Virus record (IMG/VR): IMGVR_UViG_3300032242_000723
Span: 1-64,000 of that record
Reading direction: 5' to 3' (one strand)
Length of the DNA: 64,000 bases
The translations under genes were made by a program, and so were the position numbers. This document shows, piece after piece, positions 1-64,000 of this stretch (positions within the stretch are counted from its first letter, which is position 1; each line of letters begins with the position of its first letter). The notes beneath the pieces are model-generated. The model saw only the letters and a list, made by a program, of their open reading frames with translations. It ran no database searches and was not told the origin of the DNA.

Positions 1-2
1 AC

Positions 3-3000
3 TTAGGAACTGCACAAGTTCTTGCGACAGCAAACATAACTGCTCCTCAACTGATCTCAAACATTGCGACTGGTACTGCACCATTCGTTGTTACCTCTAC
101 CACTCAAGTAGCAAATCTAAATGCCGCCACCGCTGGTTCTGCTGGTGCGGCAACTACAGCAGGCACTGTGACAACTAATGCACAACCGAACATCACAAGT
201 GTTGGTACATTAACTGGATTAGGCGTCAATGGTACGATAACAGCAGCTAATATCACTGCAAACACAGGCGTATTCACTGGTAATGGTAACGGATTAAGTT
301 CTATTGTCGGTGCAAATGTAACGGGTACTGTAGCAAGTGCAACGGCAGCCACAAATGCATCTGCTCTATTACAAAACACCTCAACTGCTACTACTGTGTA
401 TCCGACATTCAGTGCGTCGTCTGCAAATGGAAACTCAGCGGCAGTAATCAATACAGGCATTAGTGCTAACCTAGGTAACTCTTCTATTACAGCTACGACT
501 TTTGTAGGTGCGTTGAGTGGTGCTGCTACTTCTGCAACAACTGCAGGCACTGTAACAACTAATGCACAACCAAACATCACTTCAGTTGGTACTCTTACTT
601 CACTTGGTGTTAATGGTACTATTACTGCTGTTGCATTCACTGCAAACACAGGCGTATTTACAGGTAATGGTAATGGGTTAAGTTCACTAGTCGGTGCGAA
701 TGTTACTGGTACGGTAGCGAGTGCTACCGCAGCTACCAATGCATCTGCATTATTACAGAACACCTCAACTGCTACTACTGTGTATCCGATGTTCACTACA
801 TCAAGTGCAAATGGCAATTCATCTGCGGCAATCAATACAGGCATCAGTGCTAACCTAGCAAATAATTCGATAACCGCTACAACTTTTGTAGGTGCATTAA
901 GTGGTGCTGCAACTTCTGCAACAACAGCAGGCACTGTAACTACCAATGCACAACCGAATATTACCTCAGTTGGTACATTGTCTTCGCTTGGAGTTAACGG
1001 AACAATAACAGCAGTCAACATCACTGCGAATACAGGTGTATTCACTGGTAATGGTAATGGATTAAGTTCACTTGTTGGTGCTAATGTAACTGGTACAGTA
1101 CCAAATGCTACCGCAGCTACCAATGCATCTGCATTATTACAGAACACATCAACTGCAACTACAGTTTACCCGACATTCAGTGCTTCATCAGCAAATGGCA
1201 ACTCATCCGCAGTGATCAATACAGGCATCAGTGCTAACTTAGGTAATGCGTCAATCACTGCTACGACATTTGTCGGTGCGTTGAGTGGTGCTGCTACTTC
1301 TGCAACAACTGCAGGTACTGTAACTACCAATGCACAGCCGAATATCACAAGTGTTGGCACGTTATCATCTTTAGGTGTATCCGGTACAATAACAACAAGC
1401 ACATTAACATCGAACGTCGCAACTGGTACTGCTCCGTTTGTTGTCACTTCAACTACTCAGGTAGCAAATCTAAGTGTTGCCACTGCCGGTTCTGCTACTA
1501 CAGCAGGTAGTGCAACTACAGCAGGTACTGTGACAACTAATGCACAACCGAATATCACAAGTGTCGGTACATTAACTGGATTAGGTGTCAATGGTACATT
1601 ACAAGCGGTAAACATTACTGCAAATACAGGTGTATTCACCGGCAACGGTAACGGATTAAGCTCCATTGTTGGTGCAAATGTAACTGGAACTGTAGCAAGT
1701 GCTACTGCGGCAACCAACGCAAGTGCCCTATTACAAAACACGTCAACAGCGACTACAGTTTACCCGACATTTACTACTTCAAGTGCGAATGGTAACTCAT
1801 CTGCGGTAATCAATACAGGCATCAGTGCCAACCTAGCAAATAATTCGATCACTGCAACTACGTTTGTTGGTGCGTTGAGTGGTGCAGCTACTTCTGCAAC
1901 AACTGCAGGTACTGTGACAACTAATGCACAACCAAACATCACAAGTGTTGGTTCGTTATCTTCGTTGAATGTATCTGGAAATGCGAATATTGGCAACGTA
2001 GGAACAGCACAAGTTCTTGCTACTGCAAACATAACCGCTCCTCAACTAATCTCTAACATAGCAACTGGTACTGCACCATTCATTGTTACATCTACGACTC
2101 AAGTAGCAAATTTAAATGTTGCTAGTGCAGGTTCCGCCACTACAGCAGGTAGTGCAACTACAGCAGGTACAGTAACAACCGCTGCTCAAGGTAATATTAC
2201 AAGTGTTGGCACATTAACTGGTTTAGGCGTCAATGGAACTCTGCAAGCTGTAAACATCACTGCGAATACAGGTGTATTCACTGGTAATGGTAATGGACTA
2301 AGCTCAATCGTTGGTGCAAATGTCACGGGACAAGTAGGAAACTCTGCTATAGCTGGCACTGTTTACACTAATGCACAACCAAACATCACAAGTGTTGGTT
2401 CGTTATCTTCGTTGAATGTAACTGGAAATATCACATCAGGCAACTTAAGCGGTACATTAGTAACTGGTACAGTAACAACAAATGCTCAACCAAACATCAC
2501 ATCATTAGGCTCATTGTCTGCATTGACTGTCACTGGTAATCTTTCATCAGGTAATGCAAACTTAGGCAATCTTGCAAAGGCAAACTTCTTCCAGGGCGAC
2601 GGATATTTATTAACAAACGTTTCTGTCTCTACTGGCAATTCTATTGTAAACGGTAACTCAAATGTAAGCATACCATCAGCAAATGGCAACATCAACATCA
2701 GTGCAGTAGGCAATGCAAACATTGTTGTAGTGACAGGAACGGGAGCAAACATCACAGGTTATGCGAACGTATCTGGAAATGTCAATGCTGGTAATGTGAT
2801 CGCTACTCTACTAGGTGGAACTCTTACAACCGCAACACAACCGAACATCACGTCGTTGGGTACACTAACAGGCTTGAATGTTGCTGGTATTTCTAACTTA
2901 GGCCCAAACAGCAATCTCATCATCACAGGTGGTGTCAGTGGTGCATTCTTAAAGACAAACGGCAGTGGTGTATTAACTTGGGATACTGGTACACTTAACC

Positions 3001-6000
3001 CTGCTCAAGGCACAAACACGCAAGTCATCTTCAACGATGCAGGAGTCTATGCAGGTAACACAGGTTTACTATTTGACAAAACAACTGGCGTGTTTACTGT
3101 GTCTGGTAACGCAAGCGTAGGTAATATTGCCGCATCAATTGGTACATTTACGAATATAGCAGGTAGTCTAACAACTAATGCACAACCTAATATCACTTCA
3201 GTAGGTGCGTTGACTGGATTAATAGTGCAGGGAAATATCAATGCAGCTAATATTACAGTAGCAGCAGGTACTATCACTGCTAACTTTTTCTCAGGCAATG
3301 CAAATAGCTTGTCAAATATTCCAGGTGCCAATGTAGTTGGTGCTGTACCAAGTGCAACATCTGCAACCAACGCAAGTGCCCTATTACAAAACACATCAAC
3401 TGCTACTACCGTGTATCCGACGTTCACTACTTCAAGTGCAAATGGTAACTCGTCGGTTGTATTCAACACAGGTATTAATGCCAATTTAAGTAATTCATCT
3501 ATTACAGCTACGACTTTTGTTGGTGCATTATCCGGTACTGCTACTTCAGCAACAACAGCAGGTACGGTAACAACCAATGCACAACCAAATATCACAAGTG
3601 TTGGATCGTTGTCTTCACTAAATGTAACTGGTAATGCAAACGTTGGTAACTTAGGTACAGCACAAGTTATTGCAACAGGCAATGTTACTTCAAGTGCAAA
3701 CTTAATATCTGACAACATTCTCGGCAGAACAGGTGCATTGACTATTACTTCTGCTGGTACGAATACTAACATCAACTTGAAGCCAAATGGTACTGGTAAT
3801 ATTGATGCGAATAGCACATTTATTACCAATGTAAAAGAACCAGTAAACCCACAAGATGCAGCTACTAAGAACTATGTAGACACTGTTGCTCAAGGACTTC
3901 ATGTACACCAAGCAGCGTATGTAGCAACAACAAGTACATTGGCTGTTGCTACTGGTGGTACAGTTGTATATAACAACGGTGCGTCTGGTGTTGGTGCAAA
4001 TCTCGTAACTACTGGTACATATTTGTTGATAGACGGTGCAAATGTACAGACTGTTGGTACTCGTATTCTTGTCAAGAACGAAGCAAACCAAGCATGGAAC
4101 GGTGTTTACACTTACGCAAACACTACAACCATTGTTCGTGCTACTGACTTTGACCAACCAGTTGAAGTAGCGGGCGGCGACTTCTTGTTTGTTACTTCTG
4201 GTTCTGTAAACGCTGATACAAGTTGGGTACAAACTACTGATTCGCCTGTTACAATCGGTACAAGTCCAATTGTATTTGCTCAGTTCTCTGGCGCTGGTAC
4301 ATATAATGCTGGTACAGGCTTAACATTAACTGGTACTACATTTAGTATTACTAATACAACAGTAACTCCAGCAGCATATGGTGGTAGTGATACTGTTGCA
4401 ACATTTACTGTTAACCAACAGGGCCAACTAACAGCAGCCGCAAACGCAGTAATTCAAGCTAATGCTGGTAACTTATCAGGTACTGTTCTCAAGTCAACAG
4501 TAGTAACTTCTAGTTTAACTAGTGTAGGTACACTGTCTTCATTAAACGTGTCTGGAAACGCTAACGTAGGTAATTTAGGTACAGCACAAGTTCTTGCTAC
4601 AGCAAACATCACTGCTCCTCAACTGATCTCTAATATAGCAACTGGAACTGCTCCTTTTGTTGTTACTTCAACTACCCAAGTAGCAAATCTAAATGTTGCG
4701 ACTGCTGGAACAGCAGGCAGTGCAACTACTGCCGGCACTGTAACAACCGCTGCTCAAGGCAATATTACAAGTGTTGGCACGTTAACATCGCTTGGTGTCA
4801 ATGGAACTGTGACTGCTGTTGCATTTACTGCAAACACAGGTGTATTCACTGGTAATGGTAATGGACTAAGTTCACTCGTTGGTGCAAACGTAACTGGAAC
4901 TGTAACAAGTGCAACTAACGCAAGTGCTCTACTACAAAACACATCAACTGCAACTACTGTGTATCCAATATTTACCGCTTCAAGTGCAAATGGTAACTCA
5001 TCGGCTGTACTCAATACAAGTATCAGTGCTAACTTAAGTAATGCGTCGATCACCGCAACTACTTTTGTTGGTGCTCTATCTGGTGCTGCAACTTCTGCAA
5101 CAACAGCAGGCACAGTAACGACTAATGCACAGCCAAACATCAATTCGGTTGGTACACTGTCTTCATTAAATGTATCTGGCAATGCTAACGTAGGTAATTT
5201 AGGTACAGCACAAGTTCTTGCTACTGCTAATATCACTACTCCACAGGTGATTGCGAATATCGCACAAGGTACTGCACCGTTTTTGATTAATTCAAATACC
5301 GTAGTTGCAAATCTTAATGCCAGTTTGTTGCTCGGTGCAACAAGTGCAGTTGCAAATACCGCAAGTACTATTGCATTACGTGATGCAAATGGTAACGTAT
5401 CGGCCAACTATTTCACTGGTAATGGTAGTCAGTTAACTGGTATCATCACTTCAGTTTCAAATGTCAGTAACGGCACTTCTAACCTTAACATTGCAACATC
5501 TGGTGGTAACGTGACCACATCAGTCGGTGGAACTGCAAACGTATTGGTTATCACTGCAACAGGTGCAAACATTGCTGGTACATTGAATACTGGTACAGGT
5601 AACGCGAATATTGGTAACTTAGGTACAGCACAAGTTCTTGCTACAGCAAACATCACTGCTCCTCAACTGATCTCAAATATCGCAACTGGAACTGCTCCGT
5701 TCTTAGTTAACTCTAACACAGTAGTTGCTAACTTGAATGCTAGCCTATTGCTCGGTGCAACAAGTGCAGTTGCAAATACAGCGAGTACAATCGTCTTGCG
5801 TGATGCAAATGGTAACGTATCAGCTAACTATTTCACTGGTAACGGCAGTCAATTAACCGGTATCATCACTTCAGTTTCAAATATCAGCAATGGTACTTCT
5901 AACGTTAATATTCCAGCAATCAATGGTAATATCACATTCAGTAGTGCAGGCAATGCAAACGTTGTTGTCGTTACTGGTACTGGAATTGTTAGAAATTCAT

Positions 6001-6443
6001 TGAATATCCCTACGTTTGCATTTACATCAGCCACTCCACCTGCTTCTGCACTTGCCGGAGATCAATGGTATAATACTACAACAGGTGTATTGTTTGAATA
6101 TTTGAATGACGGTACATCAACGCAGTGGTTCGATATCGGAACAATTCCAGCTACAGTTGGCTTTGTTCCTACTCTAGCATACAGAACAACAACGGCTAAT
6201 ACTAGTATTACGAGTGCAGACGGACTAATATTAGCAAACGGAATACTTACAATTACACTTCCTAATGCTTCTGCCGTACCCGGAAGACAGTTTTATATTA
6301 AAAACATAAATACTAGTAATGCACTAGTGACTATCTCGCCGATCGGTACTGACTTGATTGACGGTAAAGCTAATGCATCGGTTGCATATTACAACACAAT
6401 GCTTGGTGTAATTTCAATCTCAACAGGGTGGGTACTATTCTAA
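3..6443 (+). CDS. Giant tail fibre / adhesin, 5' end outside the window
   Basis: The frame is open from base 3 (LGTAQVLATANIT...), so the ORF-track GTG at 168 is internal. T/A/N/G/S/V-rich repeats (TTNAQPNITSVGTL). Central phage fibre domain DAATKNYVD...RILVKNE...NGVY...RATDFD and a GDQWYNTTTGVLFEY C-terminal motif. Confidence 0.85.
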   Translation, partial: LGTAQVLATANITAPQLISNIATGTAPFVVTSTTQVANLNAATAGSAGAATTAGTVTTNAQPNITSVGTLTGLGVNGTITAANITANTGVFTGNGNGLSSIVGANVTGTVASATAATNASALLQNTSTATTVYPTFSASSANGNSAAVINTGISANLGNSSITATTFVGALSGAATSATTAGTVTTNAQPNITSVGTLTSLGVNGTITAVAFTANTGVFTGNGNGLSSLVGANVTGTVASATAATNASALLQNTSTATTVYPMFTTSSANGNSSAAINTGISANLANNSITATTFVGALSGAATSATTAGTVTTNAQPNITSVGTLSSLGVNGTITAVNITANTGVFTGNGNGLSSLVGANVTGTVPNATAATNASALLQNTSTATTVYPTFSASSANGNSSAVINTGISANLGNASITATTFVGALSGAATSATTAGTVTTNAQPNITSVGTLSSLGVSGTITTSTLTSNVATGTAPFVVTSTTQVANLSVATAGSATTAGSATTAGTVTTNAQPNITSVGTLTGLGVNGTLQAVNITANTGVFTGNGNGLSSIVGANVTGTVASATAATNASALLQNTSTATTVYPTFTTSSANGNSSAVINTGISANLANNSITATTFVGALSGAATSATTAGTVTTNAQPNITSVGSLSSLNVSGNANIGNVGTAQVLATANITAPQLISNIATGTAPFIVTSTTQVANLNVASAGSATTAGSATTAGTVTTAAQGNITSVGTLTGLGVNGTLQAVNITANTGVFTGNGNGLSSIVGANVTGQVGNSAIAGTVYTNAQPNITSVGSLSSLNVTGNITSGNLSGTLVTGTVTTNAQPNITSLGSLSALTVTGNLSSGNANLGNLAKANFFQGDGYLLTNVSVSTGNSIVNGNSNVSIPSANGNINISAVGNANIVVVTGTGANITGYANVSGNVNAGNVIATLLGGTLTTATQPNITSLGTLTGLNVAGISNLGPNSNLIITGGVSGAFLKTNGSGVLTWDTGTLNPAQGTNTQVIFNDAGVYAGNTGLLFDKTTGVFTVSGNASVGNIAASIGTFTNIAGSLTTNAQPNITSVGALTGLIVQGNINAANITVAAGTITANFFSGNANSLSNIPGANVVGAVPSATSATNASALLQNTSTATTVYPTFTTSSANGNSSVVFNTGINANLSNSSITATTFVGALSGTATSATTAGTVTTNAQPNITSVGSLSSLNVTGNANVGNLGTAQVIATGNVTSSANLISDNILGRTGALTITSAGTNTNINLKPNGTGNIDANSTFITNVKEPVNPQDAATKNYVDTVAQGLHVHQAAYVATTSTLAVATGGTVVYNNGASGVGANLVTTGTYLLIDGANVQTVGTRILVKNEANQAWNGVYTYANTTTIVRATDFDQPVEVAGGDFLFVTSGSVNADTSWVQTTDSPVTIGTSPIVFAQFSGAGTYNAGTGLTLTGTTFSITNTTVTPAAYGGSDTVATFTVNQQGQLTAAANAVIQANAGNLSGTVLKSTVVTSSLTSVGTLSSLNVSGNANVGNLGTAQVLATANITAPQLISNIATGTAPFVVTSTTQVANLNVATAGTAGSATTAGTVTTAAQGNITSVGTLTSLGVNGTVTAVAFTANTGVFTGNGNGLSSLVGANVTGTVTSATNASALLQNTSTATTVYPIFTASSANGNSSAVLNTSISANLSNASITATTFVGALSGAATSATTAGTVTTNAQPNINSVGTLSSLNVSGNANVGNLGTAQVLATANITTPQVIANIAQGTAPFLINSNTVVANLNASLLLGATSAVANTASTIALRDANGNVSANYFTGNGSQLTGIITSVSNVSNGTSNLNIATSGGNVTTSVGGTANVLVITATGANIAGTLNTGTGNANIGNLGTAQVLATANITAPQLISNIATGTAPFLVNSNTVVANLNASLLLGATSAVANTASTIVLRDANGNVSANYFTGNGSQLTGIITSVSNISNGTSNVNIPAINGNITFSSAGNANVVVVTGTGIVRNSLNIPTFAFTSATPPASALAGDQWYNTTTGVLFEYLNDGTSTQWFDIGTIPATVGFVPTLAYRTTTANTSITSADGLILANGILTITLPNASAVPGRQFYIKNINTSNALVTISPIGTDLIDGKANASVAYYNTMLGVISISTGWVLF
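171..1916 (+). repeat. 384-nt (128-aa) coding repeats in the tail fibre
   Basis: TTNAQPNITSVG units start at 171, 555, 939 and 1323 (384-nt period), and again at 1533 and 1917. Further partial copies lie downstream. A separate ~420-nt duplication occurs near 5181 and 5601. Confidence 0.85.
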
Positions 6444-6709
6444 TGGCATATGCAGAACAAATTCAGGTTATCGGTAGTGTAAGCGCAGGACAAAGCCCGC
6501 AATATTTACCTGCTGTTCCTACTGAAAACACTGATCAATTTGAAGGTTTATCTCAAATTGAAATTATGGGTCAAATTCTTCTGGAATTGAGAATATTGAA
6601 TCAACAAATTAACGAATTACCAAGACTACTAGTAAATGGTCTAGCTCCTCAAGATACTCCAGAATCTTACAGAGCGGATCCAACATTCAATAACTTAAAG
6701 GGAACATAA
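6443..6709 (+). CDS. Hypothetical protein
   Basis: ATG overlaps the upstream stop (TAATG); in-frame with ORF-track 6428..6709. Confidence 0.7.
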   Translation: MAYAEQIQVIGSVSAGQSPQYLPAVPTENTDQFEGLSQIEIMGQILLELRILNQQINELPRLLVNGLAPQDTPESYRADPTFNNLKGT

Positions 6710-6712
6710 AAT

Positions 6713-7354
6713 ATGATTATTCAAGGACAAGTCGGCCCGTTAGCTTCAAGTGCTTCACTTGCAGCAGGCACACAACCAGTAACTCGCTTAGGCAACATGG
6801 GCGATGCTGTCGTTTCAGAACTACACGGTCGTTATTACGAAGCAACATATCGTCGTACTATCTATTACGCTACTACATTAGCACAGACCACAACTGCTTT
6901 CACAACTGGTTCAACTACTGCTGTAGTTGGTCTAACTATCGCAAACCCAATCTCTTCACCAGTTAACTTGGTATTGAATAAGATTGGTCTTTCATATACT
7001 GTTGCTTTCGCAGGTGCAGCATCAATCGGTCTAGCAGTTGGTTACAACTCATCAACTAACGTAACTCACACAACTCCAGTAACTGTTCGTTCTGGGTATG
7101 TTGGTGTAGGTACTGCTGGTTTTGGTCTAGTTGACTCTTCCGCAACTGTTCCTACTGCACCGAACACAACTCACATCTTTGGTGCTGGTTTAACTGGTGC
7201 GATCACAACTATTCCATACATTGGTCCACAAATTGTTGATCTCGAAGGTTCAGTTATTCTTCCTCCTGGAGCTTATGCTACAATCGTAACATCAGCAGCA
7301 TCAGGTGCATCGGGCGCGTTCTATTCATGCTCATGGGAAGAAGTTCCACTTTAA
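6713..7354 (+). CDS. Putative virion structural protein
   Basis: 213 aa, S/T/G/A/V-rich beta-type composition, SD AAGGGA, located in the tail operon. Confidence 0.6.
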   Translation: MIIQGQVGPLASSASLAAGTQPVTRLGNMGDAVVSELHGRYYEATYRRTIYYATTLAQTTTAFTTGSTTAVVGLTIANPISSPVNLVLNKIGLSYTVAFAGAASIGLAVGYNSSTNVTHTTPVTVRSGYVGVGTAGFGLVDSSATVPTAPNTTHIFGAGLTGAITTIPYIGPQIVDLEGSVILPPGAYATIVTSAASGASGAFYSCSWEEVPL

Positions 7355-7378
7355 TAGTATAACATAGGTATTAGTTGA

Positions 7379-7879
7379 ATGTCAGTTTTATCGCCTATCC
7401 CTCAGGCATCATATCCCGCTACGATGGTGATTACTCGCACTGTCACTGTACAGGTGCAGCCAACAATCACGGCTTCATCTGCATATGTTGCTAACAACTG
7501 TGTGGGCGGTAAACTGACATTCAGTAATATATTAGGTCAACAGCAAAGTGGTGTTGTTCAAAACATCACTGTTGCTTGCAAGACTGCGCAAACTACTGGT
7601 TATAAATTGTATTTGTTTACAGCTAACCCATCTAATACTACTATAACTGATAAAGCTACCCCTACATTGAGTGTTCTTGATCTACCAAACTTAGTTGATG
7701 TGATCACACTAGGTGCATCGGATTCAACTCTTACTCCAACTTTAAACGTTGCAGACAACATTGGCCGTGCTGTAGTGTCATCTACTACTAATCTTTATGG
7801 CATTTTACTCGCAACTGGTACTCCTACCTATACTACCAATGATGCTATATTCGTGACGCTCACTGTATTACAGGACTAA
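7379..7879 (+). CDS. Putative virion structural protein
   Basis: 166 aa, T/V-rich, located in the tail operon. Confidence 0.55.
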   Translation: MSVLSPIPQASYPATMVITRTVTVQVQPTITASSAYVANNCVGGKLTFSNILGQQQSGVVQNITVACKTAQTTGYKLYLFTANPSNTTITDKATPTLSVLDLPNLVDVITLGASDSTLTPTLNVADNIGRAVVSSTTNLYGILLATGTPTYTTNDAIFVTLTVLQD

Positions 7880-7883
7880 ATTT

Positions 7884-8570
7884 ATGCCTAGTTATTTCGG
7901 CGCAAGAAGAGCATTAGTTAATATAGGTGGTGCAGGTCCCTCAGGTATTTTTAATATTGCACTCGCTTCGGGAGATTCTTCTGCAGGGCTTGCTACTAAC
8001 CTGCTATCCGCCGCCACTAATTATCCAAGATTGTTATTAAATATAACACAGTATACGAGCAGTACGTTGCCTGCTGTTACTGCTGGACAATTTGATGCTA
8101 TTTTATTCTGGTCAAATGGTACATTAACTTGGAACTCATCTTTTGATACGTTTAATAATGCAAACGGAGGTCTAGTTACTGGTCAATTTTACGGAAGTAC
8201 AGGAATAACTAGCATCACGAGCACGATCATGCCAACCGTAAGCGGTACTGGGGGTCAATCAGGCGGCGCTATCACTTGGCCAGTTGGACCCTATACTACT
8301 CCTATTGCAAACGGATACAATGGTACCACTCAACAAGTCAAGCCTTTTACTACATTTACCTATGCAGCTACGTCCCCTACATTAAATGCAGGAGCTACTA
8401 CTGTAGTGACCTCAACCGGAGGTGCAACTTTACCCTTCGTTATAGTTAAAGATAATACAGCACCCACCGGAAGAACAGTTTTTTTTAATGCTTACCCTCT
8501 TGATGGTAGTGATCCGAACTTCTCTTTATTGATGCTAAATTCACTGTTATGGGCTGCTAGAAAGATATAA
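7884..8570 (+). CDS. Putative virion structural protein
   Basis: 228 aa, T/G/S-rich, located in the tail operon. Confidence 0.55.
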   Translation: MPSYFGARRALVNIGGAGPSGIFNIALASGDSSAGLATNLLSAATNYPRLLLNITQYTSSTLPAVTAGQFDAILFWSNGTLTWNSSFDTFNNANGGLVTGQFYGSTGITSITSTIMPTVSGTGGQSGGAITWPVGPYTTPIANGYNGTTQQVKPFTTFTYAATSPTLNAGATTVVTSTGGATLPFVIVKDNTAPTGRTVFFNAYPLDGSDPNFSLLMLNSLLWAARKI

Positions 8571-8625
8571 CGGTACAATTTTCAAAAGATGCTAAATACT
8601 AAAGCAATAAAGGGCATCTAATAGT

Positions 8626-9135
8626 ATGGCATTGTTTCCAATATCACCAACTAATGGTCAACAAACAACCATTAACAATATTACGTATACCTACGATAGT
8701 ACTCAAACAGCATGGGTAAGAAGTTCTACAACTGGTAACGTAACTGCTGGTAACGGTACTTTTTCAGGTAACGTAACTGCTTCTAATATCATCATAACTA
8801 ACAATGTAATATACAGTGTTGCTAACGGTATCGCTGCGGCTGGAACAGTACAAGCGAATGCTCAAGCAATAACTAAAGACATCAACATTGTTAATACAGT
8901 CTTATTAGGCGCGGGTGTCTCGCTGCCAACTGCTATTGCTGGATATAGAATTACTATTATTAATACATCAGCAAATACATTGAACGTGTATCCACTTGGT
9001 AATGGTATTATCAACTCACAAACAGCAAACATTGCTTTTTCACATCCAGCTGGTGCAAGACTAGATTTTATCTGTACTGCGGCTGCAACTGCTCCCGGTG
9101 GACAGTGGTATACTCTAAACACTACATATGCTTAA
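8626..9135 (+). CDS. Tail-fibre-like protein
   Basis: N-terminal MALFPISPTNGQ...TYTYDSTQTAW motif typical of phage fibre proteins; late promoter TAAATA at 8593. Confidence 0.6.
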   Translation: MALFPISPTNGQQTTINNITYTYDSTQTAWVRSSTTGNVTAGNGTFSGNVTASNIIITNNVIYSVANGIAAAGTVQANAQAITKDINIVNTVLLGAGVSLPTAIAGYRITIINTSANTLNVYPLGNGIINSQTANIAFSHPAGARLDFICTAAATAPGGQWYTLNTTYA

Positions 9136-9152
9136 TAAGGAAGGAATCTATT

Positions 9153-9320
9153 ATGGCTAAAGTTAAAGGCGGCTCTAACGGAGCAGTAAAGATCAGTTTT
9201 TCTAATCAAGTAAAAGGTAGAACCACTATCGGTGGAACACCAAACGCAATCAAGTTCAGCACTATGAACAAGAGCAAGCGTAGAAGCTACAAGCCAAGTC
9301 GCGGCCAAGGTAAACCGTAA
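9153..9320 (+). CDS. Small basic protein
   Basis: 55 aa, K/R-rich, ending RGQGKP; SD AAGGAAGG before ATG 9153. Confidence 0.65.
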   Translation: MAKVKGGSNGAVKISFSNQVKGRTTIGGTPNAIKFSTMNKSKRRSYKPSRGQGKP

Positions 9321-9329
9321 ATATTCATC

Positions 9330-9959
9330 ATGTCTAAGATCACACTTGAACTATTAAAACAAATATGCCCTAGAACAAAGGCCACTGTACTCGCAAAGTA
9401 TGTTGAGCCATTGAATACGATTGGCGAACACTTTGACCTGTTTGAGAATCCAAAACGCATGGCTGCATTCTTAGCTCAAACATCACATGAGTCAGGTGGA
9501 TTCAACATCATCAAAGAGAATCTAAACTACTCAGCACTAGGTTTAACCAAAACGTTTAAGAAGTATTTCCCAACATTAGCAATAGCAACACCTTATGCTA
9601 AGAAGCCAGCAATGATCGCGAACAAAGTCTATGCAAATCGCATGGGCAACGGTACACCAGCATCAGGTGATGGATATAAGTACTGTGGTCGTGGCTTGAT
9701 TCAGTTAACTGGTAAGCAGAACTATACGAAGTTTGCAAAATCGATCAACAAGACACTTGCTGAAACGGTCGCATACTTAGAGACACCTGAAGGAGCAGTA
9801 GCATCAGCAGGATGGTTCTGGAATGCGAACAAGCTAAATATCTATGCAGACAAAGAAGACTTTACAGGACTCACTAGACGTATCAACGGCGGTACGATCG
9901 GTCTAGCAGATAGAAAACATCACTATGATATCGCTATCAAAGTGTTAGGTAAGGAATAA
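9330..9959 (+). CDS. Glycoside hydrolase family 19 endolysin
   Basis: Motifs AAFLAQTSHESGGF, ENLNYS, GRGLIQLTGK.NY, SAGWFW, TRRINGGTIGLADR. Confidence 0.92.
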   Translation: MSKITLELLKQICPRTKATVLAKYVEPLNTIGEHFDLFENPKRMAAFLAQTSHESGGFNIIKENLNYSALGLTKTFKKYFPTLAIATPYAKKPAMIANKVYANRMGNGTPASGDGYKYCGRGLIQLTGKQNYTKFAKSINKTLAETVAYLETPEGAVASAGWFWNANKLNIYADKEDFTGLTRRINGGTIGLADRKHHYDIAIKVLGKE

Positions 9960-9960
9960 A

Positions 9961-12561
9961 ATGGCACAGCCAATCTGGAGTACAGTATCAGGAACTATCG
10001 GAACATATCCGTCTGCTATTAGCATGTCTTATCAGCTAGTGGCTACTCCTGTGTTGCCAGCAGTATCATTGACATATGCAGTGATCAGCGGTAAACTTCC
10101 AACTGGCGTGTCAATGACTACATCTGGATTGGTTTTGGGTATTCCAGAAATAATCAGAATAGCAGCTACATATACCTTTGTTGTTAGAGCGACAGACAAC
10201 CTTCAGAATATTAGAGACAGAACATTTACTATAGGTATATCAGGTGCAGTTTCTCCTAAGTTCACAACTCCAACCGGAAGCGTGGCTACTACTTACGATA
10301 GCATCTGGAACGAGATTCCCATATCGTACTCTAATCCTGTAGCGAACAACCCAGTTGCTATTAGAATCATTCAAGGACAACTTCCACCTGGGTTTGAAAT
10401 CAATGAATCAGGATTAATTCGCGGATATGCAACTCCACCTCTTCTGAAGGTAAATTTAGGGGCAGTAAACACATCGGCTGTTGCGACAGCCAATAACAAT
10501 ATCACATGTTTGAGTACGACTGGTTTTTTGGTCGGTAGACCAATCGTGTTCAGTGGTTCTGTATTCGGCGGAGTCGCTGTAAATCAAACCTATTATGTCC
10601 AATCTATTATTGATGCAGTGACCTTTACTATTTCTACGACAGTCAACGGCCCGGTATATACACTAAGCAATGCGGTCGGATACATGAGCATATACTTACC
10701 AGACGTTACATATGGTCAACCTACTATACAAACCTATTCATTCTCTCTTAAATTAGAAAGTCTACTCGGATCTGACATACAAGCATACACTATAACGGTT
10801 ATAAATCAAAATACGTCAACGAGTTTGGGAGGACCTGGACTTCCACCAAACACTAGAATCCCTACGATCTATAACACAAGACCTAAAACCTATTTACTAG
10901 GTACAAATCCACAAGAGTACGGATATTATGTACTTCCAATTGATTCAATGGGTCATACTTATGCTCCCACTAGTCCTGCATTTATCGGAACAATTTCTAG
11001 TGACAACGTATTTGCATTTAAGATATTAGGACATGACTTTGATGGTAATAATCTAACTTATGTATACGCTAATTTACCCTTAGGATTAGTCGGCGACCCG
11101 ATAACGGGTTGGATTACTGGCACGCCCATTATCAGTGACAACAATATAGGTCAGTTTGGATTCAGTGTTTCGGCAAGGAAAACAGCTAATCCAAACATTG
11201 CTACTCCATTCTTTAACTTTGCCTTTAAGATCGCAAATGGCATCAACGGAAATATCACTTGGATTACTCCAACAAATTTAGGTCAAGTATTGAACGGAAC
11301 AATCTGTGTTAGTAGTGTCAAGGCTACATGTGATGTCGCACTTCAGTATAGAATAACAGATGGTAGCCTGCCACCTAACTTAACATTACTTAATGATGGT
11401 CAAATCTCAGGAGTAGTAGCATATCAGCCTAATAGTGCATTGATCGAGCAAGGCACATCTACTGACTTCACATTTACAGTTGAAGCTTACTCACCTCAAT
11501 TTCCAGTAATACAATCATCGCGTACATTTACTATGACAGTTTACCAAGAGTATAGTCAACCAACTGATACCCTGTATATCAAATGTGTACCTAGTATACC
11601 AGACAGAGAACTACTTGCATCTCTATTAGACAGTACAACGCTTATTCCTACTGAATATTTGTATAGAACAAATGATCCATATTTCGGTAAAGCATCTAGT
11701 GTAGTATACGAACATGCATATGGTATCAATGCTAGCAACCTAGATGAATATGTTGCTGCTGTTAACAAGAATCACTATTGGAGAAACATTACATTAGGTG
11801 AAATCAAGACTGCTATCGCTCGCAATGATGCAGGAGAGATTATCTATGAAGTTGTTTATAGTGAAATCATTGACAACTTGACAACTACGGAACAGATTGA
11901 AAGAACTTATGACTACAATACACAATCTACATTGATTGATCCCCAAGGACAGAGTATTTCTAAAGAAATCTACTGGCCTAGACCTATACCTTTGAATTTG
12001 GGTCCCTGGTATACGAGCGAGATTGATATCTATACTAGTTTCGTAGGCAATCTTGATGACGGTCAACCTGAATACTACACCAGTTTGACTCCAGGATACG
12101 CAAGAACATTATATCCTAACTCACTTCCAAACATGCGTCAACAAGTTAGTGATGTATTGGGTCAGCAGTATAACTATAGATTGCTTCCAACCTGGATGAC
12201 AAGTCAACAACTTAATGGTTCAACTCTTGGTTATACTCCGGCTTGGGTCATTGCATATTGCAAGCCAGGAACCACTACACTAAATGGTAGTACAGTTAGC
12301 TATGCAAAGTACATTCAATATCAGATTCAGAACAATTGGAAAAATCCAGTAGGGTATGTAAACACATTGAATACTATTAACTTTAGAATTGATAGATTCA
12401 CTGTAGATAAGGCTATCACATACAACTATGATAAGAACTTGAATCCACCAGCCTGGACAGGTCTACCAAGTGCTACTCCTACTCCGAACCCACTTGATTC
12501 AAAAGACTTCTATGTGCTGTACCCTAGGGAAACTATTTTACCCGATAAAACTCAATATTAA
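9961..12561 (+). CDS. Baseplate wedge-like protein with Ig-like repeats
   Basis: 866 aa; repeated G.LP.G..L...G.I.G Ig-like units; C-terminal HYWRNITLGEIKTA and LPTWMTSQQ...GYTPAWVIAYCKPG segments resembling myovirus wedge proteins. Confidence 0.65.
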   Translation: MAQPIWSTVSGTIGTYPSAISMSYQLVATPVLPAVSLTYAVISGKLPTGVSMTTSGLVLGIPEIIRIAATYTFVVRATDNLQNIRDRTFTIGISGAVSPKFTTPTGSVATTYDSIWNEIPISYSNPVANNPVAIRIIQGQLPPGFEINESGLIRGYATPPLLKVNLGAVNTSAVATANNNITCLSTTGFLVGRPIVFSGSVFGGVAVNQTYYVQSIIDAVTFTISTTVNGPVYTLSNAVGYMSIYLPDVTYGQPTIQTYSFSLKLESLLGSDIQAYTITVINQNTSTSLGGPGLPPNTRIPTIYNTRPKTYLLGTNPQEYGYYVLPIDSMGHTYAPTSPAFIGTISSDNVFAFKILGHDFDGNNLTYVYANLPLGLVGDPITGWITGTPIISDNNIGQFGFSVSARKTANPNIATPFFNFAFKIANGINGNITWITPTNLGQVLNGTICVSSVKATCDVALQYRITDGSLPPNLTLLNDGQISGVVAYQPNSALIEQGTSTDFTFTVEAYSPQFPVIQSSRTFTMTVYQEYSQPTDTLYIKCVPSIPDRELLASLLDSTTLIPTEYLYRTNDPYFGKASSVVYEHAYGINASNLDEYVAAVNKNHYWRNITLGEIKTAIARNDAGEIIYEVVYSEIIDNLTTTEQIERTYDYNTQSTLIDPQGQSISKEIYWPRPIPLNLGPWYTSEIDIYTSFVGNLDDGQPEYYTSLTPGYARTLYPNSLPNMRQQVSDVLGQQYNYRLLPTWMTSQQLNGSTLGYTPAWVIAYCKPGTTTLNGSTVSYAKYIQYQIQNNWKNPVGYVNTLNTINFRIDRFTVDKAITYNYDKNLNPPAWTGLPSATPTPNPLDSKDFYVLYPRETILPDKTQY

Positions 12562-13277
12562 CGTAGCTTCCATCCGAATACTGTTTTGTTATTTCCGTTC
12601 AATACCGCAGTAACATTACATCTATGACAACTTAGTTTAACTGCCATATCATACCGAGTGCAATCTATTTGTTCTTTCGTATTAATGTTTTCCCAGTTGT
12701 ATATTGTATGATCATATCCTGGATTATTTTTTCCCGCATATCTACCTGCGTATTCTGGTTTTTTGCTATAGTGATTATCTCCGGAATTATGTGGTACATA
12801 ATTTGGATCTTTCGGTTTTCCACAATTTTCACCATGATGTTTTGCGTAATTAGCACTATCCATGGTAATTCCGCAATGCGGGCATGTTTTTTTTATTTGT
12901 GATGCATGTAGCCCATCGTCTATTTGCTTTTTGACAATACTTTGCGATAGTGATGAACCATCTGGACGCTTTAACCAGGGATGAGTTCCCCTTTTTACTT
13001 GCTGCAATGAACTTTGTCTTACTATATTTGAAATCTCAGTAGGTGATAGTTTGAGAAGCGGATGAAGTTTCCAACATGCTCCCCAATCTTTTTGAGCCTT
13101 GTGAATTTGATAGTGTTCAGCAATAGATACTGCAACTAAGTTGACAGGATGATTATTTGTACGGTTGCCGTCAATATGATGAATATCGTAAGTTCTTCCA
13201 GATTCATCTTTTGGAATAGGTCCATTATGTTGTTCGTATATTTTACGATATTTGGTTGTGCCACAATAAATACACAT
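12558..13277 (-). CDS. Free-standing HNH homing endonuclease (HEG1)
   Basis: MCIYCGT...YDIHHIDGNRTNNHPVNL HNH motif, CPHC Zn finger, C-terminal DNA-binding tail. Its stop overlaps the baseplate gene stop (TTAA). Confidence 0.88.
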   Translation of the reverse strand: MCIYCGTTKYRKIYEQHNGPIPKDESGRTYDIHHIDGNRTNNHPVNLVAVSIAEHYQIHKAQKDWGACWKLHPLLKLSPTEISNIVRQSSLQQVKRGTHPWLKRPDGSSLSQSIVKKQIDDGLHASQIKKTCPHCGITMDSANYAKHHGENCGKPKDPNYVPHNSGDNHYSKKPEYAGRYAGKNNPGYDHTIYNWENINTKEQIDCTRYDMAVKLSCHRCNVTAVLNGNNKTVFGWKLR

Positions 13278-13343
13278 GCTGATTGCTCCTTATAGCATTA
13301 GAGTAGTTGGGTGTTCCACCACCGTGAACTACATCTTTATTTA
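13278..13343 (-). promoter_or_regulatory. Conserved HEG leader, copy 1 (late promoter + two hairpins + SD)
   Basis: TAAATA AAGAT GTAGTT CAC GGTG gtggaa CACC C AACTAC TCTAA TGCT ataagg AGCA ATCAGC ATG. Confidence 0.85.
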
Positions 13344-13397
13344 GTCTAATAAATAGGTTTGATAAATACATGTAATAACTTATGGAATTAACATATT

Positions 13398-15323
13398 ATG
13401 ACCAGTCAAATCAATACTAATGGAATCAACGTAAACTATCCAGTACCAGGCCAAAACAACTCGTCTCAGCCATTCCGTGACAACTTTGCTCAAATCAAAA
13501 CTCAAATTGATACGGGGGCAACAGAAATCACTGACCTACAAAGCAAAGTTATTCTAAAGGCAGCCCTTAACAATAGTACGCTCAACAACGATATGGGTAA
13601 CACTCAGATCAGTAACTTGTCAACTCGTGGTTTTAGAGCAACAACTTATAACTTAGGTAACTCACTTGCAGGTACAGTTTTAGTTGACGTGAATCGTGCA
13701 GATGTACATTATGGTTCATTAACAGGAAACGTTACATTACAGTTTGGTAACTGGGCTCCAACTAACACCGAAAGCAACGTAGTCGTAAGATTCAATGTTG
13801 CTAATGCAAACGCAGTAATCTCTTTCCCTAGCAGTGTCGTTTCTTCTAATAGCGACTATGGTGTCACACTTCTTGAAAATTATGCTATTATCGCCAACGT
13901 AGCAACAGTGACAGCACCAGCAAACGCTACTATCCTTGAGTATAGATTCTCTACTGTAGATTGTGGAAACACGATCACTGTTGAACCTACTAATAGACCA
14001 TATGTAGCAACACAAATTAAAGACGGTAGCCCAAGTCCAGTAGGTTTTCCCGGTGACACTCCTGGTACAGTATTAACAGATAGTAGCTATATCTATGTGT
14101 GTACTGCAAACTTTGCAGGAACAGTTAATAGTACAAAGACAGTAGCAAATACTTTTGCATCTGGAAATATTATTACACTTAGCAGTACTGCTGGCATAAA
14201 TGTAACTGATCCGATCATCTTCACTGGTAATGTATATGGTGGATTAGTCGCAAACTCAGTATATTATGTAAAGACTGTTAGCTCACCTAACATCACGGTC
14301 TCTACTACTGGATTTGATGGCGTAGTCGGCAATGCATTTGCATTAACAACTGCAAATGGTGCTGGCGTTAGTGCAACTAGCTATAATGGCACTTCAATAT
14401 GGAAAAGAATAGACTTAGCAGGTACAACCGGTAACGATATTGTTACTGGCAATCTTCAAGTAAACTATGCAGCAAACATCGGTACTACTCTTACTGTTGG
14501 TAGTAATATCACAACAACTGGTATCATTGGCATCGGTACATCTGCTCCAGACGCAGAACTTAACATTTTAGCAACGCCACAAACTGTAAGCTATCCAGTA
14601 ACTGGCAATAGCACGACTCTTGGAACAGATTTGCACATATCAGGTGCTGATGGTTCTAATACTCGCATCACACAAGATGCATTTGGCACAGGTAGTTATG
14701 TAGCATTTACTGGTCGTGCAAGTCGAGGTACCGCTGCTAGTCCAACTCAATCTCAATCGGGTGACACGTTAACTCAGTTCACTGCACGTGGATTCAGCAA
14801 CGGAACTTTGCAGTTTGGTAACGTATCAACTGGCCGTGTAGATTTAATAGCAGCAGAAAACTTTACCGATACAAGCCGAGCTACTAATGTAGCGATTTTT
14901 ACGACAGCAACTGGTAGTATTACCCCAACAGTAATGGCAACATTTTCTGGTACTGGTGTAAATATTGTGGGCAACACTCTTGTAACGGGTACAGGTGGAT
15001 TAGGTTACGGTACAGGTTCTGGTGGTGCCATCACTCAGTCTATCAGCAGAACTACAGGCGTTACACTTAACAAGACTAACGGTGCGATCACATTGTTTAC
15101 CGCTGCTGGATCAGCTACAGCTACAACATTCACTGTAACTAACTCAACTGTTGCTGCCACTGATGTCGTGCAAGTCTCAGTTAAATCTGCCACTAATACA
15201 TATCTAGCATTCGTTAGTGCGGTTGCAGCATCTAGCTTTAACATTACCTTCTATACAACAGGTGGTACCGCATCTGATGCTCCAGTATTCAACTTCGCTG
15301 TAATCAAGGCTGTAATCGCATAA
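13398..15323 (+). CDS. Baseplate/tail-fibre protein
   Basis: N-terminal INVNYPVPGQNNSSQPFRDNFAQIK typical of myovirus baseplate/fibre proteins; late promoter GATAAATA at 13361. Confidence 0.7.
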   Translation: MTSQINTNGINVNYPVPGQNNSSQPFRDNFAQIKTQIDTGATEITDLQSKVILKAALNNSTLNNDMGNTQISNLSTRGFRATTYNLGNSLAGTVLVDVNRADVHYGSLTGNVTLQFGNWAPTNTESNVVVRFNVANANAVISFPSSVVSSNSDYGVTLLENYAIIANVATVTAPANATILEYRFSTVDCGNTITVEPTNRPYVATQIKDGSPSPVGFPGDTPGTVLTDSSYIYVCTANFAGTVNSTKTVANTFASGNIITLSSTAGINVTDPIIFTGNVYGGLVANSVYYVKTVSSPNITVSTTGFDGVVGNAFALTTANGAGVSATSYNGTSIWKRIDLAGTTGNDIVTGNLQVNYAANIGTTLTVGSNITTTGIIGIGTSAPDAELNILATPQTVSYPVTGNSTTLGTDLHISGADGSNTRITQDAFGTGSYVAFTGRASRGTAASPTQSQSGDTLTQFTARGFSNGTLQFGNVSTGRVDLIAAENFTDTSRATNVAIFTTATGSITPTVMATFSGTGVNIVGNTLVTGTGGLGYGTGSGGAITQSISRTTGVTLNKTNGAITLFTAAGSATATTFTVTNSTVAATDVVQVSVKSATNTYLAFVSAVAASSFNITFYTTGGTASDAPVFNFAVIKAVIA

Positions 15324-15324
15324 T

Positions 15325-15564
15325 ATGGAACATCCCTTTATTAACGATTTAACAGACAAGACGCTAGAAGAACTTCAAGAAACTGTTGCAAGCTTGATGA
15401 ACAAGTTAACATTTGCATATCGTACTGGTAACGGTCCTCTTATTCAGCAACTGCACATGGTTCTTGAAAGTTACAAAACGCAACAGAGCAAGAAGTTGGA
15501 TGAAGTGTTTGCTAAGCAAAAGATGAAAAATACCATCAATATCAACTCTAACAAAGAAATGTAG
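15325..15564 (+). CDS. Hypothetical helical protein
   Basis: 79-aa ORF abutting the upstream gene. Confidence 0.65.
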   Translation: MEHPFINDLTDKTLEELQETVASLMNKLTFAYRTGNGPLIQQLHMVLESYKTQQSKKLDEVFAKQKMKNTININSNKEM

Positions 15565-15593
15565 TTGACATTCACAACGAAACGTGCTACAGT
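15565..15593 (+). promoter_or_regulatory. Sigma70-type promoter
   Basis: TTGACA-17nt-TACAGT. Confidence 0.7.
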
Positions 15594-15599
15594 CAATCT

Positions 15600-16109
15600 A
15601 TGATTAGGGATAAGTACGGTCAACAGATTTACACTGAGCAAGATATTTGCGATATGTACCTAACTGACCCAGACATAACACTAAAGAATGTGTTAACAAC
15701 GGTTCCTATCAAACTCGATGACAATCTACGATTAGATCATATGCCCCGCCTCGTCCATCACATTATAGACGAGTCAAAAACAATAGAAGAGTTTGATAAA
15801 GCATGTCAGGACAACTGGCATCTACCAGACTCATACAAGAACTTTGACATTGCTAAGTTCGCATTAGAACAATGTAGTACCGAAGAAGAACTACAACGAG
15901 CTGGTCAAGAACTATTACTATATCAAGAACGTGATATGTTCATATTATTGCGATATTTGAAATATCTTGTAGACACGATGCGTAGAAACAACATTGTTTG
16001 GGGCGTGGGGCGTGGCTCTAGCGTAAGTAGTTTTGTACTGTACTTGATCGGCATACACAGGATCAACTCATTATACTACGACTTGTCAATAGATGAATTT
16101 TTAAAGTAG
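15600..16109 (+). CDS. Stand-alone fragment similar to DNA polymerase III alpha (DnaE)
   Basis: YL...V..MR.N.IVWGVGRGSSVSSFVLYLIGIHRINSLYYDL...FL matches the DnaE GxGRGS...LGIT.IDP...L.FERFL segment; only 169 aa. Confidence 0.7.
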   Translation: MIRDKYGQQIYTEQDICDMYLTDPDITLKNVLTTVPIKLDDNLRLDHMPRLVHHIIDESKTIEEFDKACQDNWHLPDSYKNFDIAKFALEQCSTEEELQRAGQELLLYQERDMFILLRYLKYLVDTMRRNNIVWGVGRGSSVSSFVLYLIGIHRINSLYYDLSIDEFLK

Positions 16110-16146
16110 CAGTTAATGACAATAAATATATTAAAGGAGAATAATA

Positions 16147-16566
16147 ATGGCTATACATAGAACAGCATTAGGCAAGGGCCTTGACATGACGGCTCTAGCA
16201 GCAAAGAACGAACGGGTTCGTGCAGTAGGAAATATGAATGTTAATGCTAGAGGTGATATCATTGACGGCAAGGGAGACGTAGTTGTCCCGGTAACAAAGA
16301 GAGTCAGTGATAAGTATCAGCGTTCAGTTACCAATCGTGCTGCTAACGTGATTGACCGCAAGCAAGCACCTATTGAAGTTGACACTGCACCTGAAGAAAG
16401 CTTTGATCTAACAGCCGAAGAACTAGCACTAGAAGCAGAACTAGAAGACGAAGTAGATATCGAAGAACTTAAGGCAGCAGAAGCAGAAGTGGTTATTAAG
16501 CCAGCAAGCGAAGCTCCTGACTTCTTTGAACCGGAACCAACAACTAAAGCAAAGAAAACTAAATAA
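16147..16566 (+). CDS. Hypothetical late protein with acidic C-terminus
   Basis: SD AAAGGAG; TAAATA at 16123. Confidence 0.7.
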   Translation: MAIHRTALGKGLDMTALAAKNERVRAVGNMNVNARGDIIDGKGDVVVPVTKRVSDKYQRSVTNRAANVIDRKQAPIEVDTAPEESFDLTAEELALEAELEDEVDIEELKAAEAEVVIKPASEAPDFFEPEPTTKAKKTK

Positions 16567-16568
16567 CA

Positions 16569-16934
16569 ATGACTGAAAAAGTTAACGTAACTAGGACTAA
16601 AGTAGGAAAGCTCCTACCACTCAAGGATACTATTTTGGTATATGGTATGGAGTTCAGGGAACGCATTAGTCGTGGAGGACTAATCATTCTCAATGACGAC
16701 ATGAAGAGTGCGGGGATTCGTCCTCGCTGGGCCCAGGTATACGCTGTTGGACCAGAAGTACAAGACGTTAAAGCAGGCGATTATATTATGATAGCACACG
16801 GAAGATGGAGTCGTGGTCAAACCATTGAAGATGATGAAGGCGAGAAAGTAATCCGAAAAGTAGACCCCGCTGACATATTATTAATAAGTGAAGAATATGT
16901 CAATGATTATACAATGACCGATAAGGAGTACTAA
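16569..16934 (+). CDS. groES: GroES-like co-chaperonin
   Basis: LLPLKDTILV...SRGGLII...AQVYAVGP...VKAGDYI...DIL matches the Cpn10 pattern. Confidence 0.8.
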   Translation: MTEKVNVTRTKVGKLLPLKDTILVYGMEFRERISRGGLIILNDDMKSAGIRPRWAQVYAVGPEVQDVKAGDYIMIAHGRWSRGQTIEDDEGEKVIRKVDPADILLISEEYVNDYTMTDKEY

Positions 16935-16936
16935 AT

Positions 16937-17009
16937 GATAAATACATGTGCTGTAGTTCGCGGGACTCGTAATCCCCAACTACTCTAACGCTTACAAGGA
17001 GCAATCAGC
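16937..17009 (+). promoter_or_regulatory. Conserved HEG leader, copy 2
   Basis: GATAAATA CATGTGCT GTAGTT CGC GGGA ctcgtaa TCCC C AACTAC TCTAA CGCT tacaagg AGCA ATCAGC ATG. Confidence 0.85.
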
Positions 17010-17630
17010 ATGTGTATTTATTGTGGTACCACCAAGCATCGTAAAATCTATGAAAATCATTTCGGTGCAATACCAAAAGATGAAGATGGAAGAACTTATG
17101 AAGTTCATCATGTAGACGGCAATCATTCAAACAATGAATTAGATAATTTGAAAATAGTAAGTATAAAGGAGCATTATGACATACATTATGCTCAAGAAGA
17201 TTATAACGCTTGCTTAAAGATGGGTTATAGAATGAAATTGTCGCCCGAAGAAAAGTCTAGATTAGCAAGTTTAGAAAACTTGAGAAGAGTAGAAAACGGT
17301 ACTCACCCTTTTTTGAATAAAGAAAAAGGCAGAATAGAAAACTTGAGAAGAGTAGAAAACGGTACCCATCATTTCTTGAGCAGCGAGATATCAAAAAGAA
17401 ACAATCAACAAAGAGTAGAAAACGGTACCCATAATTTATTAAATAACAGTTATGCCAAAGAACGACTAAAAAATGGTACTCATAATTTTCAAAGACCTGA
17501 TGCGCCTTCTCAGTTTAAATGGAAATGTGAACACTGTAATAAGGAAGGTAAAAGTAAAGGACTTTTTACTAGATGGCATGGAAATAATTGCAAAAAAAAT
17601 ACGGTCTCCGGATCAGTATTCAACGTCTGA
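17010..17630 (+). CDS. Free-standing HNH homing endonuclease (HEG2)
   Basis: MCIYCGT...YEVHHVDGNHSNNELDNL; four RVENGTHxF repeats; C-terminal WKCEHC...WHGNNC. Confidence 0.88.
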   Translation: MCIYCGTTKHRKIYENHFGAIPKDEDGRTYEVHHVDGNHSNNELDNLKIVSIKEHYDIHYAQEDYNACLKMGYRMKLSPEEKSRLASLENLRRVENGTHPFLNKEKGRIENLRRVENGTHHFLSSEISKRNNQQRVENGTHNLLNNSYAKERLKNGTHNFQRPDAPSQFKWKCEHCNKEGKSKGLFTRWHGNNCKKNTVSGSVFNV

Positions 17631-17640
17631 GTACGATGCC

Positions 17641-17736
17641 GGCGAGAAAGTAATCCGTAAGGTTGATCCAAATGATATTTTATTAATAAGCGAAGAATAC
17701 GTCAACGATTATACGATGACCGATAAGGAATACTAG
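17641..17736 (+). pseudogene. Duplicated 3' end of groES (orphan remnant)
   Basis: Encodes GEKVIRKVDPNDILLISEEYVNDYTMTDKEY*, 30/31 aa identical to groES 16839-16934, with 15 nt differences in 96. Confidence 0.85.
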
Positions 17737-17858
17737 GAAGAACGATACTTGGTACACTGTAATAAATCCAAGCCCCTATAGAAGTCAGAGATGAGAAAGA
17801 TAAACCGCGTAATGATGGCGGCCATCTCTGACAATTCCTCACATTATACCCAATGTCT

Positions 17859-17887
17859 TTGACTTATCGTCACATAACAACTAATAT
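17859..17887 (+). promoter_or_regulatory. Sigma70-type promoter
   Basis: TTGACT-17nt-TAATAT. Confidence 0.6.
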
Positions 17888-17893
17888 GAAATC

Positions 17894-18043
17894 ATGAACA
17901 AGAAAATCGTACCGATCGCGGCAGTGTTGAGCATCGCAAGCTTAACTATCTATGCCATGTTGAAAGTCCATGCTATTGCAAAGAGCATCGACATCCCCGT
18001 ATACACCCCTACTCCTGAAGATGAGACAACAAATGAAGAATAA
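17894..18043 (+). CDS. Small single-TM protein (below the ORF-track cutoff)
   Basis: MNKKIVPIAAVLSIASLTIYAMLKVHAIAKSIDIPVYTPTPEDETTNEE; directly follows the promoter. Confidence 0.55.
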   Translation: MNKKIVPIAAVLSIASLTIYAMLKVHAIAKSIDIPVYTPTPEDETTNEE

Positions 18044-18959
18044 ACTTTGGGTTGAAAAATACAGGCCAAACTCAGTGAGCGATTACGTATTCGTTGATGA
18101 ACGACAGAAGAAGCAGGTAGAAGGTTGGATCGCAGAAGGTTCAATTCCACATCTACTTCTATCAGGTGAGCCTGGTACAGGCAAGACAACTCTCGCTAAG
18201 GTTCTTATCAAGGAACTCGGTGTTGAAGATTATGATGTATTAGAGATCAACGCATCACGCGAGAACGGCATTGACATGCTTCGTGAGAAGATCAATAGCT
18301 TTGTTCAAACGATGCCTTTTGGTAAGTTTAAGGTCGTATTGCTTGACGAGGCTGACTATCTAACTCATCAATCGCAGGCAGCATTGCGTGGTGATATGGA
18401 AACATATCACGAGACAGTGCGTTACATTCTAACATGTAACTACGAACACAAGATCCTCCCTGCATTGCGTGAAAGCCGATGCTACAAGATGTATATCGCA
18501 AAGCCAGACATGACTGAGTTTACAGTCCGTGCTGCTACGGTTCTTGTGACTGAAAACATTGATGTTGATATGGACGTACTTGATACTTATGTACGAGCGT
18601 CATATCCCGATCTTCGCAAGTGTCTCAATCAACTACAGAACAACTCTAAGTCTGGCGTGTTACTTCCTATTCACGATGAAGGCAACGGCGAAGATGAAAT
18701 CTTGATCAAGGCAACTGAGTTGTTTAAGGCAGGAAAGATTCTTGAAGGTCGTCAACAGTTGATGCAGTATATCTCTATTCACCCAACTCGCATTGAGGAT
18801 TGCTACAGATTCATGTATGATAATCTTGATCTATGGGGCACAACACAAGAGCGTAAAGACGCAAGCATCATCGTTATTCGTAACGGTCTCGCAAATCTAT
18901 CACTAGTTGGTATTCCAGAAATCTCACTAGCAGCAACATTAGTGGAGTTAACAGCATGA
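18033..18959 (+). CDS. Clamp loader AAA+ subunit (RFC small / gp44-like)
   Basis: LWVEKYRP, GEPGTGKTT, LEINAS, VVLLDEAD, RFILTCN-like; start reassigned to ATG 18033. Confidence 0.93.
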   Translation: MKNKLWVEKYRPNSVSDYVFVDERQKKQVEGWIAEGSIPHLLLSGEPGTGKTTLAKVLIKELGVEDYDVLEINASRENGIDMLREKINSFVQTMPFGKFKVVLLDEADYLTHQSQAALRGDMETYHETVRYILTCNYEHKILPALRESRCYKMYIAKPDMTEFTVRAATVLVTENIDVDMDVLDTYVRASYPDLRKCLNQLQNNSKSGVLLPIHDEGNGEDEILIKATELFKAGKILEGRQQLMQYISIHPTRIEDCYRFMYDNLDLWGTTQERKDASIIVIRNGLANLSLVGIPEISLAATLVELTA

Positions 18960-19261
18960 TTTATTTAGGATTTGAACTTAACTGGTCTTTCAAGCATATC
19001 AGTCAAAAAGATTATATTGAAAAGTATTGGAAAGTATCTAAGAACAAGACTTTAGAAGTGCGGTTGGGCCGAGGAGTAAACGCTCTTATCGGGTTCACCT
19101 TCAGATGGGATACTCACTGTGATCATGCAGGAGTATTACTTGATTTAAGCCTATTCAGACACTTCTTCATCATTCAGTTCTATGACAACCGTCATTGGAA
19201 TGATGAAAAAGGTCGCTATGTAAACTATGATAATCCAGAAGAAGTGGAGGAATATTTGTGA
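18956..19261 (+). CDS. Hypothetical protein
   Basis: 101 aa; ATGA overlap with the clamp loader gene. Confidence 0.6.
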   Translation: MIYLGFELNWSFKHISQKDYIEKYWKVSKNKTLEVRLGRGVNALIGFTFRWDTHCDHAGVLLDLSLFRHFFIIQFYDNRHWNDEKGRYVNYDNPEEVEEYL

Positions 19262-19548
19262 GATACCTACTTATAACCTTTACCCGCAAAGCAGGCGGAC
19301 AGATTGACGAAGCAGTTGCAATGAACAAGCGTGTTCGAAACTCCGACCTAACAAGTTGCAATGTCATTCTTGATTTCGCTGAAAGAAAGATTGTCAAGTG
19401 CATCATTGAAGGCAAAGAGCATGATGCAGATTTTGTCAAGATGCGTGACTATTATGATAGGGTTTATCCTAATCTGATCGCACAACTTGAGAAAGAAGCA
19501 TCTATGACTGCTACTCAAAACAAGCAAGAAGACAAGAAGTTGAAATAG
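19258..19548 (+). CDS. Hypothetical protein
   Basis: 96 aa; GTGA overlap with the upstream gene, SD GGAGG. Confidence 0.7.
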   Translation: MRYLLITFTRKAGGQIDEAVAMNKRVRNSDLTSCNVILDFAERKIVKCIIEGKEHDADFVKMRDYYDRVYPNLIAQLEKEASMTATQNKQEDKKLK

Positions 19549-19572
19549 TAAATGGGGCTTTCGCCCCATTTA
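19549..19572. terminator. Bidirectional hairpin terminator
   Basis: TAAATGGGGC-TTTC-GCCCCATTTA, a 10-bp stem between convergent genes. Confidence 0.8.
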
Positions 19573-19574
19573 CG

Positions 19575-20357
19575 TTAAGTATACATCGTTAAAATATGTT
19601 CGATGATTCTATGTCTTCTGATATCCTTTGTATCAAATTCACAAGCAATCATGCCTGGAACGGAATGTTTTTGGATCCTGTGCTTGAGGTCTAACAGCCC
19701 ATTATCGGGTGTTCTACGATCAGTTTGTTCTACATCTCCAGTAATGACTATCTTACTGCCCTCACCAATTCTAGTCATTAGCATTTTCATCTGGCTAGGT
19801 GTAGCGTTCTGTGCTTCATCTAAGATGATCCAACTGTCTTTGAAGTTACGGCCACGGCAGAAAGCGAGTGGTGCAATCTCAATGATTTGTTCTTCAACCA
19901 TACGTTCAAGTTCGTTTGTAGAATAGAACTCTCTTAGTACGTCGAATAGAGGCCTTACCCACGGTTCCATTTTTTCGTTGAGATCGCCAGGTAAGAACCC
20001 ATGCTTCTCATCGTCAACTGCAACTGCAGGTCTAGTTAGTAGTATTTTTTCACAGTCTCCTTGTCTCATAGCTTTTATTGCTGCTAGCATAGCAAGATAC
20101 GTTTTTCCAGTTCCAGCAGGTCCAGAAACCACTACGATATCTGTTTCAGGGTCGGTCAATGCGATGATGTATTTTTCCTGATTTATACTCTGTGGTATTA
20201 GATTGATTGGTTTTCTGTACTGTCTGGATTGTCCTTGGTTAAAGTCGATAGTCTTGGATTCTTTCCTGTAAAAAGTTTTACTTTCGGATTCTTCTGAATA
20301 TCTTCTCGTTGAACGTGTGTCTTTCTGTCTAAGGGCGCTAGTTTTGCGTTTAGTCAC
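19575..20357 (-). CDS. phoH: PhoH family ATPase
   Basis: GPAGTGKT, LTRPAV, GFLPGDLNEK, PLAFCRGRNF, ILDEAQN, TRIGEGSK, GDVEQTD. GTG start at 20357 after SD AGGAGA; TAAATA upstream. Confidence 0.95.
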   Translation of the reverse strand: MTKRKTSALRQKDTRSTRRYSEESESKTFYRKESKTIDFNQGQSRQYRKPINLIPQSINQEKYIIALTDPETDIVVVSGPAGTGKTYLAMLAAIKAMRQGDCEKILLTRPAVAVDDEKHGFLPGDLNEKMEPWVRPLFDVLREFYSTNELERMVEEQIIEIAPLAFCRGRNFKDSWIILDEAQNATPSQMKMLMTRIGEGSKIVITGDVEQTDRRTPDNGLLDLKHRIQKHSVPGMIACEFDTKDIRRHRIIEHILTMYT

Positions 20358-20479
20358 TAATGTTTCTCCTAATTTGATACACTGTTCGAAGACTAGTCTT
20401 GTCTTCACATGTATTTAAAACGATAGGTGTAAGTAAACTATTAGCATGTAGGAATTTGTTTCCTAGCATAAATATTAAT

Positions 20480-21247
20480 CTACGACATCGGGCACGACTT
20501 GCACTTGTTTCCGTGCCATCTCTTATAGTTAGATTTTCCTTTTCCTTCAATGTTGCAATGCTCACATTTCCAAACTGTTTGAGTAGGATGAGTTTCGGTG
20601 ACTGGTTTTAGAAAAGAATGAGTTCCATTATTGACGAGGCATTGTTGTGTGCGTTTCGATATCTCTCCACCTAAAAACGGATGAGTTCCGTCTTCTACCA
20701 TCTGTCTTTGTATATCGCCACTAAGAAAGTGATGGGTACCGTCTGCTATGCGTTTAGCATTAGATTTGCGTTGGACATCTCCGCCTAATAGATGGTGTGT
20801 TCCTGCAGCAACACGAGATAGTTGCACTTTTTTACTCAGTTCACTGCCTCTATCCCCGGAAAAAGGATGAGTTCCGGCAGCAACTCTTTTTATCGCCCTT
20901 GCAGATTGATTTTCTCGATCTAACCAGGGGTGTGTTCCGTCTTTTACCCTTTTGTTGTTGATTTTGGATGCTAGCTCGGATAATTCCGTAGTAGATTTAT
21001 TCATCCTTAATGCAATCGCATAGCAGGCTCCCCAATCAGATTGGTTGTGGTGTATGTCATAATGCTCTTGTATAGGAACGGCGATAAGATTTGTGATGGC
21101 ATCGTTGTGATGATCACCGTCGATATGATGAATATCATATGATCTACCTTCCCCGTCCTTAGGAATGCTACCATGGTGTTTTTTGTATATATTTCTAGCA
21201 AGGTGAGTTAATCTTTTGGGCTGTTTGGGCTTAGAATAAATAGTCAT
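20480..21247 (-). CDS. Free-standing HNH homing endonuclease (HEG3)
   Basis: YDIHHIDGDHHNDAITNL; six GTHxF/W/L repeats; WKCEHC...WHGNKC. Confidence 0.88.
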   Translation of the reverse strand: MTIYSKPKQPKRLTHLARNIYKKHHGSIPKDGEGRSYDIHHIDGDHHNDAITNLIAVPIQEHYDIHHNQSDWGACYAIALRMNKSTTELSELASKINNKRVKDGTHPWLDRENQSARAIKRVAAGTHPFSGDRGSELSKKVQLSRVAAGTHHLLGGDVQRKSNAKRIADGTHHFLSGDIQRQMVEDGTHPFLGGEISKRTQQCLVNNGTHSFLKPVTETHPTQTVWKCEHCNIEGKGKSNYKRWHGNKCKSCPMS

Positions 21248-21316
21248 AGCTGATACTCCTTTACAGTATTAGAGTAGTCGGAGAGGTTAGAGACTCGTGG
21301 ACTACATCTTTATTTA
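21248..21316 (-). promoter_or_regulatory. Conserved HEG leader, copy 3
   Basis: TAAATA AAGAT GTAGTC CAC GAG tctctaacct CTC C GACTAC TCTAA TACT gtaaagg AGTA TCAGCT ATG; compensatory changes in both stems. Confidence 0.85.
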
Positions 21317-21338
21317 GTCAAGAAAGATAAATACTTTT

Positions 21339-21932
21339 ATGAGTGATTTACCAGCAGATAAGTTTTGGAACGATGTGGACTTCGTTAGCATCGTTGACAC
21401 CATCAAAAACATATATATGAGCGATGGCTCCATGTCTACCCTATTGGACTTTGAACGAGTATTAGACGAAGCTGATCTCTATGCATTTAAGAATTGGATC
21501 TTTGGTGAGTTAGTTCAAGGGCCGACAATAGGTAGATATTCAGCAAAGTGTATCTTTATGTGGCCATATAAGATGATGCCTGATCCACGCGGAGCACTTA
21601 GATTGCTTAACGTGGGATGTAAAGTTACATTTGGTAAAGGTCAGCTTGAAGTCCCAGTACAAGTACAAGACTATGAAGACTTTGTACCAGGAACTCGCTA
21701 TCCTAAAATGAAAGAACGTAAAGTTTGGTTCGTTCAAATCCAGATTCCATTCGAGTTAATGGACGATATCAAGGAAGGTTCTATCGATCTTGCTGACTCG
21801 ACTATCGATCTGTCCGATATCGAAGATGCGTACAACGAAGATTTAGACGATTCGACTCAAACTGAAGATTCAGGGCCAGAAACTCAAGCTGATCAAGCTC
21901 AATCTATGGGCGGCATGCCGCCAGCATTGTGA
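21339..21932 (+). CDS. Conserved hypothetical late protein
   Basis: 197 aa with acidic tail; GATAAATA at 21326. Confidence 0.7.
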   Translation: MSDLPADKFWNDVDFVSIVDTIKNIYMSDGSMSTLLDFERVLDEADLYAFKNWIFGELVQGPTIGRYSAKCIFMWPYKMMPDPRGALRLLNVGCKVTFGKGQLEVPVQVQDYEDFVPGTRYPKMKERKVWFVQIQIPFELMDDIKEGSIDLADSTIDLSDIEDAYNEDLDDSTQTEDSGPETQADQAQSMGGMPPAL

Positions 21933-21940
21933 GATAACAT

Positions 21941-22543
21941 ATGAAAAGATTAATTGAAAGCCTAGATTATATGGATATGGAAGGTCAATTGGATGATGTC
22001 ATCACCGTTGACGAATATTCAGCTAAGATGGGTAAAGATAGTGACATTGTTACACTTACATTTATTATAAATTCTGAACAAGCTGCTAAAGACTTGACAA
22101 GCTGGTTCGAGCGTGGCTATGACTTTGTTCTTGATGCCAGCGTGAGTGACGGTGAATTGGAACCTGGTAAATATCTAGTCTTTGTTGAGATGAGACGTAG
22201 GTCAACTGTGCCTGATAAAATATGTCAGTTACTAGAAGATTTAGAAACACTAACTGGTATGAAGATGAAAGACTGGAAAGTCAGTATCGAAGACGAAGAA
22301 TACGATGCTGATCCTAAGGTACTCGCTGATCACATGATATTAAATCCAAATCAATACAAGATGGAAAAAGAAACCGAAGAAGATAAAGAAGACGAAAAAG
22401 AAGACAAAGAAGAAGAAACTGAAGAAACTGAGGACGAAGACAAACTCAACGAGTTTCGCATTCGTGCAGGGATTGAACCATCTAAAGTAGTATACGAGAA
22501 TGATGAATATATTATGAATCTAAAAGCTATGGCAGGCATGTAA
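21941..22543 (+). CDS. Putative head-associated protein
   Basis: MKRLIE|S N-terminus, E/D-rich linker, LNEFRIRAGI and LKAMAGM motifs. Confidence 0.6.
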   Translation: MKRLIESLDYMDMEGQLDDVITVDEYSAKMGKDSDIVTLTFIINSEQAAKDLTSWFERGYDFVLDASVSDGELEPGKYLVFVEMRRRSTVPDKICQLLEDLETLTGMKMKDWKVSIEDEEYDADPKVLADHMILNPNQYKMEKETEEDKEDEKEDKEEETEETEDEDKLNEFRIRAGIEPSKVVYENDEYIMNLKAMAGM

Positions 22544-22544
22544 T

Positions 22545-23033
22545 ATGATTATGATAATGCCTGCCAAAGAGGTCGGAGAAGAACTAGATATTATTGCTCG
22601 TAATGACGACCATTATGATTCAATGGTCAATGATGAGGGATTTATGGGACAAGTGCAACAGCGTAACGATCAAGCAAATCAGATGATGAATCTGAATAAT
22701 GCAGCATTAACTCAAGCAGGAAACAATGCTGCTCAAAACGCAGAAGTATTAGTCAAGAATGACAATGAAGACTGGATCAATAAGAAGTGGCGTCCAGCAA
22801 TGGGTTGGATGTACATGGCAGTATGTGTTGCCGACTTCATTATCTTTCCTGTAGCTTGGTCAGTATTACAAGTCGTAAGTAAAGGTAGTGTTACTACACC
22901 TTGGCAACCAATCACCCTTCAAGGTGCAGGACTATTCCATATCGCAATGGGTGCTGTTCTTGGTATTGCTGCATTTGGCCGTACTCAAGAAAAGATTCAG
23001 GGTGCTGCTAATATTGACACTGCGGTAAAATAA
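22545..23033 (+). CDS. Holin (3TM/GTA-type)
   Basis: WINKKWRPAMGWMYMAVCVADFIIFP...LFHIAMGAVLGIAAFGRTQEK. Confidence 0.75.
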   Translation: MIMIMPAKEVGEELDIIARNDDHYDSMVNDEGFMGQVQQRNDQANQMMNLNNAALTQAGNNAAQNAEVLVKNDNEDWINKKWRPAMGWMYMAVCVADFIIFPVAWSVLQVVSKGSVTTPWQPITLQGAGLFHIAMGAVLGIAAFGRTQEKIQGAANIDTAVK

Positions 23034-23036
23034 TAC

Positions 23037-23065
23037 TTGACATATTCTATTAAGTGTAGTATCAT
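23037..23065 (+). promoter_or_regulatory. Sigma70-type promoter
   Basis: TTGACA-17nt-TATCAT upstream of dnaJ-clpA. Confidence 0.75.
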
Positions 23066-23071
23066 CTAAAG

Positions 23072-23884
23072 ATGGATCATTATACAACATTGGGTGTAAG
23101 TCGTACTGCTACCCAAGACGAAATCAAAAAAGCATTTAGAACATTAGCAATGCAACATCACCCAGACAAGGGCGGCGATCTCGCTAAGTTCCAAGAAATC
23201 ACTAACGCATATGAAACACTAAGCGACCCTAATAAACGTGCCATTTACGACAACCCTGCCCCTCAAAATCCGTTTGGACAACATCCAGGTAATCCGTTTG
23301 GACAACATCCAGGAAATATATTTGATCAATTTGACCTTAACAGCATTTTCGAACATGCATTTGGTAGAGGAGGTGGATACGGTGCCCGGCAGCAAAAGCC
23401 AACATATCGTACTAGGGTAATGGTGTCTTTACTAGATGTGTTTAATGAAGCTGAACAGACTATGCAGTTAGATACGCCTCAAGGTAGAAAAGTTGTAAAC
23501 ATCAAGATTCCGCGTGGTATACATACAGGTAATCAGGTTCGATATGATAATCTAATCGATGACTCAGCGTTGATCATTGAATTTGTAATATTAGATGATC
23601 TTAGGTTCACCCGTCAAAGAGATGACCTTACTGCAACGGTGCCTATCTCAGTTTTGGATCTGATCGTAGGTAAAAAGATTCCGTTTACTACACTTGGAGG
23701 AGTCATGTTAGACGTTGATATTCCTCCCGGAACACAACCGACATATCAAATCCGGGTAGCAGGTCATGGGATGCCAACTGCTAACGGAGGTCGAGGCGAC
23801 CAAATACTATTGCTAAAACCATTCATTCCAGCTAATATAAGCTCTGATATTATTGACAGTATCAAGCGTAACCAAACTACTTAA
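23072..23884 (+). CDS. dnaJ: DnaJ/CbpA-like co-chaperone
   Basis: J domain (DHYTTLGV...IKKAFR.LA..HHPDKGG) plus C-terminal domain; no Zn finger. Confidence 0.92.
23267..23314 (+). repeat. 24-bp tandem duplication (NPFGQHPG x2) in the DnaJ G/F linker
   Basis: aatccgtttggacaacatccagg occurs twice in tandem; coordinates approximate. Confidence 0.75.
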
Positions 23885-23895
23885 AGGATTAAACA

Positions 23896-26163
23896 TTGCA
23901 ACCTTCACCAGAAATCGAAAACATCATTGAACGTGCCATTGAAGCAGCAAAGGAACGTAAGCATGAATATTGTACTACAGAACATTTGCTACTAGCACTT
24001 GTCTCTCATCCTCCCTTCAAGAAATGTTTGGCAAGTTTCCAAATTGAAATTGATTTGATGCTCAATGAGATTGATGCATATCTTAATGGTCTACATGCTA
24101 TTGAGTCAGCGAATCCTGATTTCAAACCAAAGCGTACCAACACACTTGAGCGAGTCATGAACCGCAGTGTTACGCAGGTTCTCTTCACCGGCCGCCGCCA
24201 AGTTCAAACGATTGATCTGTTTCTAAGCATTGCTCAAGAAGCTAACTCCCACGCTCACTATTTCTTATTGAAGTATGGTGTAGGCAAGGCGGACTTTCTT
24301 ACGCACTGGCAACAAACATACAAGGGCGGTGACTTTGCAGCAGTTACTGAAACTCAAGCTGACGAAATCCTTGAAGAGTATACTACTAATCTAACTCAAC
24401 TTGCACGACAAGAGAAGTTAGAACCAGTCATTGGTCGTTCTAAGGAAATCGATGACATCATTAACGTTCTTGCTAAGCGGTTCAAGAGTAACGTATTGAT
24501 GGTTGGTGATCCCGGTGTCGGTAAGACTGCTATTGCTGAAGGCATCGCAAACGCAATCGTCAACAACGAAGTCCCTGAGTTTTTGGAAGGTTACGAACTC
24601 TATTCGCTTGAAGTTGGTTCTTTGCTCGCAGGTTCTAAGTATCGTGGTGACTTTGAAGAAAAGGTCAAGAACATTCTTGAAGCACTTGCTGTTAAGAAGA
24701 AGTCTATCCTCTTTATTGATGAAGCACACACGATGAAGGGTGCAGGTAACTCAGGTAACAGCGGTTCAGTTGACTTTGCTAACATGATCAAGCCTGCTAT
24801 CACTAAGGGCACGATTAAGTTGATTGCCTCAACGACTTGGGAAGAGTTCTATGAGTCGTTTGAAAAGGATCGTGCTTTGATGCGTCGTTTCTATCGCGTC
24901 TCCATTGATGAACCTTCACATGACTCAACTGTTCGCATTCTTGCTGGTCTATCTACACGCTTGAACGACTTCCACAGTGTTAATATCACTCAAGAAGCAA
25001 TTGAAGCAGCGGTTGAAAGTGCTGATCGTTATATTCATGATCGTAAGAACCCTGACAAGTCTATTGACTTGCTAGATGCTGCATGTGCAAAGCAACGTGT
25101 TCTCATGAACAAGGATGCAATCATCACTAAGCAGTTGATCTTTGATCAAGTTGAGAAGTTCACTGGTGTCCCTGCTGACAAGTTGTCAGGTGATAACTTT
25201 GAGCTAATCACTAATCTAGAATCCAATGTTAAGGATAAGCTCTATGGTCAAGACGAGACTGTAGACAAGGTACTTGAACGGGTGTATGTGTCGTTTGCTG
25301 GTATCGGCAACGATAAGAAGCCCATCGCAAGTTTCTTGTTCTTGGGCCCAACTGGCACGGGTAAAACAGAATTGGCTAAGCTGCTGTCTAAGAACTTAGA
25401 TATGCCACTTCTCAAGTACGACATGTCGGAGTACAGCGAGAAGCATAGCGTAAGCGGCTTGATTGGTCCTCCCCCAGGCTATGTGGGCTTCAGCGATTCG
25501 CAGGTGCAGGGCGGACGTTTGATTTCAGACTTGAGCAAGAACCCTCATTCAATCATGCTATTTGACGAAGTTGAAAAGGCGCACCCCGATATCTTCAACA
25601 TCTTCTTGCAGATTTTGGATGAGGGACGCATTACTGGTTCTAATGGTAAGGAAGTCTCGTGTAAGAATACGATTATCATCATGACTTCAAACTTGGGGTC
25701 TGCTGATAGTGAGCGTAACAACATCGGCTTTGGTAAGCAAGAGAAAACCGGTGAAGACGAGAAGGCTCTTAAGGAGTTCTTTAAGCCTGAGTTCCGTAAT
25801 CGTCTTGACATGGTATGCAAGTTTACTAAGCTGGACATGCTTTCTATCAAGAAGATCGTTATCAAGTTCCTCGATGATGTCAAGAAGCCACTTCTTGAAA
25901 AGCACAACATCACGCTTAACCTAAGTGAACCAGTTGTCGAGTATCTTGCTGATAAGGGCTACGATAGCAAGATGGGAGCACGACCACTCTCTCGTAAGAT
26001 TGATGAGTTGATTAGGGTTCCTCTCTCAAAGAAGATTCTCTTTGAGCGTATCTCTAACTCAAACATCATTGCAGTATTGGAGAATGATGAGATCGTTTTC
26101 CAAATCACTCAAAAGCAAACTGCAAGGATCGGTGAAGATGGAGTTATTGAAGTTGAAGGTTGA
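23896..26163 (+). CDS. clpA: ClpA-type AAA+ unfoldase
   Basis: Clp N domain (HEYCTTEHLLLAL), GDPGVGKT, FIDEAH, GPTGTGKT, LFDEVEKAHP, IGF loop (NNIGFG), KPEFRNRLD, GARPL; TTG start. Confidence 0.93.
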   Translation: MQPSPEIENIIERAIEAAKERKHEYCTTEHLLLALVSHPPFKKCLASFQIEIDLMLNEIDAYLNGLHAIESANPDFKPKRTNTLERVMNRSVTQVLFTGRRQVQTIDLFLSIAQEANSHAHYFLLKYGVGKADFLTHWQQTYKGGDFAAVTETQADEILEEYTTNLTQLARQEKLEPVIGRSKEIDDIINVLAKRFKSNVLMVGDPGVGKTAIAEGIANAIVNNEVPEFLEGYELYSLEVGSLLAGSKYRGDFEEKVKNILEALAVKKKSILFIDEAHTMKGAGNSGNSGSVDFANMIKPAITKGTIKLIASTTWEEFYESFEKDRALMRRFYRVSIDEPSHDSTVRILAGLSTRLNDFHSVNITQEAIEAAVESADRYIHDRKNPDKSIDLLDAACAKQRVLMNKDAIITKQLIFDQVEKFTGVPADKLSGDNFELITNLESNVKDKLYGQDETVDKVLERVYVSFAGIGNDKKPIASFLFLGPTGTGKTELAKLLSKNLDMPLLKYDMSEYSEKHSVSGLIGPPPGYVGFSDSQVQGGRLISDLSKNPHSIMLFDEVEKAHPDIFNIFLQILDEGRITGSNGKEVSCKNTIIIMTSNLGSADSERNNIGFGKQEKTGEDEKALKEFFKPEFRNRLDMVCKFTKLDMLSIKKIVIKFLDDVKKPLLEKHNITLNLSEPVVEYLADKGYDSKMGARPLSRKIDELIRVPLSKKILFERISNSNIIAVLENDEIVFQITQKQTARIGEDGVIEVEG

Positions 26164-26746
26164 GATTCGTCCAAGCTTATATTACAAAAAATATAAGTAT
26201 AGAGCTTTGATAAAAATTCCAAATGCTCGAGGATTTCCTACACGTTATCATCGATCTCTATCAAACGATAAGGTAATGCTTACGACCATTAGAACCTTTA
26301 TCGGGGAAAATATTGAGGGTAACAGTCGTAGATACACTTATAGCGGAATTTCATTCTATAGTAATGATTTAGGTGCAGTCAATGAGTTCTATGCATTGAG
26401 TTCAACGCATTCTAAAGAAATCTTCGAGGCTGAGATAGGACCGCAAGGTATTAAGACATTCAAGAAGGACCCGCCTGCTAAGTACAGAGCCTATCTCAAA
26501 GACAAGAAGATAGAATCAACTGTTAGAGATGAGTTGTGTGAGTTCTTTGTTAACAATCCAAAACTGAAACCAAACAGGCCATTACATAGGTTCGTTCGAC
26601 CAGAAAATACATATAGCTTTAGCCATACATGGATTTATTCCGGGCAATACTTTGACTACGATGATCCAGCAATACTAACATATATGACCTTATTATTTCC
26701 TGGTATAATCGGTAAGACCTATAAATTAGAAAAGCAACAAAGTTAA
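26138..26746 (+). CDS. Hypothetical protein
   Basis: Within ORF-track 26042..26746; likely start is ATG 26138, overlapping the clpA end. Confidence 0.6.
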   Translation: MELLKLKVEIRPSLYYKKYKYRALIKIPNARGFPTRYHRSLSNDKVMLTTIRTFIGENIEGNSRRYTYSGISFYSNDLGAVNEFYALSSTHSKEIFEAEIGPQGIKTFKKDPPAKYRAYLKDKKIESTVRDELCEFFVNNPKLKPNRPLHRFVRPENTYSFSHTWIYSGQYFDYDDPAILTYMTLLFPGIIGKTYKLEKQQS

Positions 26747-26776
26747 GATAAATACTCTATAAAATGGAGTATTTTC

Positions 26777-26941
26777 ATGGCTAAAATGATCGAAGACGTT
26801 CTCGTAATCAAACTAAGCAAGCTCGTTAAAGACACTGATTCATCTGATGGTATCGTAACTGAAGATGTACAGTCTGCTCTTGAACAAGTTGCACAAGAAC
26901 TAGTAGGTGACGGGGTCTTAGTAGAGATTGTGAGAGCGTAA
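26777..26941 (+). CDS. Small late protein (54 aa, below the ORF-track cutoff)
   Basis: MAKMIEDVLVIKLSKLVKD...GVLVEIVRA; GATAAATA at 26746, SD GGAG, TAATG coupling to the next gene. Confidence 0.7.
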   Translation: MAKMIEDVLVIKLSKLVKDTDSSDGIVTEDVQSALEQVAQELVGDGVLVEIVRA

Positions 26942-27327
26942 TGTCTCAATCTACTACTCTGATCCTGTTCCCACAAACTGCCTATATCAATCCTGGCAAT
27001 GGTGCTCCTTACACTGTAACGAGTAACTCACAACCTGCGGCCGCATATTATCTAGGAAACAGAGACTTGCAAACTGTCAACATCAGTCTAACAAACTGCA
27101 CTGGCAACATCGTGATTGAGGCTACATTAGCAGCAGCACCAGGTGATATTGATTGGTTCAGAGTATTTGAACTTAACGCGAATGCTAATGCTGTAGCAAA
27201 CTCTGCTCCGCAAATCGCATCTAACGCTCGTATGTACACTAACATTGATGGCAACTTTGTTTATATGAGGGCAAAGGTCGAAGACTTCCAAGGTGGCGGC
27301 GTCAATTTTATTAAGTTGTCATATTAA
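26941..27327 (+). CDS. Putative virion protein
   Basis: 128 aa, beta-rich, in a late operon. Confidence 0.6.
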
Positions 27328-27916
27328 GCCTAGTCATTCCAGGATAATATCCGGGCGGGCACTCAATACAGAAAGTAATGGTTACGCCATTTGTAAACCA
27401 CTTCTTTCCCTCTCTAGATTTTCGGATATTATCAATATGTTCCGGTGAATGCGGAATGTTCTTCTTCCATGCACCTTTCTTAGCATTAGTCTCTGCACTT
27501 GCTGGTGGCCTTGCTAATGCTCGTGTACGCTGCTGTTCTTTGAATTCAGGACTACGCTTTCCGTTAGATTTTCCTAACTTGCGGAGGCGCTGTGCTTCTT
27601 TTTGTTCTTGAGATTGTTTCAGTCCGGCTATGCCATCGCCACCATCTGTGCGATTGCGTAATATCCCAGTACCAATATCTTTTCGGCCATACCACCTAAT
27701 CATTCTACGTTCAATCGCTTGGGCACCTATTTCTGATAGATTATGTTCTAGGATTATTATTCTTGACAAATCTTTTGGAGTTTGATATTGTTCATTCTTA
27801 GCATGTTTCCAACGTCTGTCTTTGCCCTTCCCTATATAATAAGGAGTGCCGTCAGTACGCAAATAGGCATACACATAAAACCCTACAGGGTGATTAGGAT
27901 AATGATAAATATTCAT
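27311..27916 (-). CDS. Free-standing GIY-YIG-like homing endonuclease (HEG4)
   Basis: [19 protein letters not shown]...R...H...A..IE..MI..YGR...G.L.N.TDGGDG plus basic C-terminal DNA-binding repeats. Confidence 0.78.
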
Positions 27917-27983
27917 TGCTGATGTTCCTTCTTAGCATTAGAGTAGTTGGGACTGCCATCCGCGAACTACATCTTTATTTATC
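27917..27983 (-). promoter_or_regulatory. Conserved HEG leader, copy 4
   Basis: GATAAATA AAGAT GTAGTT CGC GGAT ggca GTCC C AACTAC TCTAA TGCT aagaagg AACA TCAGCA ATG. Confidence 0.85.
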
Positions 27984-28021
27984 ATTAACTGATAAATATA
28001 TCTAAGAAAAGAGTTACCACA

Positions 28022-28783
28022 ATGGGCGGCAAAGCAATACCAGATTCCAATCCAGTAGACAAGAAAGATATTTCTGGAGTTCTTGCCACTGCGAAGAAAA
28101 TCATCCCTGCACAGTTACAAAAGCGTATGGCTGGCGACATTGGTTCTGCTGGTTGGAAGTTAGATCCAGCTGGGGACATTGATGTAATGATTGAAGCAGA
28201 TGATCTGGTTGATTTGTTTGATACGCGATCTAACCCAAAGGATCCTGTGTTAGCCGCAAAGAAAGAACTTGAAAAATACTTTATTGACAAAGGTATTCAA
28301 GCCAAAGTCAATGGACGCAATGTCAGCATCGGTGTCCCCTATTCAAATGGTCTCGCACAAGTAGATGTCATGGTCATACAAGATGTTAATCTCGTTGCAC
28401 CATATCATCAGCATGGACCTCGTGGTGCATACAACGATCCAAGTTTCAAGGGTCAACCAATCTTTTTACTTATGAACAGCCTAGGCAAAGCTTTAGGCTT
28501 GAAGTTTGATGCGTTCGGTGCTAAACTAATGAAACGCGATGACAATAGCGTTGTTGCCCGTGACAGAGATAGTGTTGCTAAAATATTGTTAAATCCTAAA
28601 GCAACTGGAGATGATCTAAACTCAGTGAAGAGCATCATGACCGCATTAGAGAATGACCCACAAAAAGATGCTAAGTTAGCACAGGCTCGCGATGACGAAG
28701 CAAAAGGATTGATTGAACTTACAGAATCATATACTGTAGGCAGCAACGAATGGTTTAGAAAACTATTGGATCGTATGCAATGA
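28022..28783 (+). CDS. Pol-beta-superfamily nucleotidyltransferase
   Basis: IGSAG...GDIDVMI (GS + DxD) and a downstream QVDVM third acidic residue. Confidence 0.7.
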   Translation: MGGKAIPDSNPVDKKDISGVLATAKKIIPAQLQKRMAGDIGSAGWKLDPAGDIDVMIEADDLVDLFDTRSNPKDPVLAAKKELEKYFIDKGIQAKVNGRNVSIGVPYSNGLAQVDVMVIQDVNLVAPYHQHGPRGAYNDPSFKGQPIFLLMNSLGKALGLKFDAFGAKLMKRDDNSVVARDRDSVAKILLNPKATGDDLNSVKSIMTALENDPQKDAKLAQARDDEAKGLIELTESYTVGSNEWFRKLLDRMQ

Positions 28784-29898
28784 AGATTCGTGAGATCATC
28801 ACTGAGAGTAAACGATTGAACGAAGGTGTCGGTCGTGAACTACAACATGTTGAAGACATCATATACATTGATGGCCCAGAAGCAGCATTGGAAGTCGTTA
28901 ATCGTTTAGCACAACTTGGTCAAGATTCCAAAACAATGACTATCAAGTGGGACGGAAGTCCTGCTGTGGTGTTTGGTCGTGATGATAGTGGTCAATTCCA
29001 CTTCGGTGATAAACACTCCAAAGAGATGATTACCTCACCCGATGCTATTGCTCAGCTTGTTATGAGCCGTGCTTACAAGGGCAAGGGTGACCCTCAAGTA
29101 GATGCCGATAGAAAGAAGTTCGCAGCATCACAATCACACATTTGGAAGTTATACGAAGCAGCAACACCAAAAGACTTTCGTGGATTTGTCACAGGTGATT
29201 TAATGTGGCAACAAACACCTGAGGTAGTCGGGAACGAGCTAGCTATAGCACCTAACACAGTTCAATACTTTGTTAATCGGTCTACTCCGCTTGGTCAAAA
29301 AATGGCTCGTAGTAAGTCAGGTGTAGCATTACACTTCTACTCTAAGGTCTTTGGTGGAGAAACACAGTCAATCACCCCAGATATTCTTAATCGTCTTGGC
29401 TCAAATGATGTAATCGTATTAGGTCCGAAATCTGTAGCAGAAGCACAAGCTAAGGTAAACACTAAAGAACTTGAAATGCTTGCCGCAACTATCAAGAAGT
29501 CAGCAAAGATAGTCAATGATTATCTGGCACCAATACCTGGTTTGTCTAATATAGCTAATGATATTTACACCTATACTAACTCTAATGCTGACGTGTTAGA
29601 TTCAAAGCACTTCATGGAATGGGCATCTACTAAGTTTACAAGTAAGAAGATGGCTAACTTAGAAGCTAAGGGAACACAGGGACTTGATGCAATATTCAAC
29701 ATCATGCGTCAGTTCATGAAAGTCAAAGTAGATATCATTAATCAGTTAGAAGGTCCTGGTCTAGGTGGAATGGGTATTCGTGCTGTATTGAAGAAGACTG
29801 GTGACAAGGGTGGAGAAGGTTTAGTTGATACCGGATCAGATCAGCCATTGAAGTTTGTTAACCGTGCGACCTTCTCTAAAGCAAACAGGATGCGATAA
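28780..29898 (+). CDS. Ligase/nucleotidyltransferase-like protein with a capsid-targeting-like N-terminus
   Basis: MKIREIITE|S; motif I-like TIKWDGSPA; GDLMW; GEGLV...KFVNR. Confidence 0.6.
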   Translation: MKIREIITESKRLNEGVGRELQHVEDIIYIDGPEAALEVVNRLAQLGQDSKTMTIKWDGSPAVVFGRDDSGQFHFGDKHSKEMITSPDAIAQLVMSRAYKGKGDPQVDADRKKFAASQSHIWKLYEAATPKDFRGFVTGDLMWQQTPEVVGNELAIAPNTVQYFVNRSTPLGQKMARSKSGVALHFYSKVFGGETQSITPDILNRLGSNDVIVLGPKSVAEAQAKVNTKELEMLAATIKKSAKIVNDYLAPIPGLSNIANDIYTYTNSNADVLDSKHFMEWASTKFTSKKMANLEAKGTQGLDAIFNIMRQFMKVKVDIINQLEGPGLGGMGIRAVLKKTGDKGGEGLVDTGSDQPLKFVNRATFSKANRMR

Positions 29899-29905
29899 AT
29901 AAGAC

Positions 29906-31609
29906 ATGAACGTTATAGCAGTATATCCAGGAAGATTTCACCCTTTTCACAAGGGCCATGCAGCTAGCTTTAAGCAGTTGGCAGAGAAGTTTGGCTTGAA
30001 GAATACATATCTTGCTATCTCATCTAAACAAGACCAACCAAAGAGTCCATTCTCAGCACAAGATCGTGCTAAAATGGCAACAGCCTTAGGTATTCCTCCA
30101 AAGAACATTATAGCAGTTAGTAATCCATACTCTGCAAATGAATATATCGCAAAGGTTGAAAATGACGGCGGCGATGTTAACAATACCGCATTGGTCTTTG
30201 GGGTAAGTAAGAAAGACATGGAGGGCGATCCTGCAATGGGAATCGCACCCGATCCTAGATTCTCATTCAAAAATAAAAAAGATGGTTCTGCTTCCTATAT
30301 GCAACCATACTCACAAAAAGCGATGCAAACACCTGCTCCTATGACAAAACATGGATACATAATGTCAACCGATGTTGCAGAGTTTCCTATTGCGGGCCAA
30401 ACTATGCGTGATGCAAGCGCGATTCGTCAGGCATATGCAGGTGCTGACATTAAGAAAAAGATGAAAATTCTTACTGACCTATATGGAGATAAAGCAGAAA
30501 CTATGAAACCTACATTTGATAATAACTTACAAATCACCGAGAATGTTCGCAGACTCGTTGCTGCTATCAAGCCAATGATCAGTGAAGCAACCCCTGCTCA
30601 AAAGGCAAAGTTCGTTCAACTGTTAAGCGAAGCTAAGCAGCGTCTTGATCCCGCATGCTGGTCAGGCAAGCATAAAGAAGGCACAAAGATGAAGGGAGGT
30701 CGTCGGGTCAACAACTGTGTATCTAATGAGAGCATTGAAGAATCTAATCCAAATCTACATCGTCGCTTTGATTCAAAAACACTAGACACTCTTTATCAAG
30801 CACAAGCATATGGCAGAGAAGTAGCTGATTTAAATAAGGCTAAAAAAGCAGAACGAGCTAAAGAGCGTGGGACCACAAACGCTCCGTCCATAGAGATAGC
30901 ATCAACTACGGTACCTGAAGCAGTTATCGATGGTTATATCAAAAATAGAAAAATAGGAACTGATTTCCTTCTTAGAAGGTTTGCAGGCAAGCAGACGGTA
31001 GAATTCCAAACTGAACTGGCTAATGACCCTGAATTCCAAGAATTAGTCGCTAATTTTTTCAACGTAGCAGCATCTAAAAAAGACAATGAGGTGTTTTCTA
31101 CCCGCTACTCAAACAAAGCATACCGAAGACACGCTACCGCAGATGAAAAATTAAATGAATTTGATGCAGTTGATAAGTTAGCAAAATTTGTTTTGAAGTA
31201 TATGAAAAAGTACGGTGTTGACAGAACAGGGCGTAGAGTACCTCTGAATTTTAAGTACAGCTTAGGTGAGGACCTAGAAAGCCGGACCTCAAATAATCCT
31301 CAAGGTATTCCTGAAAGCACAAAAAAGCCAACTCACAAGAATCGCAGAGATATGACTATCGTCCGTGATTTAGGCGACAACTATTATCTATCAAGAGATG
31401 AGCAAGAAGACGACGATAAGTCCTATGTTGATTACGCAGTTTGGACTAAGGTTCCAGATGCCGATGAGATGTACACTTTGGTTAACTTTGTCAATGTAAG
31501 ACCTCGTGCAACTCGTGAAATGTTTTATGACACAATCGATAAGATTATTGCAGCCGATAAAGCTGAAAATAATGTATCTGAAAGTAACGATTATCTACCA
31601 GAAAAATAA
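29906..31609 (+). CDS. HxGH (cytidylyl/adenylyl) transferase fused to xxE-bounded modules
   Basis: VYPGRFHPFHKGH N-terminus; then QITE|, MISE|, LLSE|, a CWSG...NNCV module and a C-terminal ESNDYLPEK. Confidence 0.75.
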   Translation: MNVIAVYPGRFHPFHKGHAASFKQLAEKFGLKNTYLAISSKQDQPKSPFSAQDRAKMATALGIPPKNIIAVSNPYSANEYIAKVENDGGDVNNTALVFGVSKKDMEGDPAMGIAPDPRFSFKNKKDGSASYMQPYSQKAMQTPAPMTKHGYIMSTDVAEFPIAGQTMRDASAIRQAYAGADIKKKMKILTDLYGDKAETMKPTFDNNLQITENVRRLVAAIKPMISEATPAQKAKFVQLLSEAKQRLDPACWSGKHKEGTKMKGGRRVNNCVSNESIEESNPNLHRRFDSKTLDTLYQAQAYGREVADLNKAKKAERAKERGTTNAPSIEIASTTVPEAVIDGYIKNRKIGTDFLLRRFAGKQTVEFQTELANDPEFQELVANFFNVAASKKDNEVFSTRYSNKAYRRHATADEKLNEFDAVDKLAKFVLKYMKKYGVDRTGRRVPLNFKYSLGEDLESRTSNNPQGIPESTKKPTHKNRRDMTIVRDLGDNYYLSRDEQEDDDKSYVDYAVWTKVPDADEMYTLVNFVNVRPRATREMFYDTIDKIIAADKAENNVSESNDYLPEK

Positions 31610-31617
31610 TTTCACCC

Positions 31618-31662
31618 CCTCTTCCTGATGTAAATATCTTTATAGCTTTACATCAGAAGAGG
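31618..31662 (+). promoter_or_regulatory. RBS-sequestering hairpin containing a late promoter
   Basis: CCTCTTCCTGATGTAAA / TTTACATCAGAAGAGG (16 bp, one bulge) covers the SD of 31668; TAAATA at 31631. Confidence 0.7.
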
Positions 31663-31667
31663 ACTTC

Positions 31668-32573
31668 ATGGCTAAGAAACCAAAGATTACAACTGCACCA
31701 AGTGGCGAAGAGCGTACTGTTCCCGTCGAAAAGATTCAAGAGATTGCTGATCAAGCAGCAGCAGAACAAAAACCACAAGAAGGTCAAATCCAAGTCAACG
31801 TTGACTTTCTAAAGACAACTAAGGTTCACATCGCAATGCCCTGCTATGGTGGCATGTTGACTGAATCTACATTCATGTCGTTCATCAAGTGGGCTAACAC
31901 TGCCCGTCAGTTAGGTATTGACTGGACGCTTGAAACCATGACCAATGAGAGCTTGATTAGCCGGGCACGTAATACGCTTACTGCGAAGTTTTTGGCAATG
32001 CCAGAAGCAACTCACTTGTTCTTCGTTGATGCCGATATCGGGTGGGAACCTTGGCACTTGCTCGTTCTACTAAATCGCGACGTTGATGTCATCGGTGGTC
32101 TTTATCCAATGAAGACAATGCCAATCAAGTGGGTCGTTAACGGATTTGAAGGTGCTGAAGAAGGCCCTGATGGTCTGCAAGAAGTGTCAAAAACTGGAAC
32201 TGGATTCTTGTTAATGAAGAAGCATGTTTTTGCAAAGCTCAACTCTCATCCGGCAGTTAAGCAATACAAGAACGATATCGGCTTAGACCCGATGTATGAT
32301 CAATACTTGAAGACATACTTTGATACAGCAGTACGTCAGAATCGTTATTACTCCGAGGATTGGACTTTTTGCGAAAACCATAGAGATTTAGGCGGCAAGA
32401 TTTATGTTGACAAGCGTGTTCTTCTACGTCACTCAGGTTCATATGTGTTCTGTCAGGAAAATCAACAACATCTCATGGACACGATTGGTCCAATGTATGT
32501 TGAGGCTGTTGCTGCCAAAGGTGCAGCAGATGCAGCCGCAGCAACAGCGGCAGAAACTCCCACTGCTGAATAA
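31668..32573 (+). CDS. GT-A fold glycosyltransferase-like protein
   Basis: VHIAMPCYGG, ESLISRARN, FFVDADIGW (DxD), GTGFLLM, SEDWTFC. Confidence 0.75.
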   Translation: MAKKPKITTAPSGEERTVPVEKIQEIADQAAAEQKPQEGQIQVNVDFLKTTKVHIAMPCYGGMLTESTFMSFIKWANTARQLGIDWTLETMTNESLISRARNTLTAKFLAMPEATHLFFVDADIGWEPWHLLVLLNRDVDVIGGLYPMKTMPIKWVVNGFEGAEEGPDGLQEVSKTGTGFLLMKKHVFAKLNSHPAVKQYKNDIGLDPMYDQYLKTYFDTAVRQNRYYSEDWTFCENHRDLGGKIYVDKRVLLRHSGSYVFCQENQQHLMDTIGPMYVEAVAAKGAADAAAATAAETPTAE

Positions 32574-32598
32574 TATACTAAGTTAATGAGTATGAGTC

Positions 32599-32625
32599 AA
32601 GCCCCGTAACTGGGGCTTTTCTTTT
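32599..32625 (+). terminator. Rho-independent terminator
   Basis: AAGCCCC-gtaact-GGGGCTT followed by TTCTTTT. Confidence 0.85.
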
Positions 32626-32675
32626 GTCCAAAAACCTCTATAGAGATAAATACACTATAACAATGGATTCCATCG

Positions 32676-34286
32676 ATGAAAATCAATGACATTTGCGAAA
32701 GCACTACATCAGGTTCAGTTGCAACAGTAGCACAACCAATGACCGGTGGACCACAAAGACGGTCTAATATCGGAACTGGTATCTATCCTGCTAAGCAAGG
32801 CGAAAACTTGTTGATTGGCAAAAAAACTAGTAAGAAGTATGCCAACTCAGTACGAGAAGCATTCGACCTTAAATTTCATGTAGTGCAACTGGCTAAAGAA
32901 CAACTTAATGAGTATTCAGTAAAGTTATTTGACCATTACAATATTAACAAGCATAACCAACGATTTAAACATTTATTGTTACAAATGCACAAGAATCATC
33001 CTATGTTAGAATCGACAGAAAGCGATGAAATTGAACACTTTGTTCAAACTATTGTGAGTTTAAATTCCAAAAAAACAGTTAAAGTTGGTGATATGTTTTC
33101 AGTATTGTCATTTATAATTAATCCAGTTTGGAAAGAAATTGAAGTTATCGGGTTTACGTCTCCTAAAGAAGTTAAAGAAATAAAATCACATTCAGATGGC
33201 TCGATAAATTATATTAGGTTTGCGGACAATGATCGATATCCACGCGTTCCTGTTGCGGCAGTAGGAAAGCACCCGACTCAGCATCCTGCATACTTCATTA
33301 ATGAAAAAGCCGCTGAACAAGCACTATTACGATTGAAATTAATATTACCTGAAACATGGGACATGGATATTAGTTCAGTTAACGATTCAAATTATAGATC
33401 AGGATTAGATGAGGATAACATGAAAATCAACGATATCTACGAAAGTAAGAGAATAAAAGAAGCACACCTAGACGAAGAAGAGTTGATCATTGTACCAGGT
33501 CAAGGTCATAACAAAAAGTCAGGCTTCATCCCGCATAAGGAAGATCGTCGCGATCATGAAGTTTCAATGGCTCGTAGTGATTTGTTCCAGGCAGCAAAGA
33601 ATGCGAAACAGACCTTTGAAATGCTTGAAGGTGTATCTGAAGATGAAGGCATCGAAGGCTGGGTCCAAGCCAAGATCACTAAAGCAGCAGACTATCTAGC
33701 CACTGTTCGTGAATATCTTGAGGGTAAACAAGTTCAAGGTATGGCAGAAGCAGGATCTAGGTCTTTCGGAGGCATTTCAACTGCAACATCAAGAGCGAAA
33801 CAAGCATCTATGTTTGTTCATGACCCAGATCGTGCAGCGACTAATTATAAAGCTAACAAGTATGATCCAGAAACTGGGCTAGGAGGATATGTTGCTCCAC
33901 ATGTTTACAATAAATCACAGGAATCAAACATTATGATTCAGTTAAATAAAAATCTTAATCCTAATAAAGCGTCACCACTGACCTTTAAGGACGAAAGTAC
34001 ACTAAGAATTACACCCAGGGTTGCACAAGAAGTATTAGATAAACTTAACGCAATGAAGCCTGTAGAAAAGCACGAAACAGTTAAAAATCTTATGATGTCA
34101 AAAGATAACTTTATCAACTTTGCAAAGGTAAAAACTGAAGGTGCTAAAGTTGATCGTATGGTCAAACATGTTGAGAAGTCTGAAGAAAAATCTGGCAAGT
34201 CAAAGAAAGAAGCTGAAAACATTGCATGGGCAACCTTGAATAAAAGAGGTTATCTAGACAATGCAAACCGCAAGAACAAAAAATAA
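32676..34286 (+). CDS. Modular putative capsid-internal polyprotein
   Basis: MKINDICE|S start, a second MKINDIYE|S at 33420, many xxE-bounded modules; GATAAATA at 32645. Confidence 0.7.
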   Translation: MKINDICESTTSGSVATVAQPMTGGPQRRSNIGTGIYPAKQGENLLIGKKTSKKYANSVREAFDLKFHVVQLAKEQLNEYSVKLFDHYNINKHNQRFKHLLLQMHKNHPMLESTESDEIEHFVQTIVSLNSKKTVKVGDMFSVLSFIINPVWKEIEVIGFTSPKEVKEIKSHSDGSINYIRFADNDRYPRVPVAAVGKHPTQHPAYFINEKAAEQALLRLKLILPETWDMDISSVNDSNYRSGLDEDNMKINDIYESKRIKEAHLDEEELIIVPGQGHNKKSGFIPHKEDRRDHEVSMARSDLFQAAKNAKQTFEMLEGVSEDEGIEGWVQAKITKAADYLATVREYLEGKQVQGMAEAGSRSFGGISTATSRAKQASMFVHDPDRAATNYKANKYDPETGLGGYVAPHVYNKSQESNIMIQLNKNLNPNKASPLTFKDESTLRITPRVAQEVLDKLNAMKPVEKHETVKNLMMSKDNFINFAKVKTEGAKVDRMVKHVEKSEEKSGKSKKEAENIAWATLNKRGYLDNANRKNKK

Positions 34287-34287
34287 G

Positions 34288-34911
34288 TTAAACTTTGTTT
34301 TTTCTAGCTTTACAGTTTGAACCATGCCATCTATGATATGATGCTAAGTTTTTTCCTTCTTTATCGCAAGTTTCGCATTTCCACAGTTGCATAAAGTTAT
34401 GTGTACCCTTCTCTATGCGGTCATTGTTAATAGTTGGTCCTAAAAAATGGTGTGACCCGTTTTCTACTCTTTTTTTGTTAATATCCGGACCGATGAAGTT
34501 GTGGGTCCCCTCAGAAATACGCTTTGCATTTGCTTTGCGTTGTATTTCGCCACTTAGTAAATGATGTTTGCCTTCAGCTACTAATCTTCTTTGTATTTCT
34601 CCACCTAATAAATGGTGTGTCCCGTTAGTTACTCTTTCTGTTTGGCTTTGTTTGGCCAGTTCTGATATTTCAGCAGGTGATAATGCCATTCTAGATGACA
34701 TTCTAAGACAAGCAGCATAGTCCCCGCGAGAATAGTGGATATCATAGTGTTCTTGAATAGTTACACACTTCAAGTTCATCGGATCATTATTTGAATGGTT
34801 ACCGTCTATATGATGGATTTCGTAACTACGATTATTGTCGTCTTTTGGAATAGGTCCATTGTGTTGTTCGTATATTCTACGATACTTGGTAGTGCCACAA
34901 TAAATACACAT
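34288..34911 (-). CDS. Free-standing HNH homing endonuclease (HEG5)
   Basis: True start MCIYCGT at 34911; YEIHHIDGNHSNNDPMNL; five G(T/K/S)HxF/L repeats; WKCETC...WHGSNC. Confidence 0.88.
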   Translation of the reverse strand: MCIYCGTTKYRRIYEQHNGPIPKDDNNRSYEIHHIDGNHSNNDPMNLKCVTIQEHYDIHYSRGDYAACLRMSSRMALSPAEISELAKQSQTERVTNGTHHLLGGEIQRRLVAEGKHHLLSGEIQRKANAKRISEGTHNFIGPDINKKRVENGSHHFLGPTINNDRIEKGTHNFMQLWKCETCDKEGKNLASYHRWHGSNCKARKNKV

Positions 34912-34977
34912 GCTGATTGCTCCTTTAAGCATTAGAGTAGTTGGGACGGCCATCCGCGAACTACATCTTTATTTATC
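34912..34977 (-). promoter_or_regulatory. Conserved HEG leader, copy 5
   Basis: GATAAATA AAGAT GTAGTT CGC GGAT ggcc GTCC C AACTAC TCTAA TGCT taaagg AGCA ATCAGC ATG. Confidence 0.85.
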
Positions 34978-35028
34978 ACCGTGACGATAAATACAGACAC
35001 AATAAGAATCATGTAAAGGGTAAGTAAT

Positions 35029-36861
35029 ATGAGTTCTATCCTCAGAGGAATACTACAAGAGAATAGCAAACGCACTGTAAAGAGTGTTGCCGATGAGATC
35101 GCAAGTTACATCGGAGATAGTCCTAGTGATTCTGCTATCGTTGATGCCGTTGAACATGAAGCAAAGATACATGGGTTCGATCCTTCAAAACTCTTTGATG
35201 CAGTATATGATCACTTTAGACATCACATTGATGAGAATCTTCATAAGTGGTTCAAAGAAAAATGGGTAAGATTTGGTCCTGATGGCAAGATTCGCGGTGA
35301 CTGTGCAAGAGGCAGTAGTAGCGAAGGTAAGCCTAAATGTTTGCCACAAGCAAAAGCACATTCTATCGGCAAAAAAGGTCGTAAGTATGCAGGTGCTAAA
35401 AAGCGTAGAGAAGATCCAAATCCAGATCGTTCGGGCCCTGCGAAGAATGTAGCCACTAAAAAGAAAACAAACGAAGATAAAAAGCCAGAGTTCATGAAGT
35501 CAGGCAACATGAAACCATTAACTGCGTCTGGTAAAGAAGTACCAGGTAGTGTTGCTAAACTAGAAAAACTACTGTTGAAGGCAAAAGAAAAAGGTATCAA
35601 GTTAGACGATTATGATACTATAAACGAGATTATGGAATTTGTTAGCAAAAAGCATCATATAACCGGAGATGAACTGCATAACCAATTTGTTGCTAAACAT
35701 CATATGATTCCAGACAAGTGGATAGCAAAACAAAAATTAGATGAAAAGTGGAGTGCGAAATACAAGAGTAGCATCAATTGCTCGCATCCAAAAGGCTTCA
35801 GTCAAAAGGCTCATTGTGCTGGCAAAAAGAAACACAATGAAAGCATAGAGATGGAGATGGTATGCGAAGATTGTGGTATGTGCGAAACTCACGGGGACCA
35901 TACTCGCGATACATTGGACGAGGCCTGCTGGAAAGGCTATCACAAAAAGGGTATGAAGACAATGTTTGGTAAGAAATATCCTAACTGTGTAAAGAATACT
36001 AACGAAGAGCAAGATGTAACAGAAGAAAAATGTCCAGAGTGCGGTGGTCCAATGTATCATGAATCAATGATCAATGAAAAGCAAGATGCTTGCTATCGTA
36101 AAGTGAAGTCACGCTATAAAGTCTGGCCAAGTGCTTATGCATCTGGTGCATTAGTTCAGTGCCGTAAAAAGGGTGCAGCAAACTGGGGCAACGGTGGAAA
36201 AAAAAATGAGAGTTCCATCATGAAGGGTCTTGTTGACGAAGCCGCGAATCCCGCTCAACAGGCTGCTATTGCTATCAATATGAAAAAGCACGGTAAGAAG
36301 CCAACGGATGTTGATGAGGCTAGACAAGAACAAGGCCAGCGTAGATATAAAGCAAAGCCTGCTGGTCAGCTTGACGAAGCCAGCATGTATGATGTCGTTG
36401 GTCCGTTGATTCGCGAGTTCAATCTTGAGCACGGTGGAAGTGAAAGATGGTCGCACATAGTGCCTCTTCATTCTGTGGCAAGCACAAAGCGTTGGAGACG
36501 AGGCGATGGTAGTTATTATACTGATCCAAACTCTATTGAGGCATTTGATCAAAGTAATCCTGAACAAAGACAACTACAAAGCGAGTTCTATGATTGGTTG
36601 ATTCAAAAGCCAGGAGTTAAAAACATTGGTGAGGTTAGTGGTGAGTTTAGGACAGATCGTTACGCAGAGGCTGCAAAATACAAGGGTGTGATCTTTGTAA
36701 AGCGTGGTTACGCTACACAATATTTCACTCCTAGCAAACTGCGTAACTCAAATGTTTGGGACAAAAAGAATGATAACAGTCTGAAAAAAGCTCCTAAACA
36801 ACAAAATACTACCTGGGAACCACTTAGTGATAGTTCTATCATGAAGGGCCTATCTAGATAA
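35029..36861 (+). CDS. Multi-module putative capsid-internal polyprotein
   Basis: About 12 xxE sites delimit short basic, Cys/His-containing modules; SSI(M/L)(K/R)G(L/I) motif occurs three times; GATAAATA at 34986. Confidence 0.7.
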   Translation: MSSILRGILQENSKRTVKSVADEIASYIGDSPSDSAIVDAVEHEAKIHGFDPSKLFDAVYDHFRHHIDENLHKWFKEKWVRFGPDGKIRGDCARGSSSEGKPKCLPQAKAHSIGKKGRKYAGAKKRREDPNPDRSGPAKNVATKKKTNEDKKPEFMKSGNMKPLTASGKEVPGSVAKLEKLLLKAKEKGIKLDDYDTINEIMEFVSKKHHITGDELHNQFVAKHHMIPDKWIAKQKLDEKWSAKYKSSINCSHPKGFSQKAHCAGKKKHNESIEMEMVCEDCGMCETHGDHTRDTLDEACWKGYHKKGMKTMFGKKYPNCVKNTNEEQDVTEEKCPECGGPMYHESMINEKQDACYRKVKSRYKVWPSAYASGALVQCRKKGAANWGNGGKKNESSIMKGLVDEAANPAQQAAIAINMKKHGKKPTDVDEARQEQGQRRYKAKPAGQLDEASMYDVVGPLIREFNLEHGGSERWSHIVPLHSVASTKRWRRGDGSYYTDPNSIEAFDQSNPEQRQLQSEFYDWLIQKPGVKNIGEVSGEFRTDRYAEAAKYKGVIFVKRGYATQYFTPSKLRNSNVWDKKNDNSLKKAPKQQNTTWEPLSDSSIMKGLSR

Positions 36862-38129
36862 TGAGATTCCGTGAGTTCCTGATAGAGTATAGTAGAGCCA
36901 AAACCGCTGAAATGGTTGGGGATAAACTCATCTTGGCCTTAGGTAATGAACGGCGTCCTCCTGTGAATCTAACAAGTATACGAGATTCAATAAAAATGGG
37001 CCCTAGCTGGTGGAACGCTGATCCTGATAGGATGAAGATTTGGACTGATGCTATTCTCGGTGCCATTGAAGATAAAGACCCAACCCCTAACAAGGCATAT
37101 ACTCCCTGGTTAGCAAGAATGTATGCCAAAGGTGGCCTCAAGCTGGAAGACATCAATCGCAATGACTTACTTGGTCTATATGACATTGCCAAAAAGCGTA
37201 GAATGCTTAAGCCAGAACACAATGACATCAACAGTTTCAAAACCTATAAAGATTTTGAAGATATGTTGCTAATCGGTGGTCATTATAACCTTGATGATAT
37301 CCAAAACAGTAATAAAAAAGAAGAAAAAGGCCAGGCATCTAAAGTATATGAAGACAGTGATGTAGTTGTTATTGTACCACAAGACGAAGCAGCCGCATGT
37401 CGTTATGGCCGTGGTACTCGTTGGTGTACTGCTTCTACAAGAGGTCAAAACTATTTTGACCATTATAATCGTCAGGGTAGAATGTATATCTTGCTCCCGA
37501 AAAACCCAGAACACGAAGGTGAGAAGTATCAACTTCACTTCCAATCACAACAGTATATGAACGAGGATGATGACCAGGTTAACTTAGTAAATCTAATCAG
37601 TAAGCGTTTTCCAAATCTTCTTGAGTTCTTTTTGGCTATACCAAACTCTGGTCTCAAAGGTGATCTTAGATTTACTGACCCAGAAGTTATCCAGGATGTA
37701 TTAGATAAGATAAGAGAAGTTGGCAATGACTGGATAAGTGAAAAGGTTAATGACGCGGAAGCCGATGATTACGACTATTACCACGAAATGGCTGAACGAT
37801 ACCCTGATCCTGATGAAGAAGGTAGTGTTGATTGGGATGCTGTTCATAAAGCAGGAGATGATTACCTGCAATATAATGATTATTTGAAAGAACTAGTAGA
37901 CGGGTTAACTACTGTATTAGAGACATCCGTAGATGATATAAAAGAATATGTCAATGACGAGCCCTTTGCCGGTCTTGACAGTTTTGAAATCAGAAATATC
38001 CCGAATATTATAGAAGAGATAGCATTATATAGTCACTATGGTTATAAGAAAAATACAATGTTCACTGAGTTCTTTAAACATCTTGATGTTGTTCGCAAAG
38101 GCGACGAATGGCAGGCAAGAGCAATATGA
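36861..38129 (+). CDS. PcfJ-like-domain protein with a capsid-targeting-like N-terminus
   Basis: MRFREFLIE|Y; YTPWLARMY; VIVPQDEAAACRYGRGTRWCTAS...YFDHY...KYQLHF. Confidence 0.6.
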   Translation: MRFREFLIEYSRAKTAEMVGDKLILALGNERRPPVNLTSIRDSIKMGPSWWNADPDRMKIWTDAILGAIEDKDPTPNKAYTPWLARMYAKGGLKLEDINRNDLLGLYDIAKKRRMLKPEHNDINSFKTYKDFEDMLLIGGHYNLDDIQNSNKKEEKGQASKVYEDSDVVVIVPQDEAAACRYGRGTRWCTASTRGQNYFDHYNRQGRMYILLPKNPEHEGEKYQLHFQSQQYMNEDDDQVNLVNLISKRFPNLLEFFLAIPNSGLKGDLRFTDPEVIQDVLDKIREVGNDWISEKVNDAEADDYDYYHEMAERYPDPDEEGSVDWDAVHKAGDDYLQYNDYLKELVDGLTTVLETSVDDIKEYVNDEPFAGLDSFEIRNIPNIIEEIALYSHYGYKKNTMFTEFFKHLDVVRKGDEWQARAI

Positions 38130-38968
38130 GAGCAAACGAGTTCATAACCGAGTCCACACCAACAAGACTTAAAGACCTATGCACAGTGAAGACTAACTTT
38201 CCGGATGCTGACTTCTGGCTACAACGCAATGGTAATGAGACTACAGTTGGTACACCAGTCAAGACATTCTCTCCAGACAACATTGGAATCAAAGTCACAG
38301 CCACCGAAGTATTAGATCCAAAATATCTATACTATATGATGATGCATATTCAAAACACAGGTTACTGGAAAGCAAGAGCAAAGGGGGCATTAAGCCTTGT
38401 TCATATCAAAGCAAGTGATGTTGCTAATATGTTAGTTGGTAGTAACTCAGTAGAAGAAAGCAGTGGTCTGCCTTCACCAGGTACATATGAACAAGAGTAT
38501 GGTCGTTTCCAGAGTAAAGGACCCAAGCGTCTTACTGCGATGACAAACGAGGCATTGGATTCTAAGCCATATGAGTACACTACTCAAATATCTGACGATT
38601 ACCATATGTATAAGTTCAATACTGATAATAACCTAAAATATGACACTTGCATATCTATAATAGGCGGCGAACGACAATCCGGAATTGAAGTTGAGTTCAA
38701 CCTGTTGATGGATGGCGACAGATATATTGGTATTCAAAACACGGGTGATGCTCGTAGAGTACTTGCTACTGTCATTGATATCATCAAGAAGTATGCTATT
38801 GAAAATAAGCCAAGATGGATTGCATTCACCGCTAGGGAGCGTAGTAGGATCCAACTATATGATGCATTGGTCAAGAGATTAGACAGAGAACTACCCGACT
38901 ATGAGTTAAAGTCAGATGTGATGCGATGGTCTGGTAAAAAATATATACTGAAACTGAAGGAAAAATAA
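38126..38968 (+). CDS. Modular putative capsid cargo; N-terminal module resembles a Type I HsdS TRD fragment
   Basis: MRANEFITE|S; LKDLCTVKT...VLDPKYLYYMM...G...LVHIK..DV; C-terminal TGDARRVLATV...IAFTA..RSRIQLY module. Confidence 0.55.
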   Translation: MRANEFITESTPTRLKDLCTVKTNFPDADFWLQRNGNETTVGTPVKTFSPDNIGIKVTATEVLDPKYLYYMMMHIQNTGYWKARAKGALSLVHIKASDVANMLVGSNSVEESSGLPSPGTYEQEYGRFQSKGPKRLTAMTNEALDSKPYEYTTQISDDYHMYKFNTDNNLKYDTCISIIGGERQSGIEVEFNLLMDGDRYIGIQNTGDARRVLATVIDIIKKYAIENKPRWIAFTARERSRIQLYDALVKRLDRELPDYELKSDVMRWSGKKYILKLKEK

Positions 38969-38970
38969 AA

Positions 38971-39204
38971 ATGAATCCATGGGTAGAAAAAGTTATGATA
39001 GCAATCATCCCGTTATTACTATCGGGAATCGTATACCTGTTTAGTACAGTTACATCACTTAAGTCTGATGTACAGTTGATACAATCTCAGTCAGCATTAG
39101 CAAGACTACAAATGAAGGTAGATTTAAGCAACGAAATAGCAACCAATAGAGAGCGTATCATAAGTTTAGAGGAACAGGTAAAAGAGCTACAATCTAAGCA
39201 ATGA
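38971..39204 (+). CDS. Small membrane-anchored coiled-coil protein
   Basis: N-terminal TM segment followed by a heptad-rich tail. Confidence 0.6.
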   Translation: MNPWVEKVMIAIIPLLLSGIVYLFSTVTSLKSDVQLIQSQSALARLQMKVDLSNEIATNRERIISLEEQVKELQSKQ

Positions 39205-39796
39205 CCCAGTCATTGACCATACTTATGCGTTTCTTAAAAAGTCCTCTTACTTTTTGTATATTGATGTTATATTGTGTAGCAAAGTTAAGAGGGGTACAGT
39301 TGACCTCTTCACCAGTAACAGTATTCTTAAAATGATACTCAGTTCTGTTGTACCGAGAATTGTTTGACCCTGATTGATCTCTCTTGTTGAAGCTGGCCGC
39401 ATGTTCTGGAGGAAAGAACCGTCCCTTTCTCCACCCAATTGGTATTTCATCGTCCTGTTGTATCTTTTTGTTAGAGATGTCGTTAGTTATCCAAATCGTG
39501 CCATACATCGGATTTCTTTCACCTGTATTAGACAACTTAGCCAACCGCGACTTTTCTTCTGGTGAAATTTGCATCCGCCCCGCCATTATGAGGCATGCTT
39601 TATGATCGCCCTGTTCAAAATGAATGGCATAATGTTCTTTGATTGTTACACAGATTAGATTAGACAACTCGTTGTTGTTATGATTCCCATCTACATGATG
39701 GATTTCGTATGAGCGGCCTTCCTCGTCTTTAGGAATAGGTCCGAAATGATTCTCATATATTAAACGATGGTACTGGGTGCCGCAATAAATACACAT
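39194..39796 (-). CDS. Free-standing HNH homing endonuclease (HEG6)
   Basis: True start MCIYCGT at 39796; YEIHHVDGNHNNNELSNL; NPMYG..WITN...GWRKGR tail. Confidence 0.88.
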   Translation of the reverse strand: MCIYCGTQYHRLIYENHFGPIPKDEEGRSYEIHHVDGNHNNNELSNLICVTIKEHYAIHFEQGDHKACLIMAGRMQISPEEKSRLAKLSNTGERNPMYGTIWITNDISNKKIQQDDEIPIGWRKGRFFPPEHAASFNKRDQSGSNNSRYNRTEYHFKNTVTGEEVNCTPLNFATQYNINIQKVRGLFKKRISMVNDWVIA

Positions 39797-39864
39797 GCTG
39801 ATTGCTCCTTTAAGCATTAGAGTAGTTGGAGATTACCGTCTCGCGAACTACATCTGTATTTATC
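39797..39864 (-). promoter_or_regulatory. Conserved HEG leader, copy 6
   Basis: GATAAATA CAGAT GTAGTT CGC GAGA cggtaa TCTC C AACTAC TCTAA TGCT taaagg AGCA ATCAGC ATG. Confidence 0.85.
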
Positions 39865-39901
39865 TCTAAGAGATAAATACACTATACAAGGATACACATC
39901 T

Positions 39902-40342
39902 ATGCTCGCAGACAACTTGAAAGTACTACTGGGATCCACTTTCGCACTTTATACTAAAGTTCATGGTTTTCACTTCAATATAGAGGGAAGCGATTTCCCG
40001 CAATATCATGCGTTTTTCGGGGACTTCTATTCTGAAGTGTACGAAACTATTGATGAGATAGGTGAATATATCAGGTCATTAGATTCTTACTCACCAGGAA
40101 GTTTAGCACGGATGTTAGAGTTGAGCATCGTTGAAGAACAGTATAAGATTCCAAGAGCCGAACTTATGTTAGCAGAGTTGTTAGAAGATGTTGGCAAGAT
40201 GACCTCTCTTGTTACTGACATATTTGATGTTGCCACAAATGAGAGGGCACAAGGAATAGCCAACTACCTAGCAGAGTTACAGGATTTATATACTAAAAAA
40301 GCGTGGATGCTACGCAGCATCTTAAAATCACAAAGAGCGTAA
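39902..40342 (+). CDS. dps: Dps/ferritin-like protein
   Basis: KVHGFHFNIEGSDFPQYHAFFGDFY...DEIGEYIR...K.AWML; GATAAATA at 39872. Confidence 0.88.
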   Translation: MLADNLKVLLGSTFALYTKVHGFHFNIEGSDFPQYHAFFGDFYSEVYETIDEIGEYIRSLDSYSPGSLARMLELSIVEEQYKIPRAELMLAELLEDVGKMTSLVTDIFDVATNERAQGIANYLAELQDLYTKKAWMLRSILKSQRA

Positions 40343-40346
40343 TATA

Positions 40347-41396
40347 ATGAGAGCAACAGAGTTAAAAAAAGGGTTAAAGTTACCTAGAGTTCGCGTACCA
40401 GAGTTCGCACCAGAACCCGAACCAACTGTACTGCATAAGATGATGTCAGAGATGTTTAGATCAGTACTTGACGAAGATTCAGAAGCAATGGTAGCAGTTC
40501 GTGGTAGCCCATATGCAGACCAGCTTATCCAACGCATTCACAAAAATATGAACCTGTCTCACAAGTTAAAGTTCCAAGAAAAAGAAAGGATTCAATGGAA
40601 AGAGATCAAAGAAGTTGAACCTAACTTTGTTCTCATCGCAGGAACTACTGGTACTGCTGCGGTTAACTGGAACGGTGACAAATATACGGTAATCATGGCA
40701 AACGCTGAGGGCGTGACTAGAGGTAGTAACCCAAGTATCAATACATTAATGAATGACATCAAAGAAGGTATTGGTAAGCCAAAGAAGTTCTGGGAACCAG
40801 TAATGGTCAAAGACCCAAGTGAATATGACAACTACGAAAGACGCTTTGGTAAAGATGTTACACTGCCAACAACTGTTCGCCGATCCCGAACTGCTGCCCG
40901 AACACTTGACCCTAAGAAATCAACAGGTCTTGATCAAACTGGATTGTCTGGTGGCGATAATCTAGCAAAGTTGTTCACAAAGTTAAAACCATTAATGCTA
41001 AAATATCTAACCACAGCATTAGCAGATGTTAAGGGTGCAGCTGGAATCGCGATGAAAAATGATTCGTATCAAACTGCGAAAAAGAAACTTGATATTGCTG
41101 CAAAACTATCCGTTATGATAGAGCATTTATCTGATCCCGATATGTCTGATGGTTATGCTCGTAATAGCCAAGACGATTTGCTTAAGAACAAGATCCAACA
41201 TGCAGTCGTTATGGCGGCAAGTTATTATTATCCCGACGAAACTGGTGATGTCGAAGTTGGGTATAGCGGATCACTTAGACCACAGAGAAACTCCGGACCC
41301 AATCATGTAATAAATGATATCGCAAGTGGTGATAGCAAAAAGTTAGCAACTGTTATGGCATATCTAAAACAAGCATTCTTATACTCAAATAGGTAA
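40347..41396 (+). CDS. Hypothetical late protein (possible capsid cargo)
   Basis: MRATEL N-terminus; VLDE|D site after a short leader. Confidence 0.6.
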   Translation: MRATELKKGLKLPRVRVPEFAPEPEPTVLHKMMSEMFRSVLDEDSEAMVAVRGSPYADQLIQRIHKNMNLSHKLKFQEKERIQWKEIKEVEPNFVLIAGTTGTAAVNWNGDKYTVIMANAEGVTRGSNPSINTLMNDIKEGIGKPKKFWEPVMVKDPSEYDNYERRFGKDVTLPTTVRRSRTAARTLDPKKSTGLDQTGLSGGDNLAKLFTKLKPLMLKYLTTALADVKGAAGIAMKNDSYQTAKKKLDIAAKLSVMIEHLSDPDMSDGYARNSQDDLLKNKIQHAVVMAASYYYPDETGDVEVGYSGSLRPQRNSGPNHVINDIASGDSKKLATVMAYLKQAFLYSNR

Positions 41397-41400
41397 AAAC

Positions 41401-42975
41401 ATGAAACTTCGTAGAAAAATCACAGAAGCAAATATTGCTCCCAAAATACTAGCCGATCCTAGACAAACGAAAATGCTGGCTCTGGCAATGAGACATGATG
41501 AGACTATACCAAGACATAAAATCGCAAGATTAGGTCCCAGGGCAACAGACGCGGAATATGTTCAACTATGGAGTGAGATGCTAGATCAATCACTAGCAGA
41601 CACTAAGTATGGTGACTTGTCAAGAGACAATAAGTTTGATGCATGGTTAACACGATTATATCTAAATCATACTGCTAACTACGAAGATGTTAACGGTGAA
41701 GCTGGTGACGCATTAGGAGCGTGGAAGGCACTTAGCATTCGTGATTTATTAGAACCAAATGACCAAGACTTTAATAGGTTCACATCTCTTAATCAAATCC
41801 AGAAAATGGTTCGCAAACCTAAATATGCTAGAGAACTAAAAAGAATAGCAGATCAGGAAGTAATAGAAAAAGCCAAAAGAGATTCTAAACAGATTACTCT
41901 CATTGATGATGACCGTTTCAAAGTAGATGTTCCTCTTAATACTGGTTCATGCTATGTGTTTAACACTGCTGAAGGTGTAGACGCAACATATTGTACTGGT
42001 GCTAGCAGCCGTGAAACCTACTTCCCACAGTATTCTAGAAATGGACCAATCGTTCAAATCCTTGACAAGAAGAATATGAATGATGTAAAGGGCAAGTGGC
42101 AGATGCACACTGCTTCTAGCCAGCTTAAGCAAGCAGACCAAAGAAATCCTCAGGGGTCCGCAGCAGATAAAGAGTTTGCTGAGTTATTTCCTGGATTGAT
42201 GAAGAGAATCGCCAAAGAGTTAAACAGTAAGTCCGAAGAGTTAAAGACAAAATCTAGCGATATGGATATCGCTCGTGGTGGATGGAACATCGCGGAAGAA
42301 GTTTCACGCATCAAGTCAAAATACCCAGCTGCATATAATAGCAAGGCTGAGGGTGAAGAAGACGATGATGATGACATCTCACCAGGTCGTGCTTGGAAGA
42401 TATTACGATCGGGTAACTATACTGGCGAGACAGTTCGGGCCCCTGATCAGTCTGCTGCAATGCAAAAAGTGATTCGTAAGGTGCAGGCAAAACTTCCTAA
42501 TAATAGTGTTGGAGCTATCAACGCAATATACAGTGTAGAACCGTTACATGCCGATAGTGAATGGGCTATCGTAATCAATGGAACTACCAAAGAAGACGAG
42601 ATTATACGGGCCGGTACTGAATCAGAGGCTACCGAGTTGATGGTTCGTAGAGTTAAACAACTGTTTCCAAATGCTGATGAACAAACCATCAGAGAGCGAT
42701 GCGGTGTTTACCTTCGTGATGCTGGTCCGGCGAGACCAGCTGCTGCACAACAGGTTGCCGCACAGGATCGGGCACCTATACCTGCCGAAGATGAACCAGA
42801 GCAACAAGGTGACCAAAATCGTCAGTGGGAAGTAACTGACACCAGAACTGGTCGTAGGTTGGGAATAATATACAATGCACCGACCGCTATGTCGGCATTT
42901 GCTCAAATGCTTCAGGATCGTCGAATCGATTATGATCCTGAAAGATTTACAATGGTTCCGTACGAACCAAGATAA
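41401..42975 (+). CDS. Second PcfJ-like protein with extra modules
   Basis: MKLRRKITE|A; FDAWLTRLY; VDVPLNTGSC...YCTGAS...YFPQY...KWQMH; paralogous to 36861. Confidence 0.55.
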   Translation: MKLRRKITEANIAPKILADPRQTKMLALAMRHDETIPRHKIARLGPRATDAEYVQLWSEMLDQSLADTKYGDLSRDNKFDAWLTRLYLNHTANYEDVNGEAGDALGAWKALSIRDLLEPNDQDFNRFTSLNQIQKMVRKPKYARELKRIADQEVIEKAKRDSKQITLIDDDRFKVDVPLNTGSCYVFNTAEGVDATYCTGASSRETYFPQYSRNGPIVQILDKKNMNDVKGKWQMHTASSQLKQADQRNPQGSAADKEFAELFPGLMKRIAKELNSKSEELKTKSSDMDIARGGWNIAEEVSRIKSKYPAAYNSKAEGEEDDDDDISPGRAWKILRSGNYTGETVRAPDQSAAMQKVIRKVQAKLPNNSVGAINAIYSVEPLHADSEWAIVINGTTKEDEIIRAGTESEATELMVRRVKQLFPNADEQTIRERCGVYLRDAGPARPAAAQQVAAQDRAPIPAEDEPEQQGDQNRQWEVTDTRTGRRLGIIYNAPTAMSAFAQMLQDRRIDYDPERFTMVPYEPR

Positions 42976-43145
42976 TGGATATATCTGAACTCAAAAGACT
43001 TGCTGGTATAACAGATCACCGTGGTATGAGTACTGTCTCAGAACCCGTTAACCATGTCATATCTCGTCCTGGTACTGAAGAATGGTTCAAGCGTCCAGTG
43101 AATGACATGCAGATGCCAGCAGGTTTCAGAGGCCGCAAGAAATGA
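42975..43145 (+). CDS. Small peptide (56 aa, below the ORF-track cutoff)
   Basis: MDISELKRLAGITD...PGTEEWFKRP...GFRGRKK; coupled at both ends (TAATG, ATGA). Confidence 0.7.
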   Translation: MDISELKRLAGITDHRGMSTVSEPVNHVISRPGTEEWFKRPVNDMQMPAGFRGRKK

Positions 43146-44440
43146 GAGCGAATGAGTTCATAGTTGAAACTGATCTAGGCTTGTTAGAAGGCAAGAAGTT
43201 TCACAAGCTAAACTTAGAATCAATAGAAAAAAGATTCGGTGAAATTCATCTCGGCGGCGGAACCACATTAAAAAATCAAAAACTAATCAATTTCCTACAC
43301 AAAGCAAATCAACCGGAAAAAGTTTATGAATATATTTTGGTACAAAAGTTAGCCAAATTAAATGGTTCTACTTTGAACGAAAGCATTGATAGTACTGACG
43401 AAAATCTAAATCATTTGTTTGACAGATTTAACTCTTGCTCTTCTGGAAACAAGGTTAAAGTAGGTGATGATATTGCTGTACTTGAACTAGAAGCCATGCA
43501 TATTGGAAACGCATACAGTATAGAGTTGAGTGGATTTCTAAATCCTAAGGAAGTTATCGCTGCTGACAACAGATACATAAAAGTTATATCTGGCGAAACT
43601 TATCCTAGAATTAAAATAGAACAACTAAGTATGTGGAGGCAAGTAATCTTCTTTGATAGTAAAGAAAATGCTGAAAAATGCCTAACTTACATGAGTTTAT
43701 TATCTGGTAAATTGGGGGATTGGGATTTGTCTATTAATGTCCAACAAGATGCTACGGAAGGATTAGATGAAGGCTGGAAAGAAAAGGCCAAAGGTCTTGC
43801 AGCCGCCGGTGCTATCGCTTTCGCTGGTCAGGCCATCATGCCAAAAACTATTGAACCATCTCCTTACTCTGCTAGTGATTATCAACTGCCAAGAGTTACT
43901 CAAGAGATATTACAAAAAGTTAATGCTGCTATCCATACTCCACTTGCACTTGCACTAAGAAGAGAAGCATTTGTTGCAGGCATTGAAGGTGCAGAGTTAG
44001 CACAACTTATTGCACAATGCGCCCACGAGACTCAGAACTTTATGTCACTTGTTGAACACGGTGGAAGTCTTGACTTTAGACAATATGACATACGATACAA
44101 TCCACAGAAAGCCAAAATATTAGGCAACACTCAGCCAGGTGACGGTGCTCGGTATCATGGTCGCGGCTTCATTCAGTTGACTGGTCGTTATAACTACAAG
44201 AAAGCCGGAGAAGCCTTAGGTCTTCCACTTGAATCTCGTCCTGAACTATTAGAACGTCCTGATGTCGCGGCTAAGGTCGCAGTATGGTATTGGCAGAATA
44301 GAGTAGCACCTAAGGTTGATAACTTCAAAGACACTCGTGCTGTTACTAAGCCGATCAACTCTGGCCTCAGTGGGTTAAAAGATAGAGAAGACAAGTTCAA
44401 CGCTATTATGCAGATATTAAGCACACCGGTGACAAGATAA
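43142..44440 (+). CDS. Putative virion-borne GH19 muramidase polyprotein
   Basis: MRANEFIVE|T; after GLDE| a TM/signal-like AAAGAIAFAG segment; then AQCAHETQNF, RYHGRGFIQLTGRYNY, TKPINSG. Confidence 0.8.
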   Translation: MRANEFIVETDLGLLEGKKFHKLNLESIEKRFGEIHLGGGTTLKNQKLINFLHKANQPEKVYEYILVQKLAKLNGSTLNESIDSTDENLNHLFDRFNSCSSGNKVKVGDDIAVLELEAMHIGNAYSIELSGFLNPKEVIAADNRYIKVISGETYPRIKIEQLSMWRQVIFFDSKENAEKCLTYMSLLSGKLGDWDLSINVQQDATEGLDEGWKEKAKGLAAAGAIAFAGQAIMPKTIEPSPYSASDYQLPRVTQEILQKVNAAIHTPLALALRREAFVAGIEGAELAQLIAQCAHETQNFMSLVEHGGSLDFRQYDIRYNPQKAKILGNTQPGDGARYHGRGFIQLTGRYNYKKAGEALGLPLESRPELLERPDVAAKVAVWYWQNRVAPKVDNFKDTRAVTKPINSGLSGLKDREDKFNAIMQILSTPVTR

Positions 44441-44463
44441 TTACGATTTAGGTAAAATAACTA

Positions 44464-44492
44464 TTGACATCGGAAACGATGTTTGCTATAGT
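44464..44492 (+). promoter_or_regulatory. Sigma70-type promoter
   Basis: TTGACA-17nt-TATAGT (preceded by TGC); a late-type GATAAATA follows at 44522. Confidence 0.7.
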
Positions 44493-44546
44493 GAATCAAC
44501 AAGAGCATTTCGCTTCACTTTGATAAATAAAACAAAGGAATACAAC

Positions 44547-44849
44547 ATGAAGATCAACGAATTGCTAAACGAGTCGGCTCACGACGATTGGAACGATGAA
44601 GCAGAAGAAGTCATCGACCCTGATATGGACAAGATTCCACATATCGTGATGCAGTTTAAGAAGGCTCTTGATCTCGGTGGCCGTCATCCTATCGTCTTCC
44701 AAGACGGCAACAAGACTCTTATTCCTGCTAACCTTATCCGTCAGTTCATGAGCAAGTATGCTTCACTAAAGCCTTATCAGCGTGAAGAGTTGCAAGACAT
44801 CGTGTCTAAGAGCAAAGAAGCGTTCATGAATGTGCTCGGTCAAAACTAA
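44547..44849 (+). CDS. Small protein with a capsid-targeting-like N-terminus
   Basis: MKINELLNE|S at ATG 44547, SD AAAGGA. Confidence 0.7.
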   Translation: MKINELLNESAHDDWNDEAEEVIDPDMDKIPHIVMQFKKALDLGGRHPIVFQDGNKTLIPANLIRQFMSKYASLKPYQREELQDIVSKSKEAFMNVLGQN

Positions 44850-44917
44850 ACTATTTGTTGAATGAAATGGCGGCGAGTATTTCGTCGCCATTTCCATATC
44901 CAGTGATAAATACACTT

Positions 44918-45496
44918 ATGCTCGGTGATGAAATCATATTAGAATCCGCTGTATCGGACCTCGCAAAGAAGTTACCTTCTTTAGATAAGCACGATTATGA
45001 CACCATTGACACCTTAATGCGTAAGATTGCTTCAAAGCATCATATCACTGGTAAAGCATTACACGACTTGTTTATCAAGAAGTTTGACAGAACTCCTGAT
45101 GAATGGATCAAGGATAAACTTGACGAAGATAACGGTTCTGATCTTGACTTACAGAGTGAAGTAGACAAGTTTGTGGACTGGTCAGTGAAGAGATTACATA
45201 TCAAGAATAAGCCTGCTGTAGAACTCAGCATGGATACCGAAGAAGCACAAAATAATCATCACACAGGCGGACATGTTGACGGGGAAGACAGCATTTGGGT
45301 CTATGCTAAGAATCGTAATCTTGTGGACATACTCCGCACCGTATTTCACGAACTCGTACATGTGAGACAAGGTGAGCTTAATATGATTAAGCCAGGTTCC
45401 AGCTATCCAGGCAGTCCGATTGAAGTAATGGCAGATGCCTTAGCTGGCAAGTATATCAAGATATTTGGCGAGAAGAATCACCATATCTTCCAATAG
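44918..45496 (+). CDS. Zincin-like metallopeptidase with an N-terminal shared module
   Basis: MLGDEIILE|S; LRTVFHELVHVRQ (HExxH) with downstream E..ADA.A; GATAAATA at 44905. Confidence 0.72.
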   Translation: MLGDEIILESAVSDLAKKLPSLDKHDYDTIDTLMRKIASKHHITGKALHDLFIKKFDRTPDEWIKDKLDEDNGSDLDLQSEVDKFVDWSVKRLHIKNKPAVELSMDTEEAQNNHHTGGHVDGEDSIWVYAKNRNLVDILRTVFHELVHVRQGELNMIKPGSSYPGSPIEVMADALAGKYIKIFGEKNHHIFQ

Positions 45497-45514
45497 CTTT
45501 GGGTATACTTAGTG

Positions 45515-45543
45515 TTGACTTTAGGTATCATTGACATTATAGT
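45515..45543 (+). promoter_or_regulatory. Sigma70-type promoter
   Basis: TTGACT-17nt-TATAGT. Confidence 0.7.
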
Positions 45544-45572
45544 CAAAAGATAACTCATAAAGGATCAACACT

Positions 45573-45737
45573 ATGACTATTGAACAACTTCAAGAACAGT
45601 TGGACGCCGCTAAGGCTAAGTTATCGGCCATTCACAAGATTGCTGAAGATGCCCGCAATGGAGTTCATCCTGCTGATTGGCGTAAAGACTGGCAACGCAA
45701 TGAATGGACTAAGGTCCGCGATTTGGCTAATGTCTAA
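45573..45737 (+). CDS. Small hypothetical protein (54 aa)
   Basis: MTIEQLQEQLDAAKAKL...; SD AAAGGA, downstream of the promoter. Confidence 0.55.
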   Translation: MTIEQLQEQLDAAKAKLSAIHKIAEDARNGVHPADWRKDWQRNEWTKVRDLANV

Positions 45738-45767
45738 TATGTTTGGGAATACTACCCAAACAAAACC

Positions 45768-45796
45768 TTGACTCATCACTATACATACTATATACT
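45768..45796 (+). promoter_or_regulatory. Sigma70-type promoter for the replication operon
   Basis: TTGACT-17nt-TATACT. Confidence 0.75.
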
Positions 45797-45818
45797 ACAC
45801 AGACTAGAAGGAGTAAAC

Positions 45819-46076
45819 ATGTCTAGAGTATTTAATTCCGAAGCTAAGCTCAAGTTGGTACAAATCATCAATGAAGGCATGGGCGTTCTACAAGAGATTG
45901 AGACATTAAACGAAGGTCTTAACGACACTGTTAAGGCAATCGCAGAAGAACTTGAGATCAAGCCAAGCATTCTCAAGAAGGCGATCAAGGTTGCCCACAA
46001 GTCCCGCTTAAATGAGACCAACGACGAAAACGCTGAACTCAATAATATCTTGGAGACTGTTGGTCGTACTGATTAA
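45819..46076 (+). CDS. dsDNA-binding protein (T4 DsbA / GapR-like)
   Basis: 85 aa helical; I..L.E...D..K.IAEELEIKPSILKKAIK pattern; SD AAGGAG. Confidence 0.55.
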   Translation: MSRVFNSEAKLKLVQIINEGMGVLQEIETLNEGLNDTVKAIAEELEIKPSILKKAIKVAHKSRLNETNDENAELNNILETVGRTD

Positions 46077-48790
46077 TGTATATTGACGCGATATTAGATA
46101 GCAATGCTGATCGCATTCATGTAGTTGAGCGTACTCCTGAGGGCAAAAGAGCATATAAAGAATATCCTACAAACTATGTTCTTTATTATGCCGATCCCAA
46201 AGGCAAACATCGCTCTATCTATAACGATCCAATCACTCGTTTCTCATCACGCAAACGCGGTGAGTTCGAGAAAGAGCGTAGGATTCACTCTAACAAGAAA
46301 CTGTTCGAGAGTGATGTCCCTGTAATCTTTAGATGTTTGTCTGAGAACTATCTCAACATTGATCCCCCAAAGCTTCATACATGCTTCTTCGATATTGAAG
46401 TGGACTTTGATCCTGAAAAGGGTTTCAGTCCAACTTCAGATCCATTCAATCCGGTAACAGCGATCAGCTTATATTTGGATTGGCAGGATCAACTTATCAC
46501 TTTGGTTACGCCACCAAAGCACATGTCGGACGAGACTGCACAAGAACTCACTAAGGATTTTCCTAACTGTTTCTTGTTCCGCAGTGAGATTGAGATGTTT
46601 GAGACATTCTTTGATCTTATTGATGACGCGGATGTGTTGACTGGTTGGAACTCTGAAGGATACGATATTCCCTATATGGTAAATCGTGTTACTCGCGTGA
46701 TGTCTAAGAATGACACTCGCAGGTTCTGTCTGTTGGGTCAACTTCCTAAACCACGCACATATGTACGCTTCGGCAACGAAGAGCAAACTTATGATCTTGT
46801 TGGTCGTATACATATGGACTATCTTCAGATGTATAAGAAGTACAACTATGAGTCTCGCCACAGCTATTCACTTGACGCTATTGGCGAATATGAACTAGGT
46901 GAACGCAAGACTCAGTATGAAGGTACGCTTGATCAACTATACAATAGAGACTTTAAGACTTTCGTAGAGTACAATAGACAAGATACTATGCTTGTGGCTA
47001 AGATCCACAACAAGTTGAAGTTTCTTGAACTCGCAAATGCCCTGGCGCATGAAAATACTGTACTGCTACCAACTGTTATGGGTTCGGTGGCTATGATTGA
47101 AATGGCGATTTATAATGAAGCACATGAACGGGGTTTCGTTGTCCCTGATAAAAAGCGTAGGGATTCGTCTAGTGGAGAGCAACAACAAGCAGCAGGTGCA
47201 TATGTTGCTGTACCGAAGAAGGGGATACACGAATACGTCGGAGCAGTTGACATCAACTCTCTATACCCCTCAGCGATCAGAGCACTTAACATGGCTCCAG
47301 AAACTATTATCGGTCAGGTCCGTCAAACACTTACTGACCAGTATATGCAGGAAAAAGGTGCTCGTCTGGGTGTTGAAAAGAAACGCAAAAAAGGCAGCGT
47401 TAATGAAGACGAAGCAGTAACTGGTTCTATTCTCTGGGAAAATCTCTTTGGTTCACTAGAATATACAGCTATTATGAACCAAGAGCGTGGTACAATGCTC
47501 ACACTTGACTATGAAAATGGTCATTCAAAAGAGATGTCTGCTGCTGAAATCTGGAAGATGATCTTTGACAGTCATAATCCATATATGATATCAGCGAACG
47601 GTACCATCTTTACATATGAGCGAGAGGGTATCATTCCTGGTCTATTATCACGCTGGTACTCAGAGCGTAAAGTACTTCAAAAGCAAGCTAAAGAAGCATA
47701 TGGTACTGATATGTTTGAGTATTATGATAAGCGTCAGCTTGTTCGTAAGATTCTACTCAACTCAGCATATGGCGCACTATTGAATGAGCATTGTCGTTTC
47801 TATGATAAGCGTATCGGACAATCAACTACATTGTCTGGTCGTCAGATCGTAAAGCATATGATGAGCCAGATCAATGAGACTATCGAAGGCAAGTATCAAC
47901 ATGACGGTGACTCAATCGTTTATGGTGACACTGACTCATGCTACTTTACAGCATATCCCGCTCTTAAGTCACAGATTGATGTTGGCGAACTTGAGTGGAA
48001 TAAGGAAAACTGCATAGAACTTTATGATAGTATCGCTGATATCGCAAACGAAAGCTTCCCTGCTTTCATGGAAAAGGCATTTCACTGTCCCCGTAAGAAT
48101 GGCGAGATCATCAAAGCTGGTCGAGAGTTGATCGGTGATCGTGCTCTATTCATTACTAAAAAGCGTTATGCGATCAATATCTTTGATAAAGAAAATAAGC
48201 GTAAGGACACTAACGGTAAGTTGGGTGAGATCAAAGCAATGGGTCTTGACTTGAAACGTGCTGATACTCCTAAGTATGTACAAGAGTTTCTAATGGAAGT
48301 ATTGTGCATGGTCATTCAAGATGGTAAGCCTCGTGATGAAGTCGTTACTAAGATCAGAGAGTTTAAAGACTGGTTATCAGAACAAGATAGCTGGACTAAA
48401 GGTTCTCCTAAATCAGTCAATAATCTAACTAAGCATACGATCAAGTATGAGAAAACTGGTAAGTGTAGTGTTGGTCATGCACTAGCGGCTATTAACTACA
48501 ACTACTTGCGTAGAATGAATGGCGATCAGTATAGTCAAAAGATCGTAGATGGCATGAAAGTCGTTGTATGTACTGTTAGAAACAATCCACTTGGAATTAC
48601 TTCTATAGCGTATCCAACTGATGAACGAAGACTGCCACAATGGTTCCTTGATCTACCGTTTGATGACAAAGAAATGGAACGTAAGCTTGTTGATGAAAAG
48701 ATTGAAAATCTTATCGGTGTTCTTAACTGGAATACTAGAACTGATACCAACACTAATAGTACAGTTGGTTCATTATTCAGTTTCGGTTAA
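46076..48790 (+). CDS. polB: Family B DNA polymerase
   Basis: Exonuclease motifs FFDIEVD, GWNSEGYDIPY, YNRQDT; polymerase motifs VDINSLYPS, KILLNSAYG, YGDTDS, KKRYA. Confidence 0.97.
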   Translation: MYIDAILDSNADRIHVVERTPEGKRAYKEYPTNYVLYYADPKGKHRSIYNDPITRFSSRKRGEFEKERRIHSNKKLFESDVPVIFRCLSENYLNIDPPKLHTCFFDIEVDFDPEKGFSPTSDPFNPVTAISLYLDWQDQLITLVTPPKHMSDETAQELTKDFPNCFLFRSEIEMFETFFDLIDDADVLTGWNSEGYDIPYMVNRVTRVMSKNDTRRFCLLGQLPKPRTYVRFGNEEQTYDLVGRIHMDYLQMYKKYNYESRHSYSLDAIGEYELGERKTQYEGTLDQLYNRDFKTFVEYNRQDTMLVAKIHNKLKFLELANALAHENTVLLPTVMGSVAMIEMAIYNEAHERGFVVPDKKRRDSSSGEQQQAAGAYVAVPKKGIHEYVGAVDINSLYPSAIRALNMAPETIIGQVRQTLTDQYMQEKGARLGVEKKRKKGSVNEDEAVTGSILWENLFGSLEYTAIMNQERGTMLTLDYENGHSKEMSAAEIWKMIFDSHNPYMISANGTIFTYEREGIIPGLLSRWYSERKVLQKQAKEAYGTDMFEYYDKRQLVRKILLNSAYGALLNEHCRFYDKRIGQSTTLSGRQIVKHMMSQINETIEGKYQHDGDSIVYGDTDSCYFTAYPALKSQIDVGELEWNKENCIELYDSIADIANESFPAFMEKAFHCPRKNGEIIKAGRELIGDRALFITKKRYAINIFDKENKRKDTNGKLGEIKAMGLDLKRADTPKYVQEFLMEVLCMVIQDGKPRDEVVTKIREFKDWLSEQDSWTKGSPKSVNNLTKHTIKYEKTGKCSVGHALAAINYNYLRRMNGDQYSQKIVDGMKVVVCTVRNNPLGITSIAYPTDERRLPQWFLDLPFDDKEMERKLVDEKIENLIGVLNWNTRTDTNTNSTVGSLFSFG

Positions 48791-48798
48791 CAACAACA

Positions 48799-48827
48799 TT
48801 GACAATCTCAATAACTTCCTATATTAT
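48799..48827 (+). promoter_or_regulatory. Sigma70-type promoter
   Basis: TTGACA-17nt-TATTAT. Confidence 0.7.
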
Positions 48828-48865
48828 ACACACTATAGCAACCTAAATACTACAAAGGAAAAGAA

Positions 48866-49597
48866 ATGAAAGATTATCTACAAGACTTGATTCAACACAC
48901 ATATGGTCTTGGTGTTGTTGAACTCGTAAAGATTGACGGAACTGAAACTGAAACTACTGTTTCTGCACTATCCGAAGACAAGACCGTTATCGTAACTGGT
49001 ACGTTCAAGACTCCGATTGCTGACTTTATCGGTACATTCGGTATGCCTAACTTGTCAAAGCTCAAGACGATTTTGTCGTTTGATGACTATGACGATACGT
49101 CAACGATCAATGTTGGTCGTGGTACTAAGGAAGACCCAGATGCTCCTGCTCGTATTCACTTTGAGACGAAGGCAGGTGACTTTGTTAACGACTATCGTTT
49201 AATGGCTAAGTCCATCGTAGAAGACAAGATCAAGAAGGTCACATTCAATGGTGCTTCTTGGGATGTTAAGTTTGAGCCTACTGTTGCAGGCGTTATGCGT
49301 CTTAAGAAGCAGGCGTCTGTTCATAGCGAAGACATGAACTTTAAGACTAAGACTGACAATGGCAATCTAGTTGTCTATTTTGGTGACGTGTCTTCACACT
49401 CTGGTAACTTCGTATTGCAAGCAGGTGTGACTGGCAATCTTACTCGTTCTTGGAACTGGCCTGTAAAGGTGTTTCTTGCGATCATGGATCTTCCAGGTGA
49501 CAAGACGGTTAGCATCTCTGATCAGGGCGTTGCATTGATCGTTGTTGAAAACACGATCTCAACTTATCACTATTATCTGCCGGCACAGTCAAAATAA
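48866..49597 (+). CDS. Probable sliding clamp (gp45/PCNA-like)
   Basis: 243 aa, directly after the polymerase; FG...LSKL..IL and alternating beta pattern; a clamp loader is present in the window. Confidence 0.6.
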   Translation: MKDYLQDLIQHTYGLGVVELVKIDGTETETTVSALSEDKTVIVTGTFKTPIADFIGTFGMPNLSKLKTILSFDDYDDTSTINVGRGTKEDPDAPARIHFETKAGDFVNDYRLMAKSIVEDKIKKVTFNGASWDVKFEPTVAGVMRLKKQASVHSEDMNFKTKTDNGNLVVYFGDVSSHSGNFVLQAGVTGNLTRSWNWPVKVFLAIMDLPGDKTVSISDQGVALIVVENTISTYHYYLPAQSK

Positions 49598-49971
49598 TGA
49601 TCGGGTCTGTCAATGCTACGGGAAAGTATGTTAATACCACTAGCACCCCTGGCTATACCCATATTACTATTAATGCGAACCTTCGGGGTGCAGGCGATGT
49701 TCGATACCATTACTCAGGCTACTTAGAGGTATATGATGGTTACTCTTGGCATAGGGCTAGCGGTTCAACCATTGGGGTTGGATTAAACCCAGAAGCTGAA
49801 TCATTGCTTGATTGGGCTAAGAAAAAGCGTGATGAAGAACTAGCCCTTGAGCGTTTGGCAGAGTCTAGTGTTACTATTGCTGGATTGCTTCATGAAAAGA
49901 AAGACCTAGAAGACAAGATTAAGATGGTACAAATCTTACTAAAGGAAGAAGTACAACTTGGAACAAGTTAA
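49597..49971 (+). CDS. Hypothetical protein
   Basis: 124 aa, coupled to both neighbours. Confidence 0.6.
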   Translation: MIGSVNATGKYVNTTSTPGYTHITINANLRGAGDVRYHYSGYLEVYDGYSWHRASGSTIGVGLNPEAESLLDWAKKKRDEELALERLAESSVTIAGLLHEKKDLEDKIKMVQILLKEEVQLGTS

Positions 49972-51502
49972 TCTATCAACATCACATGATCCCAACTGGG
50001 CATTGTTTCTACCAGCAGTCTCGTCATTCTTTATTGCGGGACTAGGTAAGCAGCGTGAAGGTGAAAACTACTTTGACGCAGCGAGGATTCCTGCTCAGTT
50101 CAATGGTGATGTTGAGAAGTTAAACTTTCTTAACGAGAAAGAAGGCCTCTACACATATAAGTGGGGCTTGTATTCTGCTGGTCACGCGAACTTAGACATT
50201 ACGAAAGAAGACCACAATGAGTCTATCATTCGTAAGCGTGATCGCCAGAATACATTCTTGTTAGGTGACTCAGGTGGATTCCAGATATTGAAGTGTCAAT
50301 GGCCTGCTGACTGGAAGGACCCTAACTGTCCTCGTGCTATGAAAAAGCGTATTGAAGTTCTTAAGTGGATGGACGAATACATGGACTATGGCATGTGTCT
50401 GGATATCCCATCTCAGTCACTGACAACTTATCATATCAAGGATAAGAAGACTGGTACCTCAGCACATGGTATCAGCACGATTGAAGAAGCGATTACTGCC
50501 ACCCACATCAACAATGAGTATTTCATCAACAATCGTGATGGTCGTTGTAAGTTTCTAAATGTATTGCAGGGTCGTAATCATACACAGTCGGATGTCTGGT
50601 ATGAAGAGATGAAGAAGTATTGCGATACCAATGTCTATGGTGATCGTGCTTTCAATGGTTGGGCATTTGGTGGTCAAAACAAGATTGACATTCACTTGAT
50701 GCTTAAGCGTCTTGTTGGTATCATTCACGATGGTTATCTTGAAGAAGGCAAGCAGGATCTTATTCACTGTCTTGGTACTTCTATCATGGAGTATGCTGTA
50801 CTGTTTTCGGATATTCAAAAAGCCATTCGCAAGCATCACAATCCAAAGTTACAGATTACTTTTGACTGTGCTAGTCCATTCTTTGCTGCTGCTAAAGGTC
50901 TTGCTTACAACAACAACTCGTTTGAGCATAACAAGAAGTGGAGTTATTCTATGGAAAAAACTGCCGAGGATAAGAAGTACGCAACTGACAATCGTAAGTT
51001 CAGTGATGCGGTATTAACTGATAATATTCATAAGTTGTTCACTGATAGTCCAGTAACTGATCTATTGACTGTAAAAGACTTGTGCTATCGTGGCCAAGGT
51101 TTCTTAGGTCAACATGGTAAAGAAACAAAAACAAGCTGGGATACATTAAGCTATACCTTGCTCCAGGCTCACAATGTCTATCAACATATGACTGCCGTTC
51201 AAGAAGCAAATCGTAGATACGAACAGGGTACTAAGCCTAAAATGGTTATCGACCAGTTTGATACTAATGATTTTGGTGAGATCGTTGACGAGATTTTCTC
51301 GTTGAAAGATCGTCAAAAGAGTCTTGACATGATTGATAAGTATGACAAGTTTTGGCAGCAGATGAAAGCTGGTCAAGGGTTCTCAGGTAAGAAGACAGTT
51401 AACGCATCTACGATGTTCAATCAGTTGTTCACGGTTGAGGAATACGAAGTCGAGGAAGAGATTGAAGATAGTGACGATGCGATTTCGGAAGTATTAGATT
51501 GA
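49958..51502 (+). CDS. dpdA: TGT/DpdA-family guanine transglycosylase-like protein
   Basis: LLGDSGGFQI, MCLDIP, LNVLQG, GWAFGG, HCLGT, TFDCAS TGT-barrel motifs; next to deazaguanine synthesis genes; TTG start. Confidence 0.72.
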   Translation: MEQVNLSTSHDPNWALFLPAVSSFFIAGLGKQREGENYFDAARIPAQFNGDVEKLNFLNEKEGLYTYKWGLYSAGHANLDITKEDHNESIIRKRDRQNTFLLGDSGGFQILKCQWPADWKDPNCPRAMKKRIEVLKWMDEYMDYGMCLDIPSQSLTTYHIKDKKTGTSAHGISTIEEAITATHINNEYFINNRDGRCKFLNVLQGRNHTQSDVWYEEMKKYCDTNVYGDRAFNGWAFGGQNKIDIHLMLKRLVGIIHDGYLEEGKQDLIHCLGTSIMEYAVLFSDIQKAIRKHHNPKLQITFDCASPFFAAAKGLAYNNNSFEHNKKWSYSMEKTAEDKKYATDNRKFSDAVLTDNIHKLFTDSPVTDLLTVKDLCYRGQGFLGQHGKETKTSWDTLSYTLLQAHNVYQHMTAVQEANRRYEQGTKPKMVIDQFDTNDFGEIVDEIFSLKDRQKSLDMIDKYDKFWQQMKAGQGFSGKKTVNASTMFNQLFTVEEYEVEEEIEDSDDAISEVLD

Positions 51503-51511
51503 CCGAAACAC

Positions 51512-51540
51512 TTGCAACACATATAGCACAGTGCTATATT
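51512..51540 (+). promoter_or_regulatory. Sigma70-type promoter
   Basis: TTGCAA-17nt-TATATT. Confidence 0.6.
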
Positions 51541-51565
51541 GTAAAAACGATAACAAGAGATTATA

Positions 51566-52027
51566 ATGACACAAAGTCCTGAACAAGCACAAGCCCTTGC
51601 CGAAAAGCGAGAGCGTATTAAGAGTAATGCAAGACGTATGATATTTGTGAAATTCCAGCGTGAGGGCATTCACAAGTATCCTGGTGCAGACACTGACCCT
51701 GCACTAGCAACGGGAGACTGGGATGACGTAAGTTTTCTAGGTTTCCCGCACAGACATATTTTCCACTTCACTGTGGGAATACAAGTATTTCACAATGATC
51801 GGGACATTGAGTTCATCCAGTTCAAGCGTTGGCTCGAAAAGAGTTTCAACGAAGGAACATTGCAACTTGATCATCGCTCATGTGAAATGGTTAGCGATGA
51901 GATGTATGAAATGATCTCTACTCGCTATCCTGGACGAGACATCAATATCACTGTCGCTGAAGATGGTGAGAATGGTGCAACTATTGAATACAATACATTA
52001 ATCCCCCTTCAACAAATGAAACTCTAA
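51566..52027 (+). CDS. Second T-fold QueD paralogue (DpdL-like)
   Basis: FLGFPHRHIFHF fits the LxxxHRHxF signature; SCEM...; a canonical QueD is encoded separately. Confidence 0.62.
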   Translation: MTQSPEQAQALAEKRERIKSNARRMIFVKFQREGIHKYPGADTDPALATGDWDDVSFLGFPHRHIFHFTVGIQVFHNDRDIEFIQFKRWLEKSFNEGTLQLDHRSCEMVSDEMYEMISTRYPGRDINITVAEDGENGATIEYNTLIPLQQMKL

Positions 52028-52037
52028 GGAATACAAA

Positions 52038-52280
52038 ATGGCTAAGGCCCAAGTTAAGTCTAATCTTTCCCGCACTCGTCAGGTGTTTGACGATCTTGAC
52101 TCTTATCGCGACTTCTGTCGGGATCATGGTTATAGGTTCGATGAGCGTGACCTGTATAGTTCTAAGAGCTATGTCTATCGGCAATTTCAAAAGTTTGTCG
52201 CAGGCAAGCCCGTTAAAAATCAATGGGAAATTGATTTAGCAAGATTTAAGGAACAAGGCACTAATATTCGCCGTATCTAA
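52038..52280 (+). CDS. Hypothetical protein
   Basis: 80 aa, SD AAGGA. Confidence 0.65.
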   Translation: MAKAQVKSNLSRTRQVFDDLDSYRDFCRDHGYRFDERDLYSSKSYVYRQFQKFVAGKPVKNQWEIDLARFKEQGTNIRRI

Positions 52281-52339
52281 TAAAGTGTTCACGGGGGATG
52301 CAAATCTCCCGTGAACCATCTATAATGAAAGAAAAACAT

Positions 52340-53527
52340 ATGCGTAAACTATTCTACCTGGGCTTGGAGTCTTATAAGGCTCGTTATACATTACAGTTAC
52401 AAGACTGGAACAGTCGCGTGTTCAAGGATCGTAAACTTAAGGTAACTTATGTTCCAGGTCAAACACTTGATAACAGTCAAAAGATCGTAGTGGGTCAAGT
52501 TCTCGATGCACATGGTCGTAGTTATTTCGCGATGAGTCAAATGATGAACCTAGTTGCTATGATGCAAAAGGGTGAAGTCACTAATAAAGACGTAGTTTAT
52601 TTTGAAGACATGTTTCAGCCCGGCTTTGAAAGTCTCGGCTACATTCTCAATCAAGTCGAAGCAGAACAACGTCCTCGTATCTTTGTTCGTTGTCTAGCAC
52701 AAACGATTGATCCAGATGACTTTGTTCATGTATGGGGAATGAGTAAGTGGATGGGCAACTACGAACATATGGTCAATGATATCGTCAAGTTCTCGAATGG
52801 TGCGGTACTTGCAACCAGCGAAGAGATGGTCATGAACATGAAGATCGCAGGATGGACTGCTGACATCTACAATATCTCAGGGCTTGCGTTTGGTAAGTAT
52901 GAAGTCATTGGTCGAGTTGGTAGTTTAAAGCCGTTTACTGATCGTCGTATGCGAGTGGTATTCTCCGCTCGTTGGGATCAGGAGAAACAGCCAGACTTCT
53001 ATATGGACTTGATTGAGCGATGGAACGAACGCTTCCCGAGCAAGGATGTTGAGTTCGTAGTCTGTAGTGGTGGTAAGCTTAACAGCAACAATCAAAGCTA
53101 CATGGCTCGTACCAAGAAGATGGTTGAAAACGGCAAGCTAACAGTTTACGAAGACTTAGAGAAGGATCGTTATTACGAAATCCTCAATGATAGTCGTGTC
53201 GTATTCAACTGTGCTCTTCAAGATTGGGTGTCAAACACAGTAAGCGAAGCAGACGCATTGGGATGCAATGTGCTTTATCCAGCATATCGTTCATTTCCCG
53301 AAACGTTTGCAAACGATCATGAGCGTCTATATACTCCATGGTCACTTGATGATGCTATCAATAAGTTGGATCCTCTACTTAGGAAGGCTCATATTAACAT
53401 GGGCAAGATCAGTGATTGGAACGACGGTACTATTGGGCGTATCATCGACATCATGGAAGGCAACGGAGAACAGTGGTCGCGTATGACTACTGATTATCGT
53501 AAACATTCTCGCAAAGAGAAATACTAA
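52340..53527 (+). CDS. GT-B glycosyltransferase
   Basis: VVFSARWDQEKQPDF...YYEILNDSRVVFNCALQDWVSNTVSEADALGCNVLYP; start reassigned to ATG 52340. Confidence 0.78.
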   Translation: MRKLFYLGLESYKARYTLQLQDWNSRVFKDRKLKVTYVPGQTLDNSQKIVVGQVLDAHGRSYFAMSQMMNLVAMMQKGEVTNKDVVYFEDMFQPGFESLGYILNQVEAEQRPRIFVRCLAQTIDPDDFVHVWGMSKWMGNYEHMVNDIVKFSNGAVLATSEEMVMNMKIAGWTADIYNISGLAFGKYEVIGRVGSLKPFTDRRMRVVFSARWDQEKQPDFYMDLIERWNERFPSKDVEFVVCSGGKLNSNNQSYMARTKKMVENGKLTVYEDLEKDRYYEILNDSRVVFNCALQDWVSNTVSEADALGCNVLYPAYRSFPETFANDHERLYTPWSLDDAINKLDPLLRKAHINMGKISDWNDGTIGRIIDIMEGNGEQWSRMTTDYRKHSRKEKY

Positions 53528-53562
53528 AACTAAGCGAACAATTATATTTAAGGAGTAAAATA

Positions 53563-53760
53563 ATGAACGCACATCAAGATATCGAAACACAAGTGGCCGC
53601 ATATCAGGCCGAGTCTGCTAAGTTTGAAGCAGGCAACGCTGCTGCTGGCACTCGTGCTCGCAAGGCATTAGCTGAACTTGCTAAGGCAGTCAAGGCACGT
53701 CGCAATGAAATCACTGAGACGAAGAATGCCCGTGCTGAAGCAAAATCTACAGCCGCATAA
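53563..53760 (+). CDS. Histone H1-like (Hc1-family) small protein
   Basis: KFEAGNAAAGTRARKALAELAK motif; SD AAGGAG. Confidence 0.65.
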   Translation: MNAHQDIETQVAAYQAESAKFEAGNAAAGTRARKALAELAKAVKARRNEITETKNARAEAKSTAA

Positions 53761-53838
53761 CTTATACTAAATAGAATGTAGGCTGCACAAAGGTGGTCTA
53801 CATTCTTCTACTACAACCATCACAAAGGAAGGTTAACT

Positions 53839-54519
53839 ATGAGCTTTAACAAACAAAAAACTGATCCCGATTTGGGTCGCAGAGTTCACGAACATCTTGT
53901 TCACGTTGGAGTTGAGACTCCTACTGTAGAAAACAATCTTAGTCGTACTGACAAGATCGAGATTATTGAACGGCATTTCAAGTCTATCATGGAAACAATG
54001 GGACTCGATCTAACTGATGACAGTTTGATTGATACGCCAAAGCGTGTTGCCAAAATGTATATCGGCGAAATCTTTTGGGGCCTCGACTATGAAGCATTCC
54101 CCAAGTGTACCGCAGTTAATAACAAGATGAAATATAATGAGATGGTCGTTGAGCGTAATGTAAACGTTCAATCTAACTGTGAGCATCACTTTGTCATCAT
54201 CGATGGCCTAGCAACAGTCGCATATGTTCCTAACGAAAAGGTACTTGGTCTATCAAAGATCAATCGTATCGTAGAATACTTCAGCAAGCGTCCACAAATC
54301 CAAGAACGTTTGACCGAACAGATTTTTCACACTCTACAATTTATCCTTGAAACAAATGATGTTGCCGTTATGATTGACGCACAACACTATTGCGTAAAAT
54401 CGCGTGGTGTGGAAGATACTGGTTCCTCAACGGTAACGGTTCGTCTTGGTGGCGGATTTAAGAACGATCCTGCTGCTCGTGCTGAGTTTCTTAGCATTGC
54501 ACGTATGGGCAAGTGCTAA
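53839..54519 (+). CDS. folE: GTP cyclohydrolase I
   Basis: DTPKRVAKMY, SNCEHHF, GLSKINRIV, RPQIQERLT, HYCVKSRGV. Confidence 0.96.
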   Translation: MSFNKQKTDPDLGRRVHEHLVHVGVETPTVENNLSRTDKIEIIERHFKSIMETMGLDLTDDSLIDTPKRVAKMYIGEIFWGLDYEAFPKCTAVNNKMKYNEMVVERNVNVQSNCEHHFVIIDGLATVAYVPNEKVLGLSKINRIVEYFSKRPQIQERLTEQIFHTLQFILETNDVAVMIDAQHYCVKSRGVEDTGSSTVTVRLGGGFKNDPAARAEFLSIARMGKC

Positions 54520-54543
54520 CAACTAATCGCCCGATTTTAATGC

Positions 54544-54572
54544 TTGACAATATAGCATGATTCGTCTATGAT
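54544..54572 (+). promoter_or_regulatory. Sigma70-type promoter
   Basis: TTGACA-17nt-TATGAT. Confidence 0.75.
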
Positions 54573-54634
54573 AGTGAAATCGGTCTATGCGTCATCCCGA
54601 TTAAGAAACTCTGCCGCATTACAAAGGATATAAG

Positions 54635-55126
54635 ATGACACAATATATGTATACAAGCACAAAAGAATACCACGATGCGTTTCCTTGTGCATATCGTCAA
54701 TGGCGGGCCGACAGTCACTGTAATAAGATTCATGGCTATTCATTTACTATCAAGGTTTACTTTGGTGCCAACACACTTGATGCACGTAATTGGTGTGCGG
54801 ATTATGGTGGGCTGAAGGACTTGAAGGCAATTCTTGAAGATCAATTTGATCACACACTTCTTGTTGCAGAAGATGATCCTGATATGGATATGTTCAAGAT
54901 GTTGCAAGAGCGTGGTATGGCAAAGCTTACTATCATCCCTGCAACTGGATGTGAAGCACTCGCTGACATGATTTATAAGTTCATCAACAGTGTCTATATT
55001 CCCGATCATTGGGGACAAGGTGAAGCAGAGCGTCTTTGGTGCTATCGTGTTGAAGTTCGCGAAACTCAGAGCAACATGGCTTTTCGTGAAGGTCATCGTG
55101 AATGGAATGAGAATCTGTTAGGATAA
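54635..55126 (+). CDS. queD: 6-carboxytetrahydropterin synthase
   Basis: SHCNKIHGYSF, DYGGLK..K..L...FDHTLL, TGCEALA, VEVRET. Confidence 0.85.
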   Translation: MTQYMYTSTKEYHDAFPCAYRQWRADSHCNKIHGYSFTIKVYFGANTLDARNWCADYGGLKDLKAILEDQFDHTLLVAEDDPDMDMFKMLQERGMAKLTIIPATGCEALADMIYKFINSVYIPDHWGQGEAERLWCYRVEVRETQSNMAFREGHREWNENLLG

Positions 55127-55668
55127 TGAAGCAGATTTATTATTCAAACGAACAGGTCAATGGGTTTGTTCATGAAATCATCAGACAGATGGTGCAAGAG
55201 AATTACAAGCCTGACTATATTGTAGGTATCACTAGGGGAGGTCTTGATTTGGCATTGAAACTAAGTCATTACTTAGATGTCCCCGTGCAAACCCTTAATG
55301 TAAGTTTGCGTGATAGTGAGCATTTTGAATCTAACTGTAGTATGGCAGAAGATGCGTTTGGTTATGTTGACGAAGAAGATCGCAAACAGGTTGGTAGTCG
55401 TTGGGATACGATGAAGCGTAAGAATATTCTTATCGTAGACGATATCAATGACACTGGCGCTACACTTGCATGGATCAAGCAAGATTGGCAAAGTTGTTGC
55501 CTGCCCAATGAACCAAGTTGGGAAACTGTTTGGGGAAACAATGTGAAGTTTGCAGTGTTGGTAGACAACATGGATAGCAAAGAAGAAGTTGACTACAAGG
55601 GTACCGAAATCAATAAGTTTGAGGAGCCTTCTTGGGTTATCTTTCCTTGGGAAAAATGGTGGAAGTAA
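55126..55668 (+). CDS. Type I phosphoribosyltransferase (xanthine/guanine PRT-like)
   Basis: IVGITRGG, ILIVDDINDTGATL (PRPP-binding motif), WVIFPWE. Confidence 0.9.
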   Translation: MKQIYYSNEQVNGFVHEIIRQMVQENYKPDYIVGITRGGLDLALKLSHYLDVPVQTLNVSLRDSEHFESNCSMAEDAFGYVDEEDRKQVGSRWDTMKRKNILIVDDINDTGATLAWIKQDWQSCCLPNEPSWETVWGNNVKFAVLVDNMDSKEEVDYKGTEINKFEEPSWVIFPWEKWWK

Positions 55669-56078
55669 TGGCCACACCAATGCGTGATGATCTAATGGTT
55701 CAGCAACAGATTACCTCTGAGTGGCAACACATGGTGGGCGTAATCATGCTGAACCAAACCCATAGGCAATCGGTAAAAAGAGTCCTACCAGAGTTTCTAT
55801 CATATTGGGACACATGCGAGAAGTTCATAAATAGTACTCCTGAAGAAGTTTACACAGTCATCAGACCATTGGGTTTAGTTGCCGTTCGGGAAAAGAGAAT
55901 CCGAATGATGTCCAACCAATACTTGACTTGGGACAAGAATGATGCTAAAGTGCTTTATGGTATAGGAAAGTACGGTAGTGATAGCTACGAGATTTTCTTT
56001 AAACAGAACTACACAGTGCAACCTACTGACAAAGAGTTGCTCCGTTACTTAGAGGAAGATGTCAATGCAATCACTTAA
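55668..56078 (+). CDS. MBD4-like HhH-GPD DNA glycosylase
   Basis: W...V.VIMLNQT, IRPLGL...R...I, LYGIGKYGSDSYEIF closely follow the MBD4 catalytic domain pattern. Confidence 0.8.
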   Translation: MATPMRDDLMVQQQITSEWQHMVGVIMLNQTHRQSVKRVLPEFLSYWDTCEKFINSTPEEVYTVIRPLGLVAVREKRIRMMSNQYLTWDKNDAKVLYGIGKYGSDSYEIFFKQNYTVQPTDKELLRYLEEDVNAIT

Positions 56079-56919
56079 GATAAGCGAACTATTCTATTCT
56101 ATTCAGGGCGAAGGAAGATATCAGGGTGTCCCGAGTATCTTCCTTAGGACGTTTGGATGTAACTTCACATGTGGCGGCTTTGGCATGCCTAAGGGAGAAA
56201 TGTCTGCTGAGCGTTTAGCGATTGATCCTAAAGAATATAAAGAATATGATGATCTTCCATTGGTCACTACAGGATGTGACTCGTATGCATCATGGGATCC
56301 TCGCTTTAAGAAGTTGTCCCCAGTGATGACGATTGATGCGATTGTTGATCGTATCATGGAACTATTGCCCCACGGTGAATGGCGTGATGAGCATCTTGTG
56401 ATCACAGGAGGTGAACCATTGCTCGGTTGGCAGAAAGTCTTTCCTGCACTGTTGAGTCATCCTAAAATGGCTAATCTTAAAGAGATTACATTTGAGACTA
56501 ACGGTACACAACCGCTTACTCAGGAGTTTGCAAACTATCTTGAAGATTGGACTTGGCCTCTGGAATATCCAGGATTTGAGCGTGAAGTCACTTTCTCTGT
56601 TAGTCCTAAGTTAAGTTGCAGCGGTGAACTTCGTGAAGAAGCGATCAAGCCTAAGGTCGTCAGTGATTACTATCAAGTAGGACATGTTTATCTCAAGTTT
56701 GTTATCGCAACTGAAGAAGATGCTGAAGAAGCATTGGAAGTCACCAAGTTGTATAATGAAGCTGGGTTTAGAGGTTCGGTATATTTCATGCCAGTTGGTG
56801 GTGTTGAAAGTGTCTATCATCTAAACAATCGCAATGTTGCTGATCTTGCCATGAAACATGGTATTCGTTATAGTGATAGATTACATATCCCTTTGTTCGG
56901 AAACAGTTGGGGAACATAG
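56059..56919 (+). CDS. queE: 7-carboxy-7-deazaguanine synthase (radical SAM)
   Basis: ISELFYSIQGEG, FLRTFGCNFTC...GCDSYASWD, ITGGEPL, FETNGT, SVSPKL, RLHI.LFG. Confidence 0.9.
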   Translation: MSMQSLKISELFYSIQGEGRYQGVPSIFLRTFGCNFTCGGFGMPKGEMSAERLAIDPKEYKEYDDLPLVTTGCDSYASWDPRFKKLSPVMTIDAIVDRIMELLPHGEWRDEHLVITGGEPLLGWQKVFPALLSHPKMANLKEITFETNGTQPLTQEFANYLEDWTWPLEYPGFEREVTFSVSPKLSCSGELREEAIKPKVVSDYYQVGHVYLKFVIATEEDAEEALEVTKLYNEAGFRGSVYFMPVGGVESVYHLNNRNVADLAMKHGIRYSDRLHIPLFGNSWGT

Positions 56920-57173
56920 TGTACCATCCAGATAAAGACTATCTTATGTTATCAGTGGCTACTCGAAAGTTCGCATGGCTACCAAAACGATGTGCGTACA
57001 CCAAAAAGATTCTTTGGCTAACTTGGGCATATTGTCTTGAATATGAGTTTCGTCAAGATTTCAGTACGCATTGGACTTATTCACCTGTTAAAATGGTTCC
57101 GATCCCATACCATTCTCCATATTGGTGTAGCAGCAAAGCATATGTATTCGCAAAACTTAAAGGTGAATTTTGA
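56907..57173 (+). CDS. Hypothetical protein
   Basis: 88 aa, overlapping both neighbours. Confidence 0.45.
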   Translation: MGNIVYHPDKDYLMLSVATRKFAWLPKRCAYTKKILWLTWAYCLEYEFRQDFSTHWTYSPVKMVPIPYHSPYWCSSKAYVFAKLKGEF

Positions 57174-58510
57174 AAACCTACAATAAGCGTATTGGATTTC
57201 TTGTTAGCTCACAAACCTTGATTCCTCACGGTGGTATCGGACAGTTCGCTAAGAGTTTTTGCGAGTTGATGGAATCACATGATATCAAGGTAGATATTAT
57301 TACTGACAAGGCTCCTCAAGGTCTTAGCACAGAGTTTCTTGAATCATTCAATGCTACTGTTATCTATCCAGACGAACCACTTAAGTACACGGATCATAGT
57401 GCAATCTTTATGTATGAGGATAGTTATTGCTATGAGAGAATGGCTAACTTCCGTAGTGCGATCATCAAGGCATTCTCTACTAACATATATGAAACATTAG
57501 TGTGTAATACATATGAAACTGTACAGGTTGCAAGTACATTAGGACTTGAGGAGTGTGTGCAGATTATTGCCTATACTCATCTTGAGAGTCAAATATTCAA
57601 AGACACAAAGAATCCATTCACGAGTAGTGTCAACGAAATGATGCGACTACAGTTATTGATGAATAACATCACGATTGGTACACAGAGTAAGTTCAATAGA
57701 CTTCAGTTTGAAGATGCGGTTCATCTTCCTATTCCAATCACTGAACGTGGACTACTTGAACAACATATCAAGCCTAGAGAAGGCGTACTGTTCATCGGAC
57801 GTTGGGAAGAGGGAAAGAATCCTGAGTTGTTCATCGACTTGATCGAACAGACAAAGTTACCGGCTAAGGTAATGACAAGCACTACTGGTGCTAAGAAGTT
57901 TGAAGAACGATTGAAAAAGATCGGTGCTACTTACGAGATCAAGATCGGCATCATTGGACAAGAAAAGGTAGACTTCATCACGAGTGCGAGGGTAGCATTT
58001 AATCCTAGTACGGTAGAAAGCTATGGTATGGCATTCTATGAGCAAACGATTCAGCTACCTACATTCTGTTTAGATAATCAACGCTGGACACAGAACTTCT
58101 CCAGTCAGTTTTTCTTTACAACAGATAAGAGAAATATGGCTGAGGCCGTTAAAGGTGCATATGAGATGTTTGATACTGCTGAATCTTGGTACGGTAAAGG
58201 ATGGTTAGAGAACAGGATCGCAACAGAAGATCAAGTGTTTCATAAGTGGAACTCATGCTTCTCTGAGTTTGAACCTAAGAAATCAAATAACAATACTGCT
58301 AAGATTTGCAACGAAACTACGACTAAGTATGCTGACTTTGTAGATTCACTGAAGCGTAGGGTTCTGTGTATTGATGACATCAAGTCTGTTTTAACGAACA
58401 AATATAAGTTTAGATTGATCTATACTGATACTGACACATATTTGACTAAGGATCCTCACTTCGAACCTACTGAAGAAGTATCTGGTTTAAGTTTGTTTGC
58501 TGGATTATGA
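57170..58510 (+). CDS. GT-B glycosyltransferase
   Basis: PHGGIGQF, VLFIGRWEEGKNPELF, AFNPSTVESYGMAFYE. Confidence 0.8.
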   Translation: MKTYNKRIGFLVSSQTLIPHGGIGQFAKSFCELMESHDIKVDIITDKAPQGLSTEFLESFNATVIYPDEPLKYTDHSAIFMYEDSYCYERMANFRSAIIKAFSTNIYETLVCNTYETVQVASTLGLEECVQIIAYTHLESQIFKDTKNPFTSSVNEMMRLQLLMNNITIGTQSKFNRLQFEDAVHLPIPITERGLLEQHIKPREGVLFIGRWEEGKNPELFIDLIEQTKLPAKVMTSTTGAKKFEERLKKIGATYEIKIGIIGQEKVDFITSARVAFNPSTVESYGMAFYEQTIQLPTFCLDNQRWTQNFSSQFFFTTDKRNMAEAVKGAYEMFDTAESWYGKGWLENRIATEDQVFHKWNSCFSEFEPKKSNNNTAKICNETTTKYADFVDSLKRRVLCIDDIKSVLTNKYKFRLIYTDTDTYLTKDPHFEPTEEVSGLSLFAGL

Positions 58511-58524
58511 TGTCACCATTATGG

Positions 58525-58553
58525 TTGACATTCTGCCTATTGTCGTATATGAT
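58525..58553 (+). promoter_or_regulatory. Sigma70-type promoter
   Basis: TTGACA-17nt-TATGAT. Confidence 0.75.
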
Positions 58554-58603
58554 GTTTAATATGTTGCGAGTATTCTCTTGCTACCTTATGGAATTATATA
58601 TCT

Positions 58604-59638
58604 ATGACTGATAATATCAAGCGTATTGGTTTTGCGTGTAAGTTTGCAGAAATCAACAAAAAGGGCGAGATCGCTAGTGTCGAGGGTCTTAACACTGGTG
58701 GTACCACGCTAGCCTGGGCAAAGCGTCAATCAAATGCTCGCATCGTTGAAGAAAAGATTATGGATGTCGCAAAACGCAACATCGTAAATACTCACGCACT
58801 TGTCAAAAAGGTAGCAACTCTTCCTGTTGAACTGCGTATGTTACGCATTACCAGTGATATGCTAAGTTTCTATACGCATCCTGACTATCATTATTTTTGG
58901 TCGCGTCAAGATGTTCAGGACAGCCTAGCACGTTGGATGGCTCCTATCGGCGATACTGCTCGCAAACATAATGTTCGCCTATCATTTCATCCTGATCAGT
59001 TTGTAGTTCTTGCTAGTGATCGCGAAGAAGTCGTAGACAACAGTATCCGCGAGTTTGAATATCACGTTGATATGGCACGTTGGATGGGCTATGGCAAGAC
59101 TTTTCAGGATATGAAGATCAATGTTCATATTAGTGGTAGGCAAGGTCCCGATGGTATCAAGAAGGTAATGTCGCGTCTTAGCCCTGAGGCTCGTAACTGT
59201 ATCACTATCGAGAATGACGAGATTACATGGGGCATTGATAGCAGCTTAGAGCTTGCTGATACCTGTGCACTGGTACTCGATATACATCATCACTGGGTCA
59301 TGTCTGGCGAGTATATCGAACCAACTGATGATCGTATTAAGCGTATCGTTGATAGCTGGCGTGGGGTGCGTCCTGTCATTCACTACAGCGTAAGTCGTGA
59401 AGATGTACTGCCTGGTCATTGCAAGGTAACTCGTCCTGAACTAACTACATTACTAGAAAGTGGTCACAATAAACAAAAGCTACGTGCTCATAGTGAATAC
59501 TATTGGAATAGTTCTGTCAACGAGTGGGCAATGGAACACTATGATTGGGCCGATGTGATGTGCGAGAGTAAAGCAAAAAATCTTGCGAGCTTTGCATTAT
59601 ACAATACATACATTAAGAAAAAGGTAACTAATGTTTAA
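58604..59638 (+). CDS. uvsE: UV damage endonuclease
   Basis: RIGFACK, RLSFHPDQF, NVHISG, ITIENDE, VLDIHHHW, HYSVSR, KLRAHS, MCESKAKNLA. Confidence 0.92.
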   Translation: MTDNIKRIGFACKFAEINKKGEIASVEGLNTGGTTLAWAKRQSNARIVEEKIMDVAKRNIVNTHALVKKVATLPVELRMLRITSDMLSFYTHPDYHYFWSRQDVQDSLARWMAPIGDTARKHNVRLSFHPDQFVVLASDREEVVDNSIREFEYHVDMARWMGYGKTFQDMKINVHISGRQGPDGIKKVMSRLSPEARNCITIENDEITWGIDSSLELADTCALVLDIHHHWVMSGEYIEPTDDRIKRIVDSWRGVRPVIHYSVSREDVLPGHCKVTRPELTTLLESGHNKQKLRAHSEYYWNSSVNEWAMEHYDWADVMCESKAKNLASFALYNTYIKKKVTNV

Positions 59639-60092
59639 AGCAATCAAAGACTGGATCAGTCCTCCACCCCCACCCCCTCCCCCGCCACCTCCACCTCCCC
59701 CACCGCCGCCGAAGCCAAAGAAGCCACGTGCTATTCGTAAGCCTAAACCAGTTCCTCCTAAGATAGAACTTACAGCTAAGGAGAAGGCAACGGCTGCAGG
59801 TGAACCATATGTTGCTATTCTACGAGTTGATTTAGATCCTGGTGACATCAATAACGGTTCGTTTGAGTTAGATTGGAACGATAAGTTCTTATTGAATCTG
59901 ATCAAGCAAGGATATAAATTCGCACAAAAAGACACTGATGCTGAGATTGTTGACCGTTGGTTCCAAACAGTATGTCGCAACATCGCAATGGAAGTATATG
60001 AGCAAGAGATTGCTGATCCTGAAAAGCGCGAAAGTGAACTACGCATCATTAGGTCAAAAGATTTAGGCGACGGATTTACTGAGGTTAGTTAA
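59631..60092 (+). CDS. Conserved hypothetical protein with an N-terminal polyproline tract
   Basis: 17 consecutive Pro codons at 59661-59711, then FELDWNDKF...VDRWF. Confidence 0.7.
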   Translation: MFKAIKDWISPPPPPPPPPPPPPPPPPKPKKPRAIRKPKPVPPKIELTAKEKATAAGEPYVAILRVDLDPGDINNGSFELDWNDKFLLNLIKQGYKFAQKDTDAEIVDRWFQTVCRNIAMEVYEQEIADPEKRESELRIIRSKDLGDGFTEVS

Positions 60093-60110
60093 ATTTCGGT
60101 CAAAAGATGC

Positions 60111-60139
60111 TTGACATTTATACCCGATCTTGCTATATT
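60111..60139 (+). promoter_or_regulatory. Sigma70-type promoter
   Basis: TTGACA-17nt-TATATT. Confidence 0.75.
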
Positions 60140-60175
60140 GCATCATAGTCACTCCAACGGGTAAGGAAGAAATCA

Positions 60176-61573
60176 ATGATCTTTAAGCCAAGAAAGTACC
60201 AAAAACGTATTATTACTGCTCAGGATTCGTTCATCGAGGATGTGACCGCTAAGCGGGCCACTATTCTTGCTGCAACTGGTTCCGGAAAGACTGAGTGTTT
60301 CAATGATTTGCTTACTAAGCAATTTCTGACACAAGGCGAAAAGCCTAAGCGTATCCTTATCGCACATCCTCGTATCGCACTTAGCCAAGATCAACAAAAG
60401 CGTCTTGCTAATCGTTTGACAGGAACTGGCGTGGAGTTTACTAGCTTTCACAGTGGTCAGCAAAAGTACCACACTCTTTCTGATCGTAAGAACGTTTCTA
60501 CTACAAATCGTGTTGATTTGCAAAAGATCATGGATGAGGCAAAGGGCCCTCATATCACATTCTCTAGTTATAAGAGTCTTAGTAAGATCGCAAATATGGA
60601 TTTCGATCTTATCATCTGTGATGAGGCTCACAATCTGGTTCAATCAGACCTTCGCGAGTGTTTGCATCTATTCACCAGTAAGACTGTCTTCTACACTGCT
60701 ACGCCTGTTCAGGTTGCTGCACAAGAAGAAAGCATGGACAATATCAGCTTGTTCGGCAACGTAATTGCTACTGTTCCTCCTAGTGAACTTATTCCACTTG
60801 GATATGTTGTTCCTCCTCGGGTACGTACAATTGACGTAAAGAATAAGGTCAACGGCAATACTCCCGACTATGCTACTTGTATCGCAGAGACGTTCAAAGA
60901 TCAACGTAGTCTTGCACACAAGAAGTTTGTGTATAAGATGCTAGTAGCAATGCCATCTACTCTAGTGTTCAACGACATCATGAGTGATCTAGCTGGTATT
61001 CGCAAGATCATCGGTGACTTCAGTGTTGATATCTATTATATCACTGCTGACAACGCGGTTAAAAACGGCCGTATGCTAGTAGACCGTGAAGCTGCATTGG
61101 TAGACTTTGATAAAAATACTAATCCTAGTATCATCATTCACTGTGACACGCTTGCAGAAGGCATTGACGTTTCTGGTATCGGAGGCGTACTCGTCATGCG
61201 TGGTTTGGGTATGGCAAAGGCTATTCAAACGATTGGCCGTGCTGCACGTCCTGCAATTGAAGATGTTCTTCCGAGTGGTAAGATTCGTAAGAACCGCATC
61301 AAGACTGAATGTATCGTTACGATTGCTCGTATCAATGGCGAATGGTGCGGTGACGTTAAGATTGATTGGTGGGTTCAATTGTTCCGTGTTGCTGGATACG
61401 GTGACCTCTGGGACTATTGCGAGCCTAAGACTGTTGAACGCGGTGAAGGTGGCGAGTTGACGGAAGCTGACGATCCTCTCTACGATGAAATTGAGTCTAT
61501 TCGTCACCTTGAAGGTCTCGGTGAATTGCATGACATGCTATTTGGAAGTGATGACAATGCACAGTTGGTTTAA
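60176..61573 (+). CDS. SF2 helicase/ATPase (restriction-associated type)
   Basis: AATGSGKT, ICDEAH, YTATP, LAEGIDV, QTIGRAAR. Confidence 0.88.
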   Translation: MIFKPRKYQKRIITAQDSFIEDVTAKRATILAATGSGKTECFNDLLTKQFLTQGEKPKRILIAHPRIALSQDQQKRLANRLTGTGVEFTSFHSGQQKYHTLSDRKNVSTTNRVDLQKIMDEAKGPHITFSSYKSLSKIANMDFDLIICDEAHNLVQSDLRECLHLFTSKTVFYTATPVQVAAQEESMDNISLFGNVIATVPPSELIPLGYVVPPRVRTIDVKNKVNGNTPDYATCIAETFKDQRSLAHKKFVYKMLVAMPSTLVFNDIMSDLAGIRKIIGDFSVDIYYITADNAVKNGRMLVDREAALVDFDKNTNPSIIIHCDTLAEGIDVSGIGGVLVMRGLGMAKAIQTIGRAARPAIEDVLPSGKIRKNRIKTECIVTIARINGEWCGDVKIDWWVQLFRVAGYGDLWDYCEPKTVERGEGGELTEADDPLYDEIESIRHLEGLGELHDMLFGSDDNAQLV

Positions 61574-62303
61574 ATATTGCACTGATCCTGCTGCATTTGC
61601 GAAGGTTACTACACTACGCAAGTTCATTGAGACTATGCGTAAGCAAGCCAACACCGATGTTGCACTAGTTCCTTATCGCGAAACGGTACGGTTAGAAGAT
61701 TATGATGATATCGAATTTACCGGCGCGTTAAAGGCTCCTCGGTATTTCGGTGCCGGGGTCGAAGCGTTAGCTGAAACATTCTTTGAGGTGTTTGGCAGTG
61801 AGTATAACGTTCAAGGATACAGTAGCCAGGACTCAGTAGAAGTTGACGTAGAAGATACTGGTTATGACGCAGTTGCATATACGTCAAAGCAAAAGAATTA
61901 TGGTAAGCAAATTAGAAAGATTTGCCAACCAGGTAATCATGTATATGTTCAGGTCAAAGGTACCTTGAATCCTACAAAGGAATTCATGACCAATGACGGG
62001 AGTCGTATCATGAATTTCTATGCGAATGCCCAAGGACGTTCTAGGATGATGGGTGAAGCTTACAAGGCAAGGTTCATGCTGTTCACTACTGGCAAAGGGC
62101 TGCACTACAAGCTAGAAGCTAATACCTTTGATGAAATTGAGGTCATCAACTTTAGTATGATCGACAAGAAAATTAACGGCAATCCTTTCTTTTGGAATGC
62201 GTTCTTTATCAAAATGGGCTTGCCTGCAATTCCTATCGAATTTGTTAAGGACCCAGAATATTTGAGTTTAGAAGCTGAACTTGAATTAACCATTGACAAT
62301 TGA
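61551..62303 (+). CDS. Putative Mrr-like PD-(D/E)xK endonuclease
   Basis: GAGVE.LAE.FF...DTGYDA...YVQVK (E...DxGxD...QxK pattern). Confidence 0.6.
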   Translation: MTMHSWFKYCTDPAAFAKVTTLRKFIETMRKQANTDVALVPYRETVRLEDYDDIEFTGALKAPRYFGAGVEALAETFFEVFGSEYNVQGYSSQDSVEVDVEDTGYDAVAYTSKQKNYGKQIRKICQPGNHVYVQVKGTLNPTKEFMTNDGSRIMNFYANAQGRSRMMGEAYKARFMLFTTGKGLHYKLEANTFDEIEVINFSMIDKKINGNPFFWNAFFIKMGLPAIPIEFVKDPEYLSLEAELELTIDN

Positions 62304-62321
62304 TCAGTCTTCGTATATAGT
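62293..62321 (+). promoter_or_regulatory. Sigma70-type promoter for the MTase genes
   Basis: TTGACA-17nt-TATAGT at the end of the nuclease gene. Confidence 0.75.
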
Positions 62322-62357
62322 ACGAAGATAGTAACATCTTACACACAGAGAAAATTT

Positions 62358-63497
62358 ATGGATCTGGTAAAAATCAACGAAGTTATTAGCTATGTGAGGA
62401 CTGGGTTTAAAGGTAAACGCTTTACTAATAACCCGTCTCCATTCACTCCTGCTCCTCTATCGAAAGAGATTCTAAACAAGATTCCTGACGTGTCGGGAAA
62501 AATTGCCGTTTTCTTTACAGTTGAGTTTGCAGTTGAATTGCGGGTACGCGGCGCGGATGATGTGACGATCATTACTGAGCAACATTGCCCTGAAACAAAG
62601 ATCATAGCTGACTATCTTGGTTATAAGTACATGTTGCTACAAGATGTAGAGGGAAACGATATGAAATTCGATGTGGTAGTTGGTAATCCGCCTTATCAAG
62701 GTACAGCAGAAACACACCAAAAATTCTTCAACATGGCAGTTGAACTGACTAAGGACGGTGGTATAGTATCTTTCATACAACCTGCTACTCCGTACTTTAA
62801 TAAAAAAGAAAAGGTCGGCAATCACACTACGGAAATGATCTCAAACATCAAAAAATATCGGTGTGAGGTAAAAATTGTTAGCGGATCAGTATTTGCGGCG
62901 GCAAACATCAATACAGCCTTGGCTATTACGTTATTGACTAAGCTACCAAACACTGCAGGAAATTTAGTAAAATATGAGAGTGAATTGGGCAGGCAATATC
63001 AAAATATCAGTATTGACGCCATTAACATGTTAGATATGGATCCGATATTATACCAATCATTGGTAAATAAGGTATTTAACGTTGTTAATAAAAACGGTTC
63101 AATACAAGAGTTAATTACTACCGATCTATGCGAAAAAAAATTAGACATGAAGCAAATACGGGGAAATGCAGGGCGGCAAGATTTCTATACGTTGATTTCT
63201 CGTGATGCTACAAATTGGAAGGTAGATACTAAGTTTGAATACGGATTATCAGTCAGCGGAATAGCTGACGTTTCCTTTCTAACTAATTATCTAACTTCCT
63301 ACATCGCTAGGTTTTGTTTGTCTATATATAAATTTAATGCAAACAACCATCGAGGAGAACTGCGTAGTGTTCCTCAAGTCCCGTTTAATGTAGACTGGGA
63401 TGACAAAAAGCTTTGCACTTATTTTGGTATCACTGATATTGAGTATGCAGAGATCATTAGGTGTATTCCAGACTATCACGGAAAAAATGTGTCGTAA
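62358..63497 (+). CDS. Adenine MTase catalytic half plus TRD (Eco57I-like)
   Basis: KFDVVVGNPPYQ, FF..A..L.KDGG.VSFIQP; no intact DPxxGxG SAM-binding motif. Confidence 0.8.
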   Translation: MDLVKINEVISYVRTGFKGKRFTNNPSPFTPAPLSKEILNKIPDVSGKIAVFFTVEFAVELRVRGADDVTIITEQHCPETKIIADYLGYKYMLLQDVEGNDMKFDVVVGNPPYQGTAETHQKFFNMAVELTKDGGIVSFIQPATPYFNKKEKVGNHTTEMISNIKKYRCEVKIVSGSVFAAANINTALAITLLTKLPNTAGNLVKYESELGRQYQNISIDAINMLDMDPILYQSLVNKVFNVVNKNGSIQELITTDLCEKKLDMKQIRGNAGRQDFYTLISRDATNWKVDTKFEYGLSVSGIADVSFLTNYLTSYIARFCLSIYKFNANNHRGELRSVPQVPFNVDWDDKKLCTYFGITDIEYAEIIRCIPDYHGKNVS

Positions 63498-63500
63498 ACT

Positions 63501-63947
63501 ATGCAAGTATCTAAGATAGTCGATCACATCCGCAACCGCTCGTACATGAGCGGAGTTGAACGAAGCAACCTAAGAGTGAAGGCTACCGGTGAAGTCTTCA
63601 CTCCAACTCCACTTGTTCAAGAGATACTAGATAAGTTGGATCCTATTCTGTTCACGGATCCAACTAAGACCTTTATCGACCCTAGTTGTGGCGATGGGCA
63701 ATTCTTAGGTGAAGTTCTTATCCGCAAGATAGAGAACGGTAGCACGTTTGAACAGGCATTAGGTACTATATATGGTGTCGATCTGATGCAAGACAACGTT
63801 GATCTATGTCGTGATAGATTACTATGCGGAAGAGAAGACCTCAGACACATTGTCGAAAAGAACATTGTGTGCCATGATGGACTTACGTATGACTATTCGT
63901 TCGGCGAGACCGTAGCGTTTGGCAATGGTTTCTTTAGCTTCACATAA
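63501..63947 (+). CDS. Adenine MTase SAM-binding half
   Basis: TGEVFTP.PLV.EIL, FIDPSCGDGQFL, IYGVDL; no NPPY motif. Confidence 0.82.
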   Translation: MQVSKIVDHIRNRSYMSGVERSNLRVKATGEVFTPTPLVQEILDKLDPILFTDPTKTFIDPSCGDGQFLGEVLIRKIENGSTFEQALGTIYGVDLMQDNVDLCRDRLLCGREDLRHIVEKNIVCHDGLTYDYSFGETVAFGNGFFSFT

Positions 63948-63950
63948 GGC

Positions 63951-63979
63951 TTGACATCTATCCATTAAGTGCGTATATT
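63951..63979 (+). promoter_or_regulatory. Sigma70-type promoter for the next gene
   Basis: TTGACA-17nt-TATATT. Confidence 0.7.
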
Positions 63980-64000
63980 AAATGATCGAACGTTAACATG

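Follow-up and report, generated by a model that had tools for sequence, protein, structure and literature searches.

We found that two predicted GT-B glycosyltransferase genes of this giant phage are tied to the genes inferred to replace guanine in its DNA with 7-deazaguanine. This suggests, without proving, a sugar-decorated deazaguanine DNA base that no paper in the library searched describes. The window, the whole 64,000-nucleotide stretch IMGVR_UViG_3300032242_000723:1-64000, belongs to a 333-kb genome. All genes and promoter candidates described below between 48799 and 60092 lie on the + strand. The initial annotation had placed GT-B genes at 52340 and 57170, flanking folE, queD, a phosphoribosyltransferase (PRT), a glycosylase and queE, with no hydroxymethylase for C or U, and this observation was confirmed.

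The first transferase, GT1, occupies 52298-53527. Its likely true start is 52340, corresponding to Met15, where most homologues begin. It is followed by an Hc1-like histone H1-type DNA-binding protein (53563-53760; PF07432, 1.7e-13), FolE, GTP cyclohydrolase I (53839-54519; Pfam 207 bits, 1.5e-61; PHROG 7e-75), and QueD of the CPH4 synthase type, with motif CxxxHGY (54635-55126). Next come a purine-type PRT (55126-55668; PF00156, 1.6e-16), with only generic, weak HGPRT/XPRT matches, and an MBD4-like HhH-GPD DNA glycosylase (55632-56078). The latter matches MBD4 glycosylase domains over the full domain (E 9e-15), and the Asp in its GSDSY aligns with the Asp of MBD4's GNDSY. The PRT and the glycosylase are considered accessory. 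QueE, the radical-SAM CDG synthase, lies at 56059-56919 (PHROG QueE-like, 6.7e-58), and the second transferase, GT2, at 57170-58510. Between these two, o88 (56907-57173) is a small ORF of doubtful reality, found only in the closest relative and with no family match.

Two genes just upstream of GT1 had been missed. The first is DpdL (51566-52027), a QueD paralogue proposed to decarboxylate CDG to 7-deazaguanine. In it, the CxxxHGH of QueD is replaced by FLGFPHRHIFHF, which fits the published LxxxHRHxF signature, with L58-GFP-H62-R-H64-I-F66 invariant. By tblastn it is 54% identical to ACP17 DpdL and 32% to phiST DpdL, and hhalign relates it to QueD at 87%.

The second is o514 (49958-51502), probably a divergent DpdA, the TGT-fold DNA guanine transglycosylase. 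No Pfam TGT (PF01702) hit was found in any of 7 members or in the whole genome, and a profile search of PDB sequences returned nothing. The DSGGFQ (a TGT signature), HxLGxS and D-x-x-S motifs are invariant and align with the classical phage DpdA of X1/ACP17/BUCT-ZZ01/BCSR5, but hhalign supports this match with only 78.5% probability (E 1.7e-5, 190 columns). A weak tblastn hit to a “TGT domain-containing protein” was also seen. The gene occupies the slot next to DpdL and GT1 that classical DpdA holds in other cassettes.

The block also contains o80 (52038-52280), a small basic protein (pI 9.7) conserved between DpdL and GT1 in this clade. Its conserved first gene is o243 (48866-49597), a homologue of PA5oct gp170. 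Downstream of QueE, in nearly all relatives, lies o153b (59631-60092), a homologue of PA5oct gp160. The claim that the transferases share early operons with the deazaguanine genes rests only on sigma70-like TTGACA-17-TATxxT sites in intergenic gaps. These candidates lie at 48799-48827, ahead of the block from o243 through o514, DpdL and GT1 to FolE (TTGACA-17-TATTAT, 11/12), at 54544-54572, ahead of QueD-PRT-glycosylase-QueE-GT2 (TTGACA-17-TATGAT, 11/12), and at 58525. They are consensus matches and not proof.

Pfam glycosyltransferase scores are below the gathering cut-offs, with 22.3 bits against 25 for GT1 (PF13524) and 21.8 against 26.4 for GT2 (PF00534), although some homologues do pass. 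The GT-B fold is supported by structure prediction. The AlphaFold model of GT1 (pLDDT 75) aligns by VIA-align to retaining GT4/GT20 enzymes with Z about 21 over about 310-335 residues, and Z 19-21 to PimA, MshA, BshA, SPS and OtsA over about 300-335 residues. The GT2 model is poorer (pLDDT 60), but its Foldseek hits are GT-B enzymes only. In the GT1 family R225, E229-K230 and E317 are invariant across 10 sequences at 18-68% identity, and GT1 keeps only the first Glu of the EX7E region. In GT2 both E283 and E291 of EX7E are invariant. The role of these residues in NDP-sugar binding is inferred from position.

We then considered glucosylation of hydroxymethyl-cytosine or hydroxymethyl-uracil, as in T-even phages, which is very improbable here. 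The only thymidylate-synthase homologue in the 333-kb record is a full-length ThyA (355 bits) directly after DHFR, no dCMP/dUMP hydroxymethylase was found, and no hmC/hmU pathway exists in the genome. Neither transferase has a detectable sequence relation to T4 AGT/BGT: PDB sequence searches gave no hits and tblastn against phages found no T-even enzymes. Only the GT-B fold speaks for this reading, with T4 alpha-GT (1ya6) at rank 31 of the structural matches.

The co-occurrence of both transferase families with dpdA/dpdL, which had been named beforehand as a check, was examined across phages. GT1 belongs to a large, apparently virus-specific family found beside DpdL wherever we looked. All 18 strict hits among 50,697 cultured phage records carry DpdL, which is itself found in only 28 records. 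The record-level hypergeometric P is about 1e-62, but these represent only six independent cultured lineages (the PA5oct group, ACP17, X1/BUDD, BCSR5, Phosso and BUCT-ZZ01). In PA5oct, ACP17, X1, BCSR5, Phosso and BUCT-ZZ01, GT1 lies within 4 kb of DpdL, often abutting or overlapping it. DpdL and GT1 are adjacent in 31 of 32 PRT-seeded loci with DpdL and in 77 of 80 GT1-seeded IMG/VR loci, the other three lacking upstream flank. Of 671 clusters at E<=1e-30, 4 of 4 deeply divergent members sampled have DpdL within 1.5 kb.

GT2 is an accessory, and every testable carrier has deazaguanine genes. Of 80 loci, 78 lie within a deazaguanine gene cluster, mostly directly downstream of QueE or FolE and mostly followed by an epimerase/dehydratase, the usual arrangement being a QueE-GT2-epimerase/dehydratase triad. 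The other 2 lie in genomes that carry DpdL elsewhere. A compact eight-gene cassette, QueE-FolE-GT2-DpdA-DpdL-GT1-epimerase-QueD, moves between unrelated phages and occurs in a T4-like cyanophage background. It contains only one extra frame, an opposite-strand homing-endonuclease-like ORF. Relatives carry variable NDP-sugar tailoring genes inside the module, namely epimerase/dehydratase, UGDH and a C-methyltransferase.

These results bear on the possibility that the transferases act on something unrelated, such as virion proteins or host envelope glycans, and are merely co-located with the deazaguanine genes in a shared early or anti-defence region. Phage-encoded GT4 enzymes for capsid or cell-surface glycosylation exist, and the homologues of o243 and o153b are annotated as virion proteins in PA5oct, with MS evidence recorded for gp170. 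In X1 and in two 460-kb genomes the GT2-like gene lies far from DpdL, and the sugar dehydratase and aminotransferase of the present genome lie 215 kb away. However, chance co-location cannot explain a GT1-DpdL adjacency kept across unrelated phage backbones, across diverged clusters of a family that has hundreds of them, and in a compact mobile cassette. No GT1 family member was found in any phage record lacking DpdL, as the 24%-identical PhiXhv-type GT, in a GlmS/BshB context, is a different branch. We regard this reading as unlikely.

The interpretation given in the initial annotation, a glycosylated deazaguanine in DNA, is therefore partly supported. The analysis shows the gene content, the absence of a hydroxymethylase and a strong functional linkage of both transferases to the deazaguanine genes, while sugar transfer itself, deazaguanine-modified DNA as the acceptor, the atom that would carry the sugar, and the decarboxylase activity of DpdL are inferred. 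The suggested sugar on the CDG carboxyl is disfavoured, since GT1 always travels with DpdL, the proposed CDG decarboxylase, and phiST, which has DpdL, contains plain dDG (PMC10516641). The suggested disaccharide fits the pattern of a core GT1 and an accessory GT2, but is pure inference.

The explanation we favour, with about even confidence, is that both transferases are dedicated parts of a 7-deazaguanine DNA-modification module and not stray sugar genes. In this view FolE, QueD and QueE, by homology, make CDG from GTP, and DpdL removes the carboxyl to give 7-deazaguanine, a step proposed in the literature but never shown biochemically. The DpdA-like o514 would then exchange this base for guanine in phage DNA. 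GT1, a retaining-type GT4-like enzyme that keeps its NDP-sugar-binding Arg/Lys/Glu, would put a sugar on the modified DNA. GT2 would add a second or an alternative sugar, probably from an NDP-sugar tailored by an epimerase/dehydratase. In this genome the sugar enzymes lie elsewhere, with an epimerase at 271790-272743, a DegT aminotransferase at 272709-273779 and a UGDH at 245630-246829. The PRT would most simply recycle the released guanine to GMP/GTP, and in relatives an IMPDH/GMP-reductase-family gene may serve the same supply role. With the carboxyl gone, candidate attachment points are the electron-rich pyrrole carbon (a C-glycoside) or the exocyclic N2, as in huimycin-type glycosides. The biological role would be protection of phage DNA from restriction and other DNA-sensing defences. 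PA5oct, which carries the module, has DNA resistant to G-containing restriction sites, through an undefined chemistry (PMC12191111).

Some considerations weigh against this explanation. No chemical evidence shows a sugar on DNA. 7-Deazaguanine has no obvious hydroxyl or amine handle at C7, and a retaining GT4-type enzyme making a C- or N-glycoside on DNA is not known to have a precedent. About half of the DpdL lineages (phiST, RHph_I1_18, Ahp1, Bakedbeans, D479 and MA9V-3) lack GT1, and since phiST DNA is plain dDG, GT1 is not needed for the base itself. GT1 and GT2 are acidic to neutral (pI 6.7 and 5.5), and they have no detectable sequence relation to T4 AGT/BGT, with the structural match to 1ya6 only at rank 31. 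The merely probable assignment of o514, the sub-threshold Pfam scores and the poor GT2 model add to these doubts.

Alternatively, the transferases may act on a free 7-deazapurine or pterin base, or on a nucleotide, and not on DNA. The product would be a glycosylated small molecule, like huimycin, dapiramicin or cyanobacterial pterin glycosides, or a base glycosylated before DpdA inserts it. Known 7-deazapurine natural products carry sugars on N2 through GT-B enzymes (bioRxiv 10.64898/2026.04.15.718813), and the tetrahydrobiopterin glucosyltransferase of Synechococcus PCC 7942 is among the tied top structural matches (Z 20). The PRT, the decarboxylase-like DpdL and the IMPDH/GMP-reductase-family gene of relatives echo the tubercidin pathway, and neither transferase is a basic protein. 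On the contrary, the module always contains a DNA transglycosylase (a classical DpdA or the probable one, o514) and sits among replication genes (PolB, FEN, helicase, UvdE). The PRT is present in the clade, BUCT-ZZ01 and PA5oct, but was not found near DpdL in ACP17, X1 or Phosso. The structural matches are generic to GT4, all tied at Z 19-21, and a phage gains little that is obvious from a diffusible glycoside. This reading is unlikely, although it is the strongest of the alternatives.

A more doubtful possibility is that GT1 is an obligatory non-glycosylating helper of DpdA/DpdL, delivering the base or working in a complex. This would explain the published failure of ACP17 dpdA+dpdL to make dDG in E. 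coli, where the authors remarked that other enzymes may be required. Among cultured DpdL phages, GT1 presence correlates perfectly with the long or o514 type of DpdA, and the genes are frequently translationally coupled. However, the predicted NDP-sugar-binding Arg/Lys/Glu are invariant down to 18-25% identity, NDP-sugar tailoring enzymes keep appearing beside GT1/GT2, and phiST dpdA+dpdL also failed in that experiment, although phiST has no GT1.

Lastly, we compared the module with known systems. The DpdA/DpdL dDG system of Cellulophaga phage phiST (Cui, Hutinet et al., NAR 2023, PMC10516641) shares FolE-QueD-QueE without QueC, a DpdL with the LxxxHRHxF motif, a TGT-fold transglycosylase (only probable here) and a location next to the DNA polymerase. 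It has the short DpdA3 and neither GT1 nor GT2, while here a GT-B partner is fixed next to DpdL, a second GT, a PRT and a glycosylase are present, and the probable transglycosylase is a long, divergent type that Pfam TGT does not detect. The T4 alpha- and beta-glucosyltransferases acting on hmC DNA are likewise phage-encoded GT-B enzymes of a DNA-modification pathway, and two transferases could give mono- or disaccharides, as in T2/T6. They differ in sequence and depend on a hydroxymethyl handle, absent here, whereas the present enzymes are GT4-like and the base would be installed by post-replicative exchange rather than through the nucleotide pool.

The replication/modification block of the Pseudomonas jumbo phage PA5oct (Wroclawvirus) is syntenic, in the order PolB-gp170-gp168(o514)-gp167(GT1 family)-gp166(DpdL)-gp163(PRT-like)-gp162(QueE)-gp160-exonuclease. 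PA5oct has the short GT1 form, about 20% identical to that of the window, no GT2 and no FolE in this block, with its QueD elsewhere (gp230). The queuosine glycosyltransferase QTMAN (GTDC1) of animal tRNA is a GT4-family GT-B enzyme that glycosylates a 7-deazaguanine derivative inside a nucleic acid. It acts on tRNA, on the cyclopentenediol hydroxyl of queuosine, and no queuosine-type side chain can be made here, as no QueC, QueF, QueA or QueG was found; no sequence relation was detected. Finally, the huimycin/dapiramicin and tubercidin pathways of actinomycetes share 7-deazapurine cores decorated by GT-B transferases on N2 (huimycin, dapiramicin) and a CDG-based route with PRT, a decarboxylase and a GMP reductase (tubercidin). 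Their products are free metabolites from preQ0 or CDG, the tubercidin decarboxylase is a UbiD-type enzyme, and no DNA transglycosylase is involved.

We first confirmed the gene order of the region. The window is the first 64 kb of a 333,115-bp IMG/VR virus record, about 92% complete and with 41% GC. All genes described here are on the + strand. The region starts with PolB (46076-48790), followed by o243 (48866-49597), o124 (49597-49971), o514 (49958-51502), o153 (51566-52027), o80 (52038-52280), GT1 (52298-53527), a gene for a chlamydial Hc1-type, histone H1-like protein (53563-53760, Pfam 1.7e-13) that sits between GT1 and FolE, FolE (53839-54519), QueD (54635-55126), the phosphoribosyltransferase PRT (55126-55668), an HhH-GPD glycosylase (55632-56078), QueE (56059-56919), o88 (56907-57173), GT2 (57170-58510), UvdE (58604-59638) and o153b (59631-60092). 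A helicase and an Eco57I-type methylase lie further downstream. The initial annotation, which placed two GT-B genes at 52340 and 57170 on either side of the deazaguanine genes, is correct in its coordinates and gene list, and its observation is confirmed. Its start at 52340 is Met15 of the longest GT1 frame, where most homologues begin. A megablast search of the region against cultured phages gave no match.

Some features of these genes deserve mention. PolB shows a weak NUMOD4 match (residues 491-540) inside the polymerase domain, and in PA5oct the polymerase gene is split by a homing endonuclease. QueD of this clade has CxxxHGY instead of the canonical CxxxHGH, with an extra His preceding the Cys (SHCNxIHGY). 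The HhH-GPD glycosylase is specifically MBD4-like, matching a T/U:G mismatch glycosylase domain over the full domain (E 9e-15), and the Asp in its GSDSY aligns with the one in GNDSY of MBD4. It is present in only some relatives, while Phosso has a differently related “glycosylase” directly upstream of DpdL. At 48799, 54544, 58525, 60111, 62293 and 63951 a recurrent perfect TTGACA -35 box with a 17-nt spacer and TATxxT is found in intergenic gaps on the + strand. By consensus match these are likely host-sigma70 phage promoters, which would define the operons. Finally, a very long open frame of more than 2,146 residues (3-6443) runs off the start of the window.

In terms of family assignment, the Pfam matches of both transferases are below the cut-offs, and searches against PDB sequences with GT1, GT2, DpdL, o153b and o514 returned nothing useful. 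The fold evidence is stronger. The AlphaFold model of GT1 (pLDDT 75) is a GT-B fold, with Z 19-21 to some fifty retaining GT4/GT20 enzymes, all tied, among them PimA, MshA, BshA, sucrose-phosphate synthase, OtsA and the tetrahydrobiopterin glucosyltransferase. GT2 folds less well (pLDDT 60), but it matches only GT-B enzymes and has an invariant EX7E motif. Across GT1 relatives down to 18% identity, the Arg/Lys pair (R225, K230) and E317 are invariant, at the positions that bind the NDP-sugar in GT4 enzymes. From this conservation we infer that both are active NDP-sugar transferases. The match to the tetrahydrobiopterin glucosyltransferase, together with FolE and a PTPS-like gene, hinted at a pterin glycoside, but this is one of about 50 tied GT4 structures and the cluster always includes QueE and a DNA transglycosylase, here the putative o514, so this reading was rejected.

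Next, two genes upstream of GT1 were not included in the coordinates of the initial annotation. The first, o153, carries FLGFPHRHIFHF, which is exactly the LxxxHRHxF signature that defines DpdL, the QueD paralogue proposed to be the CDG decarboxylase giving 7-deazaguanine (PMC10516641). It hits the DpdL of ACP17 at 54% and that of phiST at 32%. The second, o514, has no Pfam TGT match, but it has invariant DSGGFQ, HxLGxS and D-x-x-S motifs, and it aligns by hhalign (78.5%, E 1.7e-5, 190 columns) to the classical phage DpdA of X1 (annotated as queuine tRNA-ribosyltransferase), ACP17, BUCT-ZZ01 and BCSR5. It also occupies the slot that classical DpdA holds in other cassettes. We first read the PRT, with no Pfam TGT and no QueC, as a sign of a DpdA-free, nucleotide-level route similar to that of tubercidin. 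After finding DpdL and the DpdA-like o514 we retain this only as a minor alternative, and the genome most likely installs the base by DpdA-type exchange, with o514 as the probable enzyme.

GT1 is a fixed partner of DpdL. In 50,697 cultured phage records, DpdL occurs in 28 and the strict GT1 family in 18, all of them among the 28. These are the PA5oct group, ACP17, X1, BUDD, BCSR5, Phosso and BUCT-ZZ01, which represent six independent lineages. In every one of these GT1 lies within 4 kb of DpdL, often abutting or overlapping it. On the contrary, six DpdL lineages (phiST, RHph_I1_18, Ahp1, Bakedbeans, D479 and MA9V-3) lack GT1 in their whole record, in a search supported by a positive control. 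The five of these that were tested also lack the long DpdA type, in a search without a positive control. In two of the GT1-negative phages, Vibrio phage Bakedbeans (gp176, 7245-8426 of its locus L093) and Chryseobacterium phage MA9V-3 (7470-8354 of its locus L095), DpdL is fused to an N-terminal domain of about 200-260 residues with no assigned function. The GT of the Xanthomonas PhiXhv-12 type, 24% identical to PA5oct gp167, is a different branch in a GlmS/BshB-like context and was not counted in the GT1 family.

The same association is seen in IMG/VR, where 31 of 32 PRT-seeded loci with DpdL have GT1 just downstream, and 77 of 80 GT1-seeded loci have DpdL just upstream, the other three lacking flank. 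The family is large and apparently virus-specific, with 671 clusters (50% identity level) at E<=1e-30 in a representative library whose entries carry no taxonomy. Four distant members were looked up, and all four sit within 1.5 kb of a DpdL, in phages with other replication modules. One small contig (L264, 1-8150) has FolE, DpdL, a GT1-like gene, a GT-A (Glycos_transf_2), a polysaccharide deacetylase, a radical SAM gene and a second GT1-like gene, that is, three transferases and a deacetylase in one deazaguanine cluster.

As for GT2, it is accessory but equally tied to the pathway. Within the clade only the closer relatives have it. Of 80 IMG/VR loci with a GT2 relative, 78 lie within a deazaguanine gene cluster, where GT2 is mostly directly downstream of QueE or FolE and in most is followed directly by an NAD-dependent epimerase/dehydratase. 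The remaining two are in 462-465-kb genomes that carry DpdL, and in one case GT1, elsewhere. In Xanthomonas phage X1 (locus L004) the GT2-like gene (113058-114374) lies beside an NAD salvage set (NAMPT, NMNAT, NAD synthase) and a 2OG-Fe(II) oxygenase, 40 kb from the phage's own GT1-DpdA-DpdL-QueE cluster. Hits to GT2 in Erwinia jumbo phages (22%, partial) were too distant to be considered.

Furthermore, six loci and the cultured T4-like cyanophage BUCT-ZZ01 carry a compact cassette, QueE-FolE-GT2-DpdA-DpdL-GT1-(epimerase)-QueD, which contains nothing else apart from an opposite-strand homing-endonuclease-like ORF in one locus (L236). Such a cassette, moving between unrelated backbones, is the strongest argument that all of its genes serve one product.

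In terms of sugar supply, relatives carry epimerase/dehydratase, UDP-glucose/GDP-mannose dehydrogenase, NDP-hexose C-methyltransferase, HIT, SAM synthetase and methyltransferase genes inside the module. A Rieske ring-hydroxylating oxygenase, the NDP-hexose C-methyltransferase and an extra radical-SAM enzyme are found inside the module of some relatives (L033:6900-8087; L015:3249-4478; L015:11216-12358), and the oxygenase could create a hydroxyl handle on the base or the sugar. In the present genome (G000:C1), outside the window, DHFR, a methyltransferase, ThyA, an NDP-sugar epimerase/dehydratase and a DegT/EryC1 sugar aminotransferase lie in a row at 269465-273779, with the last two at 271.8-273.8 kb, and a UDP-glucose/GDP-mannose dehydrogenase (UGDH) lies at 245630-246829. 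The phage may make an amino-deoxy sugar nucleotide. This variable sugar tailoring is what an arms race over a DNA glycan would produce, although this is an inference.

No alternative handle was found in the genome. The only thymidylate-synthase homologue is full length (355 bits) and follows DHFR, so it is an ordinary ThyA, and glucosylation of hmC or hmU was rejected. No QueC was found either. A PP-loop ATPase of 327 aa (G000:C1, 68861-69844) has only a weak N-terminal QueC-like match (20 bits) and is not a convincing QueC.

Taken together, the interpretation in the initial annotation, a glycosylated deazaguanine in DNA, is partly supported, as the linkage is strong and the chemistry is open. 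What the comparisons show is the gene content and the association of both transferases with the deazaguanine genes. The steps of FolE, QueD, QueE, DpdL and DpdA, including the decarboxylation proposed for DpdL, rest on homology and on the literature, and sugar transfer by GT1 and GT2 is inferred. The initial annotation had given as an example a sugar on the CDG carboxyl, which is unlikely because DpdL accompanies GT1 everywhere and DpdL-bearing phiST has plain dDG. The acceptor would then be a deazaguanine without a classical handle, leaving a C-glycoside on the electron-rich pyrrole carbon, or N2 as in huimycin-type compounds. Neither is known to have a precedent on DNA, and other explanations therefore keep real weight, namely a small-molecule or pre-insertion acceptor, an unrelated acceptor, or a non-catalytic helper role. 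The PRT is accessory, being absent near DpdL in ACP17, X1 and Phosso, and is most simply guanine salvage feeding GTP back into the pathway.

A further-reaching possibility, which we consider unlikely on present evidence, is that in a very abundant, world-wide group of jumbo phages, and in cultured PA5oct, ACP17, X1, BCSR5, Phosso and BUCT-ZZ01, every guanine replaced by 7-deazaguanine is further glycosylated. The sugar would be attached directly on the handle-free deazapurine, for example as a C-glycoside on the pyrrole carbon, and GT2 and variable NDP-sugar tailoring genes would then give lineage-specific mono- or disaccharides. That would be a new class of DNA hypermodification and a new type of glycosyltransferase chemistry on DNA.

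Deazaguanine DNA modifications and DNA glycosylation are both known anti-restriction strategies, and we found no paper that links DpdL or deazaguanine DNA with glycosylation, although the literature searched was incomplete and a prior description cannot be excluded. The text of the study that proposed DpdL does not mention the GT next to ACP17 DpdL, but it notes that dpdA+dpdL did not work in E. coli and that other enzymes may be required (PMC10516641). The present work defines a large, apparently virus-specific glycosyltransferase family with the genomic signature of being next to DpdL. This may explain why dpdA+dpdL alone did not reconstitute dDG in E. coli, points to the modified G of PA5oct-type therapeutic jumbo phages, and names six cultured phage groups in which a new DNA base could be revealed. 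If the prediction is true, it adds a new hypermodified nucleoside, new enzymes for DNA glyco-engineering and a new variable that defence systems such as END nucleases may sense.

Lastly, we compared the module with known systems. T4 alpha-GT is only Foldseek rank 31 among the structural matches of GT1. In several relatives an IMPDH/GMP-reductase-family gene (236 bits; 6080-7144 of locus L008 and homologues, cluster c33) lies directly after GT1, which together with the PRT and the decarboxylase-like DpdL mirrors the tubercidin gene set. It fits either a tubercidin-like nucleotide branch or simply a boost to GTP supply. The window's clade is syntenic with Pseudomonas jumbo phage PA5oct, where the order is PolB, gp170, gp168 (o514), gp167 (GT1 family, short form), gp166 (DpdL), gp163 (PRT-like), gp162 (QueE), gp160 and exonuclease, and the DNA of PA5oct is reported as G-modified, with unknown chemistry.

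What the first reader, a model, noticed from the sequence alone, without database searches (positions are those of the whole stretch)
60111..63947. Phage-borne four-gene restriction-like module with a complementarily split methyltransferase
Seen: the order is promoter, SF2 helicase, Mrr-like nuclease, second promoter, MTase A, MTase B, then the next promoter. A has NPPY and a TRD but a decayed SAM motif (FTPAPLSKEILNKI...IAVFFTVEF). B has the matching FTPTPLVQEILDKL plus an intact DPSCGDG but no NPPY. Established: Type ISP enzymes fuse Mrr nuclease, SF2 helicase, N6A-MTase and TRD in one chain. Inference: the same parts list split into four proteins, with a heterodimeric MTase formed by duplication and reciprocal loss, and separately promoted so that protection precedes cutting. 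It could act against co-infecting phages or host DNA, which is notable in a phage that also modifies G.
Basis: partly seen in the sequence, partly recalled or inferred. Interest (0 to 1): 0.6.

Follow-up and report, generated by a model that had tools for sequence, protein, structure and literature searches.

The report
Phage-borne split Type ISP-like module
A giant T4-like phage from fresh water carries four early genes (a DNA motor, a DNA cutter, a DNA methylase that has lost its cofactor loop, and a small cofactor-binding fragment) that look like a known one-piece restriction enzyme taken apart; many aquatic phages share the design, but I found no description or test of it.

Summary
Window 60111-63979 holds promoter, SF2 helicase (H), PD-(D/E)xK nuclease (N), promoter, NPPY methyltransferase with TRD but no Gly-rich SAM loop (A), a 148-aa fragment with an intact SAM site (B), then another promoter.

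It is not a one-off. The four genes recur in about 17 non-redundant aquatic T4-like phage loci and in cyanophage ACG-2014f, in several gene orders.

Natural fusions tie the parts together: N+H, T5orf172+H, [T5orf172-like]+ResIII helicase+A, and one 1076-aa N+H+A chain with the Type ISP domain order.

A is a swappable cassette. A sibling phage about 93% identical in DNA has H, N and B at 95-99% amino-acid identity but A at 31%.

B aligns end to end with the first 133 residues of an intact A. Its tail FGNGFF lies on A's VGNPPF, and it is under strong purifying selection. Short A forms without an N-half, and a fused circular permutant in Aeromonas phages, support complementation in trans. However, B also follows many A genes with an intact SAM loop, so complementation cannot be its whole role.

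"Protection precedes cutting" has no support. Restriction activity, the A-B complex and the target DNA are untested. I rate it a new variant of a known kind.

The parts
60111..60139 (+). Sigma-70-type promoter-like site (TTGACA-N17-TATATT, TG before the -10) upstream of H
   Evidence: It matches 11 of 12 consensus positions and is one of 4 perfect TTGACA-N17-TATAnT sites in 64 kb (0.09 expected). It is a consensus match only; transcription was not shown.
60176..61573 (+). H: SF2 helicase-like ATPase, 465 aa (ResIII/DEAD plus Helicase_C). Inferred to be the dsDNA translocase.
   Evidence: Pfam; phrog_16; partial matches to Type I R subunits; motifs I, II, III and VI intact. It belongs to the same family as the cyanophage T4-GC36 helicase.
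61557..62303 (+). N: Mrr/MspJI-like PD-(D/E)xK nuclease, 248 aa. Its start overlaps the end of H.
   Evidence: E69, D104, Q132, K134 invariant; pLDDT 88; MspJI, AspBHI and Avs4 nuclease domains, Z 8.1-8.6. Searches show relatives fused N-terminally to an H-family helicase; one of them passes Pfam Mrr_cat_2.
62293..62321 (+). Second promoter-like site (TTGACA-N17-TATAGT), inside the 3' end of N and upstream of A
62358..63497 (+). A: gamma-class N6-adenine DNA methyltransferase with a C-terminal TRD, 379 aa. NPPY lies at 110; the Gly-rich SAM loop is missing (FFTVEF in its place).
   Evidence: (AlphaFold2 pLDDT 91, complete Rossmann fold). (best folds CamA, M.TaqI, M.BseCI, BpuSI). (the N-half is hardly conserved; the NPPY half is strongly conserved).
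62388..63521 (+). Allelic cassette (nearly all of A plus the first 21 nt of B), replaced by 1051 unrelated bases in a sibling phage about 93% identical in DNA
   Evidence: joint 62387/63522 in a freshwater contig. (L104: H 95, N 99, B 95, A 31 % amino-acid identity).
63501..63947 (+). B: truncated methyltransferase paralogue, 148 aa. Motifs X, I (DPSCGDG), II and III are intact; motif IV has decayed to FGNGFF. Its start lies 3 nt after the stop of A.
   Evidence: (about 80% amino-acid identity against 35-50% identity at third codon positions, i.e. strong purifying selection). (7623 clusters). (look-alike clusters are 98-100% viral).
63951..63979 (+). Third promoter-like site (TTGACA-N17-TATATT), which marks the downstream boundary of the module

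Best explanation
The four genes encode a phage-borne, ATP-dependent restriction-modification-like machine with the parts of a Type ISP enzyme on separate polypeptides.

Shown:
- H is an intact SF2 ATPase.
- N is a PD-(D/E)xK nuclease of the Mrr/MspJI kind with an intact catalytic tetrad.
- A is a gamma-class N6-adenine methyltransferase with its own TRD but no Gly-rich SAM loop.
- B is a truncated paralogue of A that keeps the SAM-binding motifs and is under very strong purifying selection.
- The four genes travel together in many T4-like aquatic phages, and in some relatives they are fused into fewer chains or into one.
- A is an exchangeable specificity cassette.

Inferred:
- A reads an asymmetric site through its TRD.
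- Methylation needs B as the SAM-binding partner. Translational coupling would make A and B in matched amounts.
- Methylated phage DNA is spared. On unmethylated DNA (host chromosome or a co-infecting phage) the A-B complex engages H, which translocates, and N cuts.
- Strong early promoters switch the module on at once through the host RNA polymerase. The incoming genome already carries the mark from the previous cycle.
For: Gene identities.

Conserved linkage in changing order (H-N-A-B, H-A-N-B, N-H-A-B, A-H-N, B-N-A-H) across loci whose H proteins are only 25-66% identical.

Rosetta-stone fusions:
- P0363 is N domain + H-family helicase (E 1e-68) + MTase + TRD in one 1076-aa chain, on a T4-like contig.
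- P0433 and P0356 are N+H. P0356 passes Pfam Mrr_cat_2.
- A T5orf172 nuclease domain fused to the helicase stands beside A-B in L018, L019, L054 and L067.
- Chains of 1140-1236 aa hold a ResIII helicase, MTase and TRD and are followed by B.

Specificity turnover as in restriction systems:
- TRD identity is 16% where H, N and B are 65-82% identical.
- L018 versus L019: H 100%, TRD 11%.
- A whole-gene allele swap occurs between siblings about 93% identical in DNA, and both alleles are present in the same freshwater runs.

B as a trans-acting SAM half:
- All 17 H+N-linked A genes lack the Gly loop.
- Short A genes begin at NPPY and are followed by B, including P-SSM2 genes 036/037.
- The Aeromonas phage proteins are natural fusions of a short A with B.
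- P0363, with its own Gly loop, has no B beside it.
Against: - No activity of any kind was measured.
- The complex prediction for A+B gave no verdict.
- AlphaFold2 models A as a complete Rossmann fold that uses its own strands 1-3. Where B would dock is therefore unclear.
- B also follows about 30 A genes with an intact Gly loop, and follows arrays of 2-5 A paralogues.
- Most A-B loci surveyed have no H or N within 8 kb. The A-B core may therefore simply be a protective methylase.
- The H family is a near-core helicase of cyanomyoviruses and occurs without A, B or N nearby, for example in S-PM2.
- The loss of the Gly loop in H+N-linked A genes looks like a single phylogenetic event, so the association has no independent replicates.
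- The bacterial analogue dnmA-yeeB-yeeC showed no restriction in Bacillus subtilis (PMC9973331).
Confidence: 0.55

Rival explanations
1. A-B is mainly a self-protective (anti-restriction) methylase. It is swapped and multiplied to match the restriction systems of different hosts. H and N are neighbours with a job of their own, such as unspecific host DNA breakdown, recombination or repair, that methylation does not gate.
For: Most B-bearing loci have A-B but no H or N within 8 kb. Arrays of up to five A paralogues with one B fit broad protective methylation. The H family is near-core in cyanomyoviruses and can stand alone. Cassette swapping of A fits this reading as well as it fits restriction.
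Against: Single chains that join nuclease, H-family helicase, MTase and TRD (P0363) argue for mechanical coupling, as do T5orf172-helicase fusions always placed directly beside A-B. The four genes stay together while their order is reshuffled. Exhaustive search of the N family found 161 clusters, and all eleven loci found through N carried H and A.
Confidence: 0.25
2. B is not a catalytic partner of A. It is a SAM-binding regulator or scaffold, for example a second pseudo-protomer like the non-catalytic subunit of METTL3-METTL14 (recalled from my own knowledge, not searched here), or a decoy that interferes with host methylase-containing defences.
For: B accompanies A genes whose SAM loop is intact. 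A is modelled as a complete fold without B. B is far more conserved (about 80%) than any part of A between lineages whose H and N are only about 30% identical. This hints at a partner or ligand common to all lineages.
Against: Short A genes that start at NPPY, and the fused circular permutants, make no SAM-binding half of their own. The B-type half must therefore work in catalysis there. B is almost always placed directly behind A, often overlapping it.
Confidence: 0.15
3. The module is a decaying relic without function, like the Bacillus subtilis dnmA-yeeB-yeeC cluster.
For: A has lost its SAM loop, B has lost NPPY, and A and B are separated by a single in-frame stop.
Against: All catalytic motifs of H and N are intact and invariant. 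B shows strong purifying selection. The same split arrangement is kept across very divergent phages. Strong promoters lie in front of each pair.
Confidence: 0.05

Closest known systems
[quoted passage not shown]
   Same: The domain set is the same: Mrr-family nuclease, SF2 helicase-like ATPase, gamma-class N6-adenine methyltransferase and a C-terminal TRD. As here, LlaGI and LlaBIII are more than 95% alike in the first three domains and differ in the TRD. A relative of this module (P0363) has all four domains in one chain in the same order.
   Different: Here there are four separate genes in a lytic-type T4-like phage rather than one chain on a bacterial plasmid. The methylase lacks its SAM loop, and an extra truncated methylase (B) is present. 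The coupler domain was not identified. No translocation or collision cleavage was shown.
Bacterial dnmA-yeeB-yeeC clusters (MmeI-like methylase, SF2 helicase, T5orf172/GIY-YIG protein; PMC9973331)
   Same: It is a multi-gene set of a methylase with its own TRD, an SF2 helicase and a nuclease-type protein in a conserved cluster. The L018, L019, L054 and L067 relatives of this module use a T5orf172 domain with the helicase.
   Different: In the window the nuclease is PD-(D/E)xK, not T5orf172. The gene order differs. No B-like fragment is reported for dnmA clusters. Those are bacterial defence-island genes; this module is phage-borne. Homology between A and DnmA was not tested here.
Type III systems (Mod plus Res)
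   Same: H followed by N repeats the domain order of Res (helicase, then PD-(D/E)xK nuclease). A then B (NPPY, TRD, then SAM motifs) mimics the beta-class motif order of Mod.
   Different: By sequence, A and B belong to the gamma-class families Eco57I and N6_Mtase, not to N6_N4_Mtase. A still carries an N-terminal pseudo-half.
Circularly permuted methylases of Aeromonas T4-like phages (Aeh1 ORF084c, phrog_11371). Permuted EcoKI-like methylases are noted in jumbo phages (PMC7824862).
   Same: Residues 102-375 of A and 13-123 of B match one 415-aa protein in the order NPPY, TRD, motif X, motif I.
   Different: Those are single fused chains, and Aeh1 has no helicase or nuclease nearby. The window has two genes and keeps a decayed N-half in A.
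Heterodimeric or pseudo-dimeric methyltransferases (METTL3-METTL14, MTA1-MTA9; M.AquI and M.EcoHK31I are recalled from memory)
   Same: An active chain is paired with a degenerate paralogue, or an enzyme is made of two polypeptides.
   Different: They belong to different methylase classes. In the window neither chain has both a SAM loop and NPPY. Physical pairing was not shown.

Membership tests
Type ISP restriction-modification enzyme | All activities in a single polypeptide | tested here: not met
   There are four ORFs with their own starts and stops. A single-chain relative exists elsewhere (P0363).
Type ISP restriction-modification enzyme | Mrr-family PD-(D/E)xK nuclease with D...(Q/E)xK | tested here: met
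   N has E69, D104, Q132 and K134 invariant. Its fold matches MspJI, AspBHI and Avs4 at Z 8.1-8.6. A fused relative passes Pfam Mrr_cat_2 at 25.5 bits against a cut-off of 22. N itself has no Pfam hit.
Type ISP restriction-modification enzyme | SF2 helicase-like ATPase with intact motifs | tested here: met
   ResIII, DEAD and Helicase_C. GSGKT, DEAH, TATP and QxxGRxxR are present.
Type ISP restriction-modification enzyme | Gamma-class N6-adenine methyltransferase followed by a TRD | tested here: inconclusive
   NPPY, the fold and the TRD are present in A. Motif I is absent from A and is present only in B.
Type ISP restriction-modification enzyme | ATP-driven translocation from an unmethylated site and cleavage on collision | not testable with these tools
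   This needs biochemistry.
Type I restriction-modification system | Separate HsdS specificity subunit, and HsdR with nuclease and helicase in one chain | tested here: not met
   The TRD is part of A. No HsdS-like gene lies in 56-64 kb. Nuclease and helicase are separate genes.
Type III restriction-modification system | Beta-class Mod of the N6_N4_Mtase family | tested here: not met
   A hits Eco57I and B hits N6_Mtase. Neither hits N6_N4_Mtase.
dnmA-yeeB-yeeC type cluster | Methylase with TRD, SF2 helicase and T5orf172 protein | tested here: not met
   In the window the nuclease is PD-(D/E)xK. Relatives L018, L019, L054 and L067 do carry T5orf172 fused to the helicase. Sequence relatedness of A to DnmA was not tested.
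Trans-complementing (split) methyltransferase | Neither chain alone holds both the SAM-binding motif I and the catalytic motif IV | tested here: met
   A has NPPY and no Gly loop. B has DPSCGDG, with FGNGFF in place of NPPY.
Trans-complementing (split) methyltransferase | The two chains bind each other, and activity needs both | tested here: inconclusive
   The complex prediction gave no verdict. Indirect support comes from short A plus B pairs and from fused permutants. Indirect doubt comes from B also following intact A genes.
Known anti-phage defence systems (PADLOC-DB 2.0) | Full-length match to a system protein | tested here: not met
   There are only partial, low-scoring matches to generic helicase and methylase models. 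N has none.

The most novel reading that the evidence does not exclude
B is a universal, trans-acting SAM-binding subunit that serves interchangeable catalytic/specificity subunits (A). One B supplies arrays of up to five A paralogues, short A genes that lack any SAM half, and A genes coupled to a nuclease-helicase. On this reading, aquatic T4-like phages run a modular 'one cofactor subunit, many specificity subunits' methylation and restriction system. The family would also preserve, side by side, every stage of circular permutation by duplication: intact A plus B, decayed A plus B, short A plus B, and the fused permutant.
Probability: 0.3. Interest if true: 0.8.

Novelty: new variant of a known kind. 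Interest (0 to 1): 0.62.

Why it matters
If the module restricts DNA, it would be an ATP-dependent restriction-modification enzyme carried by lytic-type T4-like phages, including giant freshwater phages and marine cyanophages. I found no paper describing one (a full-text search of open-access papers only). Such an enzyme could destroy host DNA or rival phages. Its specificity gene is exchanged between near-identical phages within one population.

The A-B pair is much more widespread: thousands of B clusters, almost all viral. It offers a natural series for a long-standing model of how methyltransferases become circularly permuted.

It also offers a test of whether a Rossmann-fold enzyme can draw its cofactor-binding half from a shared separate subunit.

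Cultured carriers exist (Prochlorococcus phage P-SSM2, Synechococcus phages ACG-2014f and S-CAM7, Aeromonas phage Aeh1), so the questions can be tested directly.

Tried and rejected
- Complex prediction of A+B with SAM: score 0.14 against a mark of 0.32, no verdict. It is not evidence either way.
- Megablast of the module against phage records: no match.
- tblastn of N against phage records: no match. The cyanophage N was found only by profile comparison.
- Profile of N against PDB sequences: no match.
- Profile of N against 185,579 prokaryote genomes: none. This scan was limited to one peptide pattern.
- Pfam, NCBIfam and PADLOC for N: nothing.
- Seven literature searches found no description of this module.
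- No RNA runs hold the stretch, so expression could not be checked.

Rejected ideas:
1. A-B is one gene broken by a nonsense codon or read through at TAA. In relatives the two genes overlap in other frames or are separated by N.
2. B is a dead remnant, or a DNA-level homology arm for cassette exchange. Third codon positions are near saturation while the protein stays about 80% identical.
3. B was spread by recent transfer. The same codon evidence argues against it.
4. Loss of the Gly loop is independently correlated with H+N. The quick tree puts the H+N-linked A genes in one weakly supported group, so this counts as one event. My first two regular expressions for motif I were too strict. Loops such as DPAIGGG and DPAFAGG count as intact or nearly so.


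Full report
**1. What is in the window**

The window is the first 64 kb of a 333,115-base IMG/VR virus record, estimated 92% complete. The surrounding genes are T4-like: family B DNA polymerase, FolE, QueD, a phosphoribosyltransferase, an HhH-GPD protein, a radical-SAM QueE-like protein, two glycosyltransferase-like proteins and UvdE.

The finding spans four + strand ORFs:
- H, 60176-61573, 465 aa.
- N, 61557-62303, 248 aa, with its start overlapping the end of H.
- A, 62358-63497, 379 aa.
- B, 63501-63947, 148 aa.

A and B share a reading frame and are separated by TAA and one codon.

Promoter-like sites TTGACA-N17-TATAnT lie at 60111, 62293 and 63951. Only four such perfect sites occur in 64 kb, against 0.09 expected, and three of them bracket this module. 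Promoter function itself is not shown.

**2. The four proteins**

H:
- It matches ResIII, DEAD and Helicase_C.
- It keeps motifs I, II, III and VI.
- Its weak full-length neighbours are Type I R subunits.

N:
- It has no family hit.
- It has 66 close homologues by the word search and 161 representative clusters in an exhaustive profile search of 1.84 billion proteins.
- In an alignment of 27 of them, E69, D104, Q132 and K134 are invariant.
- The AlphaFold2 model (pLDDT 88) matches restriction-endonuclease folds. The nuclease domains of MspJI, AspBHI and Avs4 come first at Z 8.1-8.6. That Z is middling. The call rests on fold plus motif plus the relative P0356, which passes Pfam Mrr_cat_2.

A:
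- It matches Eco57I around NPPY.
- It is modelled with pLDDT 91 as a complete gamma-class methylase with a C-terminal TRD. The nearest folds are CamA, M.TaqI, M.BseCI and BpuSI.
- Where motif I should be it reads FFTVEF.
- In 31 homologues the first 100 residues have almost no conserved column, while the NPPY half is strongly conserved.

B:
- It matches the first part of N6_Mtase and of M.BseCI and HsdM, with DPSCGDG intact.

**3. The module recurs**

Contigs found through N, through B and through phage records show the same four genes in about 17 non-redundant loci. The orders seen are H-N-A-B, H-A-N-B, N-H-A-B and A-H-N, plus B-N-A-H in Synechococcus phage ACG-2014f. There the 200-aa protein between B and A matches the N profile at 98.4% probability.

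These loci carry T4-type genes such as gp23, portal, UvsX and a gp41-like helicase. N relatives were not found in 185,579 prokaryote genomes, though that scan used one pattern only. B look-alike clusters are 98-100% viral.

**4. Fusions link the parts**

- P0363 (1076 aa, on a contig with gp23) holds an N domain, an H-family helicase (E 1e-68), a methylase with FGAGE and NPPF, and a TRD in one chain. This is the Type ISP order.
- P0433 and P0356 are N+H.
- In L018, L019, L054 and L067 a T5orf172 domain is fused to the helicase, directly upstream of A-B.
- Nine loci have chains of 1140-1236 aa followed by B. Pfam finds an MTase in the four tested and ResIII in two of them. Their N-termini look T5orf172-like by eye only.

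The nuclease type thus varies while the helicase-methylase-TRD core stays. This is the strongest evidence that H, N and A act together. The mechanism itself (translocation, then cutting of unmethylated DNA) is inferred from Type ISP enzymes (PMC3553950, PMC4666363) and was not tested.

**5. A is a swappable cassette**

- Between the window and L004, H, N and B are 65, 69 and 82% identical, but the TRD is 16%.
- L018 and L019 have identical helicases and an 11% identical TRD.
- Laying freshwater metagenome contigs on the stretch gave one contig that follows the window at about 93% DNA identity through H and N. It leaves at 62387, returns at 63522 and holds 1051 other bases between.
- That contig (L104) encodes UvdE, H, N and B at 95-99% identity and a 360-aa A allele at 31%. 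That allele also lacks a Gly loop.
- Low-depth contigs with the window's own allele occur in the same runs.

Such turnover fits selection on sequence specificity. It does not tell restriction apart from protective methylation.

**6. What B is**

B aligns from end to end with residues 1-133 of an intact A (L018; 28% identity, E 1e-10). Its tail FGNGFF lies on VGNPPF. B is therefore a truncated paralogue that stops just after a decayed motif IV.

Between lineages whose H and N are only about 30% identical, B stays about 80% identical while third codon positions are 35-50% identical. This shows strong purifying selection on the protein rather than recent transfer or decay.

The word search found 7623 clusters. 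In 80 viral loci an A gene nearly always lies directly upstream of B, often overlapping it.

**7. Does B complement A?**

For:
- All 17 H+N-linked A genes lack a Gly loop.
- About nine A genes start at NPPY with no N-half, yet are followed by B. In P-SSM2, gene 036 (193 aa, NPPY at 9) and gene 037 (B) overlap.
- In Aeromonas phages a short A and B are fused into a circular permutant.
- P0363, with its own loop, has no B beside it.

Against:
- About 30 A genes with intact loops (DPAIGGGQF, DPACGRG) also have B. Arrays of two to five A paralogues share one B.
- A is modelled as a complete fold on its own.
- The H+N-linked A genes form one weakly supported group, so the loop loss is probably one event.

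I conclude that B can serve as the SAM half in trans, and probably does so in the window. It must also have a further or more general role that is not yet understood.

**8.

- 'Protection precedes cutting' has no support. The two promoters are of the same kind and strength by consensus, and H-N comes first.
- 'Modifies G' is plausible from FolE, QueD and QueE. However, no TGT/DpdA match exists in the record, and there is only a weak QueC-like hit at 69035.

**9. Comparison with known systems**

- The module works like a Type ISP enzyme but fails the single-chain criterion.
- Among multi-gene systems it is closest to bacterial dnmA-yeeB-yeeC (PMC9973331).
- It has no counterpart in PADLOC.
- Circularly permuted EcoKI-like methylases in jumbo phages have been noted (PMC7824862).
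- I found no paper on the A-B pair, on B, or on the four-gene set. The library covers only open-access papers.

**10. Verdict**

- It is most likely a split, phage-borne Type ISP-like restriction-modification module with an extra SAM-binding subunit (confidence 0.55).
- The main rival is a protective methylase that merely sits beside a helicase-nuclease pair (0.25).
- Novelty: new variant of a known kind. Interest: 0.62.

Noticed in passing
window 59631-60092 (+): A 153-aa protein with a run of 17 prolines. It gives a weak PHROG hit to a virion structural protein. The near-identical sibling phage (L104) has a 147-aa version, so the length, possibly of the proline tract, differs between the two.
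   Followed up: partly
window 53839-56919, and G000 69035-69220: A 7-deazaguanine-type gene set: FolE, QueD, a phosphoribosyltransferase, an HhH-GPD protein and a radical-SAM QueE-like protein, flanked by glycosyltransferase-like genes. No TGT/DpdA match was found in the whole 333-kb record, and only a weak QueC-like hit. This may mean the base enters DNA by a route other than a DpdA-type base exchange, or that the DpdA is too divergent to detect.
   Followed up: partly
L043 1502-8540; L068; L077; L082; L010 3251-6734: Tandem arrays of two to five A-type methylase paralogues, with near-identical N-terminal halves and different TRDs, followed by a single B gene.
   Followed up: partly
L108 (Prochlorococcus phage P-SSM2) 3906-7665: PSSM2_036 is a 193-aa short A that starts at NPPY. 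PSSM2_037 is B and overlaps it. The T4-GC36 helicase PSSM2_039 belongs to the H family (E 4e-73). H-family helicases occur in 415 cyanophage records, sometimes next to a Dam-type methylase (S-RIM2) and sometimes alone (S-PM2).
   Followed up: partly
window 44464-44492 (+): The fourth and only other perfect TTGACA-N17-TATAnT site in the window. The other three all border the module. Perfect consensus promoters are therefore rare in this phage and concentrated here.
   Followed up: no
L006 6579-8001 and L007: In this relative the H helicase is split into two overlapping ORFs (355 and 155 aa) in two independent assemblies. This is either a real split or a programmed or accidental frameshift.
   Followed up: no
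window 62388-63521; runs X2, X3, X6: Freshwater metagenomes hold both the window's A allele (low-depth contigs) and the alternative 360-aa allele on an otherwise about 93% identical backbone. The specificity gene is therefore polymorphic within natural populations.
   Followed up: yes
L001 (Aeromonas phage Aeh1) 2887-6248: The fused permuted methylase ORF084c lies near a homologue of beta-glucosyl-HMC alpha-glucosyltransferase. No helicase or nuclease of the H or N families lies in the 10.8-kb stretch.
   Followed up: no
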